Shown here: positions 1 to 55,203 of the stretch, one piece after another
Layout of the letters: each line of letters starts with the position of its first letter
Numbering within the stretch: position 1 is the stretch's first letter
Assembly: GCA_049653045.1 (NCBI GenBank)
Contig: JBASFN010000140.1
Coordinates: forward strand, 1 to 55,203
From: Alphaproteobacteria bacterium
GTDB lineage: Bacteria > Pseudomonadota > Alphaproteobacteria > Micavibrionales > Micavibrionaceae
Direction of reading: 5' to 3'
DNA: 55,203 bases
The notes under the pieces: model-generated
What the model saw: the letters and a program-made list of their open reading frames with translations, nothing else
What the model was told of the DNA's origin: nothing
The model's database searches: none
Position numbers and translations under genes: made by a program

Positions 1-492
1 AGCGACAGCAAGCGTGTCTATATCACGCACTCTTTAGGAACCTTGTGGGCGTTGAAGAACAAAGCCTCAGATATTGACGTGCTGATCGCTATCAATGGAT
101 TTTATCGTTTCAAGAGTTTTTCAGACGAGCGTTCCTTGCAGGCCATAAAATTAAGGCTGGAGCGTGATCCTATTCCGCAAATGGGGGATTTCTGGAAGAA
201 ATGCGGAATTACAAATGATAAAGCTCACCTGAACTTGCAAAGACTGCAAGAGGGCTTGGTCTGGATCACTGAGATCAGCGCCGCAAAAGAACTTGGTACG
301 CACTCAAGACCTGTTCTTTGTTTGTGTGGCGATGCCGATCCGATACTAAATCAGGACATCATGAAAAAGGAGTGGTCGGGTTTTCCGATTAAAACGCTTA
401 TGGGCGGCGGGCACATTATGCCGTGGTCGCATCCTGAATGGTGCGCTAATACAATAAAGGAGTTTGTTGGTGGCCTTAAGCTGGAAAGATAA
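1..492 (+). CDS. bioH: alpha/beta-hydrolase, BioH-like pimeloyl-ACP methyl ester esterase (5' end outside window)
   Basis: Frame 1 is open from base 1, with no stop before the TTG at 43. An HSLGT nucleophile-elbow-like motif sits at the extreme 5' end. The C-terminal GGGHIMPWSHPEW region is typical of BioH-type esterases. The gene lies directly upstream of a bioC-like gene. Confidence 0.5.
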   Translation, partial: SDSKRVYITHSLGTLWALKNKASDIDVLIAINGFYRFKSFSDERSLQAIKLRLERDPIPQMGDFWKKCGITNDKAHLNLQRLQEGLVWITEISAAKELGTHSRPVLCLCGDADPILNQDIMKKEWSGFPIKTLMGGGHIMPWSHPEWCANTIKEFVGGLKLER

Positions 493-1195
493 AGTAACGT
501 GCAATTTTGATACGCAGGCACATCTGTATGATCAGTATGGTGATGTGCAAGCCCATATAGCCGATAGTCTGGGCCGCGATCTTCCTTGTCTTGAAAATGC
601 CGCCATTTTGGAAATAGGGTGCGGCACAGGTTTTTTGACCGCACATTTAGCCAGGAAATATGCTGGGCATCAGCTTCATATTACGGATGTGAGTCCCCGT
701 ATGCTTGAGCAGACAAAAAGTAGATTTTCGGGGATGTCGACACGCTTTTTCATTCTGGACGCAGAAAAAGAACAAACCGGAGAAACATATGATCTGATTA
801 CCGCCAGTATGGTTTGTCAGTGGTTTGAAGATCTGGAGGAAGGGTTAGACAATCTGAAAAGCATGCTAAAGCCAGGCGGCGCATTTCATTTTTCGCTGCC
901 CGGGCCAGATTGCTTTAAAGAATGGCGGAGTACCCTTGATCAATTGGGGCTTCCTTCCGGCATGCTCGATTTTAGTTATCCTGAGGGGATCTACAGAGAA
1001 GAAAAGATCAAAAAGGGCTATCGAGATAGCGGGAATTTTCTTTCCAGTTTAAAAAATATGGGGGCATCCTGCGGCAGAAAAAACTATATGCCTCTTACTT
1101 TGTCAGAAATCAGGTCGGCTTGTAATGCCTTTGATTCCCAGAATTATAAGCATGTCACATGGCATATTTTATATGGCTGTATCACAAAAGCATAA
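464..1195 (+). CDS. bioC: SAM-dependent methyltransferase, malonyl-ACP O-methyltransferase BioC-like
   Basis: 243-aa ORF with the SAM-binding motif ILEIGCGTGFLT. Size and position after the esterase fit BioC. The start is uncertain (non-ATG codon, overlaps the upstream gene). Confidence 0.6.
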   Translation: MLVALSWKDKVTCNFDTQAHLYDQYGDVQAHIADSLGRDLPCLENAAILEIGCGTGFLTAHLARKYAGHQLHITDVSPRMLEQTKSRFSGMSTRFFILDAEKEQTGETYDLITASMVCQWFEDLEEGLDNLKSMLKPGGAFHFSLPGPDCFKEWRSTLDQLGLPSGMLDFSYPEGIYREEKIKKGYRDSGNFLSSLKNMGASCGRKNYMPLTLSEIRSACNAFDSQNYKHVTWHILYGCITKA

Positions 1196-1214
1196 ACGAT
1201 AAGGAATAAAAATA

Positions 1215-2276
1215 ATGAGTAAAAAAATCGCCGTTATAGGCGCAGGGATATCAGGGTTGCTGGCGGCGTGTACGAATGCGGAAAAAGGCTATCAGGTTAC
1301 GGTTTTCGAAAAACAGGATTTTCCGCCTGTCAATCCCAGCACAATTGCGGGCGGTATGATGGCGCCTTTTAGCGAAATCGACACGTTACCACTGAATTTT
1401 GTGAATGCGGGTGTGAAAGGCATTGCAATGTGGAAAACTATGTTGGATGACGGGGCAGATTTTGTGTTTAGCAAAGAAGGCAGCCTGTTTGTGGCGCATC
1501 CGGCAGACGAAGTTTATCTGGATAGGTTTGTACAACATCTAAACTCTGTGAGTGGGTCGTGGCAATGGGTTAATGAAAAAGAAATCCGGGCGCTGGAACC
1601 TGATTTGCAGAATCGTTTCATCAAAGGAATTTATATTCCGGAAGAAGCACATCTTGTGCCGTTGCTGGCGTTAGAAGCTCTTTTCAAAAAATTCGTATCT
1701 TTAAACGGACAAATGATACAGCAGGAAGTCGAGCCGGAAGATTTGGCGCTGGATTATGATTGGGTGATTGATTGCCGTGGTTATGCGCCGCAATTCGATC
1801 AGGATTTGCGCGGCATTAAGGGCGAAATTCTTTTAATTCGGAATTTGGAATTTTCTCTGAAACGGCCCGTACGGTTAATGCATCCGCGTTATCCGCTTTA
1901 TATCGTCCCAAGGCCGGATCACGTCTTTGCCGTCGGCGCGACAGCGATAGAAAATGCAGATGAAGACGATGGTTTGGTGATGTTGCGTTCAGCCATGGAA
2001 CTGATGAGCGCGTGTTACAGCCTGCATCCCAGTTTTGGTGAATCGAAGGTACTGGATATGTCGTCGGGTATCAGAGCCGCCTATCAGGATAATTTGCCGC
2101 GCATCATCATTGATGGAGAAAAAAGATATATCCGCAGCAACGGGCTGTTTCGGCATGGGTATTTGCTTTCCCCGATCATGGCGCGATGTATTGCGCATTA
2201 CATTGAAACTGGAGAAGAGAATGATGATTTTTTATTGTTTTCCGGACGGTATAATCACGCCGCCTTCCAGGAATAG
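1215..2276 (+). CDS. thiO: FAD-dependent glycine oxidase ThiO-like oxidoreductase
   Basis: N-terminal Rossmann motif KIAVIGAGISGLLAA and an AGGMMAPFSE motif typical of the ThiO/DAO family. 353 aa. Confidence 0.6.
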   Translation: MSKKIAVIGAGISGLLAACTNAEKGYQVTVFEKQDFPPVNPSTIAGGMMAPFSEIDTLPLNFVNAGVKGIAMWKTMLDDGADFVFSKEGSLFVAHPADEVYLDRFVQHLNSVSGSWQWVNEKEIRALEPDLQNRFIKGIYIPEEAHLVPLLALEALFKKFVSLNGQMIQQEVEPEDLALDYDWVIDCRGYAPQFDQDLRGIKGEILLIRNLEFSLKRPVRLMHPRYPLYIVPRPDHVFAVGATAIENADEDDGLVMLRSAMELMSACYSLHPSFGESKVLDMSSGIRAAYQDNLPRIIIDGEKRYIRSNGLFRHGYLLSPIMARCIAHYIETGEENDDFLLFSGRYNHAAFQE

Positions 2277-3157
2277 CCAAGGGTTTTATGATAAAATCCG
2301 TTTGAAAACGGCACGTTTGGTATTAATTCTTTTAATTGTGCTTCAGCTTCACCGGCATCGATCTTTTTATCAAGCACGTTTCTAAACAGGCAAGCAACAT
2401 GCTTCATATCATGCGTGTGCGGGGAAAGGCGGAAGGACTTTACGCCCATATCTGCCATTTCATGCAATTCATGAACAAGGTTCAGGTAAGTGTAAGATAA
2501 TGTCTGTACACCGTTGACGCATAAAAAATCTTTTTCTTCCAGCGTTTTTAATATCATGCCGTCCGGATCTTCTTCACAGACAAACTGGCAATTATCTTTA
2601 ACCCGGCCATGAGCACGCGCATGATAACACCGTGCCGAAAGCGCAAGGCCAACGCGTCCGAAAACCTGCACCTCAAGACCGACCCCGATATCATCGGCTT
2701 TTTGTCCCAGAGCGGATATAGACTCCGCCGGTAATTCCGCAGGCAGAGTAAAGTGGGTTGCGCCATTTGATGCCAAATGCTGCATCACGTCTTCGTTATA
2801 GACATTAAAATACTGGCCAATCCGGTGTGGCTTCCCGCGCAAATGATAGAGTGCGGCGGCATCATTGGCTTCAACCTCAAAATCTTCAAGTTCGCATAAT
2901 CCTTCTGTCATTTTGCGCTCACGAGGGATCATGATTTCAGCCAGAGAGCAAAACACGACTTTTTTCCCGCCTTCTTTAAGCCGCTCGGCAACCTCGCTAT
3001 AATGCTGTTCAAAAAACGGTGTACGCTTGGAGCAGATAACCTCGCCCAGATAGACCGTTTCAACCGGTGCTTCATCGGCGATGCGGAAATAAAAGTCACG
3101 TTTTTTTTCAGCAGGCCAGTGGAATAAAATTGGTCCTATTGTCAATTGCGCGGTCAT
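2255..3157 (-). CDS. ubiV: U32-family protein UbiV (O2-independent ubiquinone hydroxylation)
   Basis: The N-terminus MTAQLTIGPILFHWPAEKKRDFYF...VYLGEVICSKR parallels E. coli YhbV/UbiV. A GGAGA Shine-Dalgarno lies 7 nt before the ATG at 3157; the ORF track offers an earlier ATG at 3184. The gene follows ubiU. Confidence 0.8.
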   Translation of the reverse strand: MTAQLTIGPILFHWPAEKKRDFYFRIADEAPVETVYLGEVICSKRTPFFEQHYSEVAERLKEGGKKVVFCSLAEIMIPRERKMTEGLCELEDFEVEANDAAALYHLRGKPHRIGQYFNVYNEDVMQHLASNGATHFTLPAELPAESISALGQKADDIGVGLEVQVFGRVGLALSARCYHARAHGRVKDNCQFVCEEDPDGMILKTLEEKDFLCVNGVQTLSYTYLNLVHELHEMADMGVKSFRLSPHTHDMKHVACLFRNVLDKKIDAGEAEAQLKELIPNVPFSNGFYHKTLGYSWKAA

Positions 3158-3161
3158 TGGC

Positions 3162-4175
3162 TTATCTCCATCTCTTTGTTTCATAAGCGCCCTGCGTTTG
3201 TTTGTGCCCTTCGGTCAGAGACAATAAATGCGCTAGCTCTACGTCCTGTCCCGTCATGACATCATCTATGGCCTTACGCCATGATGATACGACCTCACGC
3301 ACATAGGCACGGGATCGTTGACGCCCCTCAATCTTGAACGCATGAACGCCCGCCTTGATAAGTTCCGGCAGCAAGCGCGCCAGATTAAGGCTGATTGGTT
3401 CTTCAAAGGCATAATAACCATCCGGCCTGTGCGGTGCGCGGTAGCGCCCTTTGCAAATGGTTGGATATCCCGGGTTTTGCGTGCAGGAAAAGCAATCAAT
3501 GGTAAAGGCGCCGAGTTTGGTCGTCAGATTGCGCTGTGCATCTTCCTCATATTTCACATCGCCGGCGGGAGAACACACCCCGTCCATATTGGTAGATAAT
3601 CCGGTAACATAATTTGTCAGGCTGCACCGTCCTTCCGCCACAAGGCCGTGATTGCCAAAAATAAAACATTCAATTTCGCAAGGGATCTCTTTTTTCAGTG
3701 ATTTAATTTCAGGGATCGTCAATATACGCGGCAAGACAACACGCCGGACGCCAAATTCCTCGCAATAATATTTAATGGCTTCAACAGAAGGCGCACCGGC
3801 CTGAACGGATAAGTGGATGCGCTGATCAGGATGATTTTTCTTGATGTAACCGGCAACGCCGATATCAGCCACGATAATGGCATCAATTCCCATGCGAACA
3901 GCTGAATCAACAGCGTCCTTCCAGAGTTGTATCTTGCCGGCAGGCGGAAATGTATTGGCCGCCAGCAACACTTTTGTCCCGCGTTCATGGGCATAGACGA
4001 CAGCTTTTTCCATCTCTGGAAGTGTAAAGTTCAGTCCCGGGAAATTGCGGGCGTTGGTTGCATTCTGAAACCCGCAATAGACAGCATCCGCGCCAGCATC
4101 CACGGCAGTGCGCAGGGATGCTGGCGTTCCTGCGGGACAGACAAGTTCCCCCACAGGCTCAGTGTTTTCGACCAT
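3162..4175 (-). CDS. ubiU: U32-family protein UbiU (O2-independent ubiquinone hydroxylation)
   Basis: ELVCPAGTPASLRTAVDAGADAVYCGF...TNARNFPGLNF matches the YhbU/UbiU N-terminus. 337 aa, in ubiT-ubiU-ubiV order. Confidence 0.8.
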   Translation of the reverse strand: MVENTEPVGELVCPAGTPASLRTAVDAGADAVYCGFQNATNARNFPGLNFTLPEMEKAVVYAHERGTKVLLAANTFPPAGKIQLWKDAVDSAVRMGIDAIIVADIGVAGYIKKNHPDQRIHLSVQAGAPSVEAIKYYCEEFGVRRVVLPRILTIPEIKSLKKEIPCEIECFIFGNHGLVAEGRCSLTNYVTGLSTNMDGVCSPAGDVKYEEDAQRNLTTKLGAFTIDCFSCTQNPGYPTICKGRYRAPHRPDGYYAFEEPISLNLARLLPELIKAGVHAFKIEGRQRSRAYVREVVSSWRKAIDDVMTGQDVELAHLLSLTEGHKQTQGAYETKRWR

Positions 4176-4704
4176 GATTCCTCGCCTTTCTTAAAATCTT
4201 CAAAGCATTTCGTCCGGCAAATCCGAATAAATTCGCAGTGTCCTCGGCGATACTCCCCTCTATGTCGTCAATCGCATTGCGCAGGCAGACAACGGCTTCG
4301 GTATCACCTTCCACCACAAGCTCGCGTGTGAAAAACAGAGCATCCCCGTCCAGCTGTCCATCCACCATATCCAGCAATGTTAAGAACGTTCCTGCAATGC
4401 GGGCTTCGACCTGAGGCAGATTGCGCCGCCGGTATGCACGAAAGGAAAGATTGTCCGGATTAGCTCTTAATGCAAAGGCAAAGGGCAAATTTACCGGATC
4501 AATCAAGAAAAGCTTGTCTTTATGTGGCCCGATACGGTCAAATAACTCCGGTCGTTTCTGTGCTATGTGATGAACGATTTTGTGTAAAACAGGTTGGATG
4601 GCAAAAAGTGGCACAGGCGCAAGTATAAGGCGCAGTAGCCTTGGTAAATACCTGTACTCCTGCTTTTCAGTTTCTGATCTGTAATCGGCCTGCGCTGTCA
4701 TCAT
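4159..4704 (-). CDS. ubiT: SCP2-domain ubiquinone biosynthesis accessory factor UbiT
   Basis: The C-terminal FFTRELVVEGDTEAVVCLRNAIDDIE matches the YhbT/UbiT SCP2 signature (FFQRRLVIEGDTELG). The start is placed at the ATG at 4704 because the ORF-track start at 4752 lies inside the FNR box. Confidence 0.7.
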   Translation of the reverse strand: MMTAQADYRSETEKQEYRYLPRLLRLILAPVPLFAIQPVLHKIVHHIAQKRPELFDRIGPHKDKLFLIDPVNLPFAFALRANPDNLSFRAYRRRNLPQVEARIAGTFLTLLDMVDGQLDGDALFFTRELVVEGDTEAVVCLRNAIDDIEGSIAEDTANLFGFAGRNALKILRKARNHGRKH

Positions 4705-4738
4705 AATCAGACAATAAGCGCTGGTTATGCTTTGGGGA

Positions 4739-4752
4739 TTGATCCAGATCAA
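4739..4752. promoter_or_regulatory. FNR/CRP-type box TTGATCCAGATCAA upstream of ubiTUV
   Basis: Perfect TTGAT-N4-ATCAA palindrome, one of seven in the window, 34 nt upstream of the ubiT ATG. Confidence 0.75.
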
Positions 4753-4773
4753 ATATGAAGAGCAAAGACTAAT

Positions 4774-5169
4774 TTAATAGACAAGTATATCATTTACCAA
4801 ATTCAGCGCTTGATCGGTCCGCTCAGTGGAAATGGCGACAAGCGCATACCCTTCATGGCGCTCGACAAAGCGGATGCTGTTTATTTGTACGCCAGCATCT
4901 GAAAATCGGCGCGTTAACTTGGCCAGTGCACCAAGTTCATCTGTAACTTTAACAATAATGGCATCTTCACAGATAACCTGAAATCTTTCACATTCCTGTA
5001 GTTTATTGAGTGCACTCTGATAATCTTGAACTGTTATCGTTACGACAGAATTTTTTCCAAAATTTCTTCCAGTCACGCTTTCGATATTAATTCTTTTTTC
5101 TGCCAAAAACTGAGTAATGTCAGCGATAAGATCTGTCTTATTTTCAGAGAGAATTGTAATCTGTTTCAT
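4774..5169 (-). CDS. ACT-domain protein
   Basis: 131 aa with two ACT-like beta-alpha-beta-beta-alpha-beta units (ILSENKTDLIADITQFLAEKRINIESV; VKVTDELGALAKLTRRFSDAGVQINSI). Its start overlaps the hdc stop in an ATGA junction. Confidence 0.65.
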   Translation of the reverse strand: MKQITILSENKTDLIADITQFLAEKRINIESVTGRNFGKNSVVTITVQDYQSALNKLQECERFQVICEDAIIVKVTDELGALAKLTRRFSDAGVQINSIRFVERHEGYALVAISTERTDQALNLVNDILVY

Positions 5170-6272
5170 CCAAGAAGATCCTCTATAAATTCATCAATAT
5201 ATGCCTTGCTTACATTGGGCATCGTTATTATGTGAGCATTGTTACCTTGTGATGCTATTTGCCACTTACAAAGGACTCTTTCATTTATACGTGGAAATAC
5301 GACAGTGATAGAGTTTTTATGACGCCAGGCTTCCAGCCCCTTTTCTTGCAATTTAGTGATCGCATGATCAGCAACCGAAAAGCATTGATTTACAATTTCT
5401 ATAAACCCTTTTTTGCCGAGTTTAGCGATAATGTACCATAAAAAAAGAGGTGTAAGACCGTTGCGGGAGCCCGATATTGTCGTATCGTTCGTTCCAATGT
5501 ATTCTACGCTTCTCGCTACCCTGTTTACTAAATCACGTTTTGCCAGCACGACACCGCAAGGTATGGGGCATCCTGGAAATTTATGGCCGCTGATTGAAAT
5601 TGAGTCGATACCTGAGATAAAATCAAAAGGCTGAGGATCTGAGACAAATGGAAGTATCATTCCTGAAAGTGCGGCATCAGCATGGATGTAAAAACGGGAT
5701 ATTGCGTATTCATTCATAATTTTTCTAATCTTCCTAAGATCGTCAACAGCGCCCTTCATAGTAGTACCAATATTTGCAAAAATGATTGGCGGTACATCGC
5801 GATGAATAGCAACAGATGCCGCCAAATCATTATAATCCATCTCACCATTAGTCAGGCTTTTTATCATAATGCTCCGTGTGCGCGTTAATTGCAGAATCTT
5901 TGAAACGCTATAGTGAGTATCTTCTGAATAATAAACTATGCCGTCAGGAAATAATTCTCTTGCCAGATAGATCCCATACATATTACCTTCTGTTCCGCCA
6001 TTGGTAACATAACCCCACACATCAAAGTTTCTCGCATTCAGTGTTTCTGAAAACCACTCAATAACATTACGCTCTATCTCGTGAGTATTGACTTTATAGC
6101 TTCCCGATAGAGAAAATGGATCTCCGATATTATTCATAGGTATTTCTAGAAATTTATGCAAAGAGGTAAAATCCAGAAATTTCGTGGATGGATACCCCAA
6201 CATATGCTCTGAGTTTTTTCTCAAGCTGTGATAAATACTTTCAATATCATGTAAGTCCGAGTTCCCTATCAT
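5166..6272 (-). CDS. hdc: pyridoxal-phosphate-dependent histidine decarboxylase (group II decarboxylase)
   Basis: Full-length colinearity with Gram-negative Hdc as I remember it (Morganella type). Shared motifs are GYVTNGGTEGNMYG, YYSEDTHYSV, FANIGTTMKGAVDD, HADAALSGMILPF, and SISGHKF carrying the PLP lysine. Confidence 0.85.
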   Translation of the reverse strand: MIGNSDLHDIESIYHSLRKNSEHMLGYPSTKFLDFTSLHKFLEIPMNNIGDPFSLSGSYKVNTHEIERNVIEWFSETLNARNFDVWGYVTNGGTEGNMYGIYLARELFPDGIVYYSEDTHYSVSKILQLTRTRSIMIKSLTNGEMDYNDLAASVAIHRDVPPIIFANIGTTMKGAVDDLRKIRKIMNEYAISRFYIHADAALSGMILPFVSDPQPFDFISGIDSISISGHKFPGCPIPCGVVLAKRDLVNRVARSVEYIGTNDTTISGSRNGLTPLFLWYIIAKLGKKGFIEIVNQCFSVADHAITKLQEKGLEAWRHKNSITVVFPRINERVLCKWQIASQGNNAHIITMPNVSKAYIDEFIEDLLG

Positions 6273-6306
6273 TCTTACTTTGTATTATTGTTTTTGACCT
6301 TAACCA

Positions 6307-6320
6307 TTGATCCAGATCAA
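6307..6320. promoter_or_regulatory. FNR/CRP-type box TTGATCCAGATCAA between hdc and moeA
   Basis: Perfect palindrome, 34 nt upstream of the hdc ATG in the divergent hdc/moeA intergenic region. Confidence 0.75.
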
Positions 6321-6561
6321 GTTATAGCCTCGATATCTAGATTATAGTTTATGTTTGATATATCCGAATTTATGAAATGTACTATGAAAAAAACCGCACC
6401 TATAAAAAACCCGCCGAAAATAGAACAGAAGCTTTTCCCCGATAACCAGAACAAGCAAGTATCGCAGAAGCGCATTTTAACTTCGCATAACAGACCGTTT
6501 ACGCTGAATAAAAAAGAGCGTGCGGCTTGCGATCAGGCTACGGACTGATAAGATTACGCTC

Positions 6562-7794
6562 ATGATTTCTTTTGAAACTGCACAGAGAATTATTCGGGAA
6601 CGGGCAAGCACATATCGTCTGGATACAGAGGTAATTGCGCTGCATGAGGCTGTGGGGCGTGTCTGTGCAGAAGATGTGCTGGCGCCGCTAAGTATCCAGC
6701 CTTTTGATAATTCTGCGATGGATGGCTTTGCCGTTCGCATGTGCGATCTGGAGGGCGCGAGTGAGGAAGCTCCGGTTGTTCTTGAAAAATCCGGCGTTAT
6801 CGCGGCGGGCGATCCTGTGCCTGAAGAGGCGCTGAGGGCTGAAAAATGTATTCATATTATGACGGGCGCGCCTGTTCCGAAAGGCGCGGATGCTGTGGTG
6901 CCTATTGAAAATGTCGATGTGCAGGATCAAAAAATCGCGTTTAAATCTGTTCCAAAGCTTATGGCGAATATTCGCCGGGCCGGGGAGGATTTCCAGAAAG
7001 GCGATGAAATCTTGAAAACCGGTGATACGTTGGGGGTTGCGCATATATTGCCCTTAGCGACATTGGGTATTTCCCAGCTACGTGTCTTTAAAAAACCAAA
7101 AGTAGCTTTCATGGCGACCGGGCGGGAGATTGTTGATGACTTATCGGTTCCGCTGGAATCCGGGCAAATTTATAATTCAAACCGCCCCTATGCGCTGGCC
7201 ATGCTGGAGGAATTGGGGTGTGATGTATTGCCTTGCGAGACGGTGCGGGATGATCTGGACGTTTTTTGTAAAAAGCTGGAAAATCTGATGAGCGAAAAAT
7301 GCGATATTATTATTTCAAGCGGCGCAGTTTCCGCTGGTGAATTTGATTTTGTAAAAGAGGGGCTGGAAAAGATAGGGGCTGACATCATCTTTCACAAGGT
7401 AAAGCTCAAACCGGGAAAACCTAATTTATTTGCAATTTTGCCCAACGGAGCATTTTATTTCGGGCTGCCTGGAAATCCGGTTGCGAGCGCAGTGGGATTA
7501 CGCTTTTTTGTTGTTTTGGCTTTACGCGCGATGATGGGACAGGAACCAGAAAAGCCGCTTCATGCGCGCGCCATGACAAAGTTTGTTAAAAAATCAGGGC
7601 TGCATATGATCTTAAAGGGAAAAAGCGAAAGCTGGGAGGATGGAACCCGCAGTGTAGATATTCTGGACGGTCAGGCTTCCTTTATGGTCAATCCGTTTTT
7701 GAACATGAACTGCTGGTTGCATGTTCCTGAAGCTTTGGAAATCATCAAGCCCGGTGAAGTGGTGGAGTTTTATCCGTTGCTGCCCCGCACTTGA
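6562..7794 (+). CDS. moeA: molybdopterin molybdenumtransferase MoeA
   Basis: MoeA hallmarks are present: PFDNSAMDGFAV, MTGAPVP.GADAVVPIE, SGAVSAGEFDFVKE and KPGKP. The start is taken as the ATG at 6562 (MISFETAQ...); the track start at 6520 is a GTG. Confidence 0.85.
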   Translation: MISFETAQRIIRERASTYRLDTEVIALHEAVGRVCAEDVLAPLSIQPFDNSAMDGFAVRMCDLEGASEEAPVVLEKSGVIAAGDPVPEEALRAEKCIHIMTGAPVPKGADAVVPIENVDVQDQKIAFKSVPKLMANIRRAGEDFQKGDEILKTGDTLGVAHILPLATLGISQLRVFKKPKVAFMATGREIVDDLSVPLESGQIYNSNRPYALAMLEELGCDVLPCETVRDDLDVFCKKLENLMSEKCDIIISSGAVSAGEFDFVKEGLEKIGADIIFHKVKLKPGKPNLFAILPNGAFYFGLPGNPVASAVGLRFFVVLALRAMMGQEPEKPLHARAMTKFVKKSGLHMILKGKSESWEDGTRSVDILDGQASFMVNPFLNMNCWLHVPEALEIIKPGEVVEFYPLLPRT

Positions 7795-7807
7795 ATATGA
7801 AGAAGTT

Positions 7808-8548
7808 TTAGTGCAGGGGGCACTTTTTACATTCCACCTGATCATGCCTTGAACATAAAGAAGCGGTATCAGAATCGCAGAAATGACAGAGCGCAAATGA
7901 ATCCCGCATCCTGATTGTGTCTTCTTCCACTTTGATCCCTATATCTTTCATTTGCTTGAGCGTTCTGGAGAAGGTTTCCGGTGTCATGCCTAAATAATTC
8001 GCTACGACCTGTTTTTTAAAGGGGAGTTTAAAATCCAGATTTTCATGTCCTTGCTCAATATGTTTGAGCAGGAAATAATACCCCACGCGCTGTAGTGGTG
8101 ATTTAATGTTCATGGCCTCAATCTGATGCATGGCATTTTTATAGTGGCGCGAGACAATACGCAAAAGATTGACGGCAAAAGCAGGATCCTCAAGAACATG
8201 TTTTTTGACAACGGAGTCCGGGATTTTAAGAATTTTGGCGGCACTCATGGTTTGCACGTTGATCGGCGAAGGAATCCCCATAAAAAGAACGGCCTCCATG
8301 CATGTGTCGCCAGCTTCAAGCATGCGTATTATGGCTTCGCCGCCATCTTCGTTTATGCGGGTTGTTTTTAACGATCCGTCCAGCACAAGAAAAATACATT
8401 CCGGACTATCGCCCTGCTGCACAAGAACTTTGCCACTGTCATAATCGTGCATGACAGAACGTTGAAGTAACGTTTGAAGACTGTTTTCGGATAATCCCTC
8501 AAACAGCTGCGGCTTTTTTTGTTCATTAAAATTTGCAGGCAACTGCAT
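7808..8548 (-). CDS. CRP/FNR-family transcriptional regulator with C-terminal Cys cluster (NarR-like position)
   Basis: cNMP-binding-like beta-roll, an HTH with the FNR-type recognition helix PETFSRTLK, and the C-terminal sequence CHFCDSDTASLCSRHDQVECKKCPLH. It is divergent from narK. The start is placed at the ATG at 8548; the track start at 8560 is a TTG. Confidence 0.85.
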   Translation of the reverse strand: MQLPANFNEQKKPQLFEGLSENSLQTLLQRSVMHDYDSGKVLVQQGDSPECIFLVLDGSLKTTRINEDGGEAIIRMLEAGDTCMEAVLFMGIPSPINVQTMSAAKILKIPDSVVKKHVLEDPAFAVNLLRIVSRHYKNAMHQIEAMNIKSPLQRVGYYFLLKHIEQGHENLDFKLPFKKQVVANYLGMTPETFSRTLKQMKDIGIKVEEDTIRMRDSFALCHFCDSDTASLCSRHDQVECKKCPLH

Positions 8549-8584
8549 CTTTATTACCAATCATTGTTCTTTGTTGACAGCATC

Positions 8585-8598
8585 TTGATCTGAATCAA
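8585..8598. promoter_or_regulatory. FNR/CRP-type box TTGATCTGAATCAA between regulator and narK
   Basis: Perfect palindrome in the divergent intergenic region. Confidence 0.75.
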
Positions 8599-8703
8599 GT
8601 CCGGTCAAATTCGCACATGCAATACTAAAGAAAATGGATGAGAAAATAAACTCTCTTTCGTTGAAAGTGTAAATTATCTGAATATGTTGGCGGAGCTAGC
8701 CCT

Positions 8704-11343
8704 ATGATTACAAAGACAGATCAAACCAGAGCCCTTAGTTTGAGCACAGTGGCATTCACCCTGTGCTTTGCTGTGTGGACGATATTTTCAATTATCGGTG
8801 TCCAGATACAACAGGATATGGGGCTGACAGACACACAATTCAGTCTGTTGATCGGGACGCCGATCCTGACTGGCTCTTTGGTAAGACTCTTTTTTGGTAT
8901 CTGGGCCGATCAGTATGGGGGGCGCCCGATTTTTATGGCGGTTATGCTGTCATCCGCTTTTTTCACATGGTGCTTGACCTATGCGGATACGTACGAAATG
9001 TTGCTGCTGACGGCATTGGGTGTGGGCGTCGCCGGGGGAAGTTTCGTGGTCGGCATTGCCTATCTCTCAAAATGGTACGGTAAAGAACATCAGGGGACTG
9101 CGCTTGGTGTCTACGGAATGGGCAATATTGGTGCGGCGGTCACCAAATTTATAGCGCCCTTTGTCATGGTTTCCTATGGCTGGCATATGGTTGCGCAAGT
9201 ATGGGCAATATCATTAGTTATCATCGCGCTGCTATTCTGGTTCTTTACCAAGGACGAGCCTCAAATCCAGCAACAAAGGGCTGCAAAGACCGCCCCGAAA
9301 TCGATGTGGGAGTCCCTTAAACCTCTCAAGAAACTGCAAGTCTGGCGTTTCTCTCTTTACTACTTTTTTGTGTTTGGCGGCTTCGTTGCATTGGCACTAT
9401 GGCTGCCGCGCTATTATGTTGGCGTTTATGATCTGGATATTAAATCGGCAGGGATGCTGGCTGCTTCTTTTTCTATAGCGGCCTCATTGTTCCGCGCCGT
9501 AGGCGGGTACTTGTCTGATAAATATGGCGCGCGCTCGGTCATGTATTGGACGTTTCTTGTGAGTGCTATTTGCTGTTTTCTGTTGGCCTATCCGCAAACC
9601 GATTATGTCGTTCATGGAATTGATGGAAATATAGAATTCAGTTTTGGCTGGGGCTTTATCCCGTTCACAGTGATTGTGTTTGTGCTTGGTTTCTTTATGT
9701 CCTTGGGCAAGGCTGCAATCTATAAGCATATTCCTGTCTATTACCCGAATGATGTTGGATCGGTTGCGGGTATTGTTGGCCTGATTGGCGGCCTTGGCGG
9801 TTTTTTTCTCCCTCTTAGCTTTGGTCTGATGAATGACTATCTCAACGTCTGGACAAGTTGCTTCATGTTGCTTTTCGTACTGGTTACGATTGCGTTTTTA
9901 TGGATGCACGTTTCTATCCGCTTGATGGAGCGGGAACGCTACCCAGAACTGACAAAACCTGCCTTTTTCACCGAGATGGAGAAGAAACATGTTTTGAAAG
10001 TCTGGAAGCCCGAAGAGGACAGTTTCTGGCGCTCAGAAGGGCAAAAGATTGCCCGCCGTAATCTCTGGCTTTCCGTTCCGGCACTTTTCCTCGCTTTTGC
10101 CTTATGGATGGTATGGAGCGTTGTTGTGGTAAATCTCCCCAGAGTGGGTTTTGATTTTACGACGGAGCAGCTTTTCTGGCTTACGGCTTTGCCCGGACTG
10201 TCCGGCGCAACCTTGCGCATCTTCTATGCCTTCATGGTTCCTGTTTTTGGTGGGCGTCGTTGGACGGCGCTCAGTACCGGATCGCTTCTGATACCGGCCT
10301 TTGGTATCGGGATGGCGGTGCAGGATCCCTCAACGCCTTATTCGGTGTTTCTGATTTTGGCTTTGCTCTGTGGTTTCGGCGGTGGAAACTTCGCCTCCAG
10401 CATGGCCAATATTGCGTATTTTTTCCCTAAAAAAGAAAAAGGCAATGCTCTGGCTTTGAACGCCGGGCTCGGCAATCTGGGTGTCAGCGCTGTTCAGTTC
10501 CTTGTGCCGTTGGTGATTACGGTTGGTCTTTTTGGCGCTGTTGGCGGCGCTCCGCAACTGGCGGATGGAACAAGTCTTTGGATTCAAAATGCCGCCTATA
10601 TATGGATCCCGTTTATCGCCGTTTCGGCAATCCTGTCATGGTTTTATATGAATGATATTGCAGATGCCAAAGCCTCTTTGTCCAGCCAGATGGCGATCTT
10701 CCAGCGGAAACATAACTGGATTATGTGTGTTCTTTATATCGGAACATTCGGCTCTTTTATTGGGTTTTCCGCGGGGTTTCCGTTGCTGGCGAAGTCACAA
10801 TTTCCGGAGGTGAACTCTCTCCAGCTTGCCTTTATAGGCCCGCTTCTTGGTGCACTGTCCCGTGCGGGGAGTGGATGGATTTCAGATAAATTCGGCGGCG
10901 GACGTGTTACGCTTTGGGTGTTTGTAGCCATGATTGTTGGGGCGCTTGGTGTGTATTACTTCCTGACCATCAAGGATCATCCCATGGCATTCTACGGATT
11001 TTTCGGCATGTTCCTCGCCCTGTTCGTTACGACGGGCGTAGGGAATGCCTCTACTTTCCAGATGATCCCCTCCATTTTCTGGCAGGACAGAAAAAAAGCC
11101 CTGAAAGGCCAGCCGGAGGAAGACATTCGCAAGACCGCAGAAAGAGAATCTGCAGCCGTTATTGGGTTTAGCTCCGCTATCGGTGCTTTTGGGGCGTTCT
11201 TTATCCCCAAAAGCTACGGCACGTCGATTTCTCTGACGGGTGCGCCGGATGCGGCCTTGCTTGTTTTTGCGGGGTTCTATGCATTGTGCCTGTATTTAAC
11301 CTGGTATTTCTACATCAGAAAGAATGCGGAAATAAAATGCTGA
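8704..11343 (+). CDS. narK: fused NarK1-NarK2 nitrate/nitrite MFS transporter
   Basis: 879 aa, made of two tandem 12-TM MFS NNP-family halves. It lies directly upstream of narG. Confidence 0.9.
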   Translation: MITKTDQTRALSLSTVAFTLCFAVWTIFSIIGVQIQQDMGLTDTQFSLLIGTPILTGSLVRLFFGIWADQYGGRPIFMAVMLSSAFFTWCLTYADTYEMLLLTALGVGVAGGSFVVGIAYLSKWYGKEHQGTALGVYGMGNIGAAVTKFIAPFVMVSYGWHMVAQVWAISLVIIALLFWFFTKDEPQIQQQRAAKTAPKSMWESLKPLKKLQVWRFSLYYFFVFGGFVALALWLPRYYVGVYDLDIKSAGMLAASFSIAASLFRAVGGYLSDKYGARSVMYWTFLVSAICCFLLAYPQTDYVVHGIDGNIEFSFGWGFIPFTVIVFVLGFFMSLGKAAIYKHIPVYYPNDVGSVAGIVGLIGGLGGFFLPLSFGLMNDYLNVWTSCFMLLFVLVTIAFLWMHVSIRLMERERYPELTKPAFFTEMEKKHVLKVWKPEEDSFWRSEGQKIARRNLWLSVPALFLAFALWMVWSVVVVNLPRVGFDFTTEQLFWLTALPGLSGATLRIFYAFMVPVFGGRRWTALSTGSLLIPAFGIGMAVQDPSTPYSVFLILALLCGFGGGNFASSMANIAYFFPKKEKGNALALNAGLGNLGVSAVQFLVPLVITVGLFGAVGGAPQLADGTSLWIQNAAYIWIPFIAVSAILSWFYMNDIADAKASLSSQMAIFQRKHNWIMCVLYIGTFGSFIGFSAGFPLLAKSQFPEVNSLQLAFIGPLLGALSRAGSGWISDKFGGGRVTLWVFVAMIVGALGVYYFLTIKDHPMAFYGFFGMFLALFVTTGVGNASTFQMIPSIFWQDRKKALKGQPEEDIRKTAERESAAVIGFSSAIGAFGAFFIPKSYGTSISLTGAPDAALLVFAGFYALCLYLTWYFYIRKNAEIKC

Positions 11344-11356
11344 ATAAATGCGCCTC

Positions 11357-11370
11357 TTGATCTGAATCAA
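11357..11370. promoter_or_regulatory. FNR/CRP-type box TTGATCTGAATCAA upstream of narG
   Basis: Perfect palindrome 64 nt before the narG ATG. Confidence 0.75.
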
Positions 11371-11434
11371 GGGACGCTGTTGCAAAACCGTTAAAACTAA
11401 AAAGAAAGATAAAGAATCTTAAGGAGCCGTAGCG

Positions 11435-14400
11435 ATGAGCTATTTTATCGACCGCATCAGTTATTTCGCCCAGAACCGAGAGAAGTTCTCCAACGGCCAT
11501 GGCGTAACGACCGAAGAAAACAGAGCCTGGGAAAAGGCCTATCGGGATCGCTGGGCACATGACAAGATTGTCCGCTCTACTCACGGTGTGAATTGCACCG
11601 GTTCCTGCTCCTGGAAAATCTATGTGAAGAACGGCCTTATCACATGGGAAACCCAGCAGACGGATTATCCGCGTACACGGCCAGATCTTCCCAATCATGA
11701 GCCGCGCGGCTGTTCCAGAGGTGCGAGCTATAGCTGGTACATTTATTCCGCCAACCGTTTGAAATATCCGATGGTGCGTAAAAGGCTGTTAGAGCTATGG
11801 CGCCGTACAAAGAAGCAAGTTGGTGGGGATCCGGTTGAGGCATGGAAAACCATTCAGGCCGATCCAGTTTTACGCCAGTCCTATCAAAAGGTGCGCGGCC
11901 AGGGCGGCTTTGTCCGTGCCGGATGGGATGAAGCGAACGAAATTGTCGCTGCGGCCAATATTTATACAATCAAAGAACATGGCCCTGATCGCGTTATCGG
12001 GTTCTCGCCTATCCCTGCCATGTCGATGATTTCCTACGCTGCCGGCGCACGATACTTGTCCCTGATTGGCGGCGTATGCATGAGCTTTTATGACTGGTAT
12101 TGCGACCTGCCTCCTGCAAGTCCGCAGACATGGGGGGAGCAAACCGACGTACCGGAAAGTGCGGATTGGTATAATTCCGGCTTTATTATCATGTGGGGAT
12201 CAAATGTCCCGCAAACCCGTACACCCGACGCCCACTTCATGACTGAGGCGCGTTACAAGGGCACGCAAATTGTTACAATCACACCGGATTATTCAGAGGC
12301 CTCGAAATTCGGCGATATCTGGCTTAATCCGCGTCAGGGAACAGACGCCGCCCTTGGCATGGCGATGGGTCATGTGATCCTGAAAGAGTTTCATATCGAT
12401 AACCCTTCCGAATATTTTGATGATTATTGCCGTGCCTATACGGATATGCCGTTTCTGGTGAAACTTGAAAAACAGGGCGACCGCTTCGTTCCCGGGCGCA
12501 TGGTGCGGGCATCCGATTTCAAGGGCAATCTCGATGAAGATAATAATCCCGAATGGAAGACCGTCTGTTTCGATGAAGAAACCGGTAATATTACCGTGCC
12601 GACCGGTTCTATTGGCTTCCGCTGGGGAGAAGAGGGAAAATGGAACATTGTTCCGACCGATTCCAAAACGGGAGAGAATATTCGCCCACGCAAAACTTTG
12701 CTTGGCGATCATGATGATGTGCTCAAGGTCGGCTTCCCGTATTTCGGTGGCCAGACCCATGAAACCGGATATTTTGAACCTTCCGCCGGTGAGGATGTAC
12801 TGGATCGCAACATTCCGGTCAAATATCTGGATCTGAACGGCGAGAAAGTGGCCGTGGCCTGCGTGTTTGATCTGCTCTGCGCCAATTACGGTATCGCCCG
12901 TGAAGGCCTTGGCGGTGATAATGTGGCTTCCGGCTATGAAGATAATATCCCCTACACTCCCAAATGGCAGGAAAGCATCACCGGCGTTCCGGTAGAAAAA
13001 GTCATTCAGGTTGCAAGAGAATTTGCCAACAACGCCCATATCACCAAGGGTAAGTCGATGATCATCATCGGGGCGGCGATGAACCACTGGTATCACATGG
13101 ATATGAATTACCGCGCGGCTATCAATATGCTGGCTTTCTGTGGTTGTATCGGTCAATCCGGCGGCGGATGGTCGCATTATGTCGGGCAAGAAAAACTGCG
13201 TCCACAGACAGGCTGGACACCGCTTGCTTTTGCCCTTGATTGGGTACGTCCGCCGCGCCAGCAAAACTCAACATCGTTCTTCTATGCTCATACGGATCAA
13301 TGGCGTTATGAAACGCTGGACGTTGACGAAGTTCTTTCCCCTCTTGCGGATAAAGAAAAATGGAAAGGTTCGCTGATTGATTGCAATATCCGCGCCGAGC
13401 GGATGGGCTGGCTACCGTCCGCCCCGCAGCTTGAAGAAAATCCGATTGATCTGGTAAAACAGGCTGAGAACAAAAAGGTTGATCCTGTTGACTACGTCGT
13501 GGATCGTTTAAAATCCGGTGATCTGCGCATGTCCTGCGAAGATCCGGATAATCCGAAAAACTGGCCACGCAACATGTTTGTCTGGCGCTCCAATATTCTG
13601 GGCTCTTCCGGTAAGGGTCATGAATATTTCCTCAAACATTTCCTTGGCACACAACACGGCGTTCAAGGCAAGGATCTGGGTGATGAAGGTCCCGGAAAAT
13701 GCAGCGAAGTTGTCTGGCATGACGAAGCGCCGGAAGGTAAGCTGGATCTGGTGGTCACGCTTGATTTCCGTATGTCCACGACGTGTGTCTATTCGGATAT
13801 TGTTCTGCCAACAGCGAGTTGGTATGAGAAAAATGATCTTAATACGTCTGATATGCATCCGTTCATTCACCCGCTATCCAAGGCAATTGATCCGGTCTGG
13901 CAAAGCAAATCAGACTGGGAAATTTATAAAGGTTTTGCCAAGAAATTCTCTGAACTTTGCGAAGGGCATCTGGGCGTTGAGAAGGAAATTGTTCTTAACC
14001 CGATCCAGCACGATACGCCGGGCGAACTTGCCCAGCCTGATGTGAAAGAATGGCGCAAAGGTGAGTGTGATTTGATCCCGGGTAAAACTGCGCCCAGCAT
14101 GAAAGTGGTCGAGCGCGATTATCCAGCTACATTTGATCGCTTCACATCGCTTGGCCCGCTATTGGAAAAACTGGGCAATGGCGGCAAAGGGATTGGCTGG
14201 AACACTGATCATGAAGTGGACTTCCTGAAAAAGCTTAACGGTGAGCGGGATGGACGCGCCAAAATCGATACGGATATCGATGCGTGTGAGATGGTTTTAT
14301 CGCTGGCGCCAGAAACCAACGGTGAAGTGGCGGTTAAAGCCTGGAGTGCCTTGAGCAAGATTACGGGACGCGATCACACGCATCTGGCCTTGCCCAAGCA

Positions 14401-15163
14401 AGAGGAGAAAATCCGCTTTCGCGATATTCAGGCGCAGCCGCGCAAAATTATCAGCTCCCCCACATGGAGCGGCCTTGAATCAGAGCATGTTTCCTACACG
14501 GCAAACTACACAAACGTGCACGAATTTATTCCTTGGCGTACGCTGACAGGCCGCCAGCAGCTTTATCAGGATCACCCTTGGATGGTTGATTTTGGCGAAG
14601 CGCTGGTTTCCTATCGCCCGCCAATCAATACGCGCACTGTCCAGAACATGCTGGACAAGCACGGGGAGGAATCACCGACGATCCTGCTTAATTTTATTAC
14701 GCCGCACCAGAAATGGGGGATTCACTCCACCTATACGGATAATCTGCACATGCTGACATTGTCACGCGGCGGGCCGATTGTCTGGGTCAGTGAAGTCGAT
14801 GCCAATAAAATAGGCATTAAAGACAATGACTGGTTGGAAGTTTTCAATACGAACGGCGCAATCGTCGCGCGGGCGGTTGTATCCCAGCGTGTCAATGAAG
14901 GCATGATGCTGATGTATCACGCGCAGGAAAAACTGGTGCATACACCGGGCAGTAAAATTACCAATGCGCGCGGCGGCATTCACAATTCCGTCACACGGGC
15001 AACGATCAAACCAACACATATGATCGGCGCTTATGCCCAGCTTTCTTACGGATTTAACTATTACGGAACCGTTGGCTCCAACCGCGATGAGTTCGTTATT
15101 GTCCGTAAAATGGACAAGGTGGACTGGATGGATGAACCGGCTCAAGTGGAGGCAGCAGAATAA
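11435..15163 (+). CDS. narG: respiratory nitrate reductase alpha subunit NarG
   Basis: 1242 aa. The N-terminal FS0 motif HGVNCTGSCSWKIY is present, the protein has Mo-bisPGD enzyme architecture, and an AAGGAG Shine-Dalgarno precedes the start. Confidence 0.97.
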   Translation: MSYFIDRISYFAQNREKFSNGHGVTTEENRAWEKAYRDRWAHDKIVRSTHGVNCTGSCSWKIYVKNGLITWETQQTDYPRTRPDLPNHEPRGCSRGASYSWYIYSANRLKYPMVRKRLLELWRRTKKQVGGDPVEAWKTIQADPVLRQSYQKVRGQGGFVRAGWDEANEIVAAANIYTIKEHGPDRVIGFSPIPAMSMISYAAGARYLSLIGGVCMSFYDWYCDLPPASPQTWGEQTDVPESADWYNSGFIIMWGSNVPQTRTPDAHFMTEARYKGTQIVTITPDYSEASKFGDIWLNPRQGTDAALGMAMGHVILKEFHIDNPSEYFDDYCRAYTDMPFLVKLEKQGDRFVPGRMVRASDFKGNLDEDNNPEWKTVCFDEETGNITVPTGSIGFRWGEEGKWNIVPTDSKTGENIRPRKTLLGDHDDVLKVGFPYFGGQTHETGYFEPSAGEDVLDRNIPVKYLDLNGEKVAVACVFDLLCANYGIAREGLGGDNVASGYEDNIPYTPKWQESITGVPVEKVIQVAREFANNAHITKGKSMIIIGAAMNHWYHMDMNYRAAINMLAFCGCIGQSGGGWSHYVGQEKLRPQTGWTPLAFALDWVRPPRQQNSTSFFYAHTDQWRYETLDVDEVLSPLADKEKWKGSLIDCNIRAERMGWLPSAPQLEENPIDLVKQAENKKVDPVDYVVDRLKSGDLRMSCEDPDNPKNWPRNMFVWRSNILGSSGKGHEYFLKHFLGTQHGVQGKDLGDEGPGKCSEVVWHDEAPEGKLDLVVTLDFRMSTTCVYSDIVLPTASWYEKNDLNTSDMHPFIHPLSKAIDPVWQSKSDWEIYKGFAKKFSELCEGHLGVEKEIVLNPIQHDTPGELAQPDVKEWRKGECDLIPGKTAPSMKVVERDYPATFDRFTSLGPLLEKLGNGGKGIGWNTDHEVDFLKKLNGERDGRAKIDTDIDACEMVLSLAPETNGEVAVKAWSALSKITGRDHTHLALPKQEEKIRFRDIQAQPRKIISSPTWSGLESEHVSYTANYTNVHEFIPWRTLTGRQQLYQDHPWMVDFGEALVSYRPPINTRTVQNMLDKHGEESPTILLNFITPHQKWGIHSTYTDNLHMLTLSRGGPIVWVSEVDANKIGIKDNDWLEVFNTNGAIVARAVVSQRVNEGMMLMYHAQEKLVHTPGSKITNARGGIHNSVTRATIKPTHMIGAYAQLSYGFNYYGTVGSNRDEFVIVRKMDKVDWMDEPAQVEAAE

Positions 15164-16791
15164 TGAAAATACGCGCACAAATTGGTATGGTGCTCAATCT
15201 CGATAAATGTATCGGCTGTCATACCTGCTCCGTCACTTGCAAGAATGTCTGGACATCCCGCGAAGGGGTTGAATATGCCTGGTTTAACAATGTTGAAACC
15301 AAGCCGGGCGTTGGATATCCCAAAGATTGGGAAAATCAGGAAAAATGGAAAGGTGGCTGGGAACTCCATAAAAACGGGAAAATCCATCCCAAGCAAGGAA
15401 GCCGTTGGCGCATTCTGGCCAATATTTTCGGCAACCCGAGCATGCCGGAAATCGATGATTATTACGAACCGTTCACGTTTGATTACGATCATCTGCAAAA
15501 AGCACCAGAGATGAAAACCATGCCAACAGCGCGGCCTCGTTCACTGATCACAGGGCAACGCATGGAAAAAATCGAATGGGGGCCGAACTGGGAAGAAATT
15601 TTAGGGACGGAATTCGAACATCGCCGCAAGGATTACAATTTCAAAGACATTGAAGAAGAAATGTATGGAGAGTTTGAAAATACATTCATGATGTATCTGC
15701 CTCGCTTGTGTGAGCATTGTATTAATCCAACGTGCGTTGCTTCTTGTCCGTCCGGCTCCATCTATAAACGTGAAGAAGATGGCGTTGTCCTCATTGATCA
15801 GGACAAATGCCGTGGCTGGCGCATGTGCGTGTCGGGCTGTCCTTACAAGAAAATTTATTACAACTGGAAAACTGGCAAGGCCGAGAAATGCACGCTTTGT
15901 TATCCACGTCTTGAAAATGGCGAGCCAACTGTCTGTTCTGAAACCTGTGTCGGGCGTATTCGTTACCTTGGGGTCATTCTTTATGACGCTGACCGTATTG
16001 AAGAGGCGGCGAGCGTTCCCAATGAAGAAGATTTATATGAGGCGCAGCTTGGCATTTTTCTGAACCCACACGATCCGGAAATCATCGCGGAAGCGCGTAA
16101 ACAAGGTATTCCTGAGAACTGGATTGAGGGTGCACAAAACTCTCCTATTTATAAAATGGTAATGGACTGGAAAGTGGCGTTCCCGCTTCACCCGGAATAT
16201 CGCACCTTGCCGATGGTCTGGTATATTCCGCCGCTGTCTCCGGTTCAATCTGCGGCGGCGCAGGGAAAAATCGCAACCAAAGACGGTATTATGCCGGATC
16301 TGGATGATATGCGCATTCCGGTTAAATATCTGGCCAATATGCTGACGGCCGGCAAAGTAGAGCCTGTGCGTCTTGGTCTTAAACGTATGATGGCGATGCG
16401 CCATTATATGCGCGGCAAGATGATTGAAGGCAAGGATAACTCCGGCATTTTGGAAGAAGTCGGTCTGACGCCGGAATTGGTCGAAGACATGTATAAAATC
16501 ATGGCGATTGCCAATTATGAAGATCGTTACGTCATCCCGACAAGTCACCGTGAAGAAACGTTGGATGCCTTTGGCGAGAGCGGCGGATGCGGCTTCAGCT
16601 TCGGCAATGGCTGTTCTGACCACAGCCACAGCGCGATTGATTTGTTTGAAAATCCTAAACAGTCACGTGGCCAGTCCGGCAGCACAAAAAGCAATCGTGT
16701 GAATACGATTTTCGAACGTGACAAGTATGAAGACATTGGGAAAAAGCATACCGGATGTGGCGGCGGTTCTTGCGGCGGCGGTTGTGGTTGA
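15163..16791 (+). CDS. narH: respiratory nitrate reductase beta subunit NarH (with Cys/Gly C-terminal extension)
   Basis: Four ferredoxin-type Cys clusters are present (CIGCHTCSVTC, CEHCINPTCVASC, CRGWRMCVSGC, CTLCYPR...CSETC). The start overlaps the narG stop. The protein carries an extra tail ending GCGGGSCGGGCG. Confidence 0.97.
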   Translation: MKIRAQIGMVLNLDKCIGCHTCSVTCKNVWTSREGVEYAWFNNVETKPGVGYPKDWENQEKWKGGWELHKNGKIHPKQGSRWRILANIFGNPSMPEIDDYYEPFTFDYDHLQKAPEMKTMPTARPRSLITGQRMEKIEWGPNWEEILGTEFEHRRKDYNFKDIEEEMYGEFENTFMMYLPRLCEHCINPTCVASCPSGSIYKREEDGVVLIDQDKCRGWRMCVSGCPYKKIYYNWKTGKAEKCTLCYPRLENGEPTVCSETCVGRIRYLGVILYDADRIEEAASVPNEEDLYEAQLGIFLNPHDPEIIAEARKQGIPENWIEGAQNSPIYKMVMDWKVAFPLHPEYRTLPMVWYIPPLSPVQSAAAQGKIATKDGIMPDLDDMRIPVKYLANMLTAGKVEPVRLGLKRMMAMRHYMRGKMIEGKDNSGILEEVGLTPELVEDMYKIMAIANYEDRYVIPTSHREETLDAFGESGGCGFSFGNGCSDHSHSAIDLFENPKQSRGQSGSTKSNRVNTIFERDKYEDIGKKHTGCGGGSCGGGCG

Positions 16792-16815
16792 TCAATTAAG
16801 AAAGGACGAAAGATC

Positions 16816-16977
16816 ATGAATATCTTTAAAAAATCGAATTCTGAAAACAAAAAACAAGACACAAAAAAAGAAAGTGTCCCTGACAATAAGAAACAACAGG
16901 ACACACAAAAGCCTGACCCGCATGCTAATGGCGGATGTTGCGGCTCTTGCGGGGGACAACAAGGAAAAGGCTCATGA
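16816..16977 (+). CDS. 53-aa Lys-rich micro-protein with C-terminal GGCCGSCGG motif
   Basis: This ORF is hand-translated and is below the track cutoff. An AAAGGA Shine-Dalgarno lies 9 nt upstream. Its stop overlaps the narJ ATG (ATGA), and it fills an otherwise unexplained 182-nt narH-narJ gap. Confidence 0.5.
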   Translation: MNIFKKSNSENKKQDTKKESVPDNKKQQDTQKPDPHANGGCCGSCGGQQGKGS

Positions 16978-17681
16978 GAACGCTTAAAATACTGGGATTT
17001 CTACTCACCTATCCTTCCGAGTCTCATAAAGAGGTTCTGGATGAGTGCTATAATTTCCTAAAAAATGAAAAGTGGGTTTCTGAAAAAGCACTCCGTTCTC
17101 TTGAATTGTTTCTCGAAGAGATGCGTGCCACCGATCTTCTTGATTTACAGGAAGCTTACGTTGCTTTATTTGACCGTACGCCATCCTTGTCGCTGCATTT
17201 ATTTGAGCATATTCACGGTGACTCACGCGAACGTGGGCAGGCTTTGGTTGATTTGACCAAAGTCTATGAAGAAGCCGGTTTATTGATTAATACCGATGAA
17301 ACCCCTGACTATTTGCCGCTATTTCTGGAATATGTATCAACCCTGCCGCCGGAAGATACCAAAGAAAATTTAGGCAGTGTGGTTAATATTCTTTCCGCCA
17401 TGGGAGAACGCCTGAAAAACCGAGAATCACAGTATGCCGCCGTGTTTGAAACACTGGTAGAAACAGCAGCGCGTAAGCCTGATCCGAAGGCGGTAGAGAT
17501 TGCGCTTCAGAAAGCTTCGGGGGCAGCATACGACCTTGAAAAACTTGACGCGGAATGGGAAGAGCAATTCGCGTTTGAGAATACAGAACAAACAACCGGC
17601 CAGAATAGCGGCTGTCCGAAAGCCGAAGATATGCTGGCGCGTATCAATGGTTATAAGGAAGAGGAAAGGGTTAAAAAATGA
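16974..17681 (+). CDS. narJ: nitrate reductase molybdenum cofactor assembly chaperone NarJ
   Basis: MRTLKILGFLLTYPSE parallels the E. coli NarJ N-terminus (MIELVIVSRLLEYPD). It lies between narH and narI. The ATG at 16974 is preferred over the ATG at 16935. Confidence 0.9.
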   Translation: MRTLKILGFLLTYPSESHKEVLDECYNFLKNEKWVSEKALRSLELFLEEMRATDLLDLQEAYVALFDRTPSLSLHLFEHIHGDSRERGQALVDLTKVYEEAGLLINTDETPDYLPLFLEYVSTLPPEDTKENLGSVVNILSAMGERLKNRESQYAAVFETLVETAARKPDPKAVEIALQKASGAAYDLEKLDAEWEEQFAFENTEQTTGQNSGCPKAEDMLARINGYKEEERVKK

Positions 17682-18355
17682 TAGATTACTTCCTGTTTCA
17701 AATTTTTCCGTATATTGCGATCATCGTTTTCTTACTGGGCAGTATTCTGCGATTTGACCGTGATCCTTATTCCTGGCGCAGTAAATCCTCACAACTGTTG
17801 CGCCGCAAGCAGCTGATTATCGGCAGTATCCTCTTTCACCTCGGCATATTAGTTATTTTAGCCGGGCACGCGGTCGGATTACTGACACCGATTTCTGTGT
17901 TTGATGCGCTGGGTATTTCCCATGGGGCAAAACAGATTCTTGCTATTACCGCAGGGGGGATTGCCGGTGTTTTCTGTTTTATCGGCCTTTTGTTACTCCT
18001 TCATCGCCGCTTGTTTGATCCGCGTATCCGGATTAACAGTTCGTTTGCGGATATTATGGTTCTGGTCTTGCTGCTTGCTCAATTAACATTGGGTATGTTG
18101 ACTATTCCGGTTTCCATGCACCATCTGGATGGCCATGAAATGGTGAAGTTCATGGAATGGGCACAGCATATTGTGACATTCCGTGGCGGCGCGTATGAAT
18201 ATATTGCTGATGTTGCCCTGGTCTTCAAGGCGCATATCACGCTTGGGTTATTCCTACTGGTCATTTTCCCGTTCACAAGGCTGGTTCACGCCTTGAGCGC
18301 TCCGGTTGGTTACGTTTTCCGTCCCTATCAAATCGTTCGCAAGAGAGCCACGTAA
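17678..18355 (+). CDS. narI: respiratory nitrate reductase gamma subunit NarI
   Basis: 225 aa with 5 TM segments and conserved heme-ligand His residues. It is joined to narJ by an ATGA overlap. Confidence 0.95.
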   Translation: MIDYFLFQIFPYIAIIVFLLGSILRFDRDPYSWRSKSSQLLRRKQLIIGSILFHLGILVILAGHAVGLLTPISVFDALGISHGAKQILAITAGGIAGVFCFIGLLLLLHRRLFDPRIRINSSFADIMVLVLLLAQLTLGMLTIPVSMHHLDGHEMVKFMEWAQHIVTFRGGAYEYIADVALVFKAHITLGLFLLVIFPFTRLVHALSAPVGYVFRPYQIVRKRAT

Positions 18356-19144
18356 ATGCAAACACTCGCCCCCGGCATAGAAGTCAACGGCATTAAAATC
18401 TCACCCGACGAGATTAATGCGGAAGTACAGTATCACCCGGCAGAAAGTCTTTTTAGCGCCAAATATGAGGCCATGAAGGCTCTTGTGATACGGGAAATCC
18501 TGATCCAGCGCGCGGCAGAGCTCGGGCTGTGCAAGCGCAATGAAGCGGTTAAGAAGCCCGACGACATTATTGAAGCTTTGCTGGAGCAGGAAATCACCGC
18601 GCCAAAGGCTGACGAAGACACGTGCAGGCGGTATTACGAGAATAACAAAAGCAAATTCTTTACTTCGCCGCTTTTTGAAGTGTCTCATATCCTGTATCTG
18701 GCTCCGCCGGAAGATGAGGAAGCACGCAAAGCAGCCAAACTCAAGGCGGATACCGCGCTGGCAAAGATAAAGAAGTCACCGGAATTGTTTGCCGGCATCG
18801 CACGGGCGGAATCGGGATGCTCTTCCGCCAAGGACGGTGGAATGCTGGGACAGATCAGCAAGGGGCAAACCATGCCCGCCTTTGAAACAGCTTTGTTTCA
18901 GATGCGGGAGGGTGATATCAGCGAGGAGCCTGTGGCAAGTGAAGTCGGCTATCACATTATCAAGGTTCATGAATACGCGGAAGGTGCGCAACTGCCCTAT
19001 GAAAGTGTTGCCGACTGGATCAAAAATGATCTGGAACAAAAAAGCTGGAACAAGGCTTTTCAACAATATGTGCAGCTTCTGGCGGGACGTTCGAAAATCA
19101 GCGGTTTCCGCTTCGAAGGCGTAAAATCACCGCTGGTGCAGTAG
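18356..19144 (+). CDS. parvulin-type peptidyl-prolyl cis-trans isomerase (PpiC/SurA-like)
   Basis: The rotamase domain shows FEVSHILY...GGMLGQISKGQTMPAFETALF...GYHIIKV. The gene starts directly after the narI stop. Confidence 0.8.
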   Translation: MQTLAPGIEVNGIKISPDEINAEVQYHPAESLFSAKYEAMKALVIREILIQRAAELGLCKRNEAVKKPDDIIEALLEQEITAPKADEDTCRRYYENNKSKFFTSPLFEVSHILYLAPPEDEEARKAAKLKADTALAKIKKSPELFAGIARAESGCSSAKDGGMLGQISKGQTMPAFETALFQMREGDISEEPVASEVGYHIIKVHEYAEGAQLPYESVADWIKNDLEQKSWNKAFQQYVQLLAGRSKISGFRFEGVKSPLVQ

Positions 19145-19180
19145 TTTTACAAAATATAAAGAATCGATTATCCTCTCAGT

Positions 19181-19408
19181 ATGAAATTATTATGCGACTT
19201 ATGTGATAGACAAACTAATTTTGGAGGTGGCCAATACGATGGTAAACCTTCAGCTTTGGATAACACTTTATTCTTTTGCAATAATTGTAGGCAAATACAT
19301 TGGGATGGTATTGGTCCATCACATGAGAATAAATTTGTTAGTCTGTTAGAACAGAAAAATATTCCCCTAACACAGCGTAATGAAAAAGGCTGGTATCCTC
19401 TTCAATAG
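19181..19408 (+). CDS. hypothetical small protein with CxxC...CxxC zinc-ribbon-like motif
   Basis: 75-aa ORF with CDLCDR...CNNC. It is more AT-rich than its neighbours and has no clear Shine-Dalgarno. Confidence 0.35.
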   Translation: MKLLCDLCDRQTNFGGGQYDGKPSALDNTLFFCNNCRQIHWDGIGPSHENKFVSLLEQKNIPLTQRNEKGWYPLQ

Positions 19409-19414
19409 CATCAT

Positions 19415-19428
19415 TTGATTCAGATCAA
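19415..19428. promoter_or_regulatory. FNR/CRP-type box TTGATTCAGATCAA upstream of hemN
   Basis: Perfect palindrome 33 nt before the hemN ATG. A TATGAT -10-like hexamer lies at 19450-19455. Confidence 0.75.
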
Positions 19429-19461
19429 GGCCGCCTACACGTATATTCGTATGATGGGCGC

Positions 19462-20796
19462 ATGAATAAAGATGATATCAAGGCCTTGCTTGCCAAATAT
19501 GATTATCCTGTGCCGCGCTATACAAGTTTTCCAACGGCGGTGCAGTTTAAATCTGTTGAGGATACCGGAATTTATTTTAAATGTCTGAACTCCCTCACGT
19601 CGAATGAGCCTGTTTCGCTTTACGTTCATATTCCTTTTTGCCATAGCCTTTGTCACTATTGTGGCTGTCACACCAAAATTGTGCATAGCTATAGCCCGAT
19701 TTCTTCATATATTGATACATTGATCAACGAAATAGAATTGGCGGGCAGAAATTTAAAAGTTGCCCAGAGCGTATCACGCATTCATTTTGGCGGCGGCTCA
19801 CCTAATTACGCAAAGACGGAAGATATAAAACGCATATTGAGCACTCTGGGGCGTTATTTTGATCTCTCCTCCGCACAGATTGATATGGAGTGCGATCCAC
19901 GGCTTTTGAACGATGCTAAAATTTCTGATTATGCCGCGCTTGGCCTATCACGTATAAGCCTTGGTATTCAGGATTTTGACGCGGGCGTACAAAAAGCCAT
20001 AAACCGCATTCAGCCCTTTGATGTGGTCAAAAAGCAAATTGAGGCGCTGCACTGTAACGGCATTCATAATATTAATTTTGATTTGATTATCGGCCTTCCC
20101 GAACAAACATTGGAAACCGTCAATGAAACACTGGATAAAGTCTTGGAGCTTCAGCCCGCGCGCGTTGCCGTATTCCCCTATGCCCATGTTCCATGGATGA
20201 AGAAGCACCAGAAACTGCTCGAGAAATATGAAATGCCGGAAACATCTTTGCGTTATGAGATGGCTAAGCTCACCGAAACCCGCTTAAAAAATGCGGGATA
20301 TGAAACGATTGGTATCGATCATTTCGCGCGCGCTGATGATCCTCTGGCCCGCGCTTCGAAAAATGGGAACATGCGCCGTAATTTTCAAGGCTATACGGAT
20401 GATCCTGCCCGCACCATACTGGGATTTGGTTTGTCGTCAATCAGCCAGTTTGAAGAGGCTTATACCCAGAATACCACGGATGCGCCTTTATACAGGAAAA
20501 CTGTCGATAATGGGGAGGTGCCGCTGGCAAGAGTACTGACGTTGACGCAGGATGATCAGGATAGAAGAAAGCTTATCGAGGAATTGATGTGTAATTCTAC
20601 TGTTAATTTTGAAGATTATAAGAGTATCCCTGTGCCACGATCAGCTCTTGCATTGCTGGAGCAAGACGGCTTGATTGAAATAACCGGTTCACAGCTGCAA
20701 GTTACGCAAAGCGGCAAAACATTTGTGCGTGTTATAGCCTCCCTCTTCGATCCTTATTTTAAAAAAGAAAGTAACCGCCATGCTAAAGCTGTTTGA
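19462..20796 (+). CDS. hemN: oxygen-independent coproporphyrinogen III oxidase HemN (radical SAM)
   Basis: Contains PRYTSFPTA, the radical-SAM motif CHSLCHYCGC and GGGSPN. 444 aa. Confidence 0.9.
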   Translation: MNKDDIKALLAKYDYPVPRYTSFPTAVQFKSVEDTGIYFKCLNSLTSNEPVSLYVHIPFCHSLCHYCGCHTKIVHSYSPISSYIDTLINEIELAGRNLKVAQSVSRIHFGGGSPNYAKTEDIKRILSTLGRYFDLSSAQIDMECDPRLLNDAKISDYAALGLSRISLGIQDFDAGVQKAINRIQPFDVVKKQIEALHCNGIHNINFDLIIGLPEQTLETVNETLDKVLELQPARVAVFPYAHVPWMKKHQKLLEKYEMPETSLRYEMAKLTETRLKNAGYETIGIDHFARADDPLARASKNGNMRRNFQGYTDDPARTILGFGLSSISQFEEAYTQNTTDAPLYRKTVDNGEVPLARVLTLTQDDQDRRKLIEELMCNSTVNFEDYKSIPVPRSALALLEQDGLIEITGSQLQVTQSGKTFVRVIASLFDPYFKKESNRHAKAV

Positions 20797-21955
20797 CTCC
20801 ATATTTGCACGACCATTTTTGGGACGCGGATTCCGGCCTTTCTTTTTTCTGGGGGCATTGCACGGCGTCATAAGTCTGGCTCTCTGGGGCGGGTTTTATG
20901 CGGGATATGTCGTGCCGCCATATTTTATGCTGGATGCCGTTTCATGGCACGCCCATGAGATGATTTACGGATTTGCCATGGCTATTGTGGCGGGTTTTCT
21001 TTTAACCGCTGTTGCCAACTGGACGGGCGGCGCACCGGCACGCCAGATGCATTTGGCCGGGCTTTGCCTGCTGTGGGTTTTGGGACGGGTTGTCATGCAT
21101 TTTGATTTTGGTCTGCCTGCATGGGCGATTATAGCGGTAGAAAGCGCATTTATACCCGCTCTTGCCTTATCGCTTGCTATTCCGCTTATCCGCAGCTGGA
21201 ATAAACGCAATTTCATTTTCCTAACGCTTTTAAGCGTTCTTTTTGCCTGCGATCTCTGGTTTCTTCTTACCATTAATATGGCCGCACTTCATGTCGCACT
21301 GATGATGATTTTAATTATGATATCCCTGATCGGTGGACGCATTATACCGGCCTTTACTGTCGCTGCCTTGCGCAGGAAAGGCATAGAGGCCTATCAGACA
21401 CCGCAAATGAAAATGGACATGGCTGCGCTTGCCTCTTTGGTGGCTGTCGCCCTGTGTCTGGTTTTTGCGAAAGATACTCTGATCCTTGGCATTGCGTCCG
21501 GTGTTTCCTGCCTTATACACGGGCTTAGAATGCGCCATTATCACACGCTTAAAACCTTTGATGATCCGTTGGTCTGGATACTCCACGTCGGGTATGGCTG
21601 GCTGATCGTCGGTCTTGGGTTGCTTGCCTTAACAGGGTTCGGTGTTTTGGGCGTGTCTGCCGTTATTCACGCCCTGACCGCAGGCTCCATCGGCTCCATG
21701 ATATTGGGCATGATTTGCCGCGTTACATTGGGGCATACGGGACGAGAGCTTAAAGTGGGCGCGCTTACCACGCTTTCATTTTTTGCCATTCAGGTCACGG
21801 CCATTGCCCGCGTGTTCGGGCCGATATTTATGCCGGATCATATGAATGAATGGATTATTGGCTCAGCTGCTTTATGGTCTTTATGCTTTGCGGCTTATTT
21901 ATGGGTCTACACTCCCATGCTGTTTACAGCCCGTCCGGATGGGAGCGAAGCTTAA
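20780..21955 (+). CDS. nnrS: NnrS family membrane protein
   Basis: 391 aa with about 12 TM segments. The N-terminus RPFFFLGALHG and the HAHEMIYGF motif are typical of NnrS. Confidence 0.85.
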   Translation: MLKLFDSIFARPFLGRGFRPFFFLGALHGVISLALWGGFYAGYVVPPYFMLDAVSWHAHEMIYGFAMAIVAGFLLTAVANWTGGAPARQMHLAGLCLLWVLGRVVMHFDFGLPAWAIIAVESAFIPALALSLAIPLIRSWNKRNFIFLTLLSVLFACDLWFLLTINMAALHVALMMILIMISLIGGRIIPAFTVAALRRKGIEAYQTPQMKMDMAALASLVAVALCLVFAKDTLILGIASGVSCLIHGLRMRHYHTLKTFDDPLVWILHVGYGWLIVGLGLLALTGFGVLGVSAVIHALTAGSIGSMILGMICRVTLGHTGRELKVGALTTLSFFAIQVTAIARVFGPIFMPDHMNEWIIGSAALWSLCFAAYLWVYTPMLFTARPDGSEA

Positions 21956-22653
21956 CATGGTATTTCATTTGGTGAGATGTCACAGAATTCAGCCAAAGCC
22001 TCCATATCTGTAATCAGAATATTCTTCTTTTCGATATGAACGCCATAAGGTTCCAGCTTTGCCAGAGCGCGGGAAAAGGTTTCCGGCTTGATGTTCATGC
22101 GGGTTGAAATCACTGATTTATCGTAAGGCAAATGGACAACCCATTCGCCTTCGGCCTGCCTGTTTTTCTTGCAAAAACGTATCAAAAACGCACCGATACG
22201 CTGCGGGGCCGTGCGGGTTGTCACCTGCTCTATTTGCTGGACGAGGTAATGCTGACGCGCGGCAATGGCGCCGAGCATGCGCAATGCAAAACGGCTGTCT
22301 TCCTCGATTTTCTGGATAAAGAAACTGCGAGGTATTTCAACAAGAGTGACTTCATCCAATGCATGAGCATTCACAGGATAGGTTTTTGTGTCATTAAAAA
22401 CAGCAGCTTCGGCAAAAGACTCGCCAGGGCCAAAGACATGGATGATCGCTTCCTCACCATCCTTGGAGATACGATAGAGCTTGACCCAGCCTTCAAGAAT
22501 AATAAAAAAGGCATCGGCCTTGTCACCCATGGCGAAGATATCACGTCCCTTGGCAAATGTTTTTTTGTGACATTCTTTAGCCAAGGATTCGATTGTCTGC
22601 ATATCGACACTGTGAAACAGGGTGCTTTTTTTGATGGTTTCTACAATGTTCAT
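21952..22653 (-). CDS. CRP/FNR-family regulator without Cys cluster (Dnr/NnrR type)
   Basis: cNMP-binding-like domain plus an HTH with PETFSRALAKL. It has no Cys cluster. It lies 22 nt downstream of nnrU (same strand), and its 3' end overlaps the convergent nnrS by 4 nt. Confidence 0.85.
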   Translation of the reverse strand: MNIVETIKKSTLFHSVDMQTIESLAKECHKKTFAKGRDIFAMGDKADAFFIILEGWVKLYRISKDGEEAIIHVFGPGESFAEAAVFNDTKTYPVNAHALDEVTLVEIPRSFFIQKIEEDSRFALRMLGAIAARQHYLVQQIEQVTTRTAPQRIGAFLIRFCKKNRQAEGEWVVHLPYDKSVISTRMNIKPETFSRALAKLEPYGVHIEKKNILITDMEALAEFCDISPNEIPC

Positions 22654-22675
22654 GGCGCTGCGCTTATTTTAAATA

Positions 22676-23365
22676 TTACATGGGAGGCATTGGATTTATT
22701 CCAAATAAGGTCTCGTGAAGACTATAAAGTAAAAAGTACACAAATAAACCTGAAATAATTCCCGTAATGTCATATCTTGTGAATTGGAATTGTCCTGACC
22801 ATAAAGAGCGGGAAGCAAAAAGCACAGCATGTGTGTTTTTTGCCCGTATGTCCCATTGCTCCATTCCCAATTCCCTTTTACGTTTTCGATCAACTATCTT
22901 CAGTCCTATTAACGAAAATCCAGCAAATATTCCAAACATGACGATCAGCGGATATTCACCGTTTGGGACAACATGAGAAGTAGACCAGAGAAAAAAGCCC
23001 CACAAAATCGGATGACGGGTCAGAGCAACAATAAATCCCGGTCTTTCTGGATCAAATCCTTTGTTTTTTGCCGCTATGGATAAGGGGTTGGGCACAACGA
23101 AGCCCGAAACCAGCAAGATGCAAGCAAGGGGCATGAAAATGTTAGGTATCCAATAAAGTTCATAAAGCCAGGGCCATAGCTGGATACGGGGCGCGTTCTG
23201 CGCCGCAATAATCAGCCATGCGAGCAATATCAGGCTGAGCAAGGAATAAAGGGTCAGATAAGTCCTCTCCCCCCATTTTTGAGCTATGACGCCGCGAAGC
23301 CCTGATCGGGCTATAACAGAATGCGAAGCCATAAAAATAACAAGCGATGCCCAGAATTCCAGCAT
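22676..23365 (-). CDS. nnrU: NnrU family membrane protein
   Basis: 229-aa multi-TM protein. The N-terminal pattern ...MASHSVIARSGLRGVIAQKWGERTYLTLYSLLSL is like NnrU family members. Confidence 0.75.
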   Translation of the reverse strand: MLEFWASLVIFMASHSVIARSGLRGVIAQKWGERTYLTLYSLLSLILLAWLIIAAQNAPRIQLWPWLYELYWIPNIFMPLACILLVSGFVVPNPLSIAAKNKGFDPERPGFIVALTRHPILWGFFLWSTSHVVPNGEYPLIVMFGIFAGFSLIGLKIVDRKRKRELGMEQWDIRAKNTHAVLFASRSLWSGQFQFTRYDITGIISGLFVYFLLYSLHETLFGINPMPPM

Positions 23366-23376
23366 TTTTATCCCTC

Positions 23377-23390
23377 TTGATTCAGATCAA
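23377..23390. promoter_or_regulatory. FNR/CRP-type box TTGATTCAGATCAA between nnrU and moaA
   Basis: Perfect palindrome. It lies 11 nt from the nnrU ATG and 176 nt from the moaA ATG. Confidence 0.75.
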
Positions 23391-23434
23391 GTCTCTTCTT
23401 TTTGAATTCCATCATAATGAAAATATGAAGATTC

Positions 23435-23557
23435 GCCATGTTCATTTGCACATGGCCGCTCTGAAGCCTTTATGTCCTAAGTCTTTATTATAAGGATATG
23501 GCGCAAAGGCCGGGGTTATGTGTGGAAACGCCATGATCTCCCGTGTTTGGAAAGGAG
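23435..23557 (+). ncRNA. candidate molybdenum-cofactor (Moco) riboswitch in moaA leader
   Basis: The long structured leader contains AAAGGCC...GGAAAC...CUCCC...GGAAAGGAG, elements I associate with the Moco RNA motif. The stems GCCUUU/AAAGGC, GGCG/CGCC and CUCC/GGAG can form, and the last one can sequester the Shine-Dalgarno. Not verified with a covariance model. Confidence 0.4.
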
Positions 23558-23566
23558 TCTATTGAT

Positions 23567-24556
23567 ATGATAACCGAGCCGCATCTCGCGGATAATTTTG
23601 GTCGCCGGTTTCCTTATTTGCGCTTGTCCGTAACGGATGTGTGCAATTTCAGCTGTTCCTATTGTTTGCCCGATGGATATAAAAAAACAGGATGTGAGAG
23701 CTTTCTGGATCAAGAAGAAATTATCAGGCTGGTAAAAGCATTCGCCGCGCTTGGTGTTTGGAAAATCAGACTGACAGGAGGGGAGCCAACCGTGCGCCCT
23801 GATTTTATCCAAATTGCACAGCGCGTTGCTTCAATACAAGGTATTAAAAAACTGGCTTTTACGACCAATGGCTATAAATTGCCTGAGCGGGCGCAAAGCT
23901 ATTACGATGCGGGACTTCGGGCGATTAATATCAGTATAGACTCTCTGAATGCAGAGAAGTTTAAAGCCATCACAAAACATGACCGCTTGGAAGAGATCTT
24001 GGACGGGTTAGATGCCTGCCACGATGCAGGGTTCGAATCCGTCAAAATCAACACCGTCCTGCTCAAGGGATATAATGATAACGAGCTTGATGATTTTATC
24101 GCTTTTGTTCAGGACAAGCCTGTTTCCTTGCGCTTTATTGAGCTTATGCGCACGGGCGATAATCAGGATTATTTTAGCGAGCATCATTTGCCCGGCACCG
24201 CCGTTACAGAAAGATTGCTGGCGCGTGGATGGCATTTAAAACCTCGTGAAGAAGGCGCAGGACCAGCCCAAGAATTTGCACATAAAGGCAGCAAAGGCAC
24301 AATTGGTTTAATCGCCCCCTATTCAAAAGATTTTTGTAAAAGCTGTAACCGTCTGCGCATGTCTGCCAAGGGTGCGCTCCACCTTTGTCTTTTCGGTGAA
24401 CGCGGGTATCCCCTACGGCATCTTCTACAATCAGACGACAGTTCAGAAGAACTGCAAGAAAAAATAATGGCGTTGATGAATTTTAAGAAATCAGCGCATT
24501 TTTTACATGATAATAACAGTGGCGTTCGCGACCATTTAGCAAGTATTGGAGGATAA
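23567..24556 (+). CDS. moaA: GTP 3',8-cyclase MoaA (radical SAM)
   Basis: Contains YLRLSVTDVCNFSCSYC and the C-terminal CxxCNRLR motif. An AAGGAG Shine-Dalgarno lies 9 nt before the ATG at 23567; the track start at 23543 is a GTG. Confidence 0.95.
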   Translation: MITEPHLADNFGRRFPYLRLSVTDVCNFSCSYCLPDGYKKTGCESFLDQEEIIRLVKAFAALGVWKIRLTGGEPTVRPDFIQIAQRVASIQGIKKLAFTTNGYKLPERAQSYYDAGLRAINISIDSLNAEKFKAITKHDRLEEILDGLDACHDAGFESVKINTVLLKGYNDNELDDFIAFVQDKPVSLRFIELMRTGDNQDYFSEHHLPGTAVTERLLARGWHLKPREEGAGPAQEFAHKGSKGTIGLIAPYSKDFCKSCNRLRMSAKGALHLCLFGERGYPLRHLLQSDDSSEELQEKIMALMNFKKSAHFLHDNNSGVRDHLASIGG

Positions 24557-24560
24557 AACC

Positions 24561-25589
24561 ATGTCGAAAACAGAAGAAGTTATTGCCTTTCCCACGGCGG
24601 CACAGCCCAATTTCAAAATGATTGACGTAGGGCGCAAAAGACCAACACGCCGCCGCGCCGTAGCCTGTGGCACTATCCATATGAATGCAGAAGCATTTGA
24701 GGCGATCAAAAATGGTAAGCTGCCTAAAGGCAATGTTTTGGCACTGGCCGAAGCGGCAGGTATTACGGGTGCTAAGAAAACACCGGACCTCATCCCTATG
24801 TGCCACACATTGCCGCTGGATCAGGTCACCATCCATTGCGCCATGAATGAGCAGGATCACAGCATTACAGTCTATGCGCAGGCCGTTGCTTTTGCGAAAA
24901 CGGGTGTCGAGATGGAGGCCTTGGCGGGCGCGAATGCTGCACTTTTAACGATCTGGGATTTAACAAAAGGTACTGATCCAAATTTAAGCATGGAGGGCAT
25001 ACGCCTTTTGATTAAGACAGGCGGAAAAAGCGGTGTCTGGATCAATCCGAACGGCATACCTGACTGGCTGGCTGAGCAATTGCCCGATGAGAAAACGCTT
25101 GTCGGTAAATCCGCCGCCATTTTAGTGATGAGCGACCGCGCATCCAAAGGCGAGTATGAAGACAAATCCGGTCCCGTTTTAAAAGAACTTTTGAGCGCTG
25201 CAGGGGCCGATATCAAATGCTCTACGGTTATTCCTGATGAAGCGGATAAAATTGCCGCCGCAATTAAAGACATTTGCGCGCAGCATACGCCGGATATTTT
25301 GATCGCCTCTGGTGGCACAGGGCCAGGGCCGCGTGATTTAACTCCCGATGTTTTGGAAGAAGTTTGCGAGCGCATGCTGGATGGGTTGGGCGATGTGCTA
25401 CGAACAGAGAGTCTCCACTTTACGGACACCGCATGGCTGTCCCGCATGACGGCGGGCATGGTTGGAGCTACACTTGTCATCGCTTTCCCCGGTTCTCCTA
25501 AAGCAGTTAAGGAATGCTGGGATATTATTGCTCCTTTTATCGGTGATGCGCTGAACAAGATTAAAAAGCAAGGATATGATGAAGCATGA
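24561..25589 (+). CDS. moaC: bifunctional MoaC (cyclic pyranopterin monophosphate synthase) / MogA-MoaB-like protein
   Basis: The N-terminal half has the MoaC motifs KGNVLALAEAAGITGAKKT.DLIPMCH and TGVEMEAL. The C-terminal half has the MogA/MoaB motifs SDRASKGEYEDKSG and SGGTGPGPRDLTP. A GGAGGA Shine-Dalgarno precedes the ATG at 24561. Confidence 0.9.
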   Translation: MSKTEEVIAFPTAAQPNFKMIDVGRKRPTRRRAVACGTIHMNAEAFEAIKNGKLPKGNVLALAEAAGITGAKKTPDLIPMCHTLPLDQVTIHCAMNEQDHSITVYAQAVAFAKTGVEMEALAGANAALLTIWDLTKGTDPNLSMEGIRLLIKTGGKSGVWINPNGIPDWLAEQLPDEKTLVGKSAAILVMSDRASKGEYEDKSGPVLKELLSAAGADIKCSTVIPDEADKIAAAIKDICAQHTPDILIASGGTGPGPRDLTPDVLEEVCERMLDGLGDVLRTESLHFTDTAWLSRMTAGMVGATLVIAFPGSPKAVKECWDIIAPFIGDALNKIKKQGYDEA

Positions 25590-25837
25590 CGATGATAAAT
25601 TATTCTATTAAATGTTTTGGTGTTTTCAGACAATTTGGCGATACGCTCTGCGTTACTGTTGATGCCGGATCTTCTGTGCAGCAAATTAAGGCAGCCTTGG
25701 TGCAGCAATTGGGCGAGCAGCATAAAATACTGGTGGAGGAGTCTGTCCTGGCCAATGACAATGCAATTTTGCCAAATGCTTATATTCTGCAGGAAGAAGC
25801 ACCTCTTTCCATTTTACCGCCAGTCTGTGGGGGGTGA
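25586..25837 (+). CDS. moaD: molybdopterin synthase sulfur carrier subunit MoaD
   Basis: 83 aa, ending in the diglycine PPVCGG. It lies between moaC and moaE. Confidence 0.85.
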   Translation: MTMINYSIKCFGVFRQFGDTLCVTVDAGSSVQQIKAALVQQLGEQHKILVEESVLANDNAILPNAYILQEEAPLSILPPVCGG

Positions 25838-25840
25838 GGA

Positions 25841-26326
25841 ATGAGCATTCAAGTTTTTGTCAGTGCTGATCCTTTAAGCCTTGAAACGGCGATGCAAAGC
25901 GTTGTCGATCCGGCGCATGGGGCCATTGATACGTTTATCGGCACAGTGCGCAATATGCATGAGGGTAAAAGCGTAACGGGCATCACATACGATGTGCATG
26001 AAGCCTTGGCAGAAAAAGTCTTTCATGAAATTTGTGAGGAAGCACAGGGATTATGGCCGGATACGCGCTATTACGCCTCGCATTATCAGGGCGCTCTGGA
26101 TGTTAGCGGGATCAGCATTATCATTGCTGTGAGTTCTCCTCACCGCGCCGAGAGTTTTGAAGCGTGCCGTTACGTCATCGAAGAAATTAAAAAACGCGCT
26201 CCCGTCTGGAAAAAAGAGCATTATGTGGATGGTATGAGCGACTGGTTGCCGGGACATTCCCTGTCAGAGGAAGCGGAGCACTCCATGACCTGTTGCGGCC
26301 ATTGTCAGGAGGATGCGCATGGATGA
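25841..26326 (+). CDS. moaE: molybdopterin synthase catalytic subunit MoaE (with CCGHC tail)
   Basis: Contains the GAIDTFIGTVRN and PVWKKEHY motifs. It has an atypical C-terminal extension, ...MTCCGHCQEDAHG. Confidence 0.9.
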   Translation: MSIQVFVSADPLSLETAMQSVVDPAHGAIDTFIGTVRNMHEGKSVTGITYDVHEALAEKVFHEICEEAQGLWPDTRYYASHYQGALDVSGISIIIAVSSPHRAESFEACRYVIEEIKKRAPVWKKEHYVDGMSDWLPGHSLSEEAEHSMTCCGHCQEDAHG

Positions 26327-26840
26327 TTTTAGCACTATCGCCGGCGTGGTTTTAGCAGGAGGGCGCTCAAGCCGTATGGGGCAGAATAAGGCTTTGCTAG
26401 ATTACCAAGGGAAGCCGCTCATCGAACATATGATGGAGATACTTAAAACAATCGGAATCAAGGAAATATTTATCAGCGGCGATGTTGATGGTTACGACTG
26501 TCTTTACGATCAGGAGCCATTTACAGGGCCGGCTGAAGCGATAAAGTTAGTTATCAAGCGCCTTTCTAGTTATGCGGGATTGTTGTTTATTCCCGTTGAT
26601 ATGCCCTTGTTAAAACCGGATATGCTGCACCTGCTTTTGCAACAAAAAGAGGGGGGATATTTTATAGACTGGCCTTTGCCAGCCTTCATAACGCCGCCTT
26701 ATCCCGAGAGTGAAAAAAAATCAGTCCAAGGTTTATTAGATGATTACGGCATATATCCTGTAGCGTTGCCGGAGCATTTCTCTTCTTCCATGAAAAATAC
26801 TAACACGCCGCAGGATTGGGCGGAGGTTATAAATCGATGA
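26313..26840 (+). CDS. mobA: molybdenum cofactor guanylyltransferase MobA
   Basis: The N-terminal motif GVVLAGGRSSRMGQNKALL is present, along with PVDMP. 175 aa. Confidence 0.85.
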   Translation: MRMDDFSTIAGVVLAGGRSSRMGQNKALLDYQGKPLIEHMMEILKTIGIKEIFISGDVDGYDCLYDQEPFTGPAEAIKLVIKRLSSYAGLLFIPVDMPLLKPDMLHLLLQQKEGGYFIDWPLPAFITPPYPESEKKSVQGLLDDYGIYPVALPEHFSSSMKNTNTPQDWAEVINR

Positions 26841-27190
26841 ATGTAAAAATCACCGAAAAATCCGTGACATTTAAAATCACAGAAGATGAATTAAATATTC
26901 TGAGTACAGGTCAGCCGATAGAAAAAGCTGTGCCCATTGGCGGGAATGATTTTGCGATGGTGATTGATCCCGATCCGGCAGAATATTTTGAAGATTTTAA
27001 AGAAGCCCCGCTCAAACTCATTTTAGATAAGGATGAATCCTGTCTGATGCTTTGCACAAGCAAGGATCAGATACAAAAACTCATTGATATGGGACGCAGC
27101 AAAGAAGGGCTTTGTGCGCATGTGAACGGTCTTGATGTATTTCTTCAGGTTGATCTCAAGGCGGATAGTAGACCACGCCAGAAAGCATAA
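26837..27190 (+). CDS. hypothetical protein translationally coupled to mobA
   Basis: 117-aa ORF whose ATG overlaps the mobA stop (ATGA). I recognised no family motif. Confidence 0.5.
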   Translation: MNVKITEKSVTFKITEDELNILSTGQPIEKAVPIGGNDFAMVIDPDPAEYFEDFKEAPLKLILDKDESCLMLCTSKDQIQKLIDMGRSKEGLCAHVNGLDVFLQVDLKADSRPRQKA

Positions 27191-27193
27191 TAT

Positions 27194-27952
27194 ATGGTTC
27201 TGGCTTTTCTGTTTTTTATGACTGCCCTGCTTTACGCCTGTATCGGATTTGGCGGCGGATCGACCTATAACGCGCTTTTGGTGCTGGGGGATACGAATTA
27301 TCAGCTGATCCCCCTTATTTCTCTCATGTGCAATATTGTGGTGGTTTCTGGGGGTGTATGGCATTTCTCAAGAGAGGGGCATATCCGGCTTCCCCGCATT
27401 GCGCCGTGGATTGTATTTTCCGTTCCGGCCTCCTTTGCAGGTGGGTTAATCCCGGTGCCAGAGGTTATTTTCACCGGAGTTTTGGGATTTGCGCTTCTGC
27501 TTTCAGGAATCAGGCTTTTATGGCCGGAGAAAGAAGACTCGTCATTTCCAAACCCAAAAGCAGCACAGCACAGGTTTATGCCTGCCATTTTTGGCACATC
27601 GCTGGGCTTGCTGGCCGGGATAACGGGGATTGGCGGCGGCATTTTTCTGGCGCCCGTCCTCCATTTTATGCGCTGGGGGAATGCCAAGCAGATCGCCGGA
27701 GCATGCGCGTTTTTTATTCTGGTCAATTCATTGGCAGGCCTTATCGGCCAGAGCCTGAAAATTGAGGATATTGCTTCATTCTCGGCTCTTTCTCCTTACT
27801 GGATTTTGCTGCCTGCGGTTTTAATCGGCGGACAGATCGGATCCTGGCTGGGCGCAGTGCAAATTAACATGTCCATGGTCAAGAAGATGACCGCACTGCT
27901 GATCCTTTATGTGTCAGTCCGGCTCATTATGAAATTTATTAGTATGCTTTAG
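27194..27952 (+). CDS. TauE/SafE-family anion exporter-like membrane protein
   Basis: 252 aa with about 7-8 TM segments. Repeated G-rich motifs (GFGGGSTY, GIGGGIFLAPVL) are typical of TauE/SafE. Confidence 0.75.
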   Translation: MVLAFLFFMTALLYACIGFGGGSTYNALLVLGDTNYQLIPLISLMCNIVVVSGGVWHFSREGHIRLPRIAPWIVFSVPASFAGGLIPVPEVIFTGVLGFALLLSGIRLLWPEKEDSSFPNPKAAQHRFMPAIFGTSLGLLAGITGIGGGIFLAPVLHFMRWGNAKQIAGACAFFILVNSLAGLIGQSLKIEDIASFSALSPYWILLPAVLIGGQIGSWLGAVQINMSMVKKMTALLILYVSVRLIMKFISML

Positions 27953-27975
27953 GCCAACAATCTACTTTTTTCGCC

Positions 27976-27989
27976 TTGATCTGAATCAA
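27976..27989. promoter_or_regulatory. FNR/CRP-type box TTGATCTGAATCAA upstream of PAS/MCP pair
   Basis: Perfect palindrome 56 nt before the ATG at 28046. Confidence 0.75.
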
Positions 27990-28045
27990 CCTCAATTCTT
28001 TTTTCTTCGCTCATAATGAACGACAGGAGCTTGTATGAGAAAGTT

Positions 28046-28597
28046 ATGACTGAAAATGTAAGAACGAAAAGGGCGCCAACCGGCGTTGAGCGGTTTTTCC
28101 GTGAAGATGAAGTGATCGTCAGCAAGACGGATCTTAAGGGTCGGCTTACATACGTCAATCGTGTTTTTATCAATATTTCGGGGTATCAGGAGCCGGAGCT
28201 TTTGGGTGAGCCACATAGCCTGATCCGCAATCCGGAAATGCCGCGTAGTGTGTTTAAGCTCCTCTGGGATACGATTGGCGCAGGCCGTGAGATTTTTGCC
28301 TATGTCAACAATATGAGTAAAAACGGCGATCATTATTGGGTACTGGCGCATGTCACGCCGTCCTTTGATAAAAATGGCCAGATTGTCGGCTATCATTCCA
28401 ACCGCCGCGTGCCCGACCGCGATGTCCTGAATTCTACCATCATTCCGCTCTACAAGGCTGTTCTTGAGGAAGAAAACCGGCATAAAAACGCCAAGGAGGG
28501 CATGAACAAGGGCTTTGAGATGTTGCTCGATGCCGTCAAGCAGAAAGGTATGAATTATGATGAACTTATCTTCGCTCTCCAGCGCAAGGCTGCTTAA
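28046..28597 (+). CDS. Aer-type (FAD-binding class) PAS domain protein
   Basis: [18 protein letters not shown]...[27 protein letters not shown]....[18 protein letters not shown] parallels the E. coli Aer PAS domain. The start at 28046 is chosen because the ATG at 28016 would lie upstream of a TSS positioned 41.5 nt from the box centre. Confidence 0.7.
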
Positions 28598-29873
28598 TGG
28601 CACTGCGCTGGTTGCATGCGTGCTAACCGGCGGCTTTTTGTTTTTTAGCGGATCCTGGATGGGGCTTGCAGGCGTTGGTTTGGTTGCAGCTTGTCAAGTG
28701 ATGGCTCTCCTTAAAATCAAAAAATCTGAATTTGAAATCGAACGAATGACCGAAACCGTCAGCGCACTTGCCAAGGGTGATTTTGAATCACGCCTGACCA
28801 ACATCACGGAAAAAGGGGAATTTGGCGAATTTCAATGGAAGCTGAATGAGATGGTCGATACTGTGGATTCCTTCATCCGCGAGGCTACCGCCGCCATGGA
28901 ACATGTGAGTCGCAATCAGTATTTTCGCCGTATTCTGGAAGCCGGAATGCATGGTAATCTTCTGAACGGTGCGCGGATTATCAACCGTGCCGCGCACAAT
29001 GTCGAAGACAAAATGAACGGGTTTGTGAATGTAGCAAACGATCTTGATACGTCCTTGACCGAAGTCGTTCAGCAGATTAATGCGACGGCAAAGACGCTGG
29101 AGAGCAGCGCGGGAACGATGCAAAATTCTGTTTCTATAACTTCTCACGGTGCTGATGCTGCCATGCGTAGTTCTGACAGCGCCTCGATGAGTGTGCAGAC
29201 GATATCCGCCGCTGCAGAAGAAATGTCGAGTTGCATTGCCGAGATTACCCAGCAGATGAACAAAACCTCCTCTATCTCCAGAATGGCCGTTGAAGAATCT
29301 GCTGCCGCCACACAAACCATTGCTGAACTTTCACAAATGGCCGATAAAATTGGTGAAGTGGTCAGTATGATCGAAGATATTGCAGGACAAACAAATCTTC
29401 TGGCGCTCAATGCCACGATTGAAGCTGCGCGCGCGGGCGAAGCCGGAAAAGGCTTTGCTGTTGTGGCCAGCGAAGTTAAGGAACTGGCAGGGCAAACCAG
29501 CAAGGCCACCGAAGAGATTGCAGGCCTCGTGACCAGTATACGGGGATCCGTTAGTAATGTTGTCAAAACATTTACTTCAATTGGTTCTGTTATATCGGAG
29601 GTCAACGAAGCTGCTACAGCTGTTGCTGCCGCGATTGAGGAGCAAAGTGCGGCCTCCAAGGAAATTGCAAACAGTGCAGAGCATGCGTCCGCTGGAACGC
29701 ACGGCGTTGCAGGAAATGTCCGCGATATCAATCAAAGTATGGCGCAGGTCGGACAAGCGGCTAATGATGTCATGCAGGCAACAGGTGAACTTTCGGGGCA
29801 GGCCGTGAAACGCGTACATCTGCTGCTCGATAAAATGGGTGCGTTTATGACGGAGCTGAAGAAAATTGCTTAA
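28557..29873 (+). CDS. methyl-accepting chemotaxis protein (TM hairpin-HAMP-signalling domain)
   Basis: A TM hairpin and HAMP domain are followed by the highly conserved signalling tip [36 protein letters not shown]. It overlaps the PAS ORF by 41 nt in another frame. Confidence 0.85.
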
Positions 29874-29881
29874 AGAGTTAT

Positions 29882-30238
29882 ATGCAGACGATATTGAAAA
29901 TTTTAGGTTTTATCTTCTTGGCCTTGGGGATCATAGGAATTGTATTGCCCTTATTGCCAACAACACCTTTTTTACTATTAAGCGCATTTTGTTTTGCAAG
30001 GTCTTCTGAAAAACTGCACGCGTGGCTTTTGTGCCACCCTTCTTTTGGTCCGGCTATAATAGACTGGAGAGAGAACGGGAGTATCAGTAAACGGAATAAG
30101 ACTTACGCTATAGTGACAATATTAATAACCTTCTTGTTGAGCGTCATTTTAGAAGTGCCGTTAGTAGTAATTTTAATTCAGATGACAGTACTCAGCATTG
30201 TTTCTCTATTTATTCTGACGCGTCCCCAAAACAGCTAA
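29882..30238 (+). CDS. YbaN/DUF454 family inner-membrane protein
   Basis: 118 aa. The pattern GIIGIVLPLLPTTPFLLLSAFCFARSS..LH.WL is typical of YbaN. Confidence 0.7.
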   Translation: MQTILKILGFIFLALGIIGIVLPLLPTTPFLLLSAFCFARSSEKLHAWLLCHPSFGPAIIDWRENGSISKRNKTYAIVTILITFLLSVILEVPLVVILIQMTVLSIVSLFILTRPQNS

Positions 30239-31286
30239 CCCACGCTTCATAGCCGCCAGACAAGCTGTAAACGTCTAAATATCCTTGCGCCTTAAGAATT
30301 TGTGCGGCTTGCAGGCTGCGCATGCCTTTTTGACAATGCAGGATAATTTCCGTCTCTTGCGGCAAATCAGGCAGATCACCCGCCATTATTTTTGAAAGAG
30401 GCCAGAGCTGCGCTTCATCAATATGCCCCTGATCCCATTCTTCCTGCTCACGCACATCAATCAGGCAGAAATTAGTTCTGCTACGCGCCTGCTGCGGCGT
30501 TAATTCCGGCACAAACCCGCAAACAGGCGAACTGTAGGCAAGGACAACATCATCTCGTTTTTTACTGCAGGCCGGGCAGTCAGGGTTTTTGGGAATGTTC
30601 AAAATGCGTGTTTGCATCGTTTTGGTATCCAGCGTCCAGAGCTTGCCGATCAAAGGCTCAAAACTTTCATGCCCTGTGACGAGTTGAATAACCTGCAAAG
30701 CCTGCGTTACGCCAATAAGGCCAGCGACAGCGCCAATCACGCCGCCTTCCGCACAATTGGCGATACGTGCCTTGGGTTTTTCCGGATAAAGACATCGATA
30801 ACAAGGGCCTGTTTGTGCATCGAACACGCTGGCCTGACCATCGAACCCCTGAATTGCCCCATAAATCCATGGTTTTTTGTACTTTACAGCAGCATCGTTA
30901 ATCAAAAATTTTGTTTCGAAATTATCGGTGCCATCAAGGATGATATCGTAAGCCTGAAATAAATCCGCCGCATTTTCCGCATTTAATTCATCTTCATAAA
31001 TTGTGATCTCTATTTCAGGATTGAGGGCATGCAATCGTTCCTTGGCTTGAACGGCTTTGGGCTGACCAACGCCATCCGTTGTAAATAAAACCTGCCGCTG
31101 CAAGTTGCTTTCATCAACCCTGTCAAAATCAATGATCCCAATATGTCCTATGCCCGCCGCCGCCAGATACAAAAGTGCCGGAGAGCCAAGCCCGCCAGCG
31201 CCGACGCATAGTACACGGGCGCGGGCAATCTTCTCTTGTCCGTCAAGGCCAATTTCAGGCAGGGTTATTTGTCGTTTATAGCGCAT
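30210..31286 (-). CDS. moeB: molybdopterin-synthase adenylyltransferase MoeB/ThiF family with C-terminal rhodanese domain (MoeZ-like)
   Basis: Contains RYKRQI.LPEIG..GQEKI....VLCVGAGGLGSP, CxxC pairs, and the C-terminal rhodanese active-site loop HCQKGMRS. Confidence 0.85.
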   Translation of the reverse strand: MRYKRQITLPEIGLDGQEKIARARVLCVGAGGLGSPALLYLAAAGIGHIGIIDFDRVDESNLQRQVLFTTDGVGQPKAVQAKERLHALNPEIEITIYEDELNAENAADLFQAYDIILDGTDNFETKFLINDAAVKYKKPWIYGAIQGFDGQASVFDAQTGPCYRCLYPEKPKARIANCAEGGVIGAVAGLIGVTQALQVIQLVTGHESFEPLIGKLWTLDTKTMQTRILNIPKNPDCPACSKKRDDVVLAYSSPVCGFVPELTPQQARSRTNFCLIDVREQEEWDQGHIDEAQLWPLSKIMAGDLPDLPQETEIILHCQKGMRSLQAAQILKAQGYLDVYSLSGGYEAWVSCFGDASE

Positions 31287-31431
31287 GATTTTTTATATTA
31301 TTCTGTAAGTATTGAGCTAACGGCTTATTCTTATCATTCTTTATTGATTTTCAATACAATTCTCTGTCCGTAACTTGCATCAGAGCTGTGAAAATATTGG
31401 ATAGTGATAGTTATCAATCTTTAAACAAATA

Positions 31432-31482
31432 GTACAAATTGTAAATTGAATTGACAATTTGTACCAATTACGATAAATTGGT
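31432..31482. promoter_or_regulatory. two adjacent palindromes upstream of the DUF4143 ATPase gene
   Basis: The first is GTACAAATTGT-N11-ACAATTTGTAC (31432-31464). The second is ACCAATT-N6-AATTGGT (31463-31482), which ends 3 nt before the ATG. Confidence 0.3.
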
Positions 31483-31485
31483 TTC

Positions 31486-32667
31486 ATGAGTTTTATCCCG
31501 CGAAACGCAGAGAAAGTGTTAAAAAAACTGGCGCGCAGCTATCCGGCTGTTGTCGTCACAGGGCCGCGTCAATCGGGCAAAACAACCTTAACTCAGGCTG
31601 TCTTCTCTGATAAGCCATATGTATCGCTCGAGGATCTCGATATGCGGGAGTTTGCCAATACTGATCCGCGCGGTTTTCTGGCTCAATATCCAAAAGGCGC
31701 CATTCTGGATGAGGTGCAGCGTTGCCCTGATCTTTTCTCCTATCTGCAAACCCGTTTGGATGCTGATAAAAAAATGGGGCAATTCATCCTGACGGGCTCT
31801 CAGCAGTTTGGATTAATTTCGGGCATCTCACAAAGCCTTGCGGGCCGAACAGCCAAACTATCTCTGTTACCGTTCAGTTTGCAGGAATTACAGCATGCAG
31901 GCAAAGCACCTAAGAAACTGGAAGATTTGTTGTTCAAGGGTTTATATCCCCCGATTTATGACCGTAAGCTTGAAGCCGGTATATGGCATGCGAATTATAT
32001 CAATACCTATATTGAGCGCGATGTACGCCAGATCATCAATGTACGTGATCTAAGCACCTTTCAGCGTTTTGTGCGTATGTGCGCCGCCAGAACAGGGCAG
32101 ATTTTAAAACTGTCTGATCTTGCAGGGGATTGCGGCATTACACACAACACAGCGAAGTCATGGGTGTCCGTGCTAGAGGCCAGCTATATTATTCATCTTC
32201 TCCAGCCACATCATAAGAATTTTGATAAGCGTCTTATAAAGTCACCAAAGCTGTATTTTTATGATACTGGTCTTGCGGCCTGGCTTCTCAATATTCAAAC
32301 GCCTGAGCAATTGGCGACACATCCGGCGCGGGGGCATTTGTTTGAAACATGGGCTGTATCTGAGATGATAAAATATCGTTATAATCAGGCTCTGGGATCC
32401 AATCTATATTTCTGGCGGGATCATAAGGGGCAAGAGGTTGATGTTATAATCGAGCAGGCAAGCACGCTTTTGCCGGTTGAAATAAAATCCGGACAGACTG
32501 TGGCTCGTGATTTTTTTGACGGCCTTAAGAAATTTAAGAAGATTGCCGGTAAAGAGTCTGGCCAGGGAACCCTCATTTACGGTGGTGCTGGGTCACATAC
32601 GCGAGAGGAATTTAACGTCATCGGGTGGCAGGACATTGAGAGTATTGCAAAAAATCTGGGAACATAA
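31486..32667 (+). CDS. AAA-family ATPase with DUF4143 C-terminal domain
   Basis: Walker A is VVTGPRQSGKTTL and Walker B-like is AILDEVQ. The overall AAA_14 + DUF4143 pattern fits at 393 aa. Confidence 0.8.
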   Translation: MSFIPRNAEKVLKKLARSYPAVVVTGPRQSGKTTLTQAVFSDKPYVSLEDLDMREFANTDPRGFLAQYPKGAILDEVQRCPDLFSYLQTRLDADKKMGQFILTGSQQFGLISGISQSLAGRTAKLSLLPFSLQELQHAGKAPKKLEDLLFKGLYPPIYDRKLEAGIWHANYINTYIERDVRQIINVRDLSTFQRFVRMCAARTGQILKLSDLAGDCGITHNTAKSWVSVLEASYIIHLLQPHHKNFDKRLIKSPKLYFYDTGLAAWLLNIQTPEQLATHPARGHLFETWAVSEMIKYRYNQALGSNLYFWRDHKGQEVDVIIEQASTLLPVEIKSGQTVARDFFDGLKKFKKIAGKESGQGTLIYGGAGSHTREEFNVIGWQDIESIAKNLGT

Positions 32668-32814
32668 AGTCCGTTTCATGGGACACTGGTGGGACAGTTG
32701 GCGACAAAAAGGGGCAATAATTTACAGCTTACGACAAAAGCGGTTCTGCGCTAACCGTTTGATTTATTTATTGTATTTTGCTTTGATGTGTTGTCACTAT
32801 TTGCCAGAATCACG

Positions 32815-32859
32815 CTCATAACCTGAAGGTCGTCAGTTCAAATCTGGCCCCCGCAACCA
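32815..32859 (+). other. 3' fragment of initiator tRNA-Met (anticodon loop to CCA), an att-like relic
   Basis: CTCATAACCTGAAGGTCGTCAGTTCAAATCTGGCCCCCGCAACCA matches the 3' 45 nt of bacterial tRNA-fMet, with compensatory T-stem changes. The upstream sequence has no D-arm or acceptor 5' half. Confidence 0.75.
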
Positions 32860-33208
32860 GCTTCCCCTGCGACTTTGATGTCGCAGAGAAGTCTTCGGAA
32901 TTTACAAAGGCTTGTGCCCTTTCTATCAGGGCTTGCCTGTCCCATTCCGAAGTTTTCTTCTCCGCAGAAATTGTCAGAATACCGGCCAGATCGCCATGAA
33001 GGTCGATCATCAGCTCTTTGCTGCCTATTTTGGGGGACAGCACGATCTTATCCACCAGTGACCGCAGCATCTTTGCCACCTGGCTACGGTGTTCCTCTGA
33101 GCGGAACGACCGCACCAGCGATTGAACCTCCTGCTGGTAACGCTGAACCATGCAGCCAAGGGGCTGTAACCCTTGGCAATCCCTCTTATGTGGCATGGCA
33201 GTAACCAA
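32860..33208 (-). pseudogene. remnant of a recombinase gene (probable serine-recombinase C-terminal region)
   Basis: The segment ...MLRSLVDKIVLSPKIGSKELMIDLHGDLAGILTI... recalls the C-terminal region of resolvase/large serine recombinases (from memory). There is no catalytic N-terminal domain. The tail of the ORF-track ORF (GARFELTTFRL) is only an antisense translation of the tRNA fragment. Confidence 0.4.
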
Positions 33209-33276
33209 ATATTGATTTAACGTCCATTATAATATACATTAGCATATATAGCGATATTAATAGTGGACATTATGCC

Positions 33277-33630
33277 ATGAAAACCAGTCAAACAGCCACC
33301 ACATTGCCCATTCCGGTAGGCCGTGCGCTTCGCAAGCTCGGAAGCGACATCCGCGACGCCCGGTTGCGGCGGCGGATTCCCGTGGCTGTCATGGCAGAGC
33401 GGGCATCCATCAGCCGCATGACACTCAGCAAAATTGAGAAAGGCGAACCGGGTGCGTCCATCGGAGCCTATGCCACGGTGCTATTCGTACTGGGCATGGT
33501 AGAGCGTCTGGGGACGCTGGCGGATGTGACACAGGATGTTGTCGGGCTGGAACTGGATGAAGAACGCCTGCCGCAGCGCATCCGCCCAAGGAAACATAAC
33601 GCGCGCAAATCCAAACCGGCAAAGGATTAG
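33277..33630 (+). CDS. hipB: XRE-family HTH antitoxin HipB-like
   Basis: The HTH segment is RIPVAVMAERASISRMTLSKIEKG. It lies 4 nt upstream of the hipA-like gene and is GC-rich like hipA. Confidence 0.8.
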   Translation: MKTSQTATTLPIPVGRALRKLGSDIRDARLRRRIPVAVMAERASISRMTLSKIEKGEPGASIGAYATVLFVLGMVERLGTLADVTQDVVGLELDEERLPQRIRPRKHNARKSKPAKD

Positions 33631-33633
33631 GAC

Positions 33634-34860
33634 ATGGAAAAAGAAATCTTCGTTTATGTGGATTTGAACGGCGCACCGCTTCTGGCAGGGCGGCTCTGGA
33701 CACGCACACGCAAAAACCGGGAAAGCGCCACCTTTGAATATGATGAAGGCTGGCTGGCCACCCCTGAGCGTTTCGCTCTCGACCCGGTATTAACGCTTGG
33801 CCCCGGCCCGTTTCATACACCGTCCGACCGTGCTTTATTCGGTGCACTGGGCGATTCCGCGCCCGACCGCTGGGGGCGCGTACTCATGCGCCGCGCCGAG
33901 CGCAGGCGGGCGGAGCAGGCCGGGGAAACACCGCGCACCTTGCAGGAGATCGACTATCTGCTGATGGTTTATGACGAAGCCCGTCAGGGCGCGTTGCGAT
34001 TCTCGGAAACCGAAGGCGGGCCGTTTCTGGCGACTGAGGGAGCCAGACGCATTCCGCCGCTGCTGGAACTGCCAAGGCTGCTTTCGGCGGTGGAGCATGT
34101 GGCAACGGAAACCGATACGGACGAGGATTTGCGTTTGCTGCTGGCTCCCGGCTCATCGCTGGGCGGCGCTCGCCCGAAAGCCTCTGTACGTGACCGCGAC
34201 GGGCATTTGAGCATCGCTAAATTCCTGCATAAGGACGATGAAATCAACACCGTGCGCTGGGAGGCCGTCGCCCTGACGCTGGCGAAGAAAGCCGGATTAT
34301 CGGTGACGAACTGGCGGCTTGAAACCGTCGCCGAAAAGCCCGTCCTGCTGCTGCGACGCTTCGACCGGCAGGGAACAACCCGCATTCCCTATCTCTCCGC
34401 CATGAGTATGTTGGGCGCGAAGGATAATGAAACGCACAGCTACCTTGAAATCGTGGATACGCTGCGCCGCTATGGGGCATCGCCCAAAGACGATATAAAG
34501 CTGCTCTGGCGGCGCATCGTGTTCAACATCCTGATTGCCAACACCGACGATCATTTGCGGAACCACTGATTTCTGTATACCGGGCCTGAGGGCTGGCGGC
34601 TGGCTCCGGCCTATGACCTTAATCCGGTGCCGCTCGATATTCGCCCAAAAATCCTCACCACCACGATTACCGAGGATGACGGCACGGCTTCGCTGGAACT
34701 GGCCAGAGAAGTGGCAGGGTATTTTGAACTGAAATCGGCCGAGGCGGAAGCGATTATAGCGGAAGTGAAAACAGCGGTATCAGCGTGGCGGCAGGAAGCC
34801 GCAAGGCTGGGCCTGACCTCCGCCGAGATTGAGCGTATGGCACCGGCGTTCAGCGTGTAA
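33634..34860 (+). pseudogene. hipA: HipA-family kinase toxin interrupted by a single in-frame TGA
   Basis: The HipA N-terminal and catalytic regions are present (LGDSAPDRWG, GSSLGGARPKA, NTDDHLRNH). A TGA at 34567-34569 sits where the family has Gly (DDHLRNH-G-FL). The same frame then continues FLYTGPEGWRLAPAYDLNP... to 34860. Confidence 0.85.
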
Positions 34861-35074
34861 CGCTGGCGTAGTTCATGACTGATCGTTTCCAGTGAGGCCA
34901 GCGCGTTACGGCGCTGGTGGCTCGCCCTCGCTCCCGCAAGGGTCTGGCCATGCACATCGAAAATTTTCCATATTCTATAATATGTTCTATCTGTGTGTTT
35001 CTATTTATAGTTGCATTTTACAGATTTGCGCCTTATTATAACTTGCTCAAAAAACATAAGTGTGGGGAAAGTCG

Positions 35075-35383
35075 ATGAGAGGATTTATATCTCTAATTAT
35101 TGCCGCAGGGTTTATTTTCATCGGTATAGCTCATGCGAGCCCCGAAAAAGATCGAGGCGTTGTTCAGTCAAACAAATGTGAGCAGTCAGTCGATCTTCTT
35201 AAAGCTACCGAAAGCACAATATCCACAGCCCCAGAACAGCAATGCCTCAAAGCAGACGAAAACGGCGAAGAGAAACTTGCCGGTCGCGGGTGCTGTTCCT
35301 GGCACGGCGGCGTGTGTGGCTGTTCGTCTTCAGGCAGAGCCGTCTGCTGTGATGGAGTTTTGAGCCCATCTTGTGGCTGTTAA
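35075..35383 (+). CDS. secreted Cys-rich protein (DUF3761-like CSxHGGV motif)
   Basis: The signal peptide is MRGFISLIIAAGFIFIGIAHA. The C-terminus GRGCCSWHGGVCGCSSSGRAVCCDGVLSPSCGC has 9 Cys in 33 residues. A GGGGAAAG Shine-Dalgarno precedes the ATG at 35075. Confidence 0.6.
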   Translation: MRGFISLIIAAGFIFIGIAHASPEKDRGVVQSNKCEQSVDLLKATESTISTAPEQQCLKADENGEEKLAGRGCCSWHGGVCGCSSSGRAVCCDGVLSPSCGC

Positions 35384-35432
35384 AAAATATTTTAGAGAAT
35401 AGACTATAAAGCGTTAGAAGGGGTTGCAGAGA

Positions 35433-36356
35433 ATGCGTAAAATCCTGGCAATCGCCTTGTTATTTTTAAGCTCTCCGGCAGGGGCGGCAGATTTTAAACC
35501 CAATGTTCTTGATCCCACCTATAATCATGACCGTTGGGGAACCAGTGCAAATTGCATTCTTGCAAATTTCCGGGCCTACACCTCCTGCTTTGATGATTTT
35601 GATGACGATAATGATGATGGCATTTCGGATGTTTGGGGCGTACCAGAGTGGGTTGCCTATGAAATTAAAAAAACTGATGCTCAATGTATAAAAACATATG
35701 CACGGCCAAGCAAATGGATTACGGATCCTGACCTTTTTACGCATGGAATTATGCCGGACGATAAAAGCTATGCCTATCCCAAGGCCTTTACCAGTAAAAG
35801 AAAAGACGGGTTTTCGCGGGGGCATCTAGCCATGAAAATGCACGCAGAACGCCTCGGGGCGGATGCGGGCTGGAACACCCACACCTTTTATAATGCCGTT
35901 CCACAGCGCCAGCGTTTCAATGCGGGAATTTGGCTGGATCTGGAAGATCTGACATCGGCGTGGGCGCAAGAATATGGCTCTATTTGGATTATCACAGGTC
36001 CCATTTTTGCTGATAAATCGCCTTATGCCTCTATAGGGCAGGAGGGGGAGTTTCCGGTTGCTATTCCTGATGCTTTATTCAAAATTGTGGTGAAAGAGAG
36101 CGTCGATCCAGAAAGGCCCGATGTTCTGGCCTTTATATATCCCCAGGTCGGGGCTGGCTATTACGAAGGCAAGCCTTTTGATCATACGCGCTACATGACA
36201 AGTATTGATGAAATTGAAAAACTGACCGGGATTGATTTTTTTCAGTCACTCCCGGATGCAGCAAAAGAAACAATCAAAAGCCAGGAGAAGCACCCGCTCT
36301 GGCCTGTAAAAAATCAGGATTTTATTAAAGCCTGCCAATCCGGGTATAACGATTAA
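35433..36356 (+). CDS. secreted DNA/RNA non-specific endonuclease (Serratia NucA/EndoG family)
   Basis: The signal peptide is MRKILAIALLFLSSPAGAA. The catalytic motif FSRGHLAMKMH and a downstream N...Q RQRFN region are typical of Endonuclease_NS. Confidence 0.8.
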   Translation: MRKILAIALLFLSSPAGAADFKPNVLDPTYNHDRWGTSANCILANFRAYTSCFDDFDDDNDDGISDVWGVPEWVAYEIKKTDAQCIKTYARPSKWITDPDLFTHGIMPDDKSYAYPKAFTSKRKDGFSRGHLAMKMHAERLGADAGWNTHTFYNAVPQRQRFNAGIWLDLEDLTSAWAQEYGSIWIITGPIFADKSPYASIGQEGEFPVAIPDALFKIVVKESVDPERPDVLAFIYPQVGAGYYEGKPFDHTRYMTSIDEIEKLTGIDFFQSLPDAAKETIKSQEKHPLWPVKNQDFIKACQSGYND

Positions 36357-36371
36357 CATGCAAGGTGGAAA

Positions 36372-36569
36372 ATGAATGTTATTGATTTAAAAAAATATCT
36401 CAATCCTCGTCGGCAGGCCTACAAAAGAGCAAAAGATTTTGTAAAGAATCTGGAAAAAAATAATCTCATCCAGGACGACACTATAACTGTTGCGATAGGC
36501 TTGAGATCTGGAAGATTTTTTTATGCCTTGTTTGGTGCAGGTTGTGGCGCTTTTCAGAGAGACAAATGA
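36372..36569 (+). CDS. hypothetical small protein downstream of nuclease
   Basis: 65-aa ORF with an AAGGTGGA Shine-Dalgarno. Its stop overlaps the next ATG (ATGA). Confidence 0.35.
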   Translation: MNVIDLKKYLNPRRQAYKRAKDFVKNLEKNNLIQDDTITVAIGLRSGRFFYALFGAGCGAFQRDK

Positions 36570-36769
36570 CCTCAGAAATTGATATTTATCGTGCAGCTAA
36601 AGTGTTGCTGGATAAACATGGCAGTGAGGCCATACAAGAAGCGCAGCACCGTTATGAAGAACTATTGGCGTGTGGCAATGAAGAAGGTGCGCGCCTTTGG
36701 CAAAAAATCGTTAAGGCGACTGAATGGATCCAGACAGATGCCAAACGCACAGGGGAGACCTCACATTGA
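36566..36769 (+). CDS. hypothetical small helical protein
   Basis: 67 aa, MTSEIDIYRAAKVLLDKHGSEAIQEAQHRYEELLACGNEEGARLWQKI.... It resembles a small conserved alphaproteobacterial protein family I cannot name. It is coupled to the previous ORF. Confidence 0.45.
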   Translation: MTSEIDIYRAAKVLLDKHGSEAIQEAQHRYEELLACGNEEGARLWQKIVKATEWIQTDAKRTGETSH

Positions 36770-36770
36770 A

Positions 36771-36842
36771 ATGAGCCCGCCCTTGTCGCCTTACTCGCCG
36801 GACTTCAACCTCATCGAAAAAACCTTCGGCGTCTTCAAGTAG
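36771..36842 (+). mobile_element. IS630-family transposase C-terminal remnant
   Basis: SPYSPDFNLIEKTFGVFK matches the conserved YSPDLNPIE...K segment around the last catalytic residue of IS630/Tc1 transposases. Only about 23 codons remain, and they are GC-rich. Confidence 0.45.
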
Positions 36843-36926
36843 CAGCGCTATTTTTCTGCAAAAAATACAACGCTTGAGAAAAGCGTCGGAGTGTCATATT
36901 TTTAATTGGGAGGAGTCTACACGGGA

Positions 36927-37142
36927 CTAAAGAGGTCTTCTTCTGAGAAGACCTTCTAAAATATAAATGTACGCAACAACAACTGTAACAGACACGGGCC
37001 ATAACGCAGAAGTTATAAATATACGAAACTTCTGTTTGAGGCCCCCGAAGGCATTATTACCAGCCAAGTCTATGGCGCTGTTAATAAAGAAAAAAACTGC
37101 AACGAAAATATACAACATACAGAATAGAAAAAACATTCTCAC
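36927..37142 (-). CDS. hypothetical small two-TM membrane protein
   Basis: 71-aa ORF with two hydrophobic segments. There is no other support. Confidence 0.25.
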   Translation of the reverse strand: MRMFFLFCMLYIFVAVFFFINSAIDLAGNNAFGGLKQKFRIFITSALWPVSVTVVVAYIYILEGLLRRRPL

Positions 37143-37501
37143 CTACCAAAAAACATCAGCCAAAGCCAGTAGGGCTAATACATAATACATAAAATAAGAT
37201 TTTTCAAGTTTTTATTAACCACACGGTAAAAGCAGAACCATATAGGAATATATGCCCGTTAGCTATAGTACCCGCCTTACACGAAATTGTGAGGCAGGTT
37301 TTTGTTTTTTTCAATCGCCTTTTGGCTGTATCTGGAATCAATAAAATCGGGACATACCTTGCAAAGAAACGGGGAATATCGTGGGCTAATGTCGTGGACA
37401 TTCAAACAAGCCCCATATACTCGAGGAACAGTTTCACCAGTTCTGGATCAGGCTCCTTCTGACATTTCGCACCCATGGAGCGGGCCTGATTTAACAAAAA
37501 C

Positions 37502-39016
37502 CTAATTTGCTCCAGAGCGATTTAGCACAACATAGATGGTCTTTAAGATGATGACAATGTCTCCCCATAAAGACCAGTTGCGAACATACCAGCTATCCCA
37601 TACAACGCGTCTTTGAAAACTTGTTCCATTACGCCCGCTGACCTGCCACAGACCAGTTAGGCCAGGTTTTAGAGATGTATATTCTCTATAGTTATCGCCG
37701 TAGGCGGAGATTTCATTAGGAAGAATAGGCCGCGGACCTACAAGGCTCATCTCGCCTTTTAGAACATTCCAAAGTTGGGGAAGTTCATCAATACTAGCTT
37801 TACGAATGAATTTTGCGGTGCGTGTCTGTACACGTGGGTCATCGGGCAACTTGAAATACCTGTCCCAATAGGCTTTAGCCTGCTGGTTCTCTTCAAGATA
37901 TTTATGCAAGAGATGATCTGTTCCAGGCTCCATAGAACGGAATTTCCAGCAGCAAAATTTTTGTCCACCTTTGCCAATACGTTCCCCGCCATAAAAAACC
38001 GTTCCGCCTTGACCTTCGATCTTAAGCAGTGCTGCGACAACCAGCATAGGAATACCGAAGACTGCCAAGCCCACAAAAGCACCCACGATATCCATTATTC
38101 TCTTCAGAAATTTTTGATAGCTAATAACGCTATAATCCTTGGTTCCCAACATCACGACATCATTGCCAAAGAAATAAAGAGGTTTGCTTTGATAAAGACC
38201 GGTACGGGCTATTGAGGGAATAATTGCAAACTTTATTTTTTTCTCTGTCAGAAGGTTGAAAAGACTGTCCCGCTCTTCCCTGCATAAGGACTCTGCTGAT
38301 ATCATGTAGTAGTATTCTGTATGTGCTTCTATGAATTCTTTGTGGCCTGCAAACCCATCCAGAACTCTAATGTTACGAAAACGCATTGGCAGTTCCTCCC
38401 TATCAAGAAACTCAGAATCTTGATTACGAAGAAAAATACCCCGAGGGATCAGACCCATGCCAAGATCTGAATCAATGGCAAAGAGAGTATCTGTCACCAT
38501 TTCAGTATCTCCAATGATTACCGTCGGCAACCGCCAGGACGCCACTCGAGATTTTATTTTAAAAAGAAAGGCCCGTGATAGAACTAAAAAACAAAAAGCC
38601 ATAACCCAGCAGGTCACGATCAGGATTCTTGAGTAGTAAAGACTCAAAATGTAAGCGGAAAATCCCTCGACTAATAAAGCAAAAAGCATGGATTTCAAAA
38701 TGAATTGGATTTGGCTCCACCAAGGCAAACGCTCGGTGTAATGTCCTTTAAAAAAGAAAGAGATCAGAACGCTAACACTTAAGGCAAAGCAGATAGAAAA
38801 ATGTTTCTGGCTTGATTGATAAAAGCTCTCCAGAGAGGAGGTATGCAAAGCTTCAATGACCAAAGACGCTAGTGGAAAAGAGATTTTATAGGCCAAGAAA
38901 AGACCGCACACATCAAAAAATAGAGCAAGAAAAAATAATCCAGAAGCTGGGAATCTGGATTTTAGAAGCGGCCTACGAAAGGGCGTTACAAAATGATTTG
39001 TCTCTACTCTATCCAT
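37502..39016 (-). CDS. polyprenyl-phosphate hexose-1-phosphate transferase (WbaP/ExoY-type priming glycosyltransferase)
   Basis: 504 aa. N-terminal TM segments are followed by the C-terminal bacterial sugar transferase domain ([31 protein letters not shown]). Confidence 0.85.
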
Positions 39017-39137
39017 GGCAGTCCATCTCTCTTAAGCAACCTATCGAGTAGCTCTTTCTCGACTAAATCTATAGTTCAAGGCAATAAAATTGGACTTTCT
39101 TACCATAAAAGGACAGAAAAACAAAGTGTTTAGGAAA

Positions 39138-39431
39138 AATATGTTAGACCTGTTGCAAAAGTAGCGATCCTCAAGCCCACCCACCCCGTACGAACGGCCC
39201 TCCCGGTTCTTGGGCTCCACGAACCTCTGCCGCCAGCGCGGGCGCAAAAGGCAGGCCATTTTATAAAACTGATCCGGCGTTACACCGCTTAAGGACTGGA
39301 ATTGCCTCTTACCAAGAAGCCAGCGACTGCTAAACTTTGCCATGTTGAAGGGGCCTCCAACCCCATCAACAGTGAATCATATTGAGGATTCCATGGAAAT
39401 CCTGCCCACTTTTGCAACAGGTCTAATATAT
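39138..39431. mobile_element. MITE-like internally deleted IS (IS5/Harbinger-type) with terminal inverted repeats
   Basis: A perfect 19-bp TIR, TTAGACCTGTTGCAAAAGT (39143-39161), pairs with ACTTTTGCAACAGGTCTAA (39408-39426). It extends to 24 bp with one mismatch. The interior encodes only an HTH_Tnp_4-like N-terminal transposase fragment (minus strand from 39343). Confidence 0.6.
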
Positions 39432-39514
39432 CGTAACTTTCTATTCGAACAGTGCTTGATTTTTACTATTAAAAAGATGATAGCTAGTCACCTGAAAATT
39501 TAAAGGGCATAATT

Positions 39515-40855
39515 ATGCGGATGGGAATGGTTGGTACGGGGTATGTCGGGCTTGTCTCCGGCACGTGTTTCGCCGAATTCGGCATCGACGTGGTTTGCGT
39601 CGATAAGGATAAAGCCAAGATCGAACGCCTGAAAAAGGGGGAAATCCCGATTTACGAGCCGGGTTTGGAAGACCTCGTCGAAAAACAGGTTAAGGCGGGC
39701 CGCCTGTCTTTTACCACCGACCTCAAGTCAGCGGTCAAGGATGCCGACGCAGTCTTTATCGCCGTCGGAACCCCCGCCCGTCACGACGACGGCCACGCCG
39801 ATATGTCGTATGTCTATGCAGCGGCAAAGGAAATAGCGGGCGCTCTGGAGGGCTATACCTTGATCGTCACCAAATCGACGGTCCCGGTCGGCACGGCCCG
39901 CGAAGTGGAGAAAATCATCCGCGCCGAAAACCCGAAAGCCGATTTCGATGTCTGCTCCAACCCGGAATTCCTGCGCGAGGGCGCGGCGATCAACGACTTC
40001 ATGCGCCCCGACCGCGTGGTGATCGGGACAGACTCCGAACGCGCCGTGGAATTGATGCGCGAATTGTACCGCCCGCTCTACCTCAACGAAACGCCGATGG
40101 TGGTGACAAGCCCGGAAACCGCCGAGATCATCAAATATGCGGCCAATGCTTTTCTGGCGACAAAAATCACTTTCATCAACGAGATCGCCAATCTGTGTGA
40201 ACTGACGGGCGCGAATGTTCAGGAGGTCGCAAAGGGAATCGGCCTCGACGGACGCATCGGCAAGAAATTTTTACACGCCGGGCCGGGTTATGGCGGCTCG
40301 TGTTTTCCCAAGGATACGCTGGCCCTGACGCAGATCGGCCAGAAATACGGTGCACCGCAAAATATCGTCGAAACGGTTGTCTGGGTGAACGCCGAGCGCC
40401 AGCGCAGCATGGCGGGCCGCGTGGTCGAGGCCTGCGGCGGCAATCTGGAAGGCTTGAGGATCGGCATTCTCGGCGTATCGTTCAAGCCCAACACCGACGA
40501 CGTGCGCGACGCGTCGAGCCTGGCCATCATTCCGCTGTTGCGGGAGGAGGGCGCGAAAATAGCCGCCTTCGATCCGGCGGCAATGGAGGAAGCCGCAAAA
40601 CATCTGGACGATATCGAATGGTGCAAGGACTCCTACGAAGTGGCGGAAGGCGCCGATGCGCTGGTGATCCTGACGGAGTGGAACGAATTTCGCGCCCTTG
40701 ATCTTGACCGCCTCGCCGAAACCATGAAAGTAAAGTGTATCATCGATCTACGAAATATTTACAAGGTCAAGGATATGCGCGAAGCCGGGTTTCATTATGT
40801 ATCCATTGGCCGTCCAGCTATTCTTCCTACGGGCGCGACTTTAGTTAAAAAATAA
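39515..40855 (+). CDS. ugd: UDP-glucose 6-dehydrogenase
   Basis: Contains MVGTGYVGLVSG, GGSCFPKD with the catalytic Cys, and the UDPG_MGDP_dh C-terminal domain. It is visibly GC-rich relative to its flanks. Confidence 0.9.
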   Translation: MRMGMVGTGYVGLVSGTCFAEFGIDVVCVDKDKAKIERLKKGEIPIYEPGLEDLVEKQVKAGRLSFTTDLKSAVKDADAVFIAVGTPARHDDGHADMSYVYAAAKEIAGALEGYTLIVTKSTVPVGTAREVEKIIRAENPKADFDVCSNPEFLREGAAINDFMRPDRVVIGTDSERAVELMRELYRPLYLNETPMVVTSPETAEIIKYAANAFLATKITFINEIANLCELTGANVQEVAKGIGLDGRIGKKFLHAGPGYGGSCFPKDTLALTQIGQKYGAPQNIVETVVWVNAERQRSMAGRVVEACGGNLEGLRIGILGVSFKPNTDDVRDASSLAIIPLLREEGAKIAAFDPAAMEEAAKHLDDIEWCKDSYEVAEGADALVILTEWNEFRALDLDRLAETMKVKCIIDLRNIYKVKDMREAGFHYVSIGRPAILPTGATLVKK

Positions 40856-40890
40856 AATATTTTTTAGATCCCCAGTTATGGTGAGGTAAC

Positions 40891-42597
40891 ATGACTTCTT
40901 TACAAGAACAAGAAATAGATCTGAGAAGGCTTTTTTTTATAACAAAAAGGAATTTATTTCTAATTGTTTCTACGTTAATTATTTGTTTTTTATTGGCGTT
41001 GTTGTACATAATTTTTTCCAAGCCTGTATTTACTGCCACGGCAGATGTACTCATAGATAAGGGATTAATTGTATCTAATATAACGCCTCTTAAGCAATTG
41101 GCATTCGAAAGTTCGGCTATAGAAAGCGAAGTAGAAGTTATTCGATCCAGAACTGTGGCTAATGAAGCCATTAAAATACTTAAGCAAAAAAATCAGGTTA
41201 AAGGTGATTGGTCAGATGATGACCTCGCTGAATTTTTACTAAAAAGTATTCATGTCATAAGAATAGGCCAAACTTACGTGATTTCAATTAATGGCACATC
41301 GGAAGATCCAACTTTCGCGGCAAGCATAGCAAACGCTTTCGCCACTGCATATATTAACAATCAGCTGAATTCCATATCGGAGTCCAACTTTAGGACATCA
41401 GAGTGGCTTCAGAAAAAAATGCAAGATCTCCAACAAGAGAAAGAAGCCATAGAAAAACAAATAATGAAATTTAAAGAGAATTATAATTCTCAATCACGGA
41501 CATTACTTGGTCATTCTGAGAAAAATGATAGTCCTTATTCTTCAGATAAGAATATATTACAATTAAGCGAATTAAAATCTCTGCAACAAAAATCTGAGGC
41601 TTATAGTAAAGTTTACAACAGTTACGTTGAAAAATTGGGGGCCATTAGTAATGAGGAAGCCTTCCCTGTTTCACAAACTCGGGTAATTACGTATGCAAGC
41701 GTACCTAAAAAAATAAACAATTTTAAAAATATTATGATTCTTCTGATCTCAATAGTTTTTGGGATTGGATTGGGATGTACTTTTGCATTGTTAATTGATG
41801 GTCAAGATAAGTCAATTCGGCGTGCTGGACAAGTAAAGCGCCAAATTGGCATCAATTTTTTGGGATTTTTTCCTTCCAGAACTCGAACGCGAACAAAAGA
41901 ATTTTTATTTATAAGCGATGAAAAGGAGAAATGTAAAATTTCTTTGTTTTCAAATTGCATAGAAGAATCAAATGCGGATAGCTCGGAAGTAATTCATAAT
42001 ATAATAAATAATATTCAAATAATGCCTTCAGATCTTCACAAGGGCAAGACAATAGGAGTGGTAACCGCAGACGATAATGGAGATGGGCAATCTATAATTG
42101 CTTTTAATTTGGCATTATGCGCATCTCAAAAAATGAAGACGCTTGTGGTGGATGCAAATCCTCATTTTTCTAATTTAATTTTTAGACAATATAAAAAATA
42201 TGGTAAAATTAACTCACTTAAGCTTGCCGATTATCAAAAATCTATACTCACCAGAGAGGATGGTCTTTTATCAATTTTATTTTTACATGATGATAAAATG
42301 GGTAAAAGACCAATGGAATTTGAGGATTTAAAAAAGTTACTGGGTGAAATAATAGAGAATTATGAATTAGTAGTTTTTATATGTCCTCCTCTTGCATATC
42401 AGGCAGAGATGTTTTCGTATGCAAATGTTTTAGATTCTTTTCTTATGGTTGCTGAGTGGGGAAAAACATTACCAAATAATTTAAATTATTTAATTTCTCA
42501 AAATTCAGCAATTAAGAATAAAATTTTAGGGCTGGTTTTAGAAAATACGCATACAGATAAAATGAAGAGGCATTTTGGCTATAAGGTAGGGTTATAG
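40891..42597 (+). CDS. polysaccharide co-polymerase (Wzz/GumC/ExoP-like) with degenerate BY-kinase-like C-terminal domain
   Basis: The architecture is an N-terminal Wzz domain, TM1, a long coiled periplasmic region, TM2 and a C-terminal P-loop-like domain. In that domain Walker A reads DNGDGQS (no Lys). Walker A'-like is LVVDANPH and Walker B-like is LVVFICPP. There is no C-terminal Tyr cluster. The gene is very AT-rich. Confidence 0.75.
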   Translation: MTSLQEQEIDLRRLFFITKRNLFLIVSTLIICFLLALLYIIFSKPVFTATADVLIDKGLIVSNITPLKQLAFESSAIESEVEVIRSRTVANEAIKILKQKNQVKGDWSDDDLAEFLLKSIHVIRIGQTYVISINGTSEDPTFAASIANAFATAYINNQLNSISESNFRTSEWLQKKMQDLQQEKEAIEKQIMKFKENYNSQSRTLLGHSEKNDSPYSSDKNILQLSELKSLQQKSEAYSKVYNSYVEKLGAISNEEAFPVSQTRVITYASVPKKINNFKNIMILLISIVFGIGLGCTFALLIDGQDKSIRRAGQVKRQIGINFLGFFPSRTRTRTKEFLFISDEKEKCKISLFSNCIEESNADSSEVIHNIINNIQIMPSDLHKGKTIGVVTADDNGDGQSIIAFNLALCASQKMKTLVVDANPHFSNLIFRQYKKYGKINSLKLADYQKSILTREDGLLSILFLHDDKMGKRPMEFEDLKKLLGEIIENYELVVFICPPLAYQAEMFSYANVLDSFLMVAEWGKTLPNNLNYLISQNSAIKNKILGLVLENTHTDKMKRHFGYKVGL

Positions 42598-42650
42598 TTT
42601 TTAAATACCGTCAAGCTTTCGTAGCATGTCTATATCTACAAGAAAGTGAA

Positions 42651-44009
42651 ATGTTAACGATGCAGGGTACAGAACCTAACTCCGAAAATAAATGTGATTA
42701 TGCTTGTAGTGTCTCTGGTATAGGTAAGATTTTACAGTCAAATCCAAGAAGTTTTGCTGCAATTTTATTTTTTTTAGGATCCCTGATTCTTTTTTTCCTG
42801 TCGATCGGGCTGGTACGATTTTTTGTTGGCGGCGTGCCTGTGCGTGCGTTTTTTGCAATTCTGTTATTATTGTTGATCTATGTTCCCAGAGTCGCGCTAT
42901 TTTTTAAGGCGGCTCGTGAGATGCGTGTCGTTTTGACCATCATTCTCTACGTGGCGATATTGGGGTTTGTTGTCAGTCTGGCCAATGCTCTTCCCTTCGC
43001 CGATATCATCCGCCAGATACTTGAAATACACCTGCAGGCCGTCGTTGGAGTCTTTGTAGGCTATGGTCTGTTGCATTGTATGGGGGCAAAAAAACTGATT
43101 TCGGCTTTTACGTCCGTTGTATTATTTTCCGGATTTCTGGCAGTTTTACAGGGCCTTCATGTGCCCTATGCTTGGGAATTCCGTGATTTCTTGCAGGGGA
43201 TGCAAACCTATGACCATGACAATGTTTTCCTAAGCGAGCGGATGCGACCTATGGGAATTTCCTTCACGCCTGTGCATCTGGGAACGCAGATTCTGCTAGC
43301 CTTCGCGGTGTGTTATATTTTTATGACGTGTAGGCGTAAAACGGATGAGCCACTGGGTCGGGTCAATCTTCCGGTCGTTATGGTTTTTGTGATCGTGTTG
43401 TTGATTGCTATCATATCCGGTAATCGGTCGCCGATTTTGGGGATGCTGGCGTTTCTGGCGGCGGCGGCGTTTTTCTACAGTCCGGTTTTTTCCATTCTGG
43501 GGCTGATGCTGTTCATGCCGGCGGCGGCACTTTTATATATCGATAGCGACGCAATTTTTAATTTTCTCTCCGGGACGGAAATTAGAGCCTTTCGCATGAG
43601 CGATAAATCCTCAGTTGCGCGTGTGGTTTTGCGCGATTACGGATGGATGCTGTTTATGAACAGGCCGTTCGGATATGGTCTGATCTTCAGTAGCACTGAT
43701 TATGTAAGCTTGTTCTGGGATCAGTTGGCGGACTATGAGAATTCACAAACCCTCTGGCATACCCCAACGCATAATTACTATCTGAATGTCCTACATAAAT
43801 ATGGGATTTTAATCGTGCTGCCCGGCTTGCTTGCCACCCGGATTTTATTGCGTAACAGAGTTGTTCTTCTTGGGTTCCTGCCTTATATGGTTCATATCTT
43901 TTTTCACAATGACGGCCCATTGCAGGGTGATTTTTTAATTTGGTATTTTGTGCCCATGATCGCGGCATCAGTCAGCACCAAAGGAAACAGCTCTAAGTAC
44001 GGGGCGTAG
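42651..44009 (+). CDS. O-antigen/EPS polymerase or ligase-like membrane protein (Wzy_C family)
   Basis: 452 aa with more than 10 TM segments and a large loop containing ...TPTHNYYLNVLHKYGIL, typical of the Wzy/O-antigen ligase domain. Confidence 0.6.
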   Translation: MLTMQGTEPNSENKCDYACSVSGIGKILQSNPRSFAAILFFLGSLILFFLSIGLVRFFVGGVPVRAFFAILLLLLIYVPRVALFFKAAREMRVVLTIILYVAILGFVVSLANALPFADIIRQILEIHLQAVVGVFVGYGLLHCMGAKKLISAFTSVVLFSGFLAVLQGLHVPYAWEFRDFLQGMQTYDHDNVFLSERMRPMGISFTPVHLGTQILLAFAVCYIFMTCRRKTDEPLGRVNLPVVMVFVIVLLIAIISGNRSPILGMLAFLAAAAFFYSPVFSILGLMLFMPAAALLYIDSDAIFNFLSGTEIRAFRMSDKSSVARVVLRDYGWMLFMNRPFGYGLIFSSTDYVSLFWDQLADYENSQTLWHTPTHNYYLNVLHKYGILIVLPGLLATRILLRNRVVLLGFLPYMVHIFFHNDGPLQGDFLIWYFVPMIAASVSTKGNSSKYGA

Positions 44010-44184
44010 CTATCGCAATCTGCAGCAAGAGAGGCGAGGTAAAAATTATTATAAAGACGTGTCGGTTTCATAGGTCAGTGATGGAGAATCGCGGTTCTTC
44101 TAGTCATTATGTATCATTATTCCGTACAGACTGCCTATGCGGTCATGGGTTCTGGAGTCTTTTCGCCATCATCCTATGGTCGAT

Positions 44185-45345
44185 TTAACGGGTTTCTACT
44201 GCTTTTGCCAGACGTGCGCCGATGCGAATGCTAGGCTGTTCAATAGTATAGTGAACTACAAGTGCTGCGAAATAGCACAGTGACATTGTCGCAAAGCCGA
44301 CGACAATAGTGGCCGTTACACTGTCGAGTTGCCAATACTTTAAAATTATATAGCCACTAAATTCAATACAGGGCCAATGCAAGACATAAATGGCATACGA
44401 TAAGGACCCGAAGTGTAGCGCGAGCCTACTTGTAAAAATCATTTGAAAGACGCGGTTAAGCTGTAGGCTGATCCCCTTCGAAAACCATCTGCGATCTGTT
44501 GCGAGATAAATAATGAATGCAATAAATAAACCTACGCCAGGAGCAATAAGGCCAATAGTGCAGCATCCTGCCACGGAGGCAGTGCGCACCCAAGCATACA
44601 TAAGAATGGCATGTAGTTTCTCAAAATAGACCCGAGCCATAATACCAATTGCAAAGCAGTAAAACTTTGCAGGTAAAAAACTAGGAAGACGGTAATAATC
44701 GCGTAACAATCCATACCATATAACAAGCATTAAAACTGTAAACCCTAGCCCGATGAATATGCGCTTTCTGCCAATAAATAAGGGGGTCAAGAAAGGCGCA
44801 AGCAGGTAAAATTGCCATTCCAGCGTTAATGACCAGCCAGGTGGCAGGAAGACACGTTCAGAAAAGGGTAGTATAGTGTCAGGCACGATGCCGTATAAAA
44901 GGAGTAAATGCATAATTGTATGCGCCGGAAAGAAAGCGATCTGGCTGTCCAGCGTCATCTTTGCCTCTTGTGAGAATTCGAAGCCTGGTTGGTCTGCCCA
45001 AGCCATGTAAGGTTCTGCGGCAACGCCTAGAAAGGCGGTCATTCCGCCCAGAATGCAACCAACTGCAAAACATGGGAATAGGCGGAACCAACGCCTGATG
45101 ATGTAGACCGGATAGGGTTCACGCTTCGTCAGTATAAGATGCGCGATCACGAATCCGCTGATGCATATGAAGATAGTGACGGCAGGGCCTGGGAATTGGG
45201 ATATCCATGAAAACTGCGCTCCTGGAAGATTTTGCGCGGTGTAGTTGGCAGTATGGCCAATTAACACAGCCCAAGCAAGTAAACCCCTCAAACCCTCTAT
45301 TTCATTGAAACGGCGCACGCTATTTGCACCTGTAACAGCCGTCAT
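44185..45345 (-). CDS. acyltransferase family 3 (O-acyltransferase) membrane protein
   Basis: Contains RRFNEIEGLRGLLAWAVLIGH and the ...SLSYAIYVLHWP motifs. An AGGAGA Shine-Dalgarno precedes the ATG at 45345. Confidence 0.8.
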   Translation of the reverse strand: MTAVTGANSVRRFNEIEGLRGLLAWAVLIGHTANYTAQNLPGAQFSWISQFPGPAVTIFICISGFVIAHLILTKREPYPVYIIRRWFRLFPCFAVGCILGGMTAFLGVAAEPYMAWADQPGFEFSQEAKMTLDSQIAFFPAHTIMHLLLLYGIVPDTILPFSERVFLPPGWSLTLEWQFYLLAPFLTPLFIGRKRIFIGLGFTVLMLVIWYGLLRDYYRLPSFLPAKFYCFAIGIMARVYFEKLHAILMYAWVRTASVAGCCTIGLIAPGVGLFIAFIIYLATDRRWFSKGISLQLNRVFQMIFTSRLALHFGSLSYAIYVLHWPCIEFSGYIILKYWQLDSVTATIVVGFATMSLCYFAALVVHYTIEQPSIRIGARLAKAVETR

Positions 45346-45527
45346 ATTTATTCTCCTATGAGATAATAATAGAATTCTGTGGGTGTCTTCCGCATACATT
45401 TTTTGATAAGTCTTATAATAGGCAGCATCCTTTTAGCAGTCATACTTTATGGCGAGTATCTTGCAGCCGTTCCAAGTGCATATTTTACTGTAGTATTAGA
45501 TCTTATGAATCCCAGAAAGCTATCTTT

Positions 45528-45740
45528 TTAAAGGGTGCTGATTATTCTTACGGCATATTCCTTTATGGGCTTTCTATTGAGCCGGCCGTCGTTTTTGTTT
45601 TTTCTTGGTAGCATCAGTGGTGGATAAGTATTCTTCTTTGTGTTCCACTGGCCGCCTTGTTTTCTACATTTTCTTGGAATTTTGTAGAAAAGTCTGCATT
45701 TAGGTTGCGTCACCTCTTAGAAACCAAGCTTTTAGTTTAA
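45528..45740 (+). pseudogene. C-terminal relic of a third acyltransferase-3 gene
   Basis: Translates to LKGADYSYGIFLYGLSIEPAVVFVFSW*HQWW...FSWNFVEKSAF..., with an internal stop. This parallels ILKGADYSYGIFLYGYAIQ...FSWHFIEKPAL of the convergent neighbour. A 22-nt identical inverted DNA match links 45537-45558 and 45924-45945. Confidence 0.55.
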
Positions 45741-46823
45741 ACCACTTCTCTTCGAGGGCAGTAAGGTATTTTCTTGAAGACAAGGCTGGTTTCTCAATAA
45801 AGTGCCACGAAAACATGGCCATAAGGGTTGTTGTTGGAAGCGCAAGGATTATATTCCAGTACCATTCATGAAGCGAAGGGTGCACAGCCATCCAAGCTTG
45901 TTGTATAGCGTATCCGTAAAGAAATATGCCGTAAGAATAATCAGCGCCTTTTAGGATCATTACCTTTGTAGGGTTACAAAGCCCAAGATAAATAACGACG
46001 TATGTTACAGGCATGATTGCCAATATATCACCGTAAATTGGAAAAGACAGAAATGTTAGTGATAAAATAACAGCGGTTGAAAATAGGCGACCGTCCCATT
46101 TTATCAGGTCACCAAAACGTGCCATCGCAACGCCTGTTAAAAAATATATGATTAAGAGATGTCCAGGAACTCCTGTAGGGGCTCGATTTCCGCTAAAGCC
46201 ATGCTTCGTGAAGAAAAATACGGCCCATGCTGCCAACAATCCCGTAATAACGAAAGGTAAAATAATTCGATAACGATAGATGCCTAAAAATGCAATTAGA
46301 AAAAGAGCAATATAACAATACAATTCAAATGGCACTGTCCATAGCTGACCATTCACTCTAACTGGGTTTGGATTATTTGTGAAAACTCCCGGTAGTTCAT
46401 AGTGAATGTGGCCTGTTATGTTCAATAAATAAGTGAAAAATTTATGATCTGTGAAATAAGTTGTAAGCGGAACATTAGTGAAAAGGACTCCCAATACGAG
46501 AGCTGATAGCATCACTTCTACAAATAGTGCAGGAAATATTCTTATCGCCCTTAAACCAAGAAACATTATCAGCGATTTGCAACGGTCAAGACTTCCTGCC
46601 ACTAAGAAACCACTCAGCGCAAAAACATTGGCAAAATAATAGCTATTAGTGGTCTGAATGGACCCATTTGCACCTGATCTTGGACCGTGGGCCCATAGCT
46701 TGTGACAATCGAGTGCCAGCAAACAACAGATACTGAAAGTATAATTCTTAAATAATCGAATCCCGCAGGTCGTCCGCCTACATCACTCAAGCGAACTTTT
46801 AATGTAGGTTTTGTTTTCTTCAT
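45700..46823 (-). pseudogene. acyltransferase family 3 gene split by a frameshift in a homopolymer tract
   Basis: The N-terminal ORF (46614-46823; GFDYLRIILSVSVVCWHS...ILPMF) and the body ORF (45700-46722; ...FALSGFLVAGS...) overlap in different frames. One more A/T at the A5 run 46621-46625 would restore ILPMFFALSGFL. Confidence 0.75.
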
Positions 46824-46890
46824 GCGTGGCTTTTAGCAATAAAATTAGGTCTAGACAATCATTAAATCTATCTGGATCGGCTGTGTCTGG

Positions 46891-48186
46891 CTACAGGTTC
46901 CAATAATCAAAGGATTTAAAGTCTCCCGGACTCAGGGTCGATTTCACATCGACCATGATGCCGCCTTCCATCGTCAGTCGGGTTGTGTAATCCTGCGGAG
47001 ACCATGCTAGATACTGCCGATGGGGAACAGCCAGCACCAGAACGTCGAGATTTTTAAATGCATCAAGGCTGGCTAGTTGCAGGCCGTATTCATGTGCAAC
47101 CTCTTTCGCATCGGCCATGGGGTCATGGACAAGCGGCTTAATGCCGTATTGCCCGAGTTCGGCGATGATGTCGGGTACTTTGCTGTTGCGGATGTCGGGC
47201 ACGTCTTCCTTGAAGGTCAGGCCGAGAATGCCGATTTTGGCATCCTTGACCGGCCGGTTGCCCTTGATGAGGCTTTTGATGATCTTTTGCGCGATGAACG
47301 CGCCCATACCGTCGTTGATGCGTCGTCCGGCGAGGATTATCTGGGGGTGGTAGCCGACGCTTTCGGCCATCGATGTCAGGTAATAGGGATCGACGCCGAT
47401 GCAGTGCCCGCCGACTAGCCCCGGCGTGAATTTCAGGAAATTCCATTTCGTCCCTGCGGCGATGAGGACATCGCGGGTGGAGAGGCCGATCCTGTCGAAA
47501 ATAAGGGCAAGTTCGTTCATCAGGGCGATATTGATGTCACGCTGGGTATTCTCGATGACCTTGGCGGCCTCGGCCACACGGATGGACGGAGCCTTGTGGA
47601 TTCCGGCCTTGACCACTGATCCGTATATACGCGCCAGAATATCGGTAATTTCCGGTGTGTCCCCAGCCACAACCTTTATGACCTTTTCTATCGTATGTTC
47701 CCTGTCGCCGGGATTAATCCGCTCGGGCGAATAGCCGAGATGGAAATCGACCCCCTGTTTCAGACCTGATTTTTTTTCGATCACCGGGCCGCAAATATCT
47801 TCGGTTACGCCCGGATAGACGGTCGATTCAAAGACGACGATTGCGCCCTTTTTCATGATTCCTGCGATGGCCTCGGACGCGCTGCGCACATAGAACAGGT
47901 CGGGTTGCCTGTTGCTGTTAATAGGAGTGGGAACCGCGACGATGAAAACGTCAATGTCCGTAAGATCCGTCGTGTCGGACGTGAAAGAAAGGCGGGTTTT
48001 TTTTAGTTCCGTGGGGTCTGTTTCATTTGTCCTGTCGGATGCGTTTTTTAGTTCCTCAATGCGGGTTTTGTCGAGGTCATAGCCGTAGATTCCAGGAAAT
48101 TCCTGCGCCAGCCCGAGCGCCAGAGGCAGCCCCACATATCCTAATCCGAAAACCGCTATTTTATATGTGGAAAGATCTTTTTTCAT
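46891..48186 (-). CDS. nucleotide-sugar dehydrogenase (TviB/WbpO-like UDP-N-acetylhexosamine 6-dehydrogenase family)
   Basis: Contains KIAVFGLGYVGLPLALGLA and GGHCIGVDP with the catalytic Cys. 431 aa. Confidence 0.8.
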   Translation of the reverse strand: MKKDLSTYKIAVFGLGYVGLPLALGLAQEFPGIYGYDLDKTRIEELKNASDRTNETDPTELKKTRLSFTSDTTDLTDIDVFIVAVPTPINSNRQPDLFYVRSASEAIAGIMKKGAIVVFESTVYPGVTEDICGPVIEKKSGLKQGVDFHLGYSPERINPGDREHTIEKVIKVVAGDTPEITDILARIYGSVVKAGIHKAPSIRVAEAAKVIENTQRDINIALMNELALIFDRIGLSTRDVLIAAGTKWNFLKFTPGLVGGHCIGVDPYYLTSMAESVGYHPQIILAGRRINDGMGAFIAQKIIKSLIKGNRPVKDAKIGILGLTFKEDVPDIRNSKVPDIIAELGQYGIKPLVHDPMADAKEVAHEYGLQLASLDAFKNLDVLVLAVPHRQYLAWSPQDYTTRLTMEGGIMVDVKSTLSPGDFKSFDYWNL

Positions 48187-48265
48187 GGGGTAGTTATCCT
48201 CTTTGCAGACAGAGATTTCCTGAGGGTTTACAGTGTCCGGGCTATTGGTGCAAGCTCCCTTTTTT

Positions 48266-49528
48266 CTATGTCTGTTTTTTAATCGTTTTGTTCTTCAGGC
48301 GCGAAAGAAAATAGAGCGTACCCGCGTGCCGGATTGGATAATGCATGGCGCAGATTATCAGCGCCATAGGGCGCGGGACGAAAACACAGAACGCGAACAT
48401 GCTGAGGCAAAAAAGGCTAATTGTGATATTGGCGTAGAGAAGATGCCGGGATACGGCATCTTTGTTGATGCCATAAGACTGGGTATAGATGGCATCTGTC
48501 ATCGCCAGACCGTAAGACAGGAACAGGATATAGACGACAGCCTCGCCGCCCTGAAACTTGGTGAAGAACGGAATGTAGAATGTACCGACGTAAAATGCGG
48601 CGCTTAGCCCCATTCCGAACAGCGTAAACACGGCCATGACCGCTGCTAGAAGACGGCGCGGCGGGAGTTTTTCGACGAAGTTCCTATAATAGATGTAAAA
48701 GGCCGGTTTGAGGGAATTGTAGATGAACCGCCCGGTCGAGAAAGCCAGCGTATAAAGCCCTAGAGTTTCAATCCCGAAGAAGTAGCCGATAATCATTTTA
48801 TCGGCGTGTTCCAGTGTGCTGGGAAGCCAGTTTGCAAGGCTCAGCGTAAAAGACTCACGGGTGTGCGGCATCGCAACCAGTTTAAGGGGGTTTGCGCTTT
48901 GGGCTGCGTTTCGTGCCAGCGTCCGGCCTGCCCAGATCAGGTAATAGGCGATGTTAAAGGCCGTCATGGAGATTATCTGCATGGCCGTAGCAAAGAAAAC
49001 GGAAGAGCCAAGCCCCATCAGTGCCACAAAAACGACCAGCGCTGCACCGTATTTCAGGAGGGAAAGGCCCGCAAGCAACGAAAATCGGCGCTGGGCCTGA
49101 AGCAGGGAAAAAAACAGGTCTGTGGGGTAATAGACGCAGGCCAGCAAAGATACCGTAAGCAAGCCGCGCGGGAGAATGTTTATATGGCATACGGATTCAA
49201 AAATCGCCAGAGCGGCAACGATTACAGTCGCGATTCCTATGCCGTAGAGGCGCATGAAAAACAGCGCGGTGGAGGCTTTTTCGTCCTCTAGCGCATGTAT
49301 ACGGATTTGTATTTTGGAACTTTCCAGGAAGGAGAACAGACCCATTAGCGCGAAGTAGGAAATTAGTAGGCGGTAATGACCCACATCTTCCATGGTGTAT
49401 AGGGAACTCAGGAGTAGGATAACGGCGTAATTGACAAAACCGGGTAGGGACGACGTGATGATAGCCAAAGGCGCATTCTTTGCGAAGAACTTTATTTCCT
49501 TGCTGTGCTTAAGGATTTTTTTTCTCAT
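48266..49528 (-). CDS. Wzx-type oligosaccharide flippase (polysaccharide biosynthesis protein family)
   Basis: About 420 aa with 12-14 TM segments. Its start at 49528 overlaps the stop of the upstream gene (ATGA). Confidence 0.7.
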   Translation of the reverse strand: MRKKILKHSKEIKFFAKNAPLAIITSSLPGFVNYAVILLLSSLYTMEDVGHYRLLISYFALMGLFSFLESSKIQIRIHALEDEKASTALFFMRLYGIGIATVIVAALAIFESVCHINILPRGLLTVSLLACVYYPTDLFFSLLQAQRRFSLLAGLSLLKYGAALVVFVALMGLGSSVFFATAMQIISMTAFNIAYYLIWAGRTLARNAAQSANPLKLVAMPHTRESFTLSLANWLPSTLEHADKMIIGYFFGIETLGLYTLAFSTGRFIYNSLKPAFYIYYRNFVEKLPPRRLLAAVMAVFTLFGMGLSAAFYVGTFYIPFFTKFQGGEAVVYILFLSYGLAMTDAIYTQSYGINKDAVSRHLLYANITISLFCLSMFAFCVFVPRPMALIICAMHYPIRHAGTLYFLSRLKNKTIKKQT

Positions 49529-50835
49529 CTGCACTCCGCGCCCGCGCCGATCTCCCTTTGCCTTGCGCACAGCCATAATCTGATTTTTTCCACATCGGCC
49601 TGCGTTTCTATCCGTTCAAGATTGTCCGGGACGGGGGCAAGGGCATGGGTGATTTTTATTTCCTGAAAGCCGCCGATGTCTGCCTCGCTGTTGATTATGG
49701 CCAGAGTTCCGGAGGATAAATCCGCAAGGAGACGTTTGTCGATCGGATTGCGCCGTACTGGATGGCTGCCCGCTCTAGCGGGAATAGCATCGGGCACTGC
49801 GGAAGCGGGAATCCGGGACCAGTCGGAAAAGTCCGTAAGCATGGATTGTGCTGTTTCGCCAGGGGGCGGGATCAGTGCCATGCATCCAGGACGCAAGCGA
49901 TCCAAAACGATATTGTCTTCGAGATAGACCAGTGTCTGCGGCGTGGAGCCAAGAAATTTTTCGTTTATCGCGATGGCGGGTCTTTTGCAATTGCTGAGCG
50001 GGGTCGGGATATAGGCGTTGCCGATAATATCGATTGCGCCGGGATTTATTATTTTCTCGCTGGTGTCCAGATGCGTGGCCGCCGCACCAGGCGCGGCCAC
50101 AAGGTTGTTGATGAAGGTTACCCTGTTGCCGTTTGTCAGGCGCGGGCTGCGTTGTTCGGCGGCAGCAAAAAGTGATCCTGCTATGATGATCCTGCCGACT
50201 GTATTGGCCAGAAGCAAATTCATGGAATGCACGCCCTTGGGATGCCCGCCGTGGCGTAGGGGCCAGGCGATGATGGAGCGTTCTATTAGCACATTATCGA
50301 CAAGGCCTTGGATGCCGATATTTTCGTCCACGCCCCAGCCAACACTGACATTACGCAGAATAATATCGTGCAATCGGCGTTTTTTCCCTGGTGAGCCGTA
50401 AATGGAAATGCCGTCGCGCTTTTCGGCGATTGACAGAATGGGGGACGATCCGGGATAGACCGCGATATTGCCGATGACGACGTTGCTGGCGCGGATATTC
50501 AATGTTCCACCGTAGAGAACGATACCCGGAGACGGAGCCGTTTCCCCGGCGATTGTAATTTGATCTCTGGCGATGGTAAGGTCGTTGGTGAGATTGATCG
50601 CCCCGGAAATATCGAATACGATTACGCATTTATTGCAGGCGGCGAGTGCGTTCCGGAGCGTGCCAGCCCCGGAATTTTCTAGAGAGGTTACGCGGAGAAT
50701 TCTGGATCCAGCAACCAGACCGCCGTTCGAGCGCACATCTCCAGCACCTCCCTCGGCGGCAAAAATTGGTGGCACGGAAAGGCAGGTGAGCACCATAAAA
50801 AGAATCAAGAATCCGATGCCGCATCGTTTTATCAT
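49525..50835 (-). CDS. secreted pectate-lyase-like right-handed beta-helix protein
   Basis: The signal peptide is MIKRCGIGFLILFMVLTCLSVPPIFAAEG. The segment VTSLENSGAGTLRNALAA...VIVFDISGAINLTNDLTI..DQITIAGETAPSPGIVLYGG.LNI.ASNVVIGN resembles PL1-like lyases. Confidence 0.55.
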   Translation of the reverse strand: MIKRCGIGFLILFMVLTCLSVPPIFAAEGGAGDVRSNGGLVAGSRILRVTSLENSGAGTLRNALAACNKCVIVFDISGAINLTNDLTIARDQITIAGETAPSPGIVLYGGTLNIRASNVVIGNIAVYPGSSPILSIAEKRDGISIYGSPGKKRRLHDIILRNVSVGWGVDENIGIQGLVDNVLIERSIIAWPLRHGGHPKGVHSMNLLLANTVGRIIIAGSLFAAAEQRSPRLTNGNRVTFINNLVAAPGAAATHLDTSEKIINPGAIDIIGNAYIPTPLSNCKRPAIAINEKFLGSTPQTLVYLEDNIVLDRLRPGCMALIPPPGETAQSMLTDFSDWSRIPASAVPDAIPARAGSHPVRRNPIDKRLLADLSSGTLAIINSEADIGGFQEIKITHALAPVPDNLERIETQADVEKIRLWLCARQREIGAGAECR

Positions 50836-51965
50836 CGGAGAATACTCTTTATTTTTGAGAACTCCCGATCAACATAGGCTTCGATGGTGTGGTGCGCGAT
50901 GACAAAGGCTCTTGCCTGTCTTGCGCAGGCTTCCGCATTGGGGTCGCTGGCGGCTTGTTCTAGTGCCTGTGCGATGTCCTCGCTGGTAAAGCCTTTTGCA
51001 AGATATCCTGTTTTTCCGTGTTTTATCAGTGTGTCGATGCCCGATGTTGGTGTGCCGATGCAGATCATCTCGGCGGCCATGGCCTCGATTAAGACCTTGG
51101 GTAGGCCTTCATACAGGCTAGGCAGAGCGAAAAAGCGGTATAATTTTAGGATCTCTGCAACTTCTTCATTCTGAAGGGCGGGGTGGTACTTCAAATCTAG
51201 CGCTATGGTTTTTGCTTGCTCCAGCAAGGATTTTTCCAGCGATCCGCGTCCGACAATTGTTAAGCACATATCCGCTTGTTTGCAGGCATTAATAAGGGCG
51301 GCAACATTTTTTACCGGCTCCAGCCTTCCTACGAAAAGAACCCTGTTGTTTTTTGGCTTGGTGTCGATGGTGGCCTTGAAGATGTCGATGTTGACGTATG
51401 TGGGCGCAACAAAAATTTTCTTTTTTGCCCCAAGGGTGTATTTTGAAACATAAACGCGAGCATCGTCGGTGGTTACCGATACAATTGATGCGAGGTTGAA
51501 GCTGATGATTTCGAGGCATAGAGCAACCAGAGCCTGGGGCCATTTTCTGCTTTTTATGAATCGGCGCGAAAGAAGGTATCCGCAGCGAAGCAAGACAGGG
51601 CAGCCATAGATCATAGCTAGCAGCGCCGTCCAGCAGCCGTTGATTTGGTTGGTTTTGCAGATGGCTGCACCGTCCCGAACCGCCCGCCCTATTTTACCGA
51701 TTGAGAGGGAATGAAGCAGAAGATCAAGAAGCGAGCGAGGTTGGCGATCCGGCATTATCAATTCGATGCGTTCTTTAAGTTCGGGCGCAAAGTTAAGTTT
51801 TTCAAGATATTGTCGATCGTTTGTGGAATAGGTAAATATCTGGATATGGGAGAAAAGCCCGCGTCGCAGATATTCAAACGGCACTTCCATTTCTCGGTTC
51901 GCGATTCCGTCGTGAGCCCATTTCTCTAGAGAACCTTTGAAGGTAAGGATGAATAAAAGCTTCAT
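50832..51965 (-). CDS. glycosyltransferase family 4 (GT-B, Glycos_transf_1)
   Basis: VLFVGRLEPVKN...PSLYEGLPKVLIEAMAAEMICIGT..SG is the typical EX7E region. Confidence 0.85.
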   Translation of the reverse strand: MKLLFILTFKGSLEKWAHDGIANREMEVPFEYLRRGLFSHIQIFTYSTNDRQYLEKLNFAPELKERIELIMPDRQPRSLLDLLLHSLSIGKIGRAVRDGAAICKTNQINGCWTALLAMIYGCPVLLRCGYLLSRRFIKSRKWPQALVALCLEIISFNLASIVSVTTDDARVYVSKYTLGAKKKIFVAPTYVNIDIFKATIDTKPKNNRVLFVGRLEPVKNVAALINACKQADMCLTIVGRGSLEKSLLEQAKTIALDLKYHPALQNEEVAEILKLYRFFALPSLYEGLPKVLIEAMAAEMICIGTPTSGIDTLIKHGKTGYLAKGFTSEDIAQALEQAASDPNAEACARQARAFVIAHHTIEAYVDREFSKIKSILR

Positions 51966-53026
51966 GGTGCGACCCCAGTTTTTTTCAGGATTGTCTCAAT
52001 TGCGCTGTCCCAGTCCTCGAACTGGGCGGCGGGAACGGTATAATCCAAAGGCGCGGTTAAGGCCTCGCGGATTTTGGCCGCCAGTCGGGGTCCATCGTGT
52101 GGCGGAAAATAAAAGCGCTCATTCAGCCCAAGATCCCTGTTGGCTTCGATGTCGGACAGGATCACGGGAATTCCCTGCTGGATGGCTTCTAGCACGGCGT
52201 TCGACATGCCCTCATGGACGGAGCAGTTCACGTAAAGAGAAGATTTTCGCAGAGCCAGCATCACGCTGTCGCGTTTTTGTACACCCATGAAATGGATATG
52301 TTCATTTTTTCCGTACAACGCTGTGAGCTTTTCGGCCTCGCCCGAGAGATCAGCGCCGCCGATAATGGAAATCGACGGGCCTTGTGCGCCTAGAAGCGCG
52401 GAGGCCTCAATCAGGACGGCGTAGTTTTTCGGTACGGTGATCCGACCTACCGCGACAATGGTGTTCGGGGTGCGTTCGAAAAGCGCGTTTTTGTGCGATT
52501 CCCTGTTCAATCCGTTGCGCACGAGGATTGAGTTTATGCCAAGTCTTGTAAGATGTTTCTGAATCGAAGGCGAGACGGCAATTACGGTGTCGGCGTAGCG
52601 GCAAAATTTTTCTGTGATCTTGAGTAACGCGCCGACTATTCCGCCCCATTTTTTCTGAATATGGTCGATGGATCCGCTGCGCAGGTGGATTTTCGCCCTG
52701 CGCCAAAAAATCGCACGCAGGAAAGGCACAAGGATCGCAAAATTTGTGCCAAAAATGAATACATGATCGTAACGCCTCGCGGCATAGCAGCCAAGGGCAT
52801 AAATCAGATAGAGTGCCTTATCGGTCTTGAATTTTTTGGAGCTGGGTACTGTTATGATCTGCAGTCCAGGGGGCAGAGCGCAATCGGGTTTTATGATGCA
52901 CAGAACATCGGCGTTGGCGTGTTGCAGCACCCTAGGGATGAATTCGTCCGTAAATTTTTCGATGCCGCCCTCGCATCCGAAAAGTCCTCGTGGCCCAATC
53001 ACCAGAATGCGGGGTCTATGTGCCAA
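51962..53026 (-). CDS. glycosyltransferase family 4 (GT-B, Glycos_transf_1)
   Basis: Contains IVAVGRITVPKN...CSVHEGMSNAVLEAIQQGIPVILSDI. The apparent start at 53026 is a TTG and is uncertain. Confidence 0.8.
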   Translation of the reverse strand: MAHRPRILVIGPRGLFGCEGGIEKFTDEFIPRVLQHANADVLCIIKPDCALPPGLQIITVPSSKKFKTDKALYLIYALGCYAARRYDHVFIFGTNFAILVPFLRAIFWRRAKIHLRSGSIDHIQKKWGGIVGALLKITEKFCRYADTVIAVSPSIQKHLTRLGINSILVRNGLNRESHKNALFERTPNTIVAVGRITVPKNYAVLIEASALLGAQGPSISIIGGADLSGEAEKLTALYGKNEHIHFMGVQKRDSVMLALRKSSLYVNCSVHEGMSNAVLEAIQQGIPVILSDIEANRDLGLNERFYFPPHDGPRLAAKIREALTAPLDYTVPAAQFEDWDSAIETILKKTGVAP

Positions 53027-53819
53027 AACCGATTTTCCTTTTCAGTTTTCGCGCCCAGTTCGGAATTAGAAGAAGCTTGCAATATCGTGCGATAATCGGC
53101 CATGGGTTTTCGCGCTTTTCGGACAGGGCGCAATGCAGCAGCCGTGCCGCCATGGAATTGAGGATCTGCCTTTTTCGTCTTTTGACCGTGATCGAGTCCG
53201 GATGGTAATAGCGCGTGACTAGAACCTTGGGAATACATCCGAATGTGAATCCAGCCCTTATGGCTCGTAGATAAAGATCGTAATCCTGTGCAAAACGGAA
53301 GGTTTCGTCGTAGAATCCGATCTGAGCTAATTTTCCCCTCCGGAAGGCAAGGGAGGCATGAACGATGAAATTCTTACGGGGCAGTTTCGCTTTGATATCC
53401 ACATCCTGCTGTGGGCCTTCGATTCTCCAGGATCGTCCTGTCGCCTTGTCTACCCCCGTGGCGTAGGAATAGACAATATCGACGTTTGGATGCTCCTGGA
53501 AGAAATGTAAAATCTCGTCCAGTCTGTTGGGCGCGGGAATGTCGTCGTCATCGGCGCGAACCATGATAGCGCCCATAGATGCCGCTATCGCCTTGTTGAA
53601 GGATCGGGTAGCGCCAAGATTGCACTCATTAATGATAATCTTAAGGCGCGGATCGTTGATAGTCTCGGTGGAAAAAATTGAATCTGGGTGCAGATCGGGT
53701 TTATCTAGAACTACCACGACTTCAAGCGGCACAGAAGACGCGAGAAATGTGCTGACGACCTTTTCGATTTCTGGTGCACCGATCGTGCTGATGATTATAG
53801 AGAGTTCCGGTGGTGTCAT
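53016..53819 (-). CDS. glycosyltransferase family 2
   Basis: Contains LSIIISTIG...VVVVLDKPD...RADDDDI (DXD-type) in a GT-A fold pattern. 267 aa. Confidence 0.85.
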   Translation of the reverse strand: MTPPELSIIISTIGAPEIEKVVSTFLASSVPLEVVVVLDKPDLHPDSIFSTETINDPRLKIIINECNLGATRSFNKAIAASMGAIMVRADDDDIPAPNRLDEILHFFQEHPNVDIVYSYATGVDKATGRSWRIEGPQQDVDIKAKLPRKNFIVHASLAFRRGKLAQIGFYDETFRFAQDYDLYLRAIRAGFTFGCIPKVLVTRYYHPDSITVKRRKRQILNSMAARLLHCALSEKRENPWPIIARYCKLLLIPNWARKLKRKIGFGT

Positions 53820-54172
53820 TTCCCGATCCCGTATTATAATGCGTTGCTTATAATCTCAAGCGTCCCAAGTCCTTACTATAAATGTTCGACAAATCATACA
53901 AAAAAAACCGTCAAAGTCGTAGTGATTTAAGGCGCGGATTTTTCGCTGTCGGGTTGTCCGGCGGATCGAGGTTATTGCAGGGGGCGGTGAGAGGGGATAG
54001 CAGGCTATCATAGGAAATTATTCATAAATCGTTAAAGGAATTTTTTTACGATGAAGGTGTGGGGTTCTCTTCTTTCAATCCCGAGCGGAGTTGGGGGATC
54101 GTTTTTTTATGATATCTGGTGTGCACTGTTCAAAGACTGTGCTTTGCTTGATATGACAAAAATCGAGGGACC

Positions 54173-55203
54173 TTAGTTGAAATAAGCGTCGTCGGATTCG
54201 TTTACTGTGCGCGCTGTTAGACCGAGGAAGTCGAGGAATTTAGAAATATCGACCGTTTCGGCATTGGCGATATAAACGATATCGCCGTTTTTCATCGGGA
54301 ATTGCTGCGCGACAAAAAATCCGTCAGGTTTTCTGAGGTCGAAGCGGTATATCACGGGGTTTTTGTCGTTAGGTGTGGTTTCCGGAGCCTTTATGCCGCC
54401 GAGACGCTCGATGTCCTTTAGATTTCCTGCATTCTCGTAGCGATAGACGTAGACTTCTGCTGGGTCTGCTTGCGTGTCTTTCAGTCCGCTGGATTTTCCT
54501 AAGGCTTCGGACAAAAGCATTTCCCTCTTGTCGAATTCGTAGGTTCCATTGATGCCGGAGGCTCCGTAAACCATGTAGGATTTTGCTTCTTTATATAGGT
54601 AAACGGTGTCTCCGGAGCGTAGATAAATATTTTTGGATGGCTCTTTCAAGAGTTCGTCAAAGGCAAGGGTGTATTCCTTGCCGCCGCGCTGGAGTGTTAC
54701 AAGCGCCTGATGGCCGGGTATATCTGGTCCACCGGCCCGTGAAATCGCGTCGAGAATTTTTTCGCCGTTGTAGCTCAACGGAAACCGTGTCGAATTTTTA
54801 ACTTGTCCGACGATGCTGACTTCTGAGCTTTTGCGGTCATCCATCGATACCACGACCTGCGGGTCTATTGCCCGGCTCTGAAGCTTTTGCGCGATATTGG
54901 CGCTGATTTCTATCGGCGTTTTACCTGCGACATCTATAGCACCGATATAGGGTATCGTAATTTGTCCTGATTTATCGACCGTCTGTGGCGGGATCGAAAC
55001 GTAATTGCCAGGCCTAACGCCGGCCTCGGGCGGAATGAAGAGGCCGCCGGATTGAGCCTCATAGACCGTTATCGTCAGTGTATCCCCGATATTAACCTTG
55101 ATGACTTCGGGTCCTGCGCCGCTTTTGGGCCACGGTGTCGGCGGCACAAGGCGTTCTATATTCACTAGATAATTTGTGATACGCGGATCCATTTCAATTA
55201 GGC
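54173..55203 (-). CDS. polysaccharide export outer-membrane protein (Wza/GumB/ExoF family), N-terminus probably outside window
   Basis: A Poly_export motif (IGDTLTITVYEA) is followed by SLBB-like repeats. There is no in-frame stop between the first Met (55192) and the window edge, and no signal peptide is visible. Confidence 0.75.
   Translation of the reverse strand, partial: LIEMDPRITNYLVNIERLVPPTPWPKSGAGPEVIKVNIGDTLTITVYEAQSGGLFIPPEAGVRPGNYVSIPPQTVDKSGQITIPYIGAIDVAGKTPIEISANIAQKLQSRAIDPQVVVSMDDRKSSEVSIVGQVKNSTRFPLSYNGEKILDAISRAGGPDIPGHQALVTLQRGGKEYTLAFDELLKEPSKNIYLRSGDTVYLYKEAKSYMVYGASGINGTYEFDKREMLLSEALGKSSGLKDTQADPAEVYVYRYENAGNLKDIERLGGIKAPETTPNDKNPVIYRFDLRKPDGFFVAQQFPMKNGDIVYIANAETVDISKFLDFLGLTARTVNESDDAYFN

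Follow-up and report, generated by a model that had tools for sequence, protein, structure and literature searches.

What signal a Crp/Fnr regulator senses when its gene lies divergent from a nitrate transporter gene, and which part of the protein does the sensing, is the question raised by the locus described here. It lies in a window of 55,203 nucleotides (the whole stretch of DNA that was analysed), and the regulator, hereafter REG, ends in a cysteine-rich tail. The Crp/Fnr superfamily is a classic example of a single scaffold that serves many different signals, and we have examined the tail through its conservation, its genomic setting and its predicted structure.

Gene organisation and the nar locus

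The features of REG and its neighbourhood are as follows:

7808..8560, minus strand: REG, Crp/Fnr regulator; open reading frame of 250 amino acids from a TTG at 8560
7811..7888, minus strand: C-terminal tail C225-H-F-C228-D-S-D-T-A-S-L-C236-x7-C244-K-K-C247-P-L-H250, candidate metal site
7964..7978, minus strand: codons of the REG recognition helix E195-T-F-S-R199 (ETFSR), the residues that read the FNR box
8585-8598, no strand: perfect FNR-type box TTGATCTGAATCAA in the shared divergent intergenic region of REG and narK
8704..11343, plus strand: fused NarK-NarK nitrate/nitrite transporter, divergent from REG and its probable target; NCBIfam NarK matches in two halves
11357..11370, no strand: second perfect FNR-type box, ahead of narG
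11435..18355, plus strand: narGHJI, respiratory nitrate reductase; open reading frames with Pfam matches to NarH, NarJ and NarI

The stop codon of REG occupies bases 7808-7810, and bases 7811-7897 encode FALCHFCDSDTASLCSRHDQVECKKCPLH. The true start is likely the ATG at 8548 (residue M5), giving a product of 246 amino acids, since most homologues are of this length and begin at M5. Pfam assigned a cNMP_binding domain to residues 39-119 (PF00027, E 1e-14) and an HTH_Crp_2 domain to residues 163-225 (PF13545, E 1e-10), with no Pfam or NCBIfam model covering residues 226-250 and no NIT domain (PF08376) found in REG by the Pfam scan. The barrel, the long dimerisation helix and the winged helix-turn-helix place REG in the Crp/Fnr superfamily (Pfam, AlphaFold and Foldseek). 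Against the NCBIfam Fnr model it scored 48 bits, below the cut-off of 228, and its best NCBIfam match, FtrB, also fell under its cut-off.

The earlier note on this DNA had described a Crp/Fnr regulator in the position of NarR, with a recognition helix of the FNR type and without the classical N-terminal cysteine motif, and all of this is borne out. The ETFSR helix is present at residues 195-199, and E195, S198 and R199 are invariant in the alignments of both close and distant homologues. No cysteine occurs in residues 1-54 of REG, and a CX2CX3-6C motif in the first 45 residues was found in none of 120 close homologues. E. coli-type FNR ligates its [4Fe-4S] cluster by C20, C23 and C29 of an N-terminal CX2CX5C and by C122, whereas REG has no N-terminal extension and no cysteine before residue 55; the alignment of REG to the Aliivibrio fischeri FNR begins at FNR residue 61, and there is no cysteine at the position equivalent to C122. 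The reliance of E. coli-type FNR on N-terminal cysteines together with C122 has been published (PMC5398030). What FNR (E. coli and A. fischeri) and the Paracoccus FnrP do share with REG is the E--SR helix and the TTGAT-N4-ATCAA box, its predicted target, and an anaerobic regulon content (nar, hemN, moa, ubiTUV) is common to FNR/FnrP and the REG locus.

Seven perfect TTGAT-N4-ATCAA boxes were observed in the 55-kb window, compared to 0.15 expected. They precede ubiT, hdc/moeA, REG/narK, narG, hemN and nnrU/moaA, and the seventh lies in a short gap just downstream of a tauE-like gene (27194..27952), before a pair of unassigned open reading frames and an MCP gene. The genes behind the seven boxes (ubiTUV, hemN, moaA, moeA, narK and narG) are a typical O2-controlled set. 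The Crp/Fnr proteins within the window are REG and a cysteine-poor paralogue (REG2) only, with no canonical FNR among its genes; a canonical FNR or a FixLJ-FixK system elsewhere in the genome may serve the seven boxes.

A scan of one genome per species yielded 79 loci, the best of which were in Micavibrio-like or other alphaproteobacterial metagenome-assembled genomes (MAGs), and two of which encode a protein 96-98% identical to REG. We compared the window proteins by tblastn with the 56 loci at >=36% identity and noted the order narG<-narK<- | REG-> <-moeA in ~50 of them, frequently with ubiTUV next, the exceptions being contig ends and loci L047, L052, L053 and L058. In L053, from a Pseudomonadales MAG, a tail-bearing member lies directly upstream of nosR-nosZ, and the context in L058 is unrelated. 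A perfect TTGAT-N4-ATCAA box separates the regulator from narK in 48 of 61 related loci. It is firmly shown by these loci that the tail-bearing regulator is dedicated to nar (sometimes nos) loci and associated with an FNR-type box.

The C-terminal cysteine tail in close homologues

The tail of REG contains cysteines at positions 225, 228, 236, 244 and 247 and histidines at positions 226, 239 and 250. A word-indexed search returned 188 matches, of which the 120 listed were 56-94% identical to REG and almost all 244-258 amino acids long, their C-termini nearly all reading LCHFCDxDTAxLC-x7-C-x2-CPLH. Among these 120, C225 is conserved in 99%, C228, C236 and C244 in 100% and C247 in 97%, compared to a mean column identity of 61% in the same alignment; D229 (100%) and D231 (98%) are likewise conserved. 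Conservation of the REG tail is far above chance expectation. A survey of homologues for the tail had been proposed in the earlier note; the tail proved neither absent nor variable in this survey, and the earlier observation stands. We also considered that the tail might be an artefact of reading frame or assembly, which we rejected because it is conserved across hundreds of independent assemblies.

An invariant four-cysteine core in a wider family

HMMER was run exhaustively over 1.84 billion representatives clustered at 50% identity, which gave 88 clusters at E<=1e-30, and a C-terminal C-x2-C-x5-9-C-x4-12-C was present in 76 of these and in 104 of the best 150. In the relatives that were fetched, the tail core CX2CX7CX7C was found in 335 of 385. 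Among the 335 tail-bearing proteins, the spacing between the second and third cysteines is 7 in 331, and that between the third and fourth is 7 in 287 and 6 in 36. An aspartate directly follows the second cysteine in 314, and a proline follows the fourth in 158 and the third in 77; Cys-Pro pairs are common at Fe-S ligands.

Only four cysteines (225, 228, 236 and 244) are universal in the distant set, giving the unit CX2C(D)-X7-C-X7-C, and these four show no variation even when the alignment extends to 25% identity. It is firmly shown that this module of fixed spacing comes immediately behind the DNA-binding domain of a regulator of the Dnr lineage. Position 247 is a cysteine in only 5% of distant members, so the second CxxC is not a feature of the family. 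The arrangement of "two CxxC knuckles plus a central Cys" proposed earlier therefore holds for the Micavibrio-like subfamily but not for the family as a whole. Nor is the tail a local graft onto an FNR-type module, as had been supposed; it marks out a subfamily of Dnr-like proteins that is both large and old, comprising hundreds of 50%-identity clusters, with many members fused to a NIT domain.

In three proteins (P0180, P0209 and P0222), the second cysteine (C228) is replaced by histidine, a ligand-preserving change that counts for metal ligation, and we consider it highly probable that the REG tail binds a metal. The same observations bear on a metal-free alternative, a thiol/disulfide redox switch in which oxidation would lead to intramolecular or intermolecular disulfides and loss of DNA binding, as in CprK or FixK2. 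Cysteine-based oxidative inactivation is known within the Crp/Fnr proteins from CprK. The six conserved cysteines of the REG subfamily (C87 included) exceed the needs of one metal site, and FixK2 cysteine modification is cited in PMC2908626. However, a fixed 2/7/7 geometry of four cysteines and the Cys-to-His replacement are typical of metal ligation, and disulfide switches usually need two cysteines; we regard such a switch as improbable.

The family is annotated generically, as "Crp/Fnr family" or "nitrate- and nitrite sensing domain-containing protein", and we found no family model in Pfam or NCBIfam that describes the tail. Our literature searches likewise found no paper describing either the tail or the NIT-Crp architecture, and this branch of Crp/Fnr factors is apparently undescribed so far. 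Surveys of alphaproteobacterial Crp/Fnr proteins class O2 sensors solely by the four FNR-type cysteines (PMC2908626), so a tail-bearing family would be filed as non-sensing.

NIT-fused relatives retain the tail

Among the best 150 representative clusters, 44 are proteins of 415-553 amino acids (the ~520-amino acid forms), and in all six of the long proteins scanned, an N-terminal NIT domain (PF08376) lies ahead of the Crp module. The tail is retained in 38 of these 44 long clusters. A dedicated search with one NIT-fused member found 371 homologues, of which 120 were listed, the named sources among those listed being Emcibacter, Paremcibacter congregatus, Kordiimonadaceae, Methyloligella, Robiginitomaculum and the gammaproteobacterium Exilibacterium tricleocarpae. 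The tail is kept in 113 of 114 newly fetched NIT-fused homologues. The NIT-fused genes of Paremcibacter, Exilibacterium and Methyloligella, the three that were looked up, are all divergent from narK-narK-narGHJ. NIT sensors such as NasR (NIT-ANTAR) share this domain with the long REG relatives, in which the output is a Crp/Fnr module with a cysteine tail. Given the tail persists where NIT supplies nitrate sensing, it can be argued that the tail carries a second signal.

These fusions bear on the relation of REG to NarR of Paracoccus, which is, like REG, a Crp/Fnr regulator encoded beside narK-narGHJI and which controls that cluster (PMC4771820, PMC3541799). In Paracoccus, nar is co-controlled by NarR, which responds to nitrate/nitrite, and FnrP, which responds to O2 (PMC4771820, PMC3541799). 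REG might accordingly be the orthologue of NarR, a nitrate/nitrite-responsive co-activator with a tail that modulates rather than senses, O2 control being left to an FNR/FnrL or FixLJ-FixK encoded elsewhere. In its favour, REG is divergent from narK, the same position as narR, and the likeness in gene position holds over ~50 loci. NarR acts alongside a separate O2 sensor. Against this reading, no canonical FNR is encoded in the window. The existence of NIT-fused versions further implies that, at least in part of the family, nitrate sensing is not provided by the Crp module on its own, and we consider that REG is rather unlikely to be a NarR of this kind.

Lineage and the tail-less paralogue

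Searched against the PDB, a profile of the REG family matched SPOA0323 from Ruegeria (3fx3/3h3z) at E ~8e-34, DNR from P. aeruginosa at 7e-30 and the FNR of A. fischeri at ~3e-15. On these comparisons, REG is best described as Dnr/NnrR-like, and neither E. coli-FNR-like nor Bacillus-Fnr-like, the latter because Bacillus Fnr uses CX2CX4C plus an aspartate. DNR (3dkw, 2z69) and SPOA0323 are the closest to REG in sequence and have the same fold and a denitrification context, and DNR shares with REG the EAxxFM segment of the barrel and the E--SR recognition helix. However, the Dnr/NnrR group is defined by the absence of a cysteine cluster, and DNR senses NO via haem, whereas REG has an additional tail of 26 residues in which four cysteines are invariant. 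The barrel of REG is well conserved and DNR-like (EAxxFM, H139), and it could bind haem and be the real sensor. Opposite the LCHFCDSDTAA of REG, 3fx3 has LRDYAESDPAD, so the solved relatives lack the tail cysteines.

The window itself encodes a relative of this tail-less kind:

21952..22653, minus strand: REG2, tail-less Crp/Fnr paralogue of 233 amino acids with an ETFSR helix, ending in ...LAEFCDISPNEIPC; between nnrS and nnrU

REG2 is 28% identical to REG, in an alignment that extends to a shared "FCD", and its end, with "FCD" and no cluster cysteines, looks like a vestige. In a FastTree phylogeny of 149 proteins, built with the tail columns of most rows still included, 31 of the 41 tail-less proteins (REG2 included) fell in one cluster, and the tail label changed 13 times across the tree, compared to 36 for shuffled labels. 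Of the rows scored "tail-less" within tail clades, most have a variant spacing or a truncated sequence and escaped the pattern. In a protein search of a plasmid collection, we found only tail-less Dnr-like matches at <=32% identity, and the Paracoccus plasmid match that was inspected was not narR.

Predicted structure of the tail

With 65 close homologues as the alignment, AlphaFold gave a pLDDT of 80 overall and 46-60 in the tail. With 79 diverse sequences (down to 25% identity), the overall pLDDT was 91.9, with a helix at 126-152, and values in the tail were 89 (221-230), 88 (231-240) and 77 (241-250). DSSP assignment of this confident model placed short helices at 223-227, 230-233 and 242-245, and beyond residue 218 it gave no strand. 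The model supports a tail that is a compact, folded helical module. Foldseek against the PDB recovered the generic Crp/Fnr fold alone, the top matches all being Crp/Fnr structures, and a profile of the tail only, run against all PDB sequences, gave chance matches to fungal antifungal peptides (E 0.3) and no solved Fe-S or Zn protein. A Zn ribbon had been one of the possibilities suggested in the earlier note; with residues 219-250 forming three short helices and lacking beta hairpins, and with the second CXXC confined to the subfamily, a classic zinc ribbon, in which two CXXC knuckles sit on beta hairpins, is not favoured.

Zinc could still be held in another way. The four cysteines may ligate a structural Zn(II) that stabilises the extension, for example for packing of the dimer or the DNA-binding domain or for contact with RNA polymerase, the signal being sensed elsewhere: in the short forms by the DNR-like barrel (haem/NO, or nitrate/nitrite as proposed for the Paracoccus NarR), and in the long forms by NIT. 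Four cysteines within 20 residues, including a CXXC, are a common Zn site and would bind Zn equally well, and the REG subfamily has a second CXXC (C244-x2-C247) and histidines nearby. The EAxxFM segment of the barrel also occurs in DNR, which binds haem, and within the subfamily the conservation of H139 is 99%. For the Paracoccus NarR, furthermore, nitrate/nitrite sensing has been described with no cluster involved (PMC4771820, PMC3541799). However, the second CXXC is not conserved outside the subfamily, conservation of H139 does not extend to the deep set, and the tail is predicted to be helical, unlike the paired beta-hairpin knuckles of a zinc ribbon. REG2, 3fx3 and DNR all fold and function without the tail, so a purely structural need for it is not obvious. 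We consider a structural Zn site the main rival reading, possible but on the unlikely side; were the site to hold Zn, the tail would still be a diagnostic signature of a nar-dedicated regulator family.

A candidate Fe-S sensor of nitrate respiration

To our knowledge, only two Fe-S solutions have been characterised in Crp/Fnr proteins. The reading that we favour, at what we judge to be about even chances, is that the tail of REG holds an Fe-S cluster sensing O2 and/or NO. Several lines of argument point to it: the invariant cysteines of fixed spacing, together with the link to anaerobic N-oxide respiration and the Crp/Fnr precedents of Bacillus Fnr and HcpR2; the Cys-Pro pairs and helical, non-ribbon fold, which fit an Fe-S site; the regulon behind the seven boxes, which is of the O2-controlled type; and the retention of the tail in NIT fusions, which suggests a second signal.

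One of the precedents is the Fnr of Bacillus subtilis and B. cereus, in which an O2-labile [4Fe-4S] cluster is bound by a C-terminal C-x2-C-x4-C and Asp141 (PMC3520743). As in REG, these C-terminal cysteines come in an extension that follows the DNA-binding domain, and the Bacillus gene shows linkage to narK (PMC3520743). The published motif nonetheless differs, in line with the distinct sensor solution that the earlier note had seen: Bacillus Fnr has three cysteines plus Asp141 from elsewhere in the protein, whereas REG has C-x2-C-x7-C-x7-C, with four cysteines in the tail. The two tails are most likely independent inventions, given the nearest relatives of REG are Dnr-like proteobacterial proteins. 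HcpR2 from Desulfovibrio desulfuricans is a Crp-type regulator for which an Fe-S cluster damaged by NO has been reported (PMC5701242); it is, like REG, of the non-FNR type, but belongs to another lineage, recognises another DNA motif and regulates hcp.

From these lines, we infer which metal is bound, what signal it reports, how REG is switched on and off, and which of the seven boxes are used by REG rather than by REG2 or an FNR encoded elsewhere, in the following scheme. REG would bind the TTGAT-N4-ATCAA box in the intergenic region that its gene shares with narK, and probably acts at other boxes of the local anaerobic regulon too. The cofactor for signal sensing would sit in the C-terminal extension right after the winged helix, where C225, C228, C236 and C244 would ligate one metal centre, most likely of the [4Fe-4S] type and labile to O2 and/or NO. 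With an intact cluster, the tail would be folded on the DNA-binding domain and the hinge, and the dimer, competent for DNA binding, would activate narK-narGHJI. Once the cluster was oxidised or nitrosylated, the tail would unfold and REG would be turned off. In the ~520-amino acid relatives, NIT would add nitrate/nitrite sensing to this module, in keeping with a division of labour in which NIT would sense nitrate and the tail anoxia or NO.

We tentatively suggest, as a possibility that falls somewhat short of even, that the Crp/Fnr superfamily has in this tail a third Fe-S device of independent origin, besides the N-terminal site of FNR and the C-terminal site of Bacillus Fnr, turning the Dnr scaffold into a direct O2/NO sensor of nitrate respiration in Micavibrio-like bacteria and many other Proteobacteria, with the NIT-fused form joining "nitrate present" and "oxygen absent" in one polypeptide. 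Should the tail prove to sense redox state or NO, it would define the switch to nitrate respiration in many environmental denitrifiers and nitrate respirers, predatory Micavibrio-like bacteria included, and would allow better prediction of regulons in metagenomes. The NIT-fused form would then be a one-protein AND gate (nitrate and anoxia) and a possible biosensor, alone doing the job of NarXL plus FNR, or of NarR plus FnrP.

A sixth conserved cysteine

A further conserved cysteine, missed in the earlier note, lies outside the tail:

8300..8302, minus strand: codon of Cys87, in a loop of the sensor barrel that reads GDTCMEAV; conservation restricted to the REG subfamily

C87 is the sixth conserved cysteine of the subfamily, present in 97% of the 120 listed homologues. 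It aligns with a phenylalanine in DNR. By analogy with Asp141 of Bacillus Fnr, we considered C87 as a cross-domain fifth ligand, and rejected this as a feature of the family because the position is a cysteine in only 14% of distant tail-bearing members, being otherwise L, F, I or V. Within the subfamily of REG, C87 may still have a role.

FNR boxes and anaerobic gene clusters

Perfect TTGAT-N4-ATCAA palindromes (FNR boxes) occur seven times in the window, against an expected 0.15. Their positions mark out what is predicted to be a compact anaerobic regulon of ~24 kb.

Perfect FNR boxes in the window
4739-4752, in front of ubiT
6307-6320, in front of hdc/moeA
8585-8598, in front of the Crp/Fnr regulator (REG) and narK
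11357-11370, in front of narG
19415-19428, in front of hemN
23377-23390, in front of nnrU/moaA
27976-27989, immediately 3' of a tauE-like gene (27194-27952); an unassigned ORF pair and an MCP gene follow

Genes behind FNR boxes
2255-4752 (-), ubiT (SCP2), ubiU and ubiV (U32 peptidase family) operon, behind a perfect FNR box
4774-6272 (-), histidine decarboxylase gene (hdc), then an ACT-like small ORF of 131 aa; FNR box at 6307 in front
24546-25589 (+), fused MoaC and MoCF_biosynth (MoaB/Mog-like) protein

The ubiT-ubiU-ubiV operon is assigned to O2-independent ubiquinone synthesis; its genes come after moeA in many related loci. The hdc assignment was made by an NCBIfam equivalog (492 bits), and the gene was again found near the regulator in seven related loci (L009, L022, L048-L050, L054, and L055). 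An FNR box precedes the moaA-moaCB-moaE-mobA cluster that contains the MoaC-MoCF_biosynth fusion gene; moeA is separate from this cluster and adjoins REG.

Box spacing at the REG promoter

Within the region 8546-8598, the box centre (8591.5) is 41.5 bp away from position 8550, and the ATG that is probably the start codon of REG (8548) follows 2 nt further downstream. If REG uses the box as a class II site, REG would be positively autoregulated and its mRNA leaderless or almost so. The box-to-start spacing is identical in loci L001 and L002 and differs in more distant loci.

A second Crp/Fnr paralogue

21952-22653 (-), REG2, second Crp/Fnr paralogue (233 aa), between nnrS and nnrU

REG2 shares 28% identity with REG, and the ETFSR helix is common to both. 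Its C-terminal end, LAEFCDISPNEIPC, retains the 'FCD' of the C-terminal Cys tail motif (CX2C-X7-C-X7-C) and lacks the four-Cys site; REG2 is probably the NnrR/Dnr-type NO sensor.

Tail-bearing relatives and C-terminal Cys variants

L053 5935-6723, tail-bearing regulator, Pseudomonadales MAG
L080 9001-10584, NIT-fused Crp/Fnr gene
L081 9001-10584, NIT-fused Crp/Fnr gene
L082/L083 9001-10641, NIT-fused Crp/Fnr genes

The L053 regulator carries LCRFCDQDIAAICPKKKHHRC, and directly downstream of it lie nosR-like (FMN_bind and Fer4_5; 7119-9344) and nosZ (9432-11444) genes; the tail family is therefore not confined to nar loci. The NIT-fused proteins (~520-546 aa; Paremcibacter congregatus, Exilibacterium tricleocarpae, and a Methyloligella MAG) combine a NIT domain, a cNMP-like barrel, a Crp HTH, and the Cys tail, an architecture of which we found no description in the literature searched. 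Each of these NIT-fused genes is divergent from narK-narK-narGHJ.

A different C-terminal Cys motif, C-x2-C-S-x4-5-C..., was noted in P0223, P0224, P0248, P0250, P0254, and P0271 (ends such as FTCISCSNTEEC and YSCVKCSNTSEC), which form a small group within the tail-less Dnr-like cluster. Its spacing resembles the CX2CX4C of Bacillus Fnr, and it may represent yet another independent C-terminal cluster site. In the tail itself, P0180, P0209, and P0222 have His in place of the second Cys (LCQFHD..., LCDYHH..., and LCKYHD..., respectively), a predicted ligand-preserving substitution that could point to a 3Cys-1His site.

Follow-up and report, generated by a model that had tools for sequence, protein, structure and literature searches.

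A conserved Cys-tipped micro-protein gene between narH and narJ, and related C-terminal tails on NarH and MoaE, in a Micavibrionaceae genome

The short open reading frame located between narH and narJ in the 55,203-nt contig of a Micavibrionaceae bacterium analysed here (the window) is almost certainly a real, translated gene, as judged from the selection acting on it, and its product looks like an undescribed accessory module. The first-pass annotation, based on the DNA letters alone, had placed the narH stop at 16791 and the narJ ATG at 16974, with a 182-nt gap holding a 53-codon ORF that is preceded at a distance of 9 nt by AAAGGA and ends in an ATGA stop/start overlap, and all of these features were found as described (Table 1). 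The gene order is narK-GH-x-JI, where x is the micro-ORF, and the TGA of the latter overlaps the narJ start codon at 16974. The ORF listing puts the narJ start at an upstream in-frame ATG, at 16935; the conservation of MRTLKILG, however, supports 16974 as the true start. In E. coli, the two genes share 4 nt, therefore the gap observed here is unusual. The Rfam scan of positions 16500-17200 (E≤1) gave no structured RNA match, no terminator was found in the narH-narJ gap, and in the promoter scan of the gap the sole promoter-like match, on the minus strand, was at background level. When genes with at least three Cys in their last 25 residues were sought throughout the 55-kb window, NarH, the micro-ORF and MoaE were the only real ones.

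Table 1. Coordinates of the nar and moaE features discussed in the text (positions in the window).
Feature	Position	Strand	Evidence or remark
narH (nitrate reductase beta subunit, 542 aa)	15163..16791	+	TIGR01660 narH, 960 bits over residues 1-490
NarH C-terminal linker NPKQSRGQSGSTKSNRVNTIFERDKYEDIGKKHT; last part past the end of E. coli NarH	16651..16752	+	dN/dS 0.017, 10 orthologues; clade-wide
NarH Cys/Gly tip GCGGGSCGGGCG, last 12 codons	16753..16788	+	pN=0, pS=0.30, 10 orthologues
Shine-Dalgarno AAAGGA of the micro-ORF	16801..16806	+	9 nt before the ATG at 16816
Micro-ORF, 53 codons/53 aa, disordered (predicted) Cys-tipped micro-protein	16816..16977	+	encodes MNIFKKSNSENKKQDTKKESVPDNKKQQDTQKPDPHANGGCCGSCGGQQGKGS
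Micro-protein N-terminal motif MNIFKK	16816..16833	+	dN/dS 0.05; family alignment
Micro-protein tip motif DPHANGGCCGSCGG, residues 34-47	16915..16956	+	CCGxCGG invariance; dN/dS 0.04
narJ (Moco-insertion chaperone)	16974..17681	+	TIGR00684 and NF011628 align from residue 1
moaE (MPT synthase large subunit), disordered (predicted) C-terminal tail	25841..26326	+	PF02391; ends in HSMTCCGHCQEDAHG
MoaE tail motif CCGHC, residues 151-155	26291..26305	+	CCGxC in homologues

The micro-ORF is conserved among relatives. Its homologues (n=22) show 58-98% identity, and the micro-protein family forms 18 clusters among 1.84 billion representatives, all of them 41-75 aa long. The metagenome scan relied on a degenerate DNA pattern; 600 earlier alignment-pattern matches received no tblastn confirmation, probably because of low-complexity masking. 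The gene occurs in samples such as SRR33557406 and SRR17893156. Wherever a relative has a long narH-narJ gap (about 25 distinct loci), that gap contains the micro-ORF, which persists at NarJ identities as low as 52%, and aagaaaggaN(8-10)ATG is kept upstream of it in all close relatives. The view of the micro-ORF as a genuine operon gene was thus confirmed, with the frame, the Cys motif, the Shine-Dalgarno sequence and the junction with narJ all kept in relatives. The exact ATGA form of this junction is restricted to the window clade and loci L025, L027 and L029, whereas in other clades the stop lies 8-21 nt upstream of the narJ start. The dN/dS ratio calculated by the Nei-Gojobori method was 0.15 overall, 0.05 at the N-terminus and 0.04 at the tip (pS of about 0.45 vs pN of about 0.10), and the tip codons vary synonymously (TGC/TGT and GGN changes). 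This indicates that the micro-ORF is translated and remains under purifying selection. It could also be proposed that the micro-ORF is mainly a coupling or leader device setting NarJ expression, with the peptide itself being unimportant; the overlap or close spacing with narJ is consistent with such a role, as is the fact that the post-CGG codons overlap the narJ ribosome-binding region. Such an explanation is very unlikely, because the two termini are strongly constrained at the amino acid level while synonymous change is free, and because an identical peptide tip occurs on unrelated proteins. Moreover, relatives devoid of the micro-ORF place narJ 3-50 nt after narH, therefore the micro-ORF is not needed for coupling.

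The family consensus comprises the N-terminal motif M[ND][IL][LF]KxLGLK, a variable polar linker rich in Lys, Gln and Glu, and the C-terminal [DN]PHxxGGCCGxCGG. The CCGxCGG core, which corresponds to CCGSCGG at residues 41-47 of the 53-aa window protein, is invariant in 25 diverse members, and the neighbouring His is almost always there. The AlphaFold model of the micro-protein has a pLDDT of 58 and no secondary structure, so that the protein is predicted to be intrinsically disordered. The N-terminal motif is specific to nar-type members and is absent from those associated with qNor, nosZ-like and hemerythrin genes. A possible mimicry of the NarJ-binding N-terminus of NarG was also considered and rejected, as the resemblance of MSYFIDRISYFAQ to MNIFKK/MDILKSLGLK is too weak.

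The NarH protein encoded in the window ends in KKHTGCGGGSCGGGCG directly before the stop codon, and its C-terminus is non-standard, since it does not end near position 492 of the TIGR01660 model or near residue 512 of the E. coli protein. The estimate of approximately 30 extra C-terminal residues was borne out by the alignment with E. coli NarH (512 aa, PDB), which covers residues 1-496 of the 542 present here. As read from the alignments, the residues past the model are a clade-specific linker followed by a Cys tip. Tail variants with 3-6 Cys were found in nearly all of the 41 GTDB loci; some read GCGGGSCGCK and some contain His runs, for example YAHDHARIHEHKSGGGCSSGGCGSGSSGCGSH... and GGCGSHSHDHGG.... 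The number and spacing of Cys differ widely among these tails, and a loose "thiol sponge" would explain this as well as a defined site would. Both the micro-ORF and the NarH tail are missing in lineages L035, L047 and L053, and one contig (L021 and P0082) combines a tailed NarH with a tail-less MoaE, therefore these parts are dispensable and not strictly coupled. NarJ carries a conserved C-terminal Cys (in GCPKAEDML) that was considered as a partner of the tail; every locus has this Cys, even where NarH is tail-less, and it is thus non-discriminating.

The MoaE tail, which had been described as atypical, turned out to be a conserved subfamily feature with a core common to the micro-protein tip. 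The CCGxC motif occurs near the C-terminus in 101 of the 120 best MoaE homologues (61-98% identity), and many of them end in CCGKCGGxxHG, which resembles micro-proteins ending in CCGSCGGGRH. In the AlphaFold model of MoaE the pLDDT exceeds 90 in the core and falls below 50 in residues 140-161. The low-complexity character of all these sequences, the variation of NarH tail length and Cys count between clades, and the lineages without ORF and tails are features expected also from neutral by-products of GGC/TGC-rich repeat DNA. Such an origin is scarcely credible and has already been largely refuted by the selection data: the NarH tip shows pN=0 vs pS=0.30 and is conserved clade-wide, so the tail is not a neutral extension, the micro-protein tip is similarly constrained, the micro-ORF persists in distant relatives, and the motif recurs at unrelated C-termini in related gene contexts.

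The first-pass annotation had also suggested that the NarH tail and the micro-ORF arose by local duplication. This suggestion is not established by the DNA similarity, which extends over only about 8 Gly/Cys/Ser codons with little freedom and is not decisive. A better pointer to their kinship, although still a hint, comes from loci without the micro-ORF, in which NarH can end in CGGGCCGSCG, or in GCGGCCGGQCG, directly before the stop codon. The vicinal CC pair was found in the NarH tail in none of about 20 loci with the micro-ORF vs 7 of about 26 without it.

The tip is not confined to the nar operon. It was also found at the C-terminus of DUF2249 (PF10006) proteins, a YgaP-like TM protein and other small proteins. 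In at least eight loci a DUF2249-tip gene immediately precedes qNor, with Rrf2 and NnrS genes nearby, and these tip-bearing relatives match PF10006 at 99.8 bits; the window micro-protein has no match to PF10006. In Ralstonia solanacearum the DUF2249-tip gene, at 93931-94218 of CP047137.1 and with a tip reading QCCGGCGGA, sits between nirK and norB. A stand-alone tip micro-protein gene with an FNR-like box adjoins a nosZ-like gene, crp/fnr and nnrS, and another comes after a hemerythrin-PAS_10 gene. An 85-aa tip protein in L076, L092 and L093 was considered as HMA-like, and Pfam gives no support for this assignment. Taken together, the tip is likely to be a portable module tied to N-oxide respiration. 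As stated in the first-pass annotation, no narGHJI component of this type is known to have been described; the tip, however, is not specific to nar or Moco genes, and the look-alike family TIGR04101 is already curated.

TIGR04101, the "CCGSCS motif protein" of NCBIfam (function unknown), is the nearest curated family, with polar members of about 59 aa and a C-terminal CCGSC. The window protein shares with it the small size (53 aa) and the CCGSC-type motif near the C-terminus, but its motif reads CCGSCGG after PH instead of CCGSCS, and it falls short of the curated cutoff, with no match at E≤1. More distant members of the micro-protein family score 14-18 bits (14.5-17.8), below the cutoff of 28, with model positions 23-58 of 59 aligning to their C-terminal part, including the tip. 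Apart from these sub-threshold TIGR04101 matches of distant members, the Pfam and NCBIfam searches (E≤10) with the micro-protein, the NarH tail and the MoaE tail returned no family, metal-binding ones (HMA, SEC-C, metallothionein, rubredoxin or HdrB CCG domain) included, and the PDB sequence and profile searches returned no solved structure matching the micro-protein. The literature searches on the nitrate reductase of Micavibrio, a Cys-rich NarH extension, a gene between narH and narJ, metal binding by MoaE and CCGSCS yielded nothing relevant.

Several known systems offer partial parallels. The C-terminal tail of SecA consists of a flexible linker and a Cys3His domain, which takes up Zn or Fe and through which partners are bound. 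The micro-protein likewise has a tether, predicted to be disordered, ending in a tiny C-terminal Cys3/His set, but the SecA motif (CxCx8C[HC]) and its cellular process are different, and no SEC-C match was obtained in Pfam at E≤10. The N-terminal CxxCGC of HypB is a high-affinity Ni site, and SlyD, UreE and HypB bear His/Cys-rich tails. The short Gly/Cys motif at a flexible terminus, along with the GCGGGSCGCK and His-rich variants of NarH, resembles these metallocentre-assembly factors, to which the micro-protein has no sequence homology. The CxxCG knuckle is a feature of rubredoxins and zinc ribbons, and the Rad50 zinc hook pairs two tips to form a tetrahedral site. The C-G-S-C-G-G stretch of the tip corresponds to such a knuckle, and a single one would need a second tip to complete the site, as in Rad50; unlike in rubredoxin or Rad50, there is one knuckle with an adjacent extra Cys and no folded domain, and disorder is predicted. 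The tip is also comparable with plant HMA4, which owes nanomolar Zn affinity to the di-Cys motifs of its flexible C-terminal extension (PMC6255694). Both have vicinal Cys in such an extension, although HMA4, a P-type ATPase of eukaryotes, has numerous repeated CC pairs and an unrelated sequence. The literature connects DUF2249 proteins with both nitrate respiration and denitrification: their genes are found in nar, nir and nor clusters, denitrification induces them, and a sensor role is proposed in the papers on DrpA/DrpB of Thermus nitrate respiration and on haloarchaeal denitrification (PMC6282519, PMC11218638). The DUF2249 subfamily beside qNor carries exactly the tip of the micro-protein, whereas these papers mention no Cys tip and the window micro-protein has no DUF2249 domain.

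The micro-ORF is almost certainly translated, from its own Shine-Dalgarno sequence, with its stop coupled to the narJ start. The micro-protein is composed of an N-terminal "address" motif (MNIFKK / MxILKxLGLK), a variable tether and the invariant tip. The tip [DN]PHxxGGCCGxCGG contributes a His and three Cys, with a CxxCG knuckle of the rubredoxin type among them. In the proposed mechanism, it may serve as a flexible thiolate ligand set that binds either a metal ion or some small, labile iron or Fe-S species, alone or by pairing with another tip, for instance the NarH tail. Tethered to NarH and MoaE or free in the micro-protein, it could assist N-oxide respiratory enzymes as an accessory while their metal centres, which are sensitive to NO and O2, are being assembled or repaired. 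In the case of Nar, the micro-protein would act alongside NarJ, its co-translated partner. The micro-protein is probably the NarH-tail module supplied in trans, having arisen by duplication or fission, with a presumed evolutionary direction. A probability of roughly 45% is given to this mechanism as a whole. Metal or cluster binding by the tip, which we infer together with the ligand identity and the partner proteins, has about even odds, and participation together with NarJ in maturing or protecting Nar is put forward tentatively. The composition of the micro-protein and the tails, with His and three Cys, the CxxCG and the His-rich NarH variants, is ligand-like. Three Cys within five residues, two of them adjacent, would nevertheless be an unusual geometry for an Fe-S cluster and speak against one. 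Nar contains Fe-S, Mo and haem, qNor contains haem and FeB, NosZ contains Cu, and MoaE has no metal. No single metal is common to these associated enzymes, therefore a specific metallochaperone role is hard to generalise.

The lack of a common metal could also be explained if the tip were a metal-free reactive-thiol device, i.e., a trap for NO or nitrosonium by S-nitrosation, a dinitrosyl-iron holder or a disulfide redox switch, protecting or gating enzymes exposed to NO or O2. All contexts of the tip are N-oxide or NO modules (nar, qNor with Rrf2, NnrS, nosZ-like and hemerythrin-PAS), the variable Cys number of the NarH tails suits a sacrificial thiol buffer, and in R. solanacearum NO damages Fe-S proteins during denitrification (PMC9045102). 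However, the strictly invariant CCGxCGG with its CxxCG knuckle and neighbouring His, as well as the NarH tails rich in His, look more like a defined ligand set than like generic thiols, and there is no obvious link between MoaE and NO, which makes this explanation unlikely. It is highly improbable that the peptide is a RiPP-like precursor of the microcin B17 or MNIO-substrate type, which is modified and released. Its Gly/Cys/Ser-rich core does resemble thiazole/oxazole substrates, and one MNIO RiPP peptide model matched at noise level (E=3.5), but no cyclodehydratase, YcaO, MNIO or transporter gene was present in any locus examined, the neighbours being narGHJI, ppiC, canonical hemN, nnrS, crp and moa genes, and the tip occurs also on enzymes (NarH, MoaE) and DUF2249 domains. 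Radical-SAM neighbours were considered as a peptide maturase and rejected, as they comprise only canonical HemN (TIGR00538, 426 bits) and MoaA. Returning to the ligand-set mechanism, its boldest form, in which [DN]PHxxG-x-CCGxCGG on a disordered tether is an unrecognised portable N-oxide accessory, a swinging thiolate arm that would deliver, hold or rescue metal or iron-nitrosyl species at NO-exposed enzymes, is a conjecture about which considerable doubt is appropriate.

The narGHJI operon is a textbook one, and maturation of its product is thought to need only NarJ and the general Moco and Fe-S machinery. Summarizing, the selected extra gene between narH and narJ, together with the matching tips of NarH and MoaE, suggests that a step of Nar assembly or protection has gone unrecognised in at least one bacterial order, and should the swinging-arm reading be true, the Nar of this clade would have an extra small subunit or a maturation factor acting in trans. 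The tip module has been missed by annotation because it is short and of low complexity. Its occurrence beside qNor and nosZ-like genes, including those of the genetically tractable plant pathogen R. solanacearum, suggests a general denitrification or NO-stress module, and the tip provides a first handle on the DUF2249 subfamily and the orphan TIGR04101 family.

Sequence comparison indicates that the 53-codon micro-ORF between narH and narJ is a real gene that is both translated and selected. The first-pass annotation, which had suspected a new nar-operon component on seeing this ORF, a NarH extension and a MoaE tail, described these sequences and their coordinates correctly, and its suspicion is borne out with regard to gene reality and conservation. 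The narH and narJ genes overlap by 4 nt in E. coli K-12; in the window the operon order is narK-narK fusion, narG, narH, micro-ORF, narJ and narI. A word-indexed search retrieved 22 homologues of the micro-protein (51-81 aa, 58-98% identity), only one of which is named, as a 'hypothetical protein' of a MAG. In 12 of 12 contigs compared, the micro-ORF lies between a 540-542-aa narH and narJ with unchanged downstream synteny, and both the Shine-Dalgarno sequence and the ATGA junction are conserved among relatives. Ten distinct 53-codon orthologues gave pS = 0.45, pN = 0.10 and dN/dS = 0.15 (Nei-Gojobori), the ratio being 0.05 in codons 1-6, 0.18 in the linker and 0.04 in codons 33-50, with synonymous variation visible in Cys and Gly codons. 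An ORF serving purely for coupling is unlikely, as is neutral low complexity of the micro-ORF and the tails. The narH-narJ gap gave no Rfam match, no terminator and no promoter of note. Conservation of MRTLKILG supports the assigned narJ start; a mechanical ORF listing yields a 248-aa narJ running into the micro-ORF.

Coordinates of the features discussed, in the window and in related loci
Feature	Sequence	Position	Description
narK-narK fusion	window	8704-11343	two-domain NarK-NarK nitrate/nitrite transporter, 879 aa
narH	window	15163-16791	542 aa, C-terminal end KKHTGCGGGSCGGGCG
narH-to-micro-ORF spacer	window		24 nt, contains AAAGGA (16801-16806)
micro-ORF	window	16816-16977	53 codons; TGA overlaps narJ ATG
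segment 5' of narJ	window	16935-16973	begins with in-frame ATG 39 nt 5' of true narJ start
narJ start	window	16974	ATG, supported by conservation
AT-rich insertion	window	19145-19408	264 nt, TAG at both ends
ORF in insertion	window	19181-19408	75 aa
FNR/Dnr-type box	window	19415-19428	perfect, TTGATtcagATCAA; ~35 nt 5' of hemN start
hemN start	window	19462	canonical hemN
Moco (molybdenum/tungsten) riboswitch	window	23444-23573	RF01055, 48.6 bits
moaC-moaB fusion	window	24546-25589	MoaC-MoaB/MogA-type, 347 aa
moaE product	window		C-terminal end HSMTCCGHCQEDAHG
FNR-like box	L055	2934-2947	TTGACcacaATCAT; ~54 nt 5' of tip ORF
tip ORF	L055	3001-3126	stand-alone, 41 aa, C-terminal end EDPHENGSCCGSCGG
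DUF2249-tip gene	L101 (CP047137.1)	5001-5288	R. solanacearum, between nirK and qNor gene
narH	L102	1299-2993	564 aa, His- and Cys-rich tail, YAHDHARIHEHKSGGGCSSGGCGSGSSGCGSHMGTKNGGGCG

Just 18 proteins, all of 41-75 aa, were recovered when 1.84 billion cluster representatives were searched with a profile. The alignment of 25 diverse members gave the consensus M[ND][IL][LF]KxLGLK, a polar linker that varies in length, [DN]PHxxGGCCG[SGH]CGG and 0-15 more residues. The CCGxCGG tip is invariant in these members, and the His lies 5-6 residues upstream of it or, in one clade, just downstream (CGGHGH). The micro-protein is predicted to be disordered, as AlphaFold, run with the alignment, returned a pLDDT of 58 and no secondary structure. 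A RiPP precursor is an unlikely identity for this family. No Pfam or NCBIfam model matched it at threshold, no PDB entry matched, and a literature search found no paper on these Cys-tipped proteins. The nearest curated relative is TIGR04101 ('CCGSCS motif protein'), a 59-position model of unknown function; distant members score 14.5-17.8 bits with it, below the cutoff of 28 for membership, and it misses the window micro-protein. Functional analogues are the SecA C-terminal linker with its Cys3His metal-binding domain, the HypB CxxCGC site, the His/Cys-rich tails of Ni chaperones, rubredoxin CxxCG knuckles and the Rad50 zinc hook. The di-Cys tails of HMA4 are another (PMC6255694). The known kind to which the micro-protein is closest comprises small Cys-rich terminal metal-binding-like modules and the TIGR04101-like family.

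Scanning the window in all six frames showed at least 3 Cys in the last 25 residues of just three real genes, namely those of NarH, the micro-ORF and MoaE, and CCxxC inside real genes only in the latter two. E. coli NarH (512 aa) matches residues 1-496 and the TIGR01660 model residues 1-490, with nothing beyond; therefore, the NarH tail is an extension, as had been proposed. A NarJ-alignment scan of GTDB species representatives yielded 41 loci, nearly all from MAGs labelled Micavibrio or Alphaproteobacteria, so the window derives from a Micavibrio-like alphaproteobacterium. The Cys/Gly tail of NarH, with 3-6 variably spaced Cys, is much commoner than the micro-ORF, occurring in nearly all of these loci and being missing or degenerate only in L030, L035, L047 and L053. 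In ten close orthologues its last 12 codons gave pN = 0 against pS = 0.30, and thus it is not a neutral low-complexity extension. The micro-ORF-bearing loci fall into three NarJ neighbour-joining subclades, interspersed with lineages lacking the ORF, in which the narH-narJ gap is 3-50 nt. Overlap of the micro-ORF stop with narJ is seen in the window clade, L025, L027 and L029; in L020, L022-L024 and L042 the stop lies 8-21 nt before narJ. In some loci without the micro-ORF, NarH itself ends in the micro-protein motif (SSCGGGCCGSCG in L026, L032 and L034; GCGGCCGGQCG in L045, L049 and L052; GGCGGGCCSGGGCG in L028), and CC never occurs in the NarH tail where the micro-ORF is present. This pattern is what a single module that was duplicated, split or fused would leave, but it is suggestive only, because it involves only about three independent lineages and a neighbour-joining tree of a short protein. 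WEEQFAF…GCPKAEDMLARM is common to all NarJ C-termini in L013-L053, and a Cys close to the end is invariant regardless of the NarH Cys tail.

Downstream of narI lie genes for a PpiC-type PPIase and canonical HemN, then nnrS, followed on the opposite strand by crp/fnr and nnrU, and moaA, moaC-moaB, moaD, moaE and mobA. The RF01055 riboswitch precedes moaA, and therefore the moa operon with its Cys-tailed MoaE is cofactor-regulated. The C-terminal motif WLPGHSL-x(8-10)-CCGxC occurs in 101 of the 120 top MoaE homologues (61-98% identity), often followed by CGGxxH[GA] or GGxxHG (e.g., CCGKCGGARHG), a close parallel to the micro-protein ends CCGSCGGGRH and CCGSCGGQGHK. AlphaFold modelled a confident MoaE core, with residues 140-161 not confident, which suggests a disordered tether and tip like the micro-protein. 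In Micavibrio contig L102, which is without the micro-ORF, MoaE of a nar-linked moa operon ends in CCGKCGAHD; the contig also encodes an RND/CusB-type heavy-metal efflux pair within a few kb of these moa genes. Contig L021 has the NarH tail and a tail-less MoaE (P0082), so the coupling of the two is not strict. Directly after the PPIase stop, the window carries the insertion relative to L001, a 96%-related MAG locus that also has the FNR/Dnr-type box; the ORF in the insertion (MKLLCDLCDRQ...FFCNNCRQIHWDG..., with CxxC...CxxC) has no Pfam or NCBIfam match.

The tip is a portable C-terminal module linked to N-oxide respiratory gene clusters. Weak profile matches led to two further small ORFs. 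That of L055 is divergent from a nosZ-like gene (357 bits, below the threshold of 625), beside crp/fnr and nnrS; it also adjoins the gene for an unknown protein of 391 aa whose N-terminus has a weak NifL-like match (20.6 bits). The second, of 54 aa, ends in DPHAEGSCCGGCGG in an unrelated context. A degenerate DNA pattern for P-H-x2-G-x-C-C-G-x-C-G-G retrieved 42 metagenome stretches: six nar-type micro-proteins, all between NarH and NarJ; about 15 DUF2249 (PF10006) proteins ending in PHxxGxCCGxCGG; three 85-aa proteins of unknown family; two YgaP-like TM proteins; one micro-protein each after a hemerythrin-PAS_10 gene and, without DUF2249, directly upstream of qNor; one nosZ-like type; one orphan; three unclassified; and about nine apparent chance matches. 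The 85-aa proteins (L076, L092, L093; MKTEILDIAIPINAETAERAG…KPHASGSCCGSCGG) carry the same tip without a Pfam or NCBIfam match, next to a VWA-domain protein in L076. A tblastn context map places qNor directly downstream of the DUF2249-tip gene in at least 8 loci, whose surroundings also include Rrf2-family and NnrS genes. DUF2249 proteins DrpA/DrpB are implicated in Thermus nitrate respiration (PMC6282519), and haloarchaeal denitrification induces DUF2249 proteins (PMC11218638); a Cys tip is mentioned in neither paper.

With roughly even odds (0.45-0.55), the thiolate and imidazole groups of the tip would together ligate a metal, or else a labile Fe-S or iron species, and the tip, tethered or free, would be an accessory that helps to assemble or repair sensitive metal centres. 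In the case of Nar, the micro-protein may act next to NarJ, with its nar-specific N-terminal motif as a docking element. The main rival, a metal-free thiol trap reactive towards NO or redox changes, is distinctly less probable, and it is favoured by the NO context shared by tip-bearing loci and by the lack of a common metal. The scope of the module is wider than Moco and extends to N-oxide respiration and NO in general. The megaplasmids of Ralstonia solanacearum carry, between nirK and the gene for NO reductase, a gene annotated as 'DUF2249 domain-containing protein' whose product ends in STGQCCGGCGGA; this offers a genetically tractable host for work on the Cys tip.
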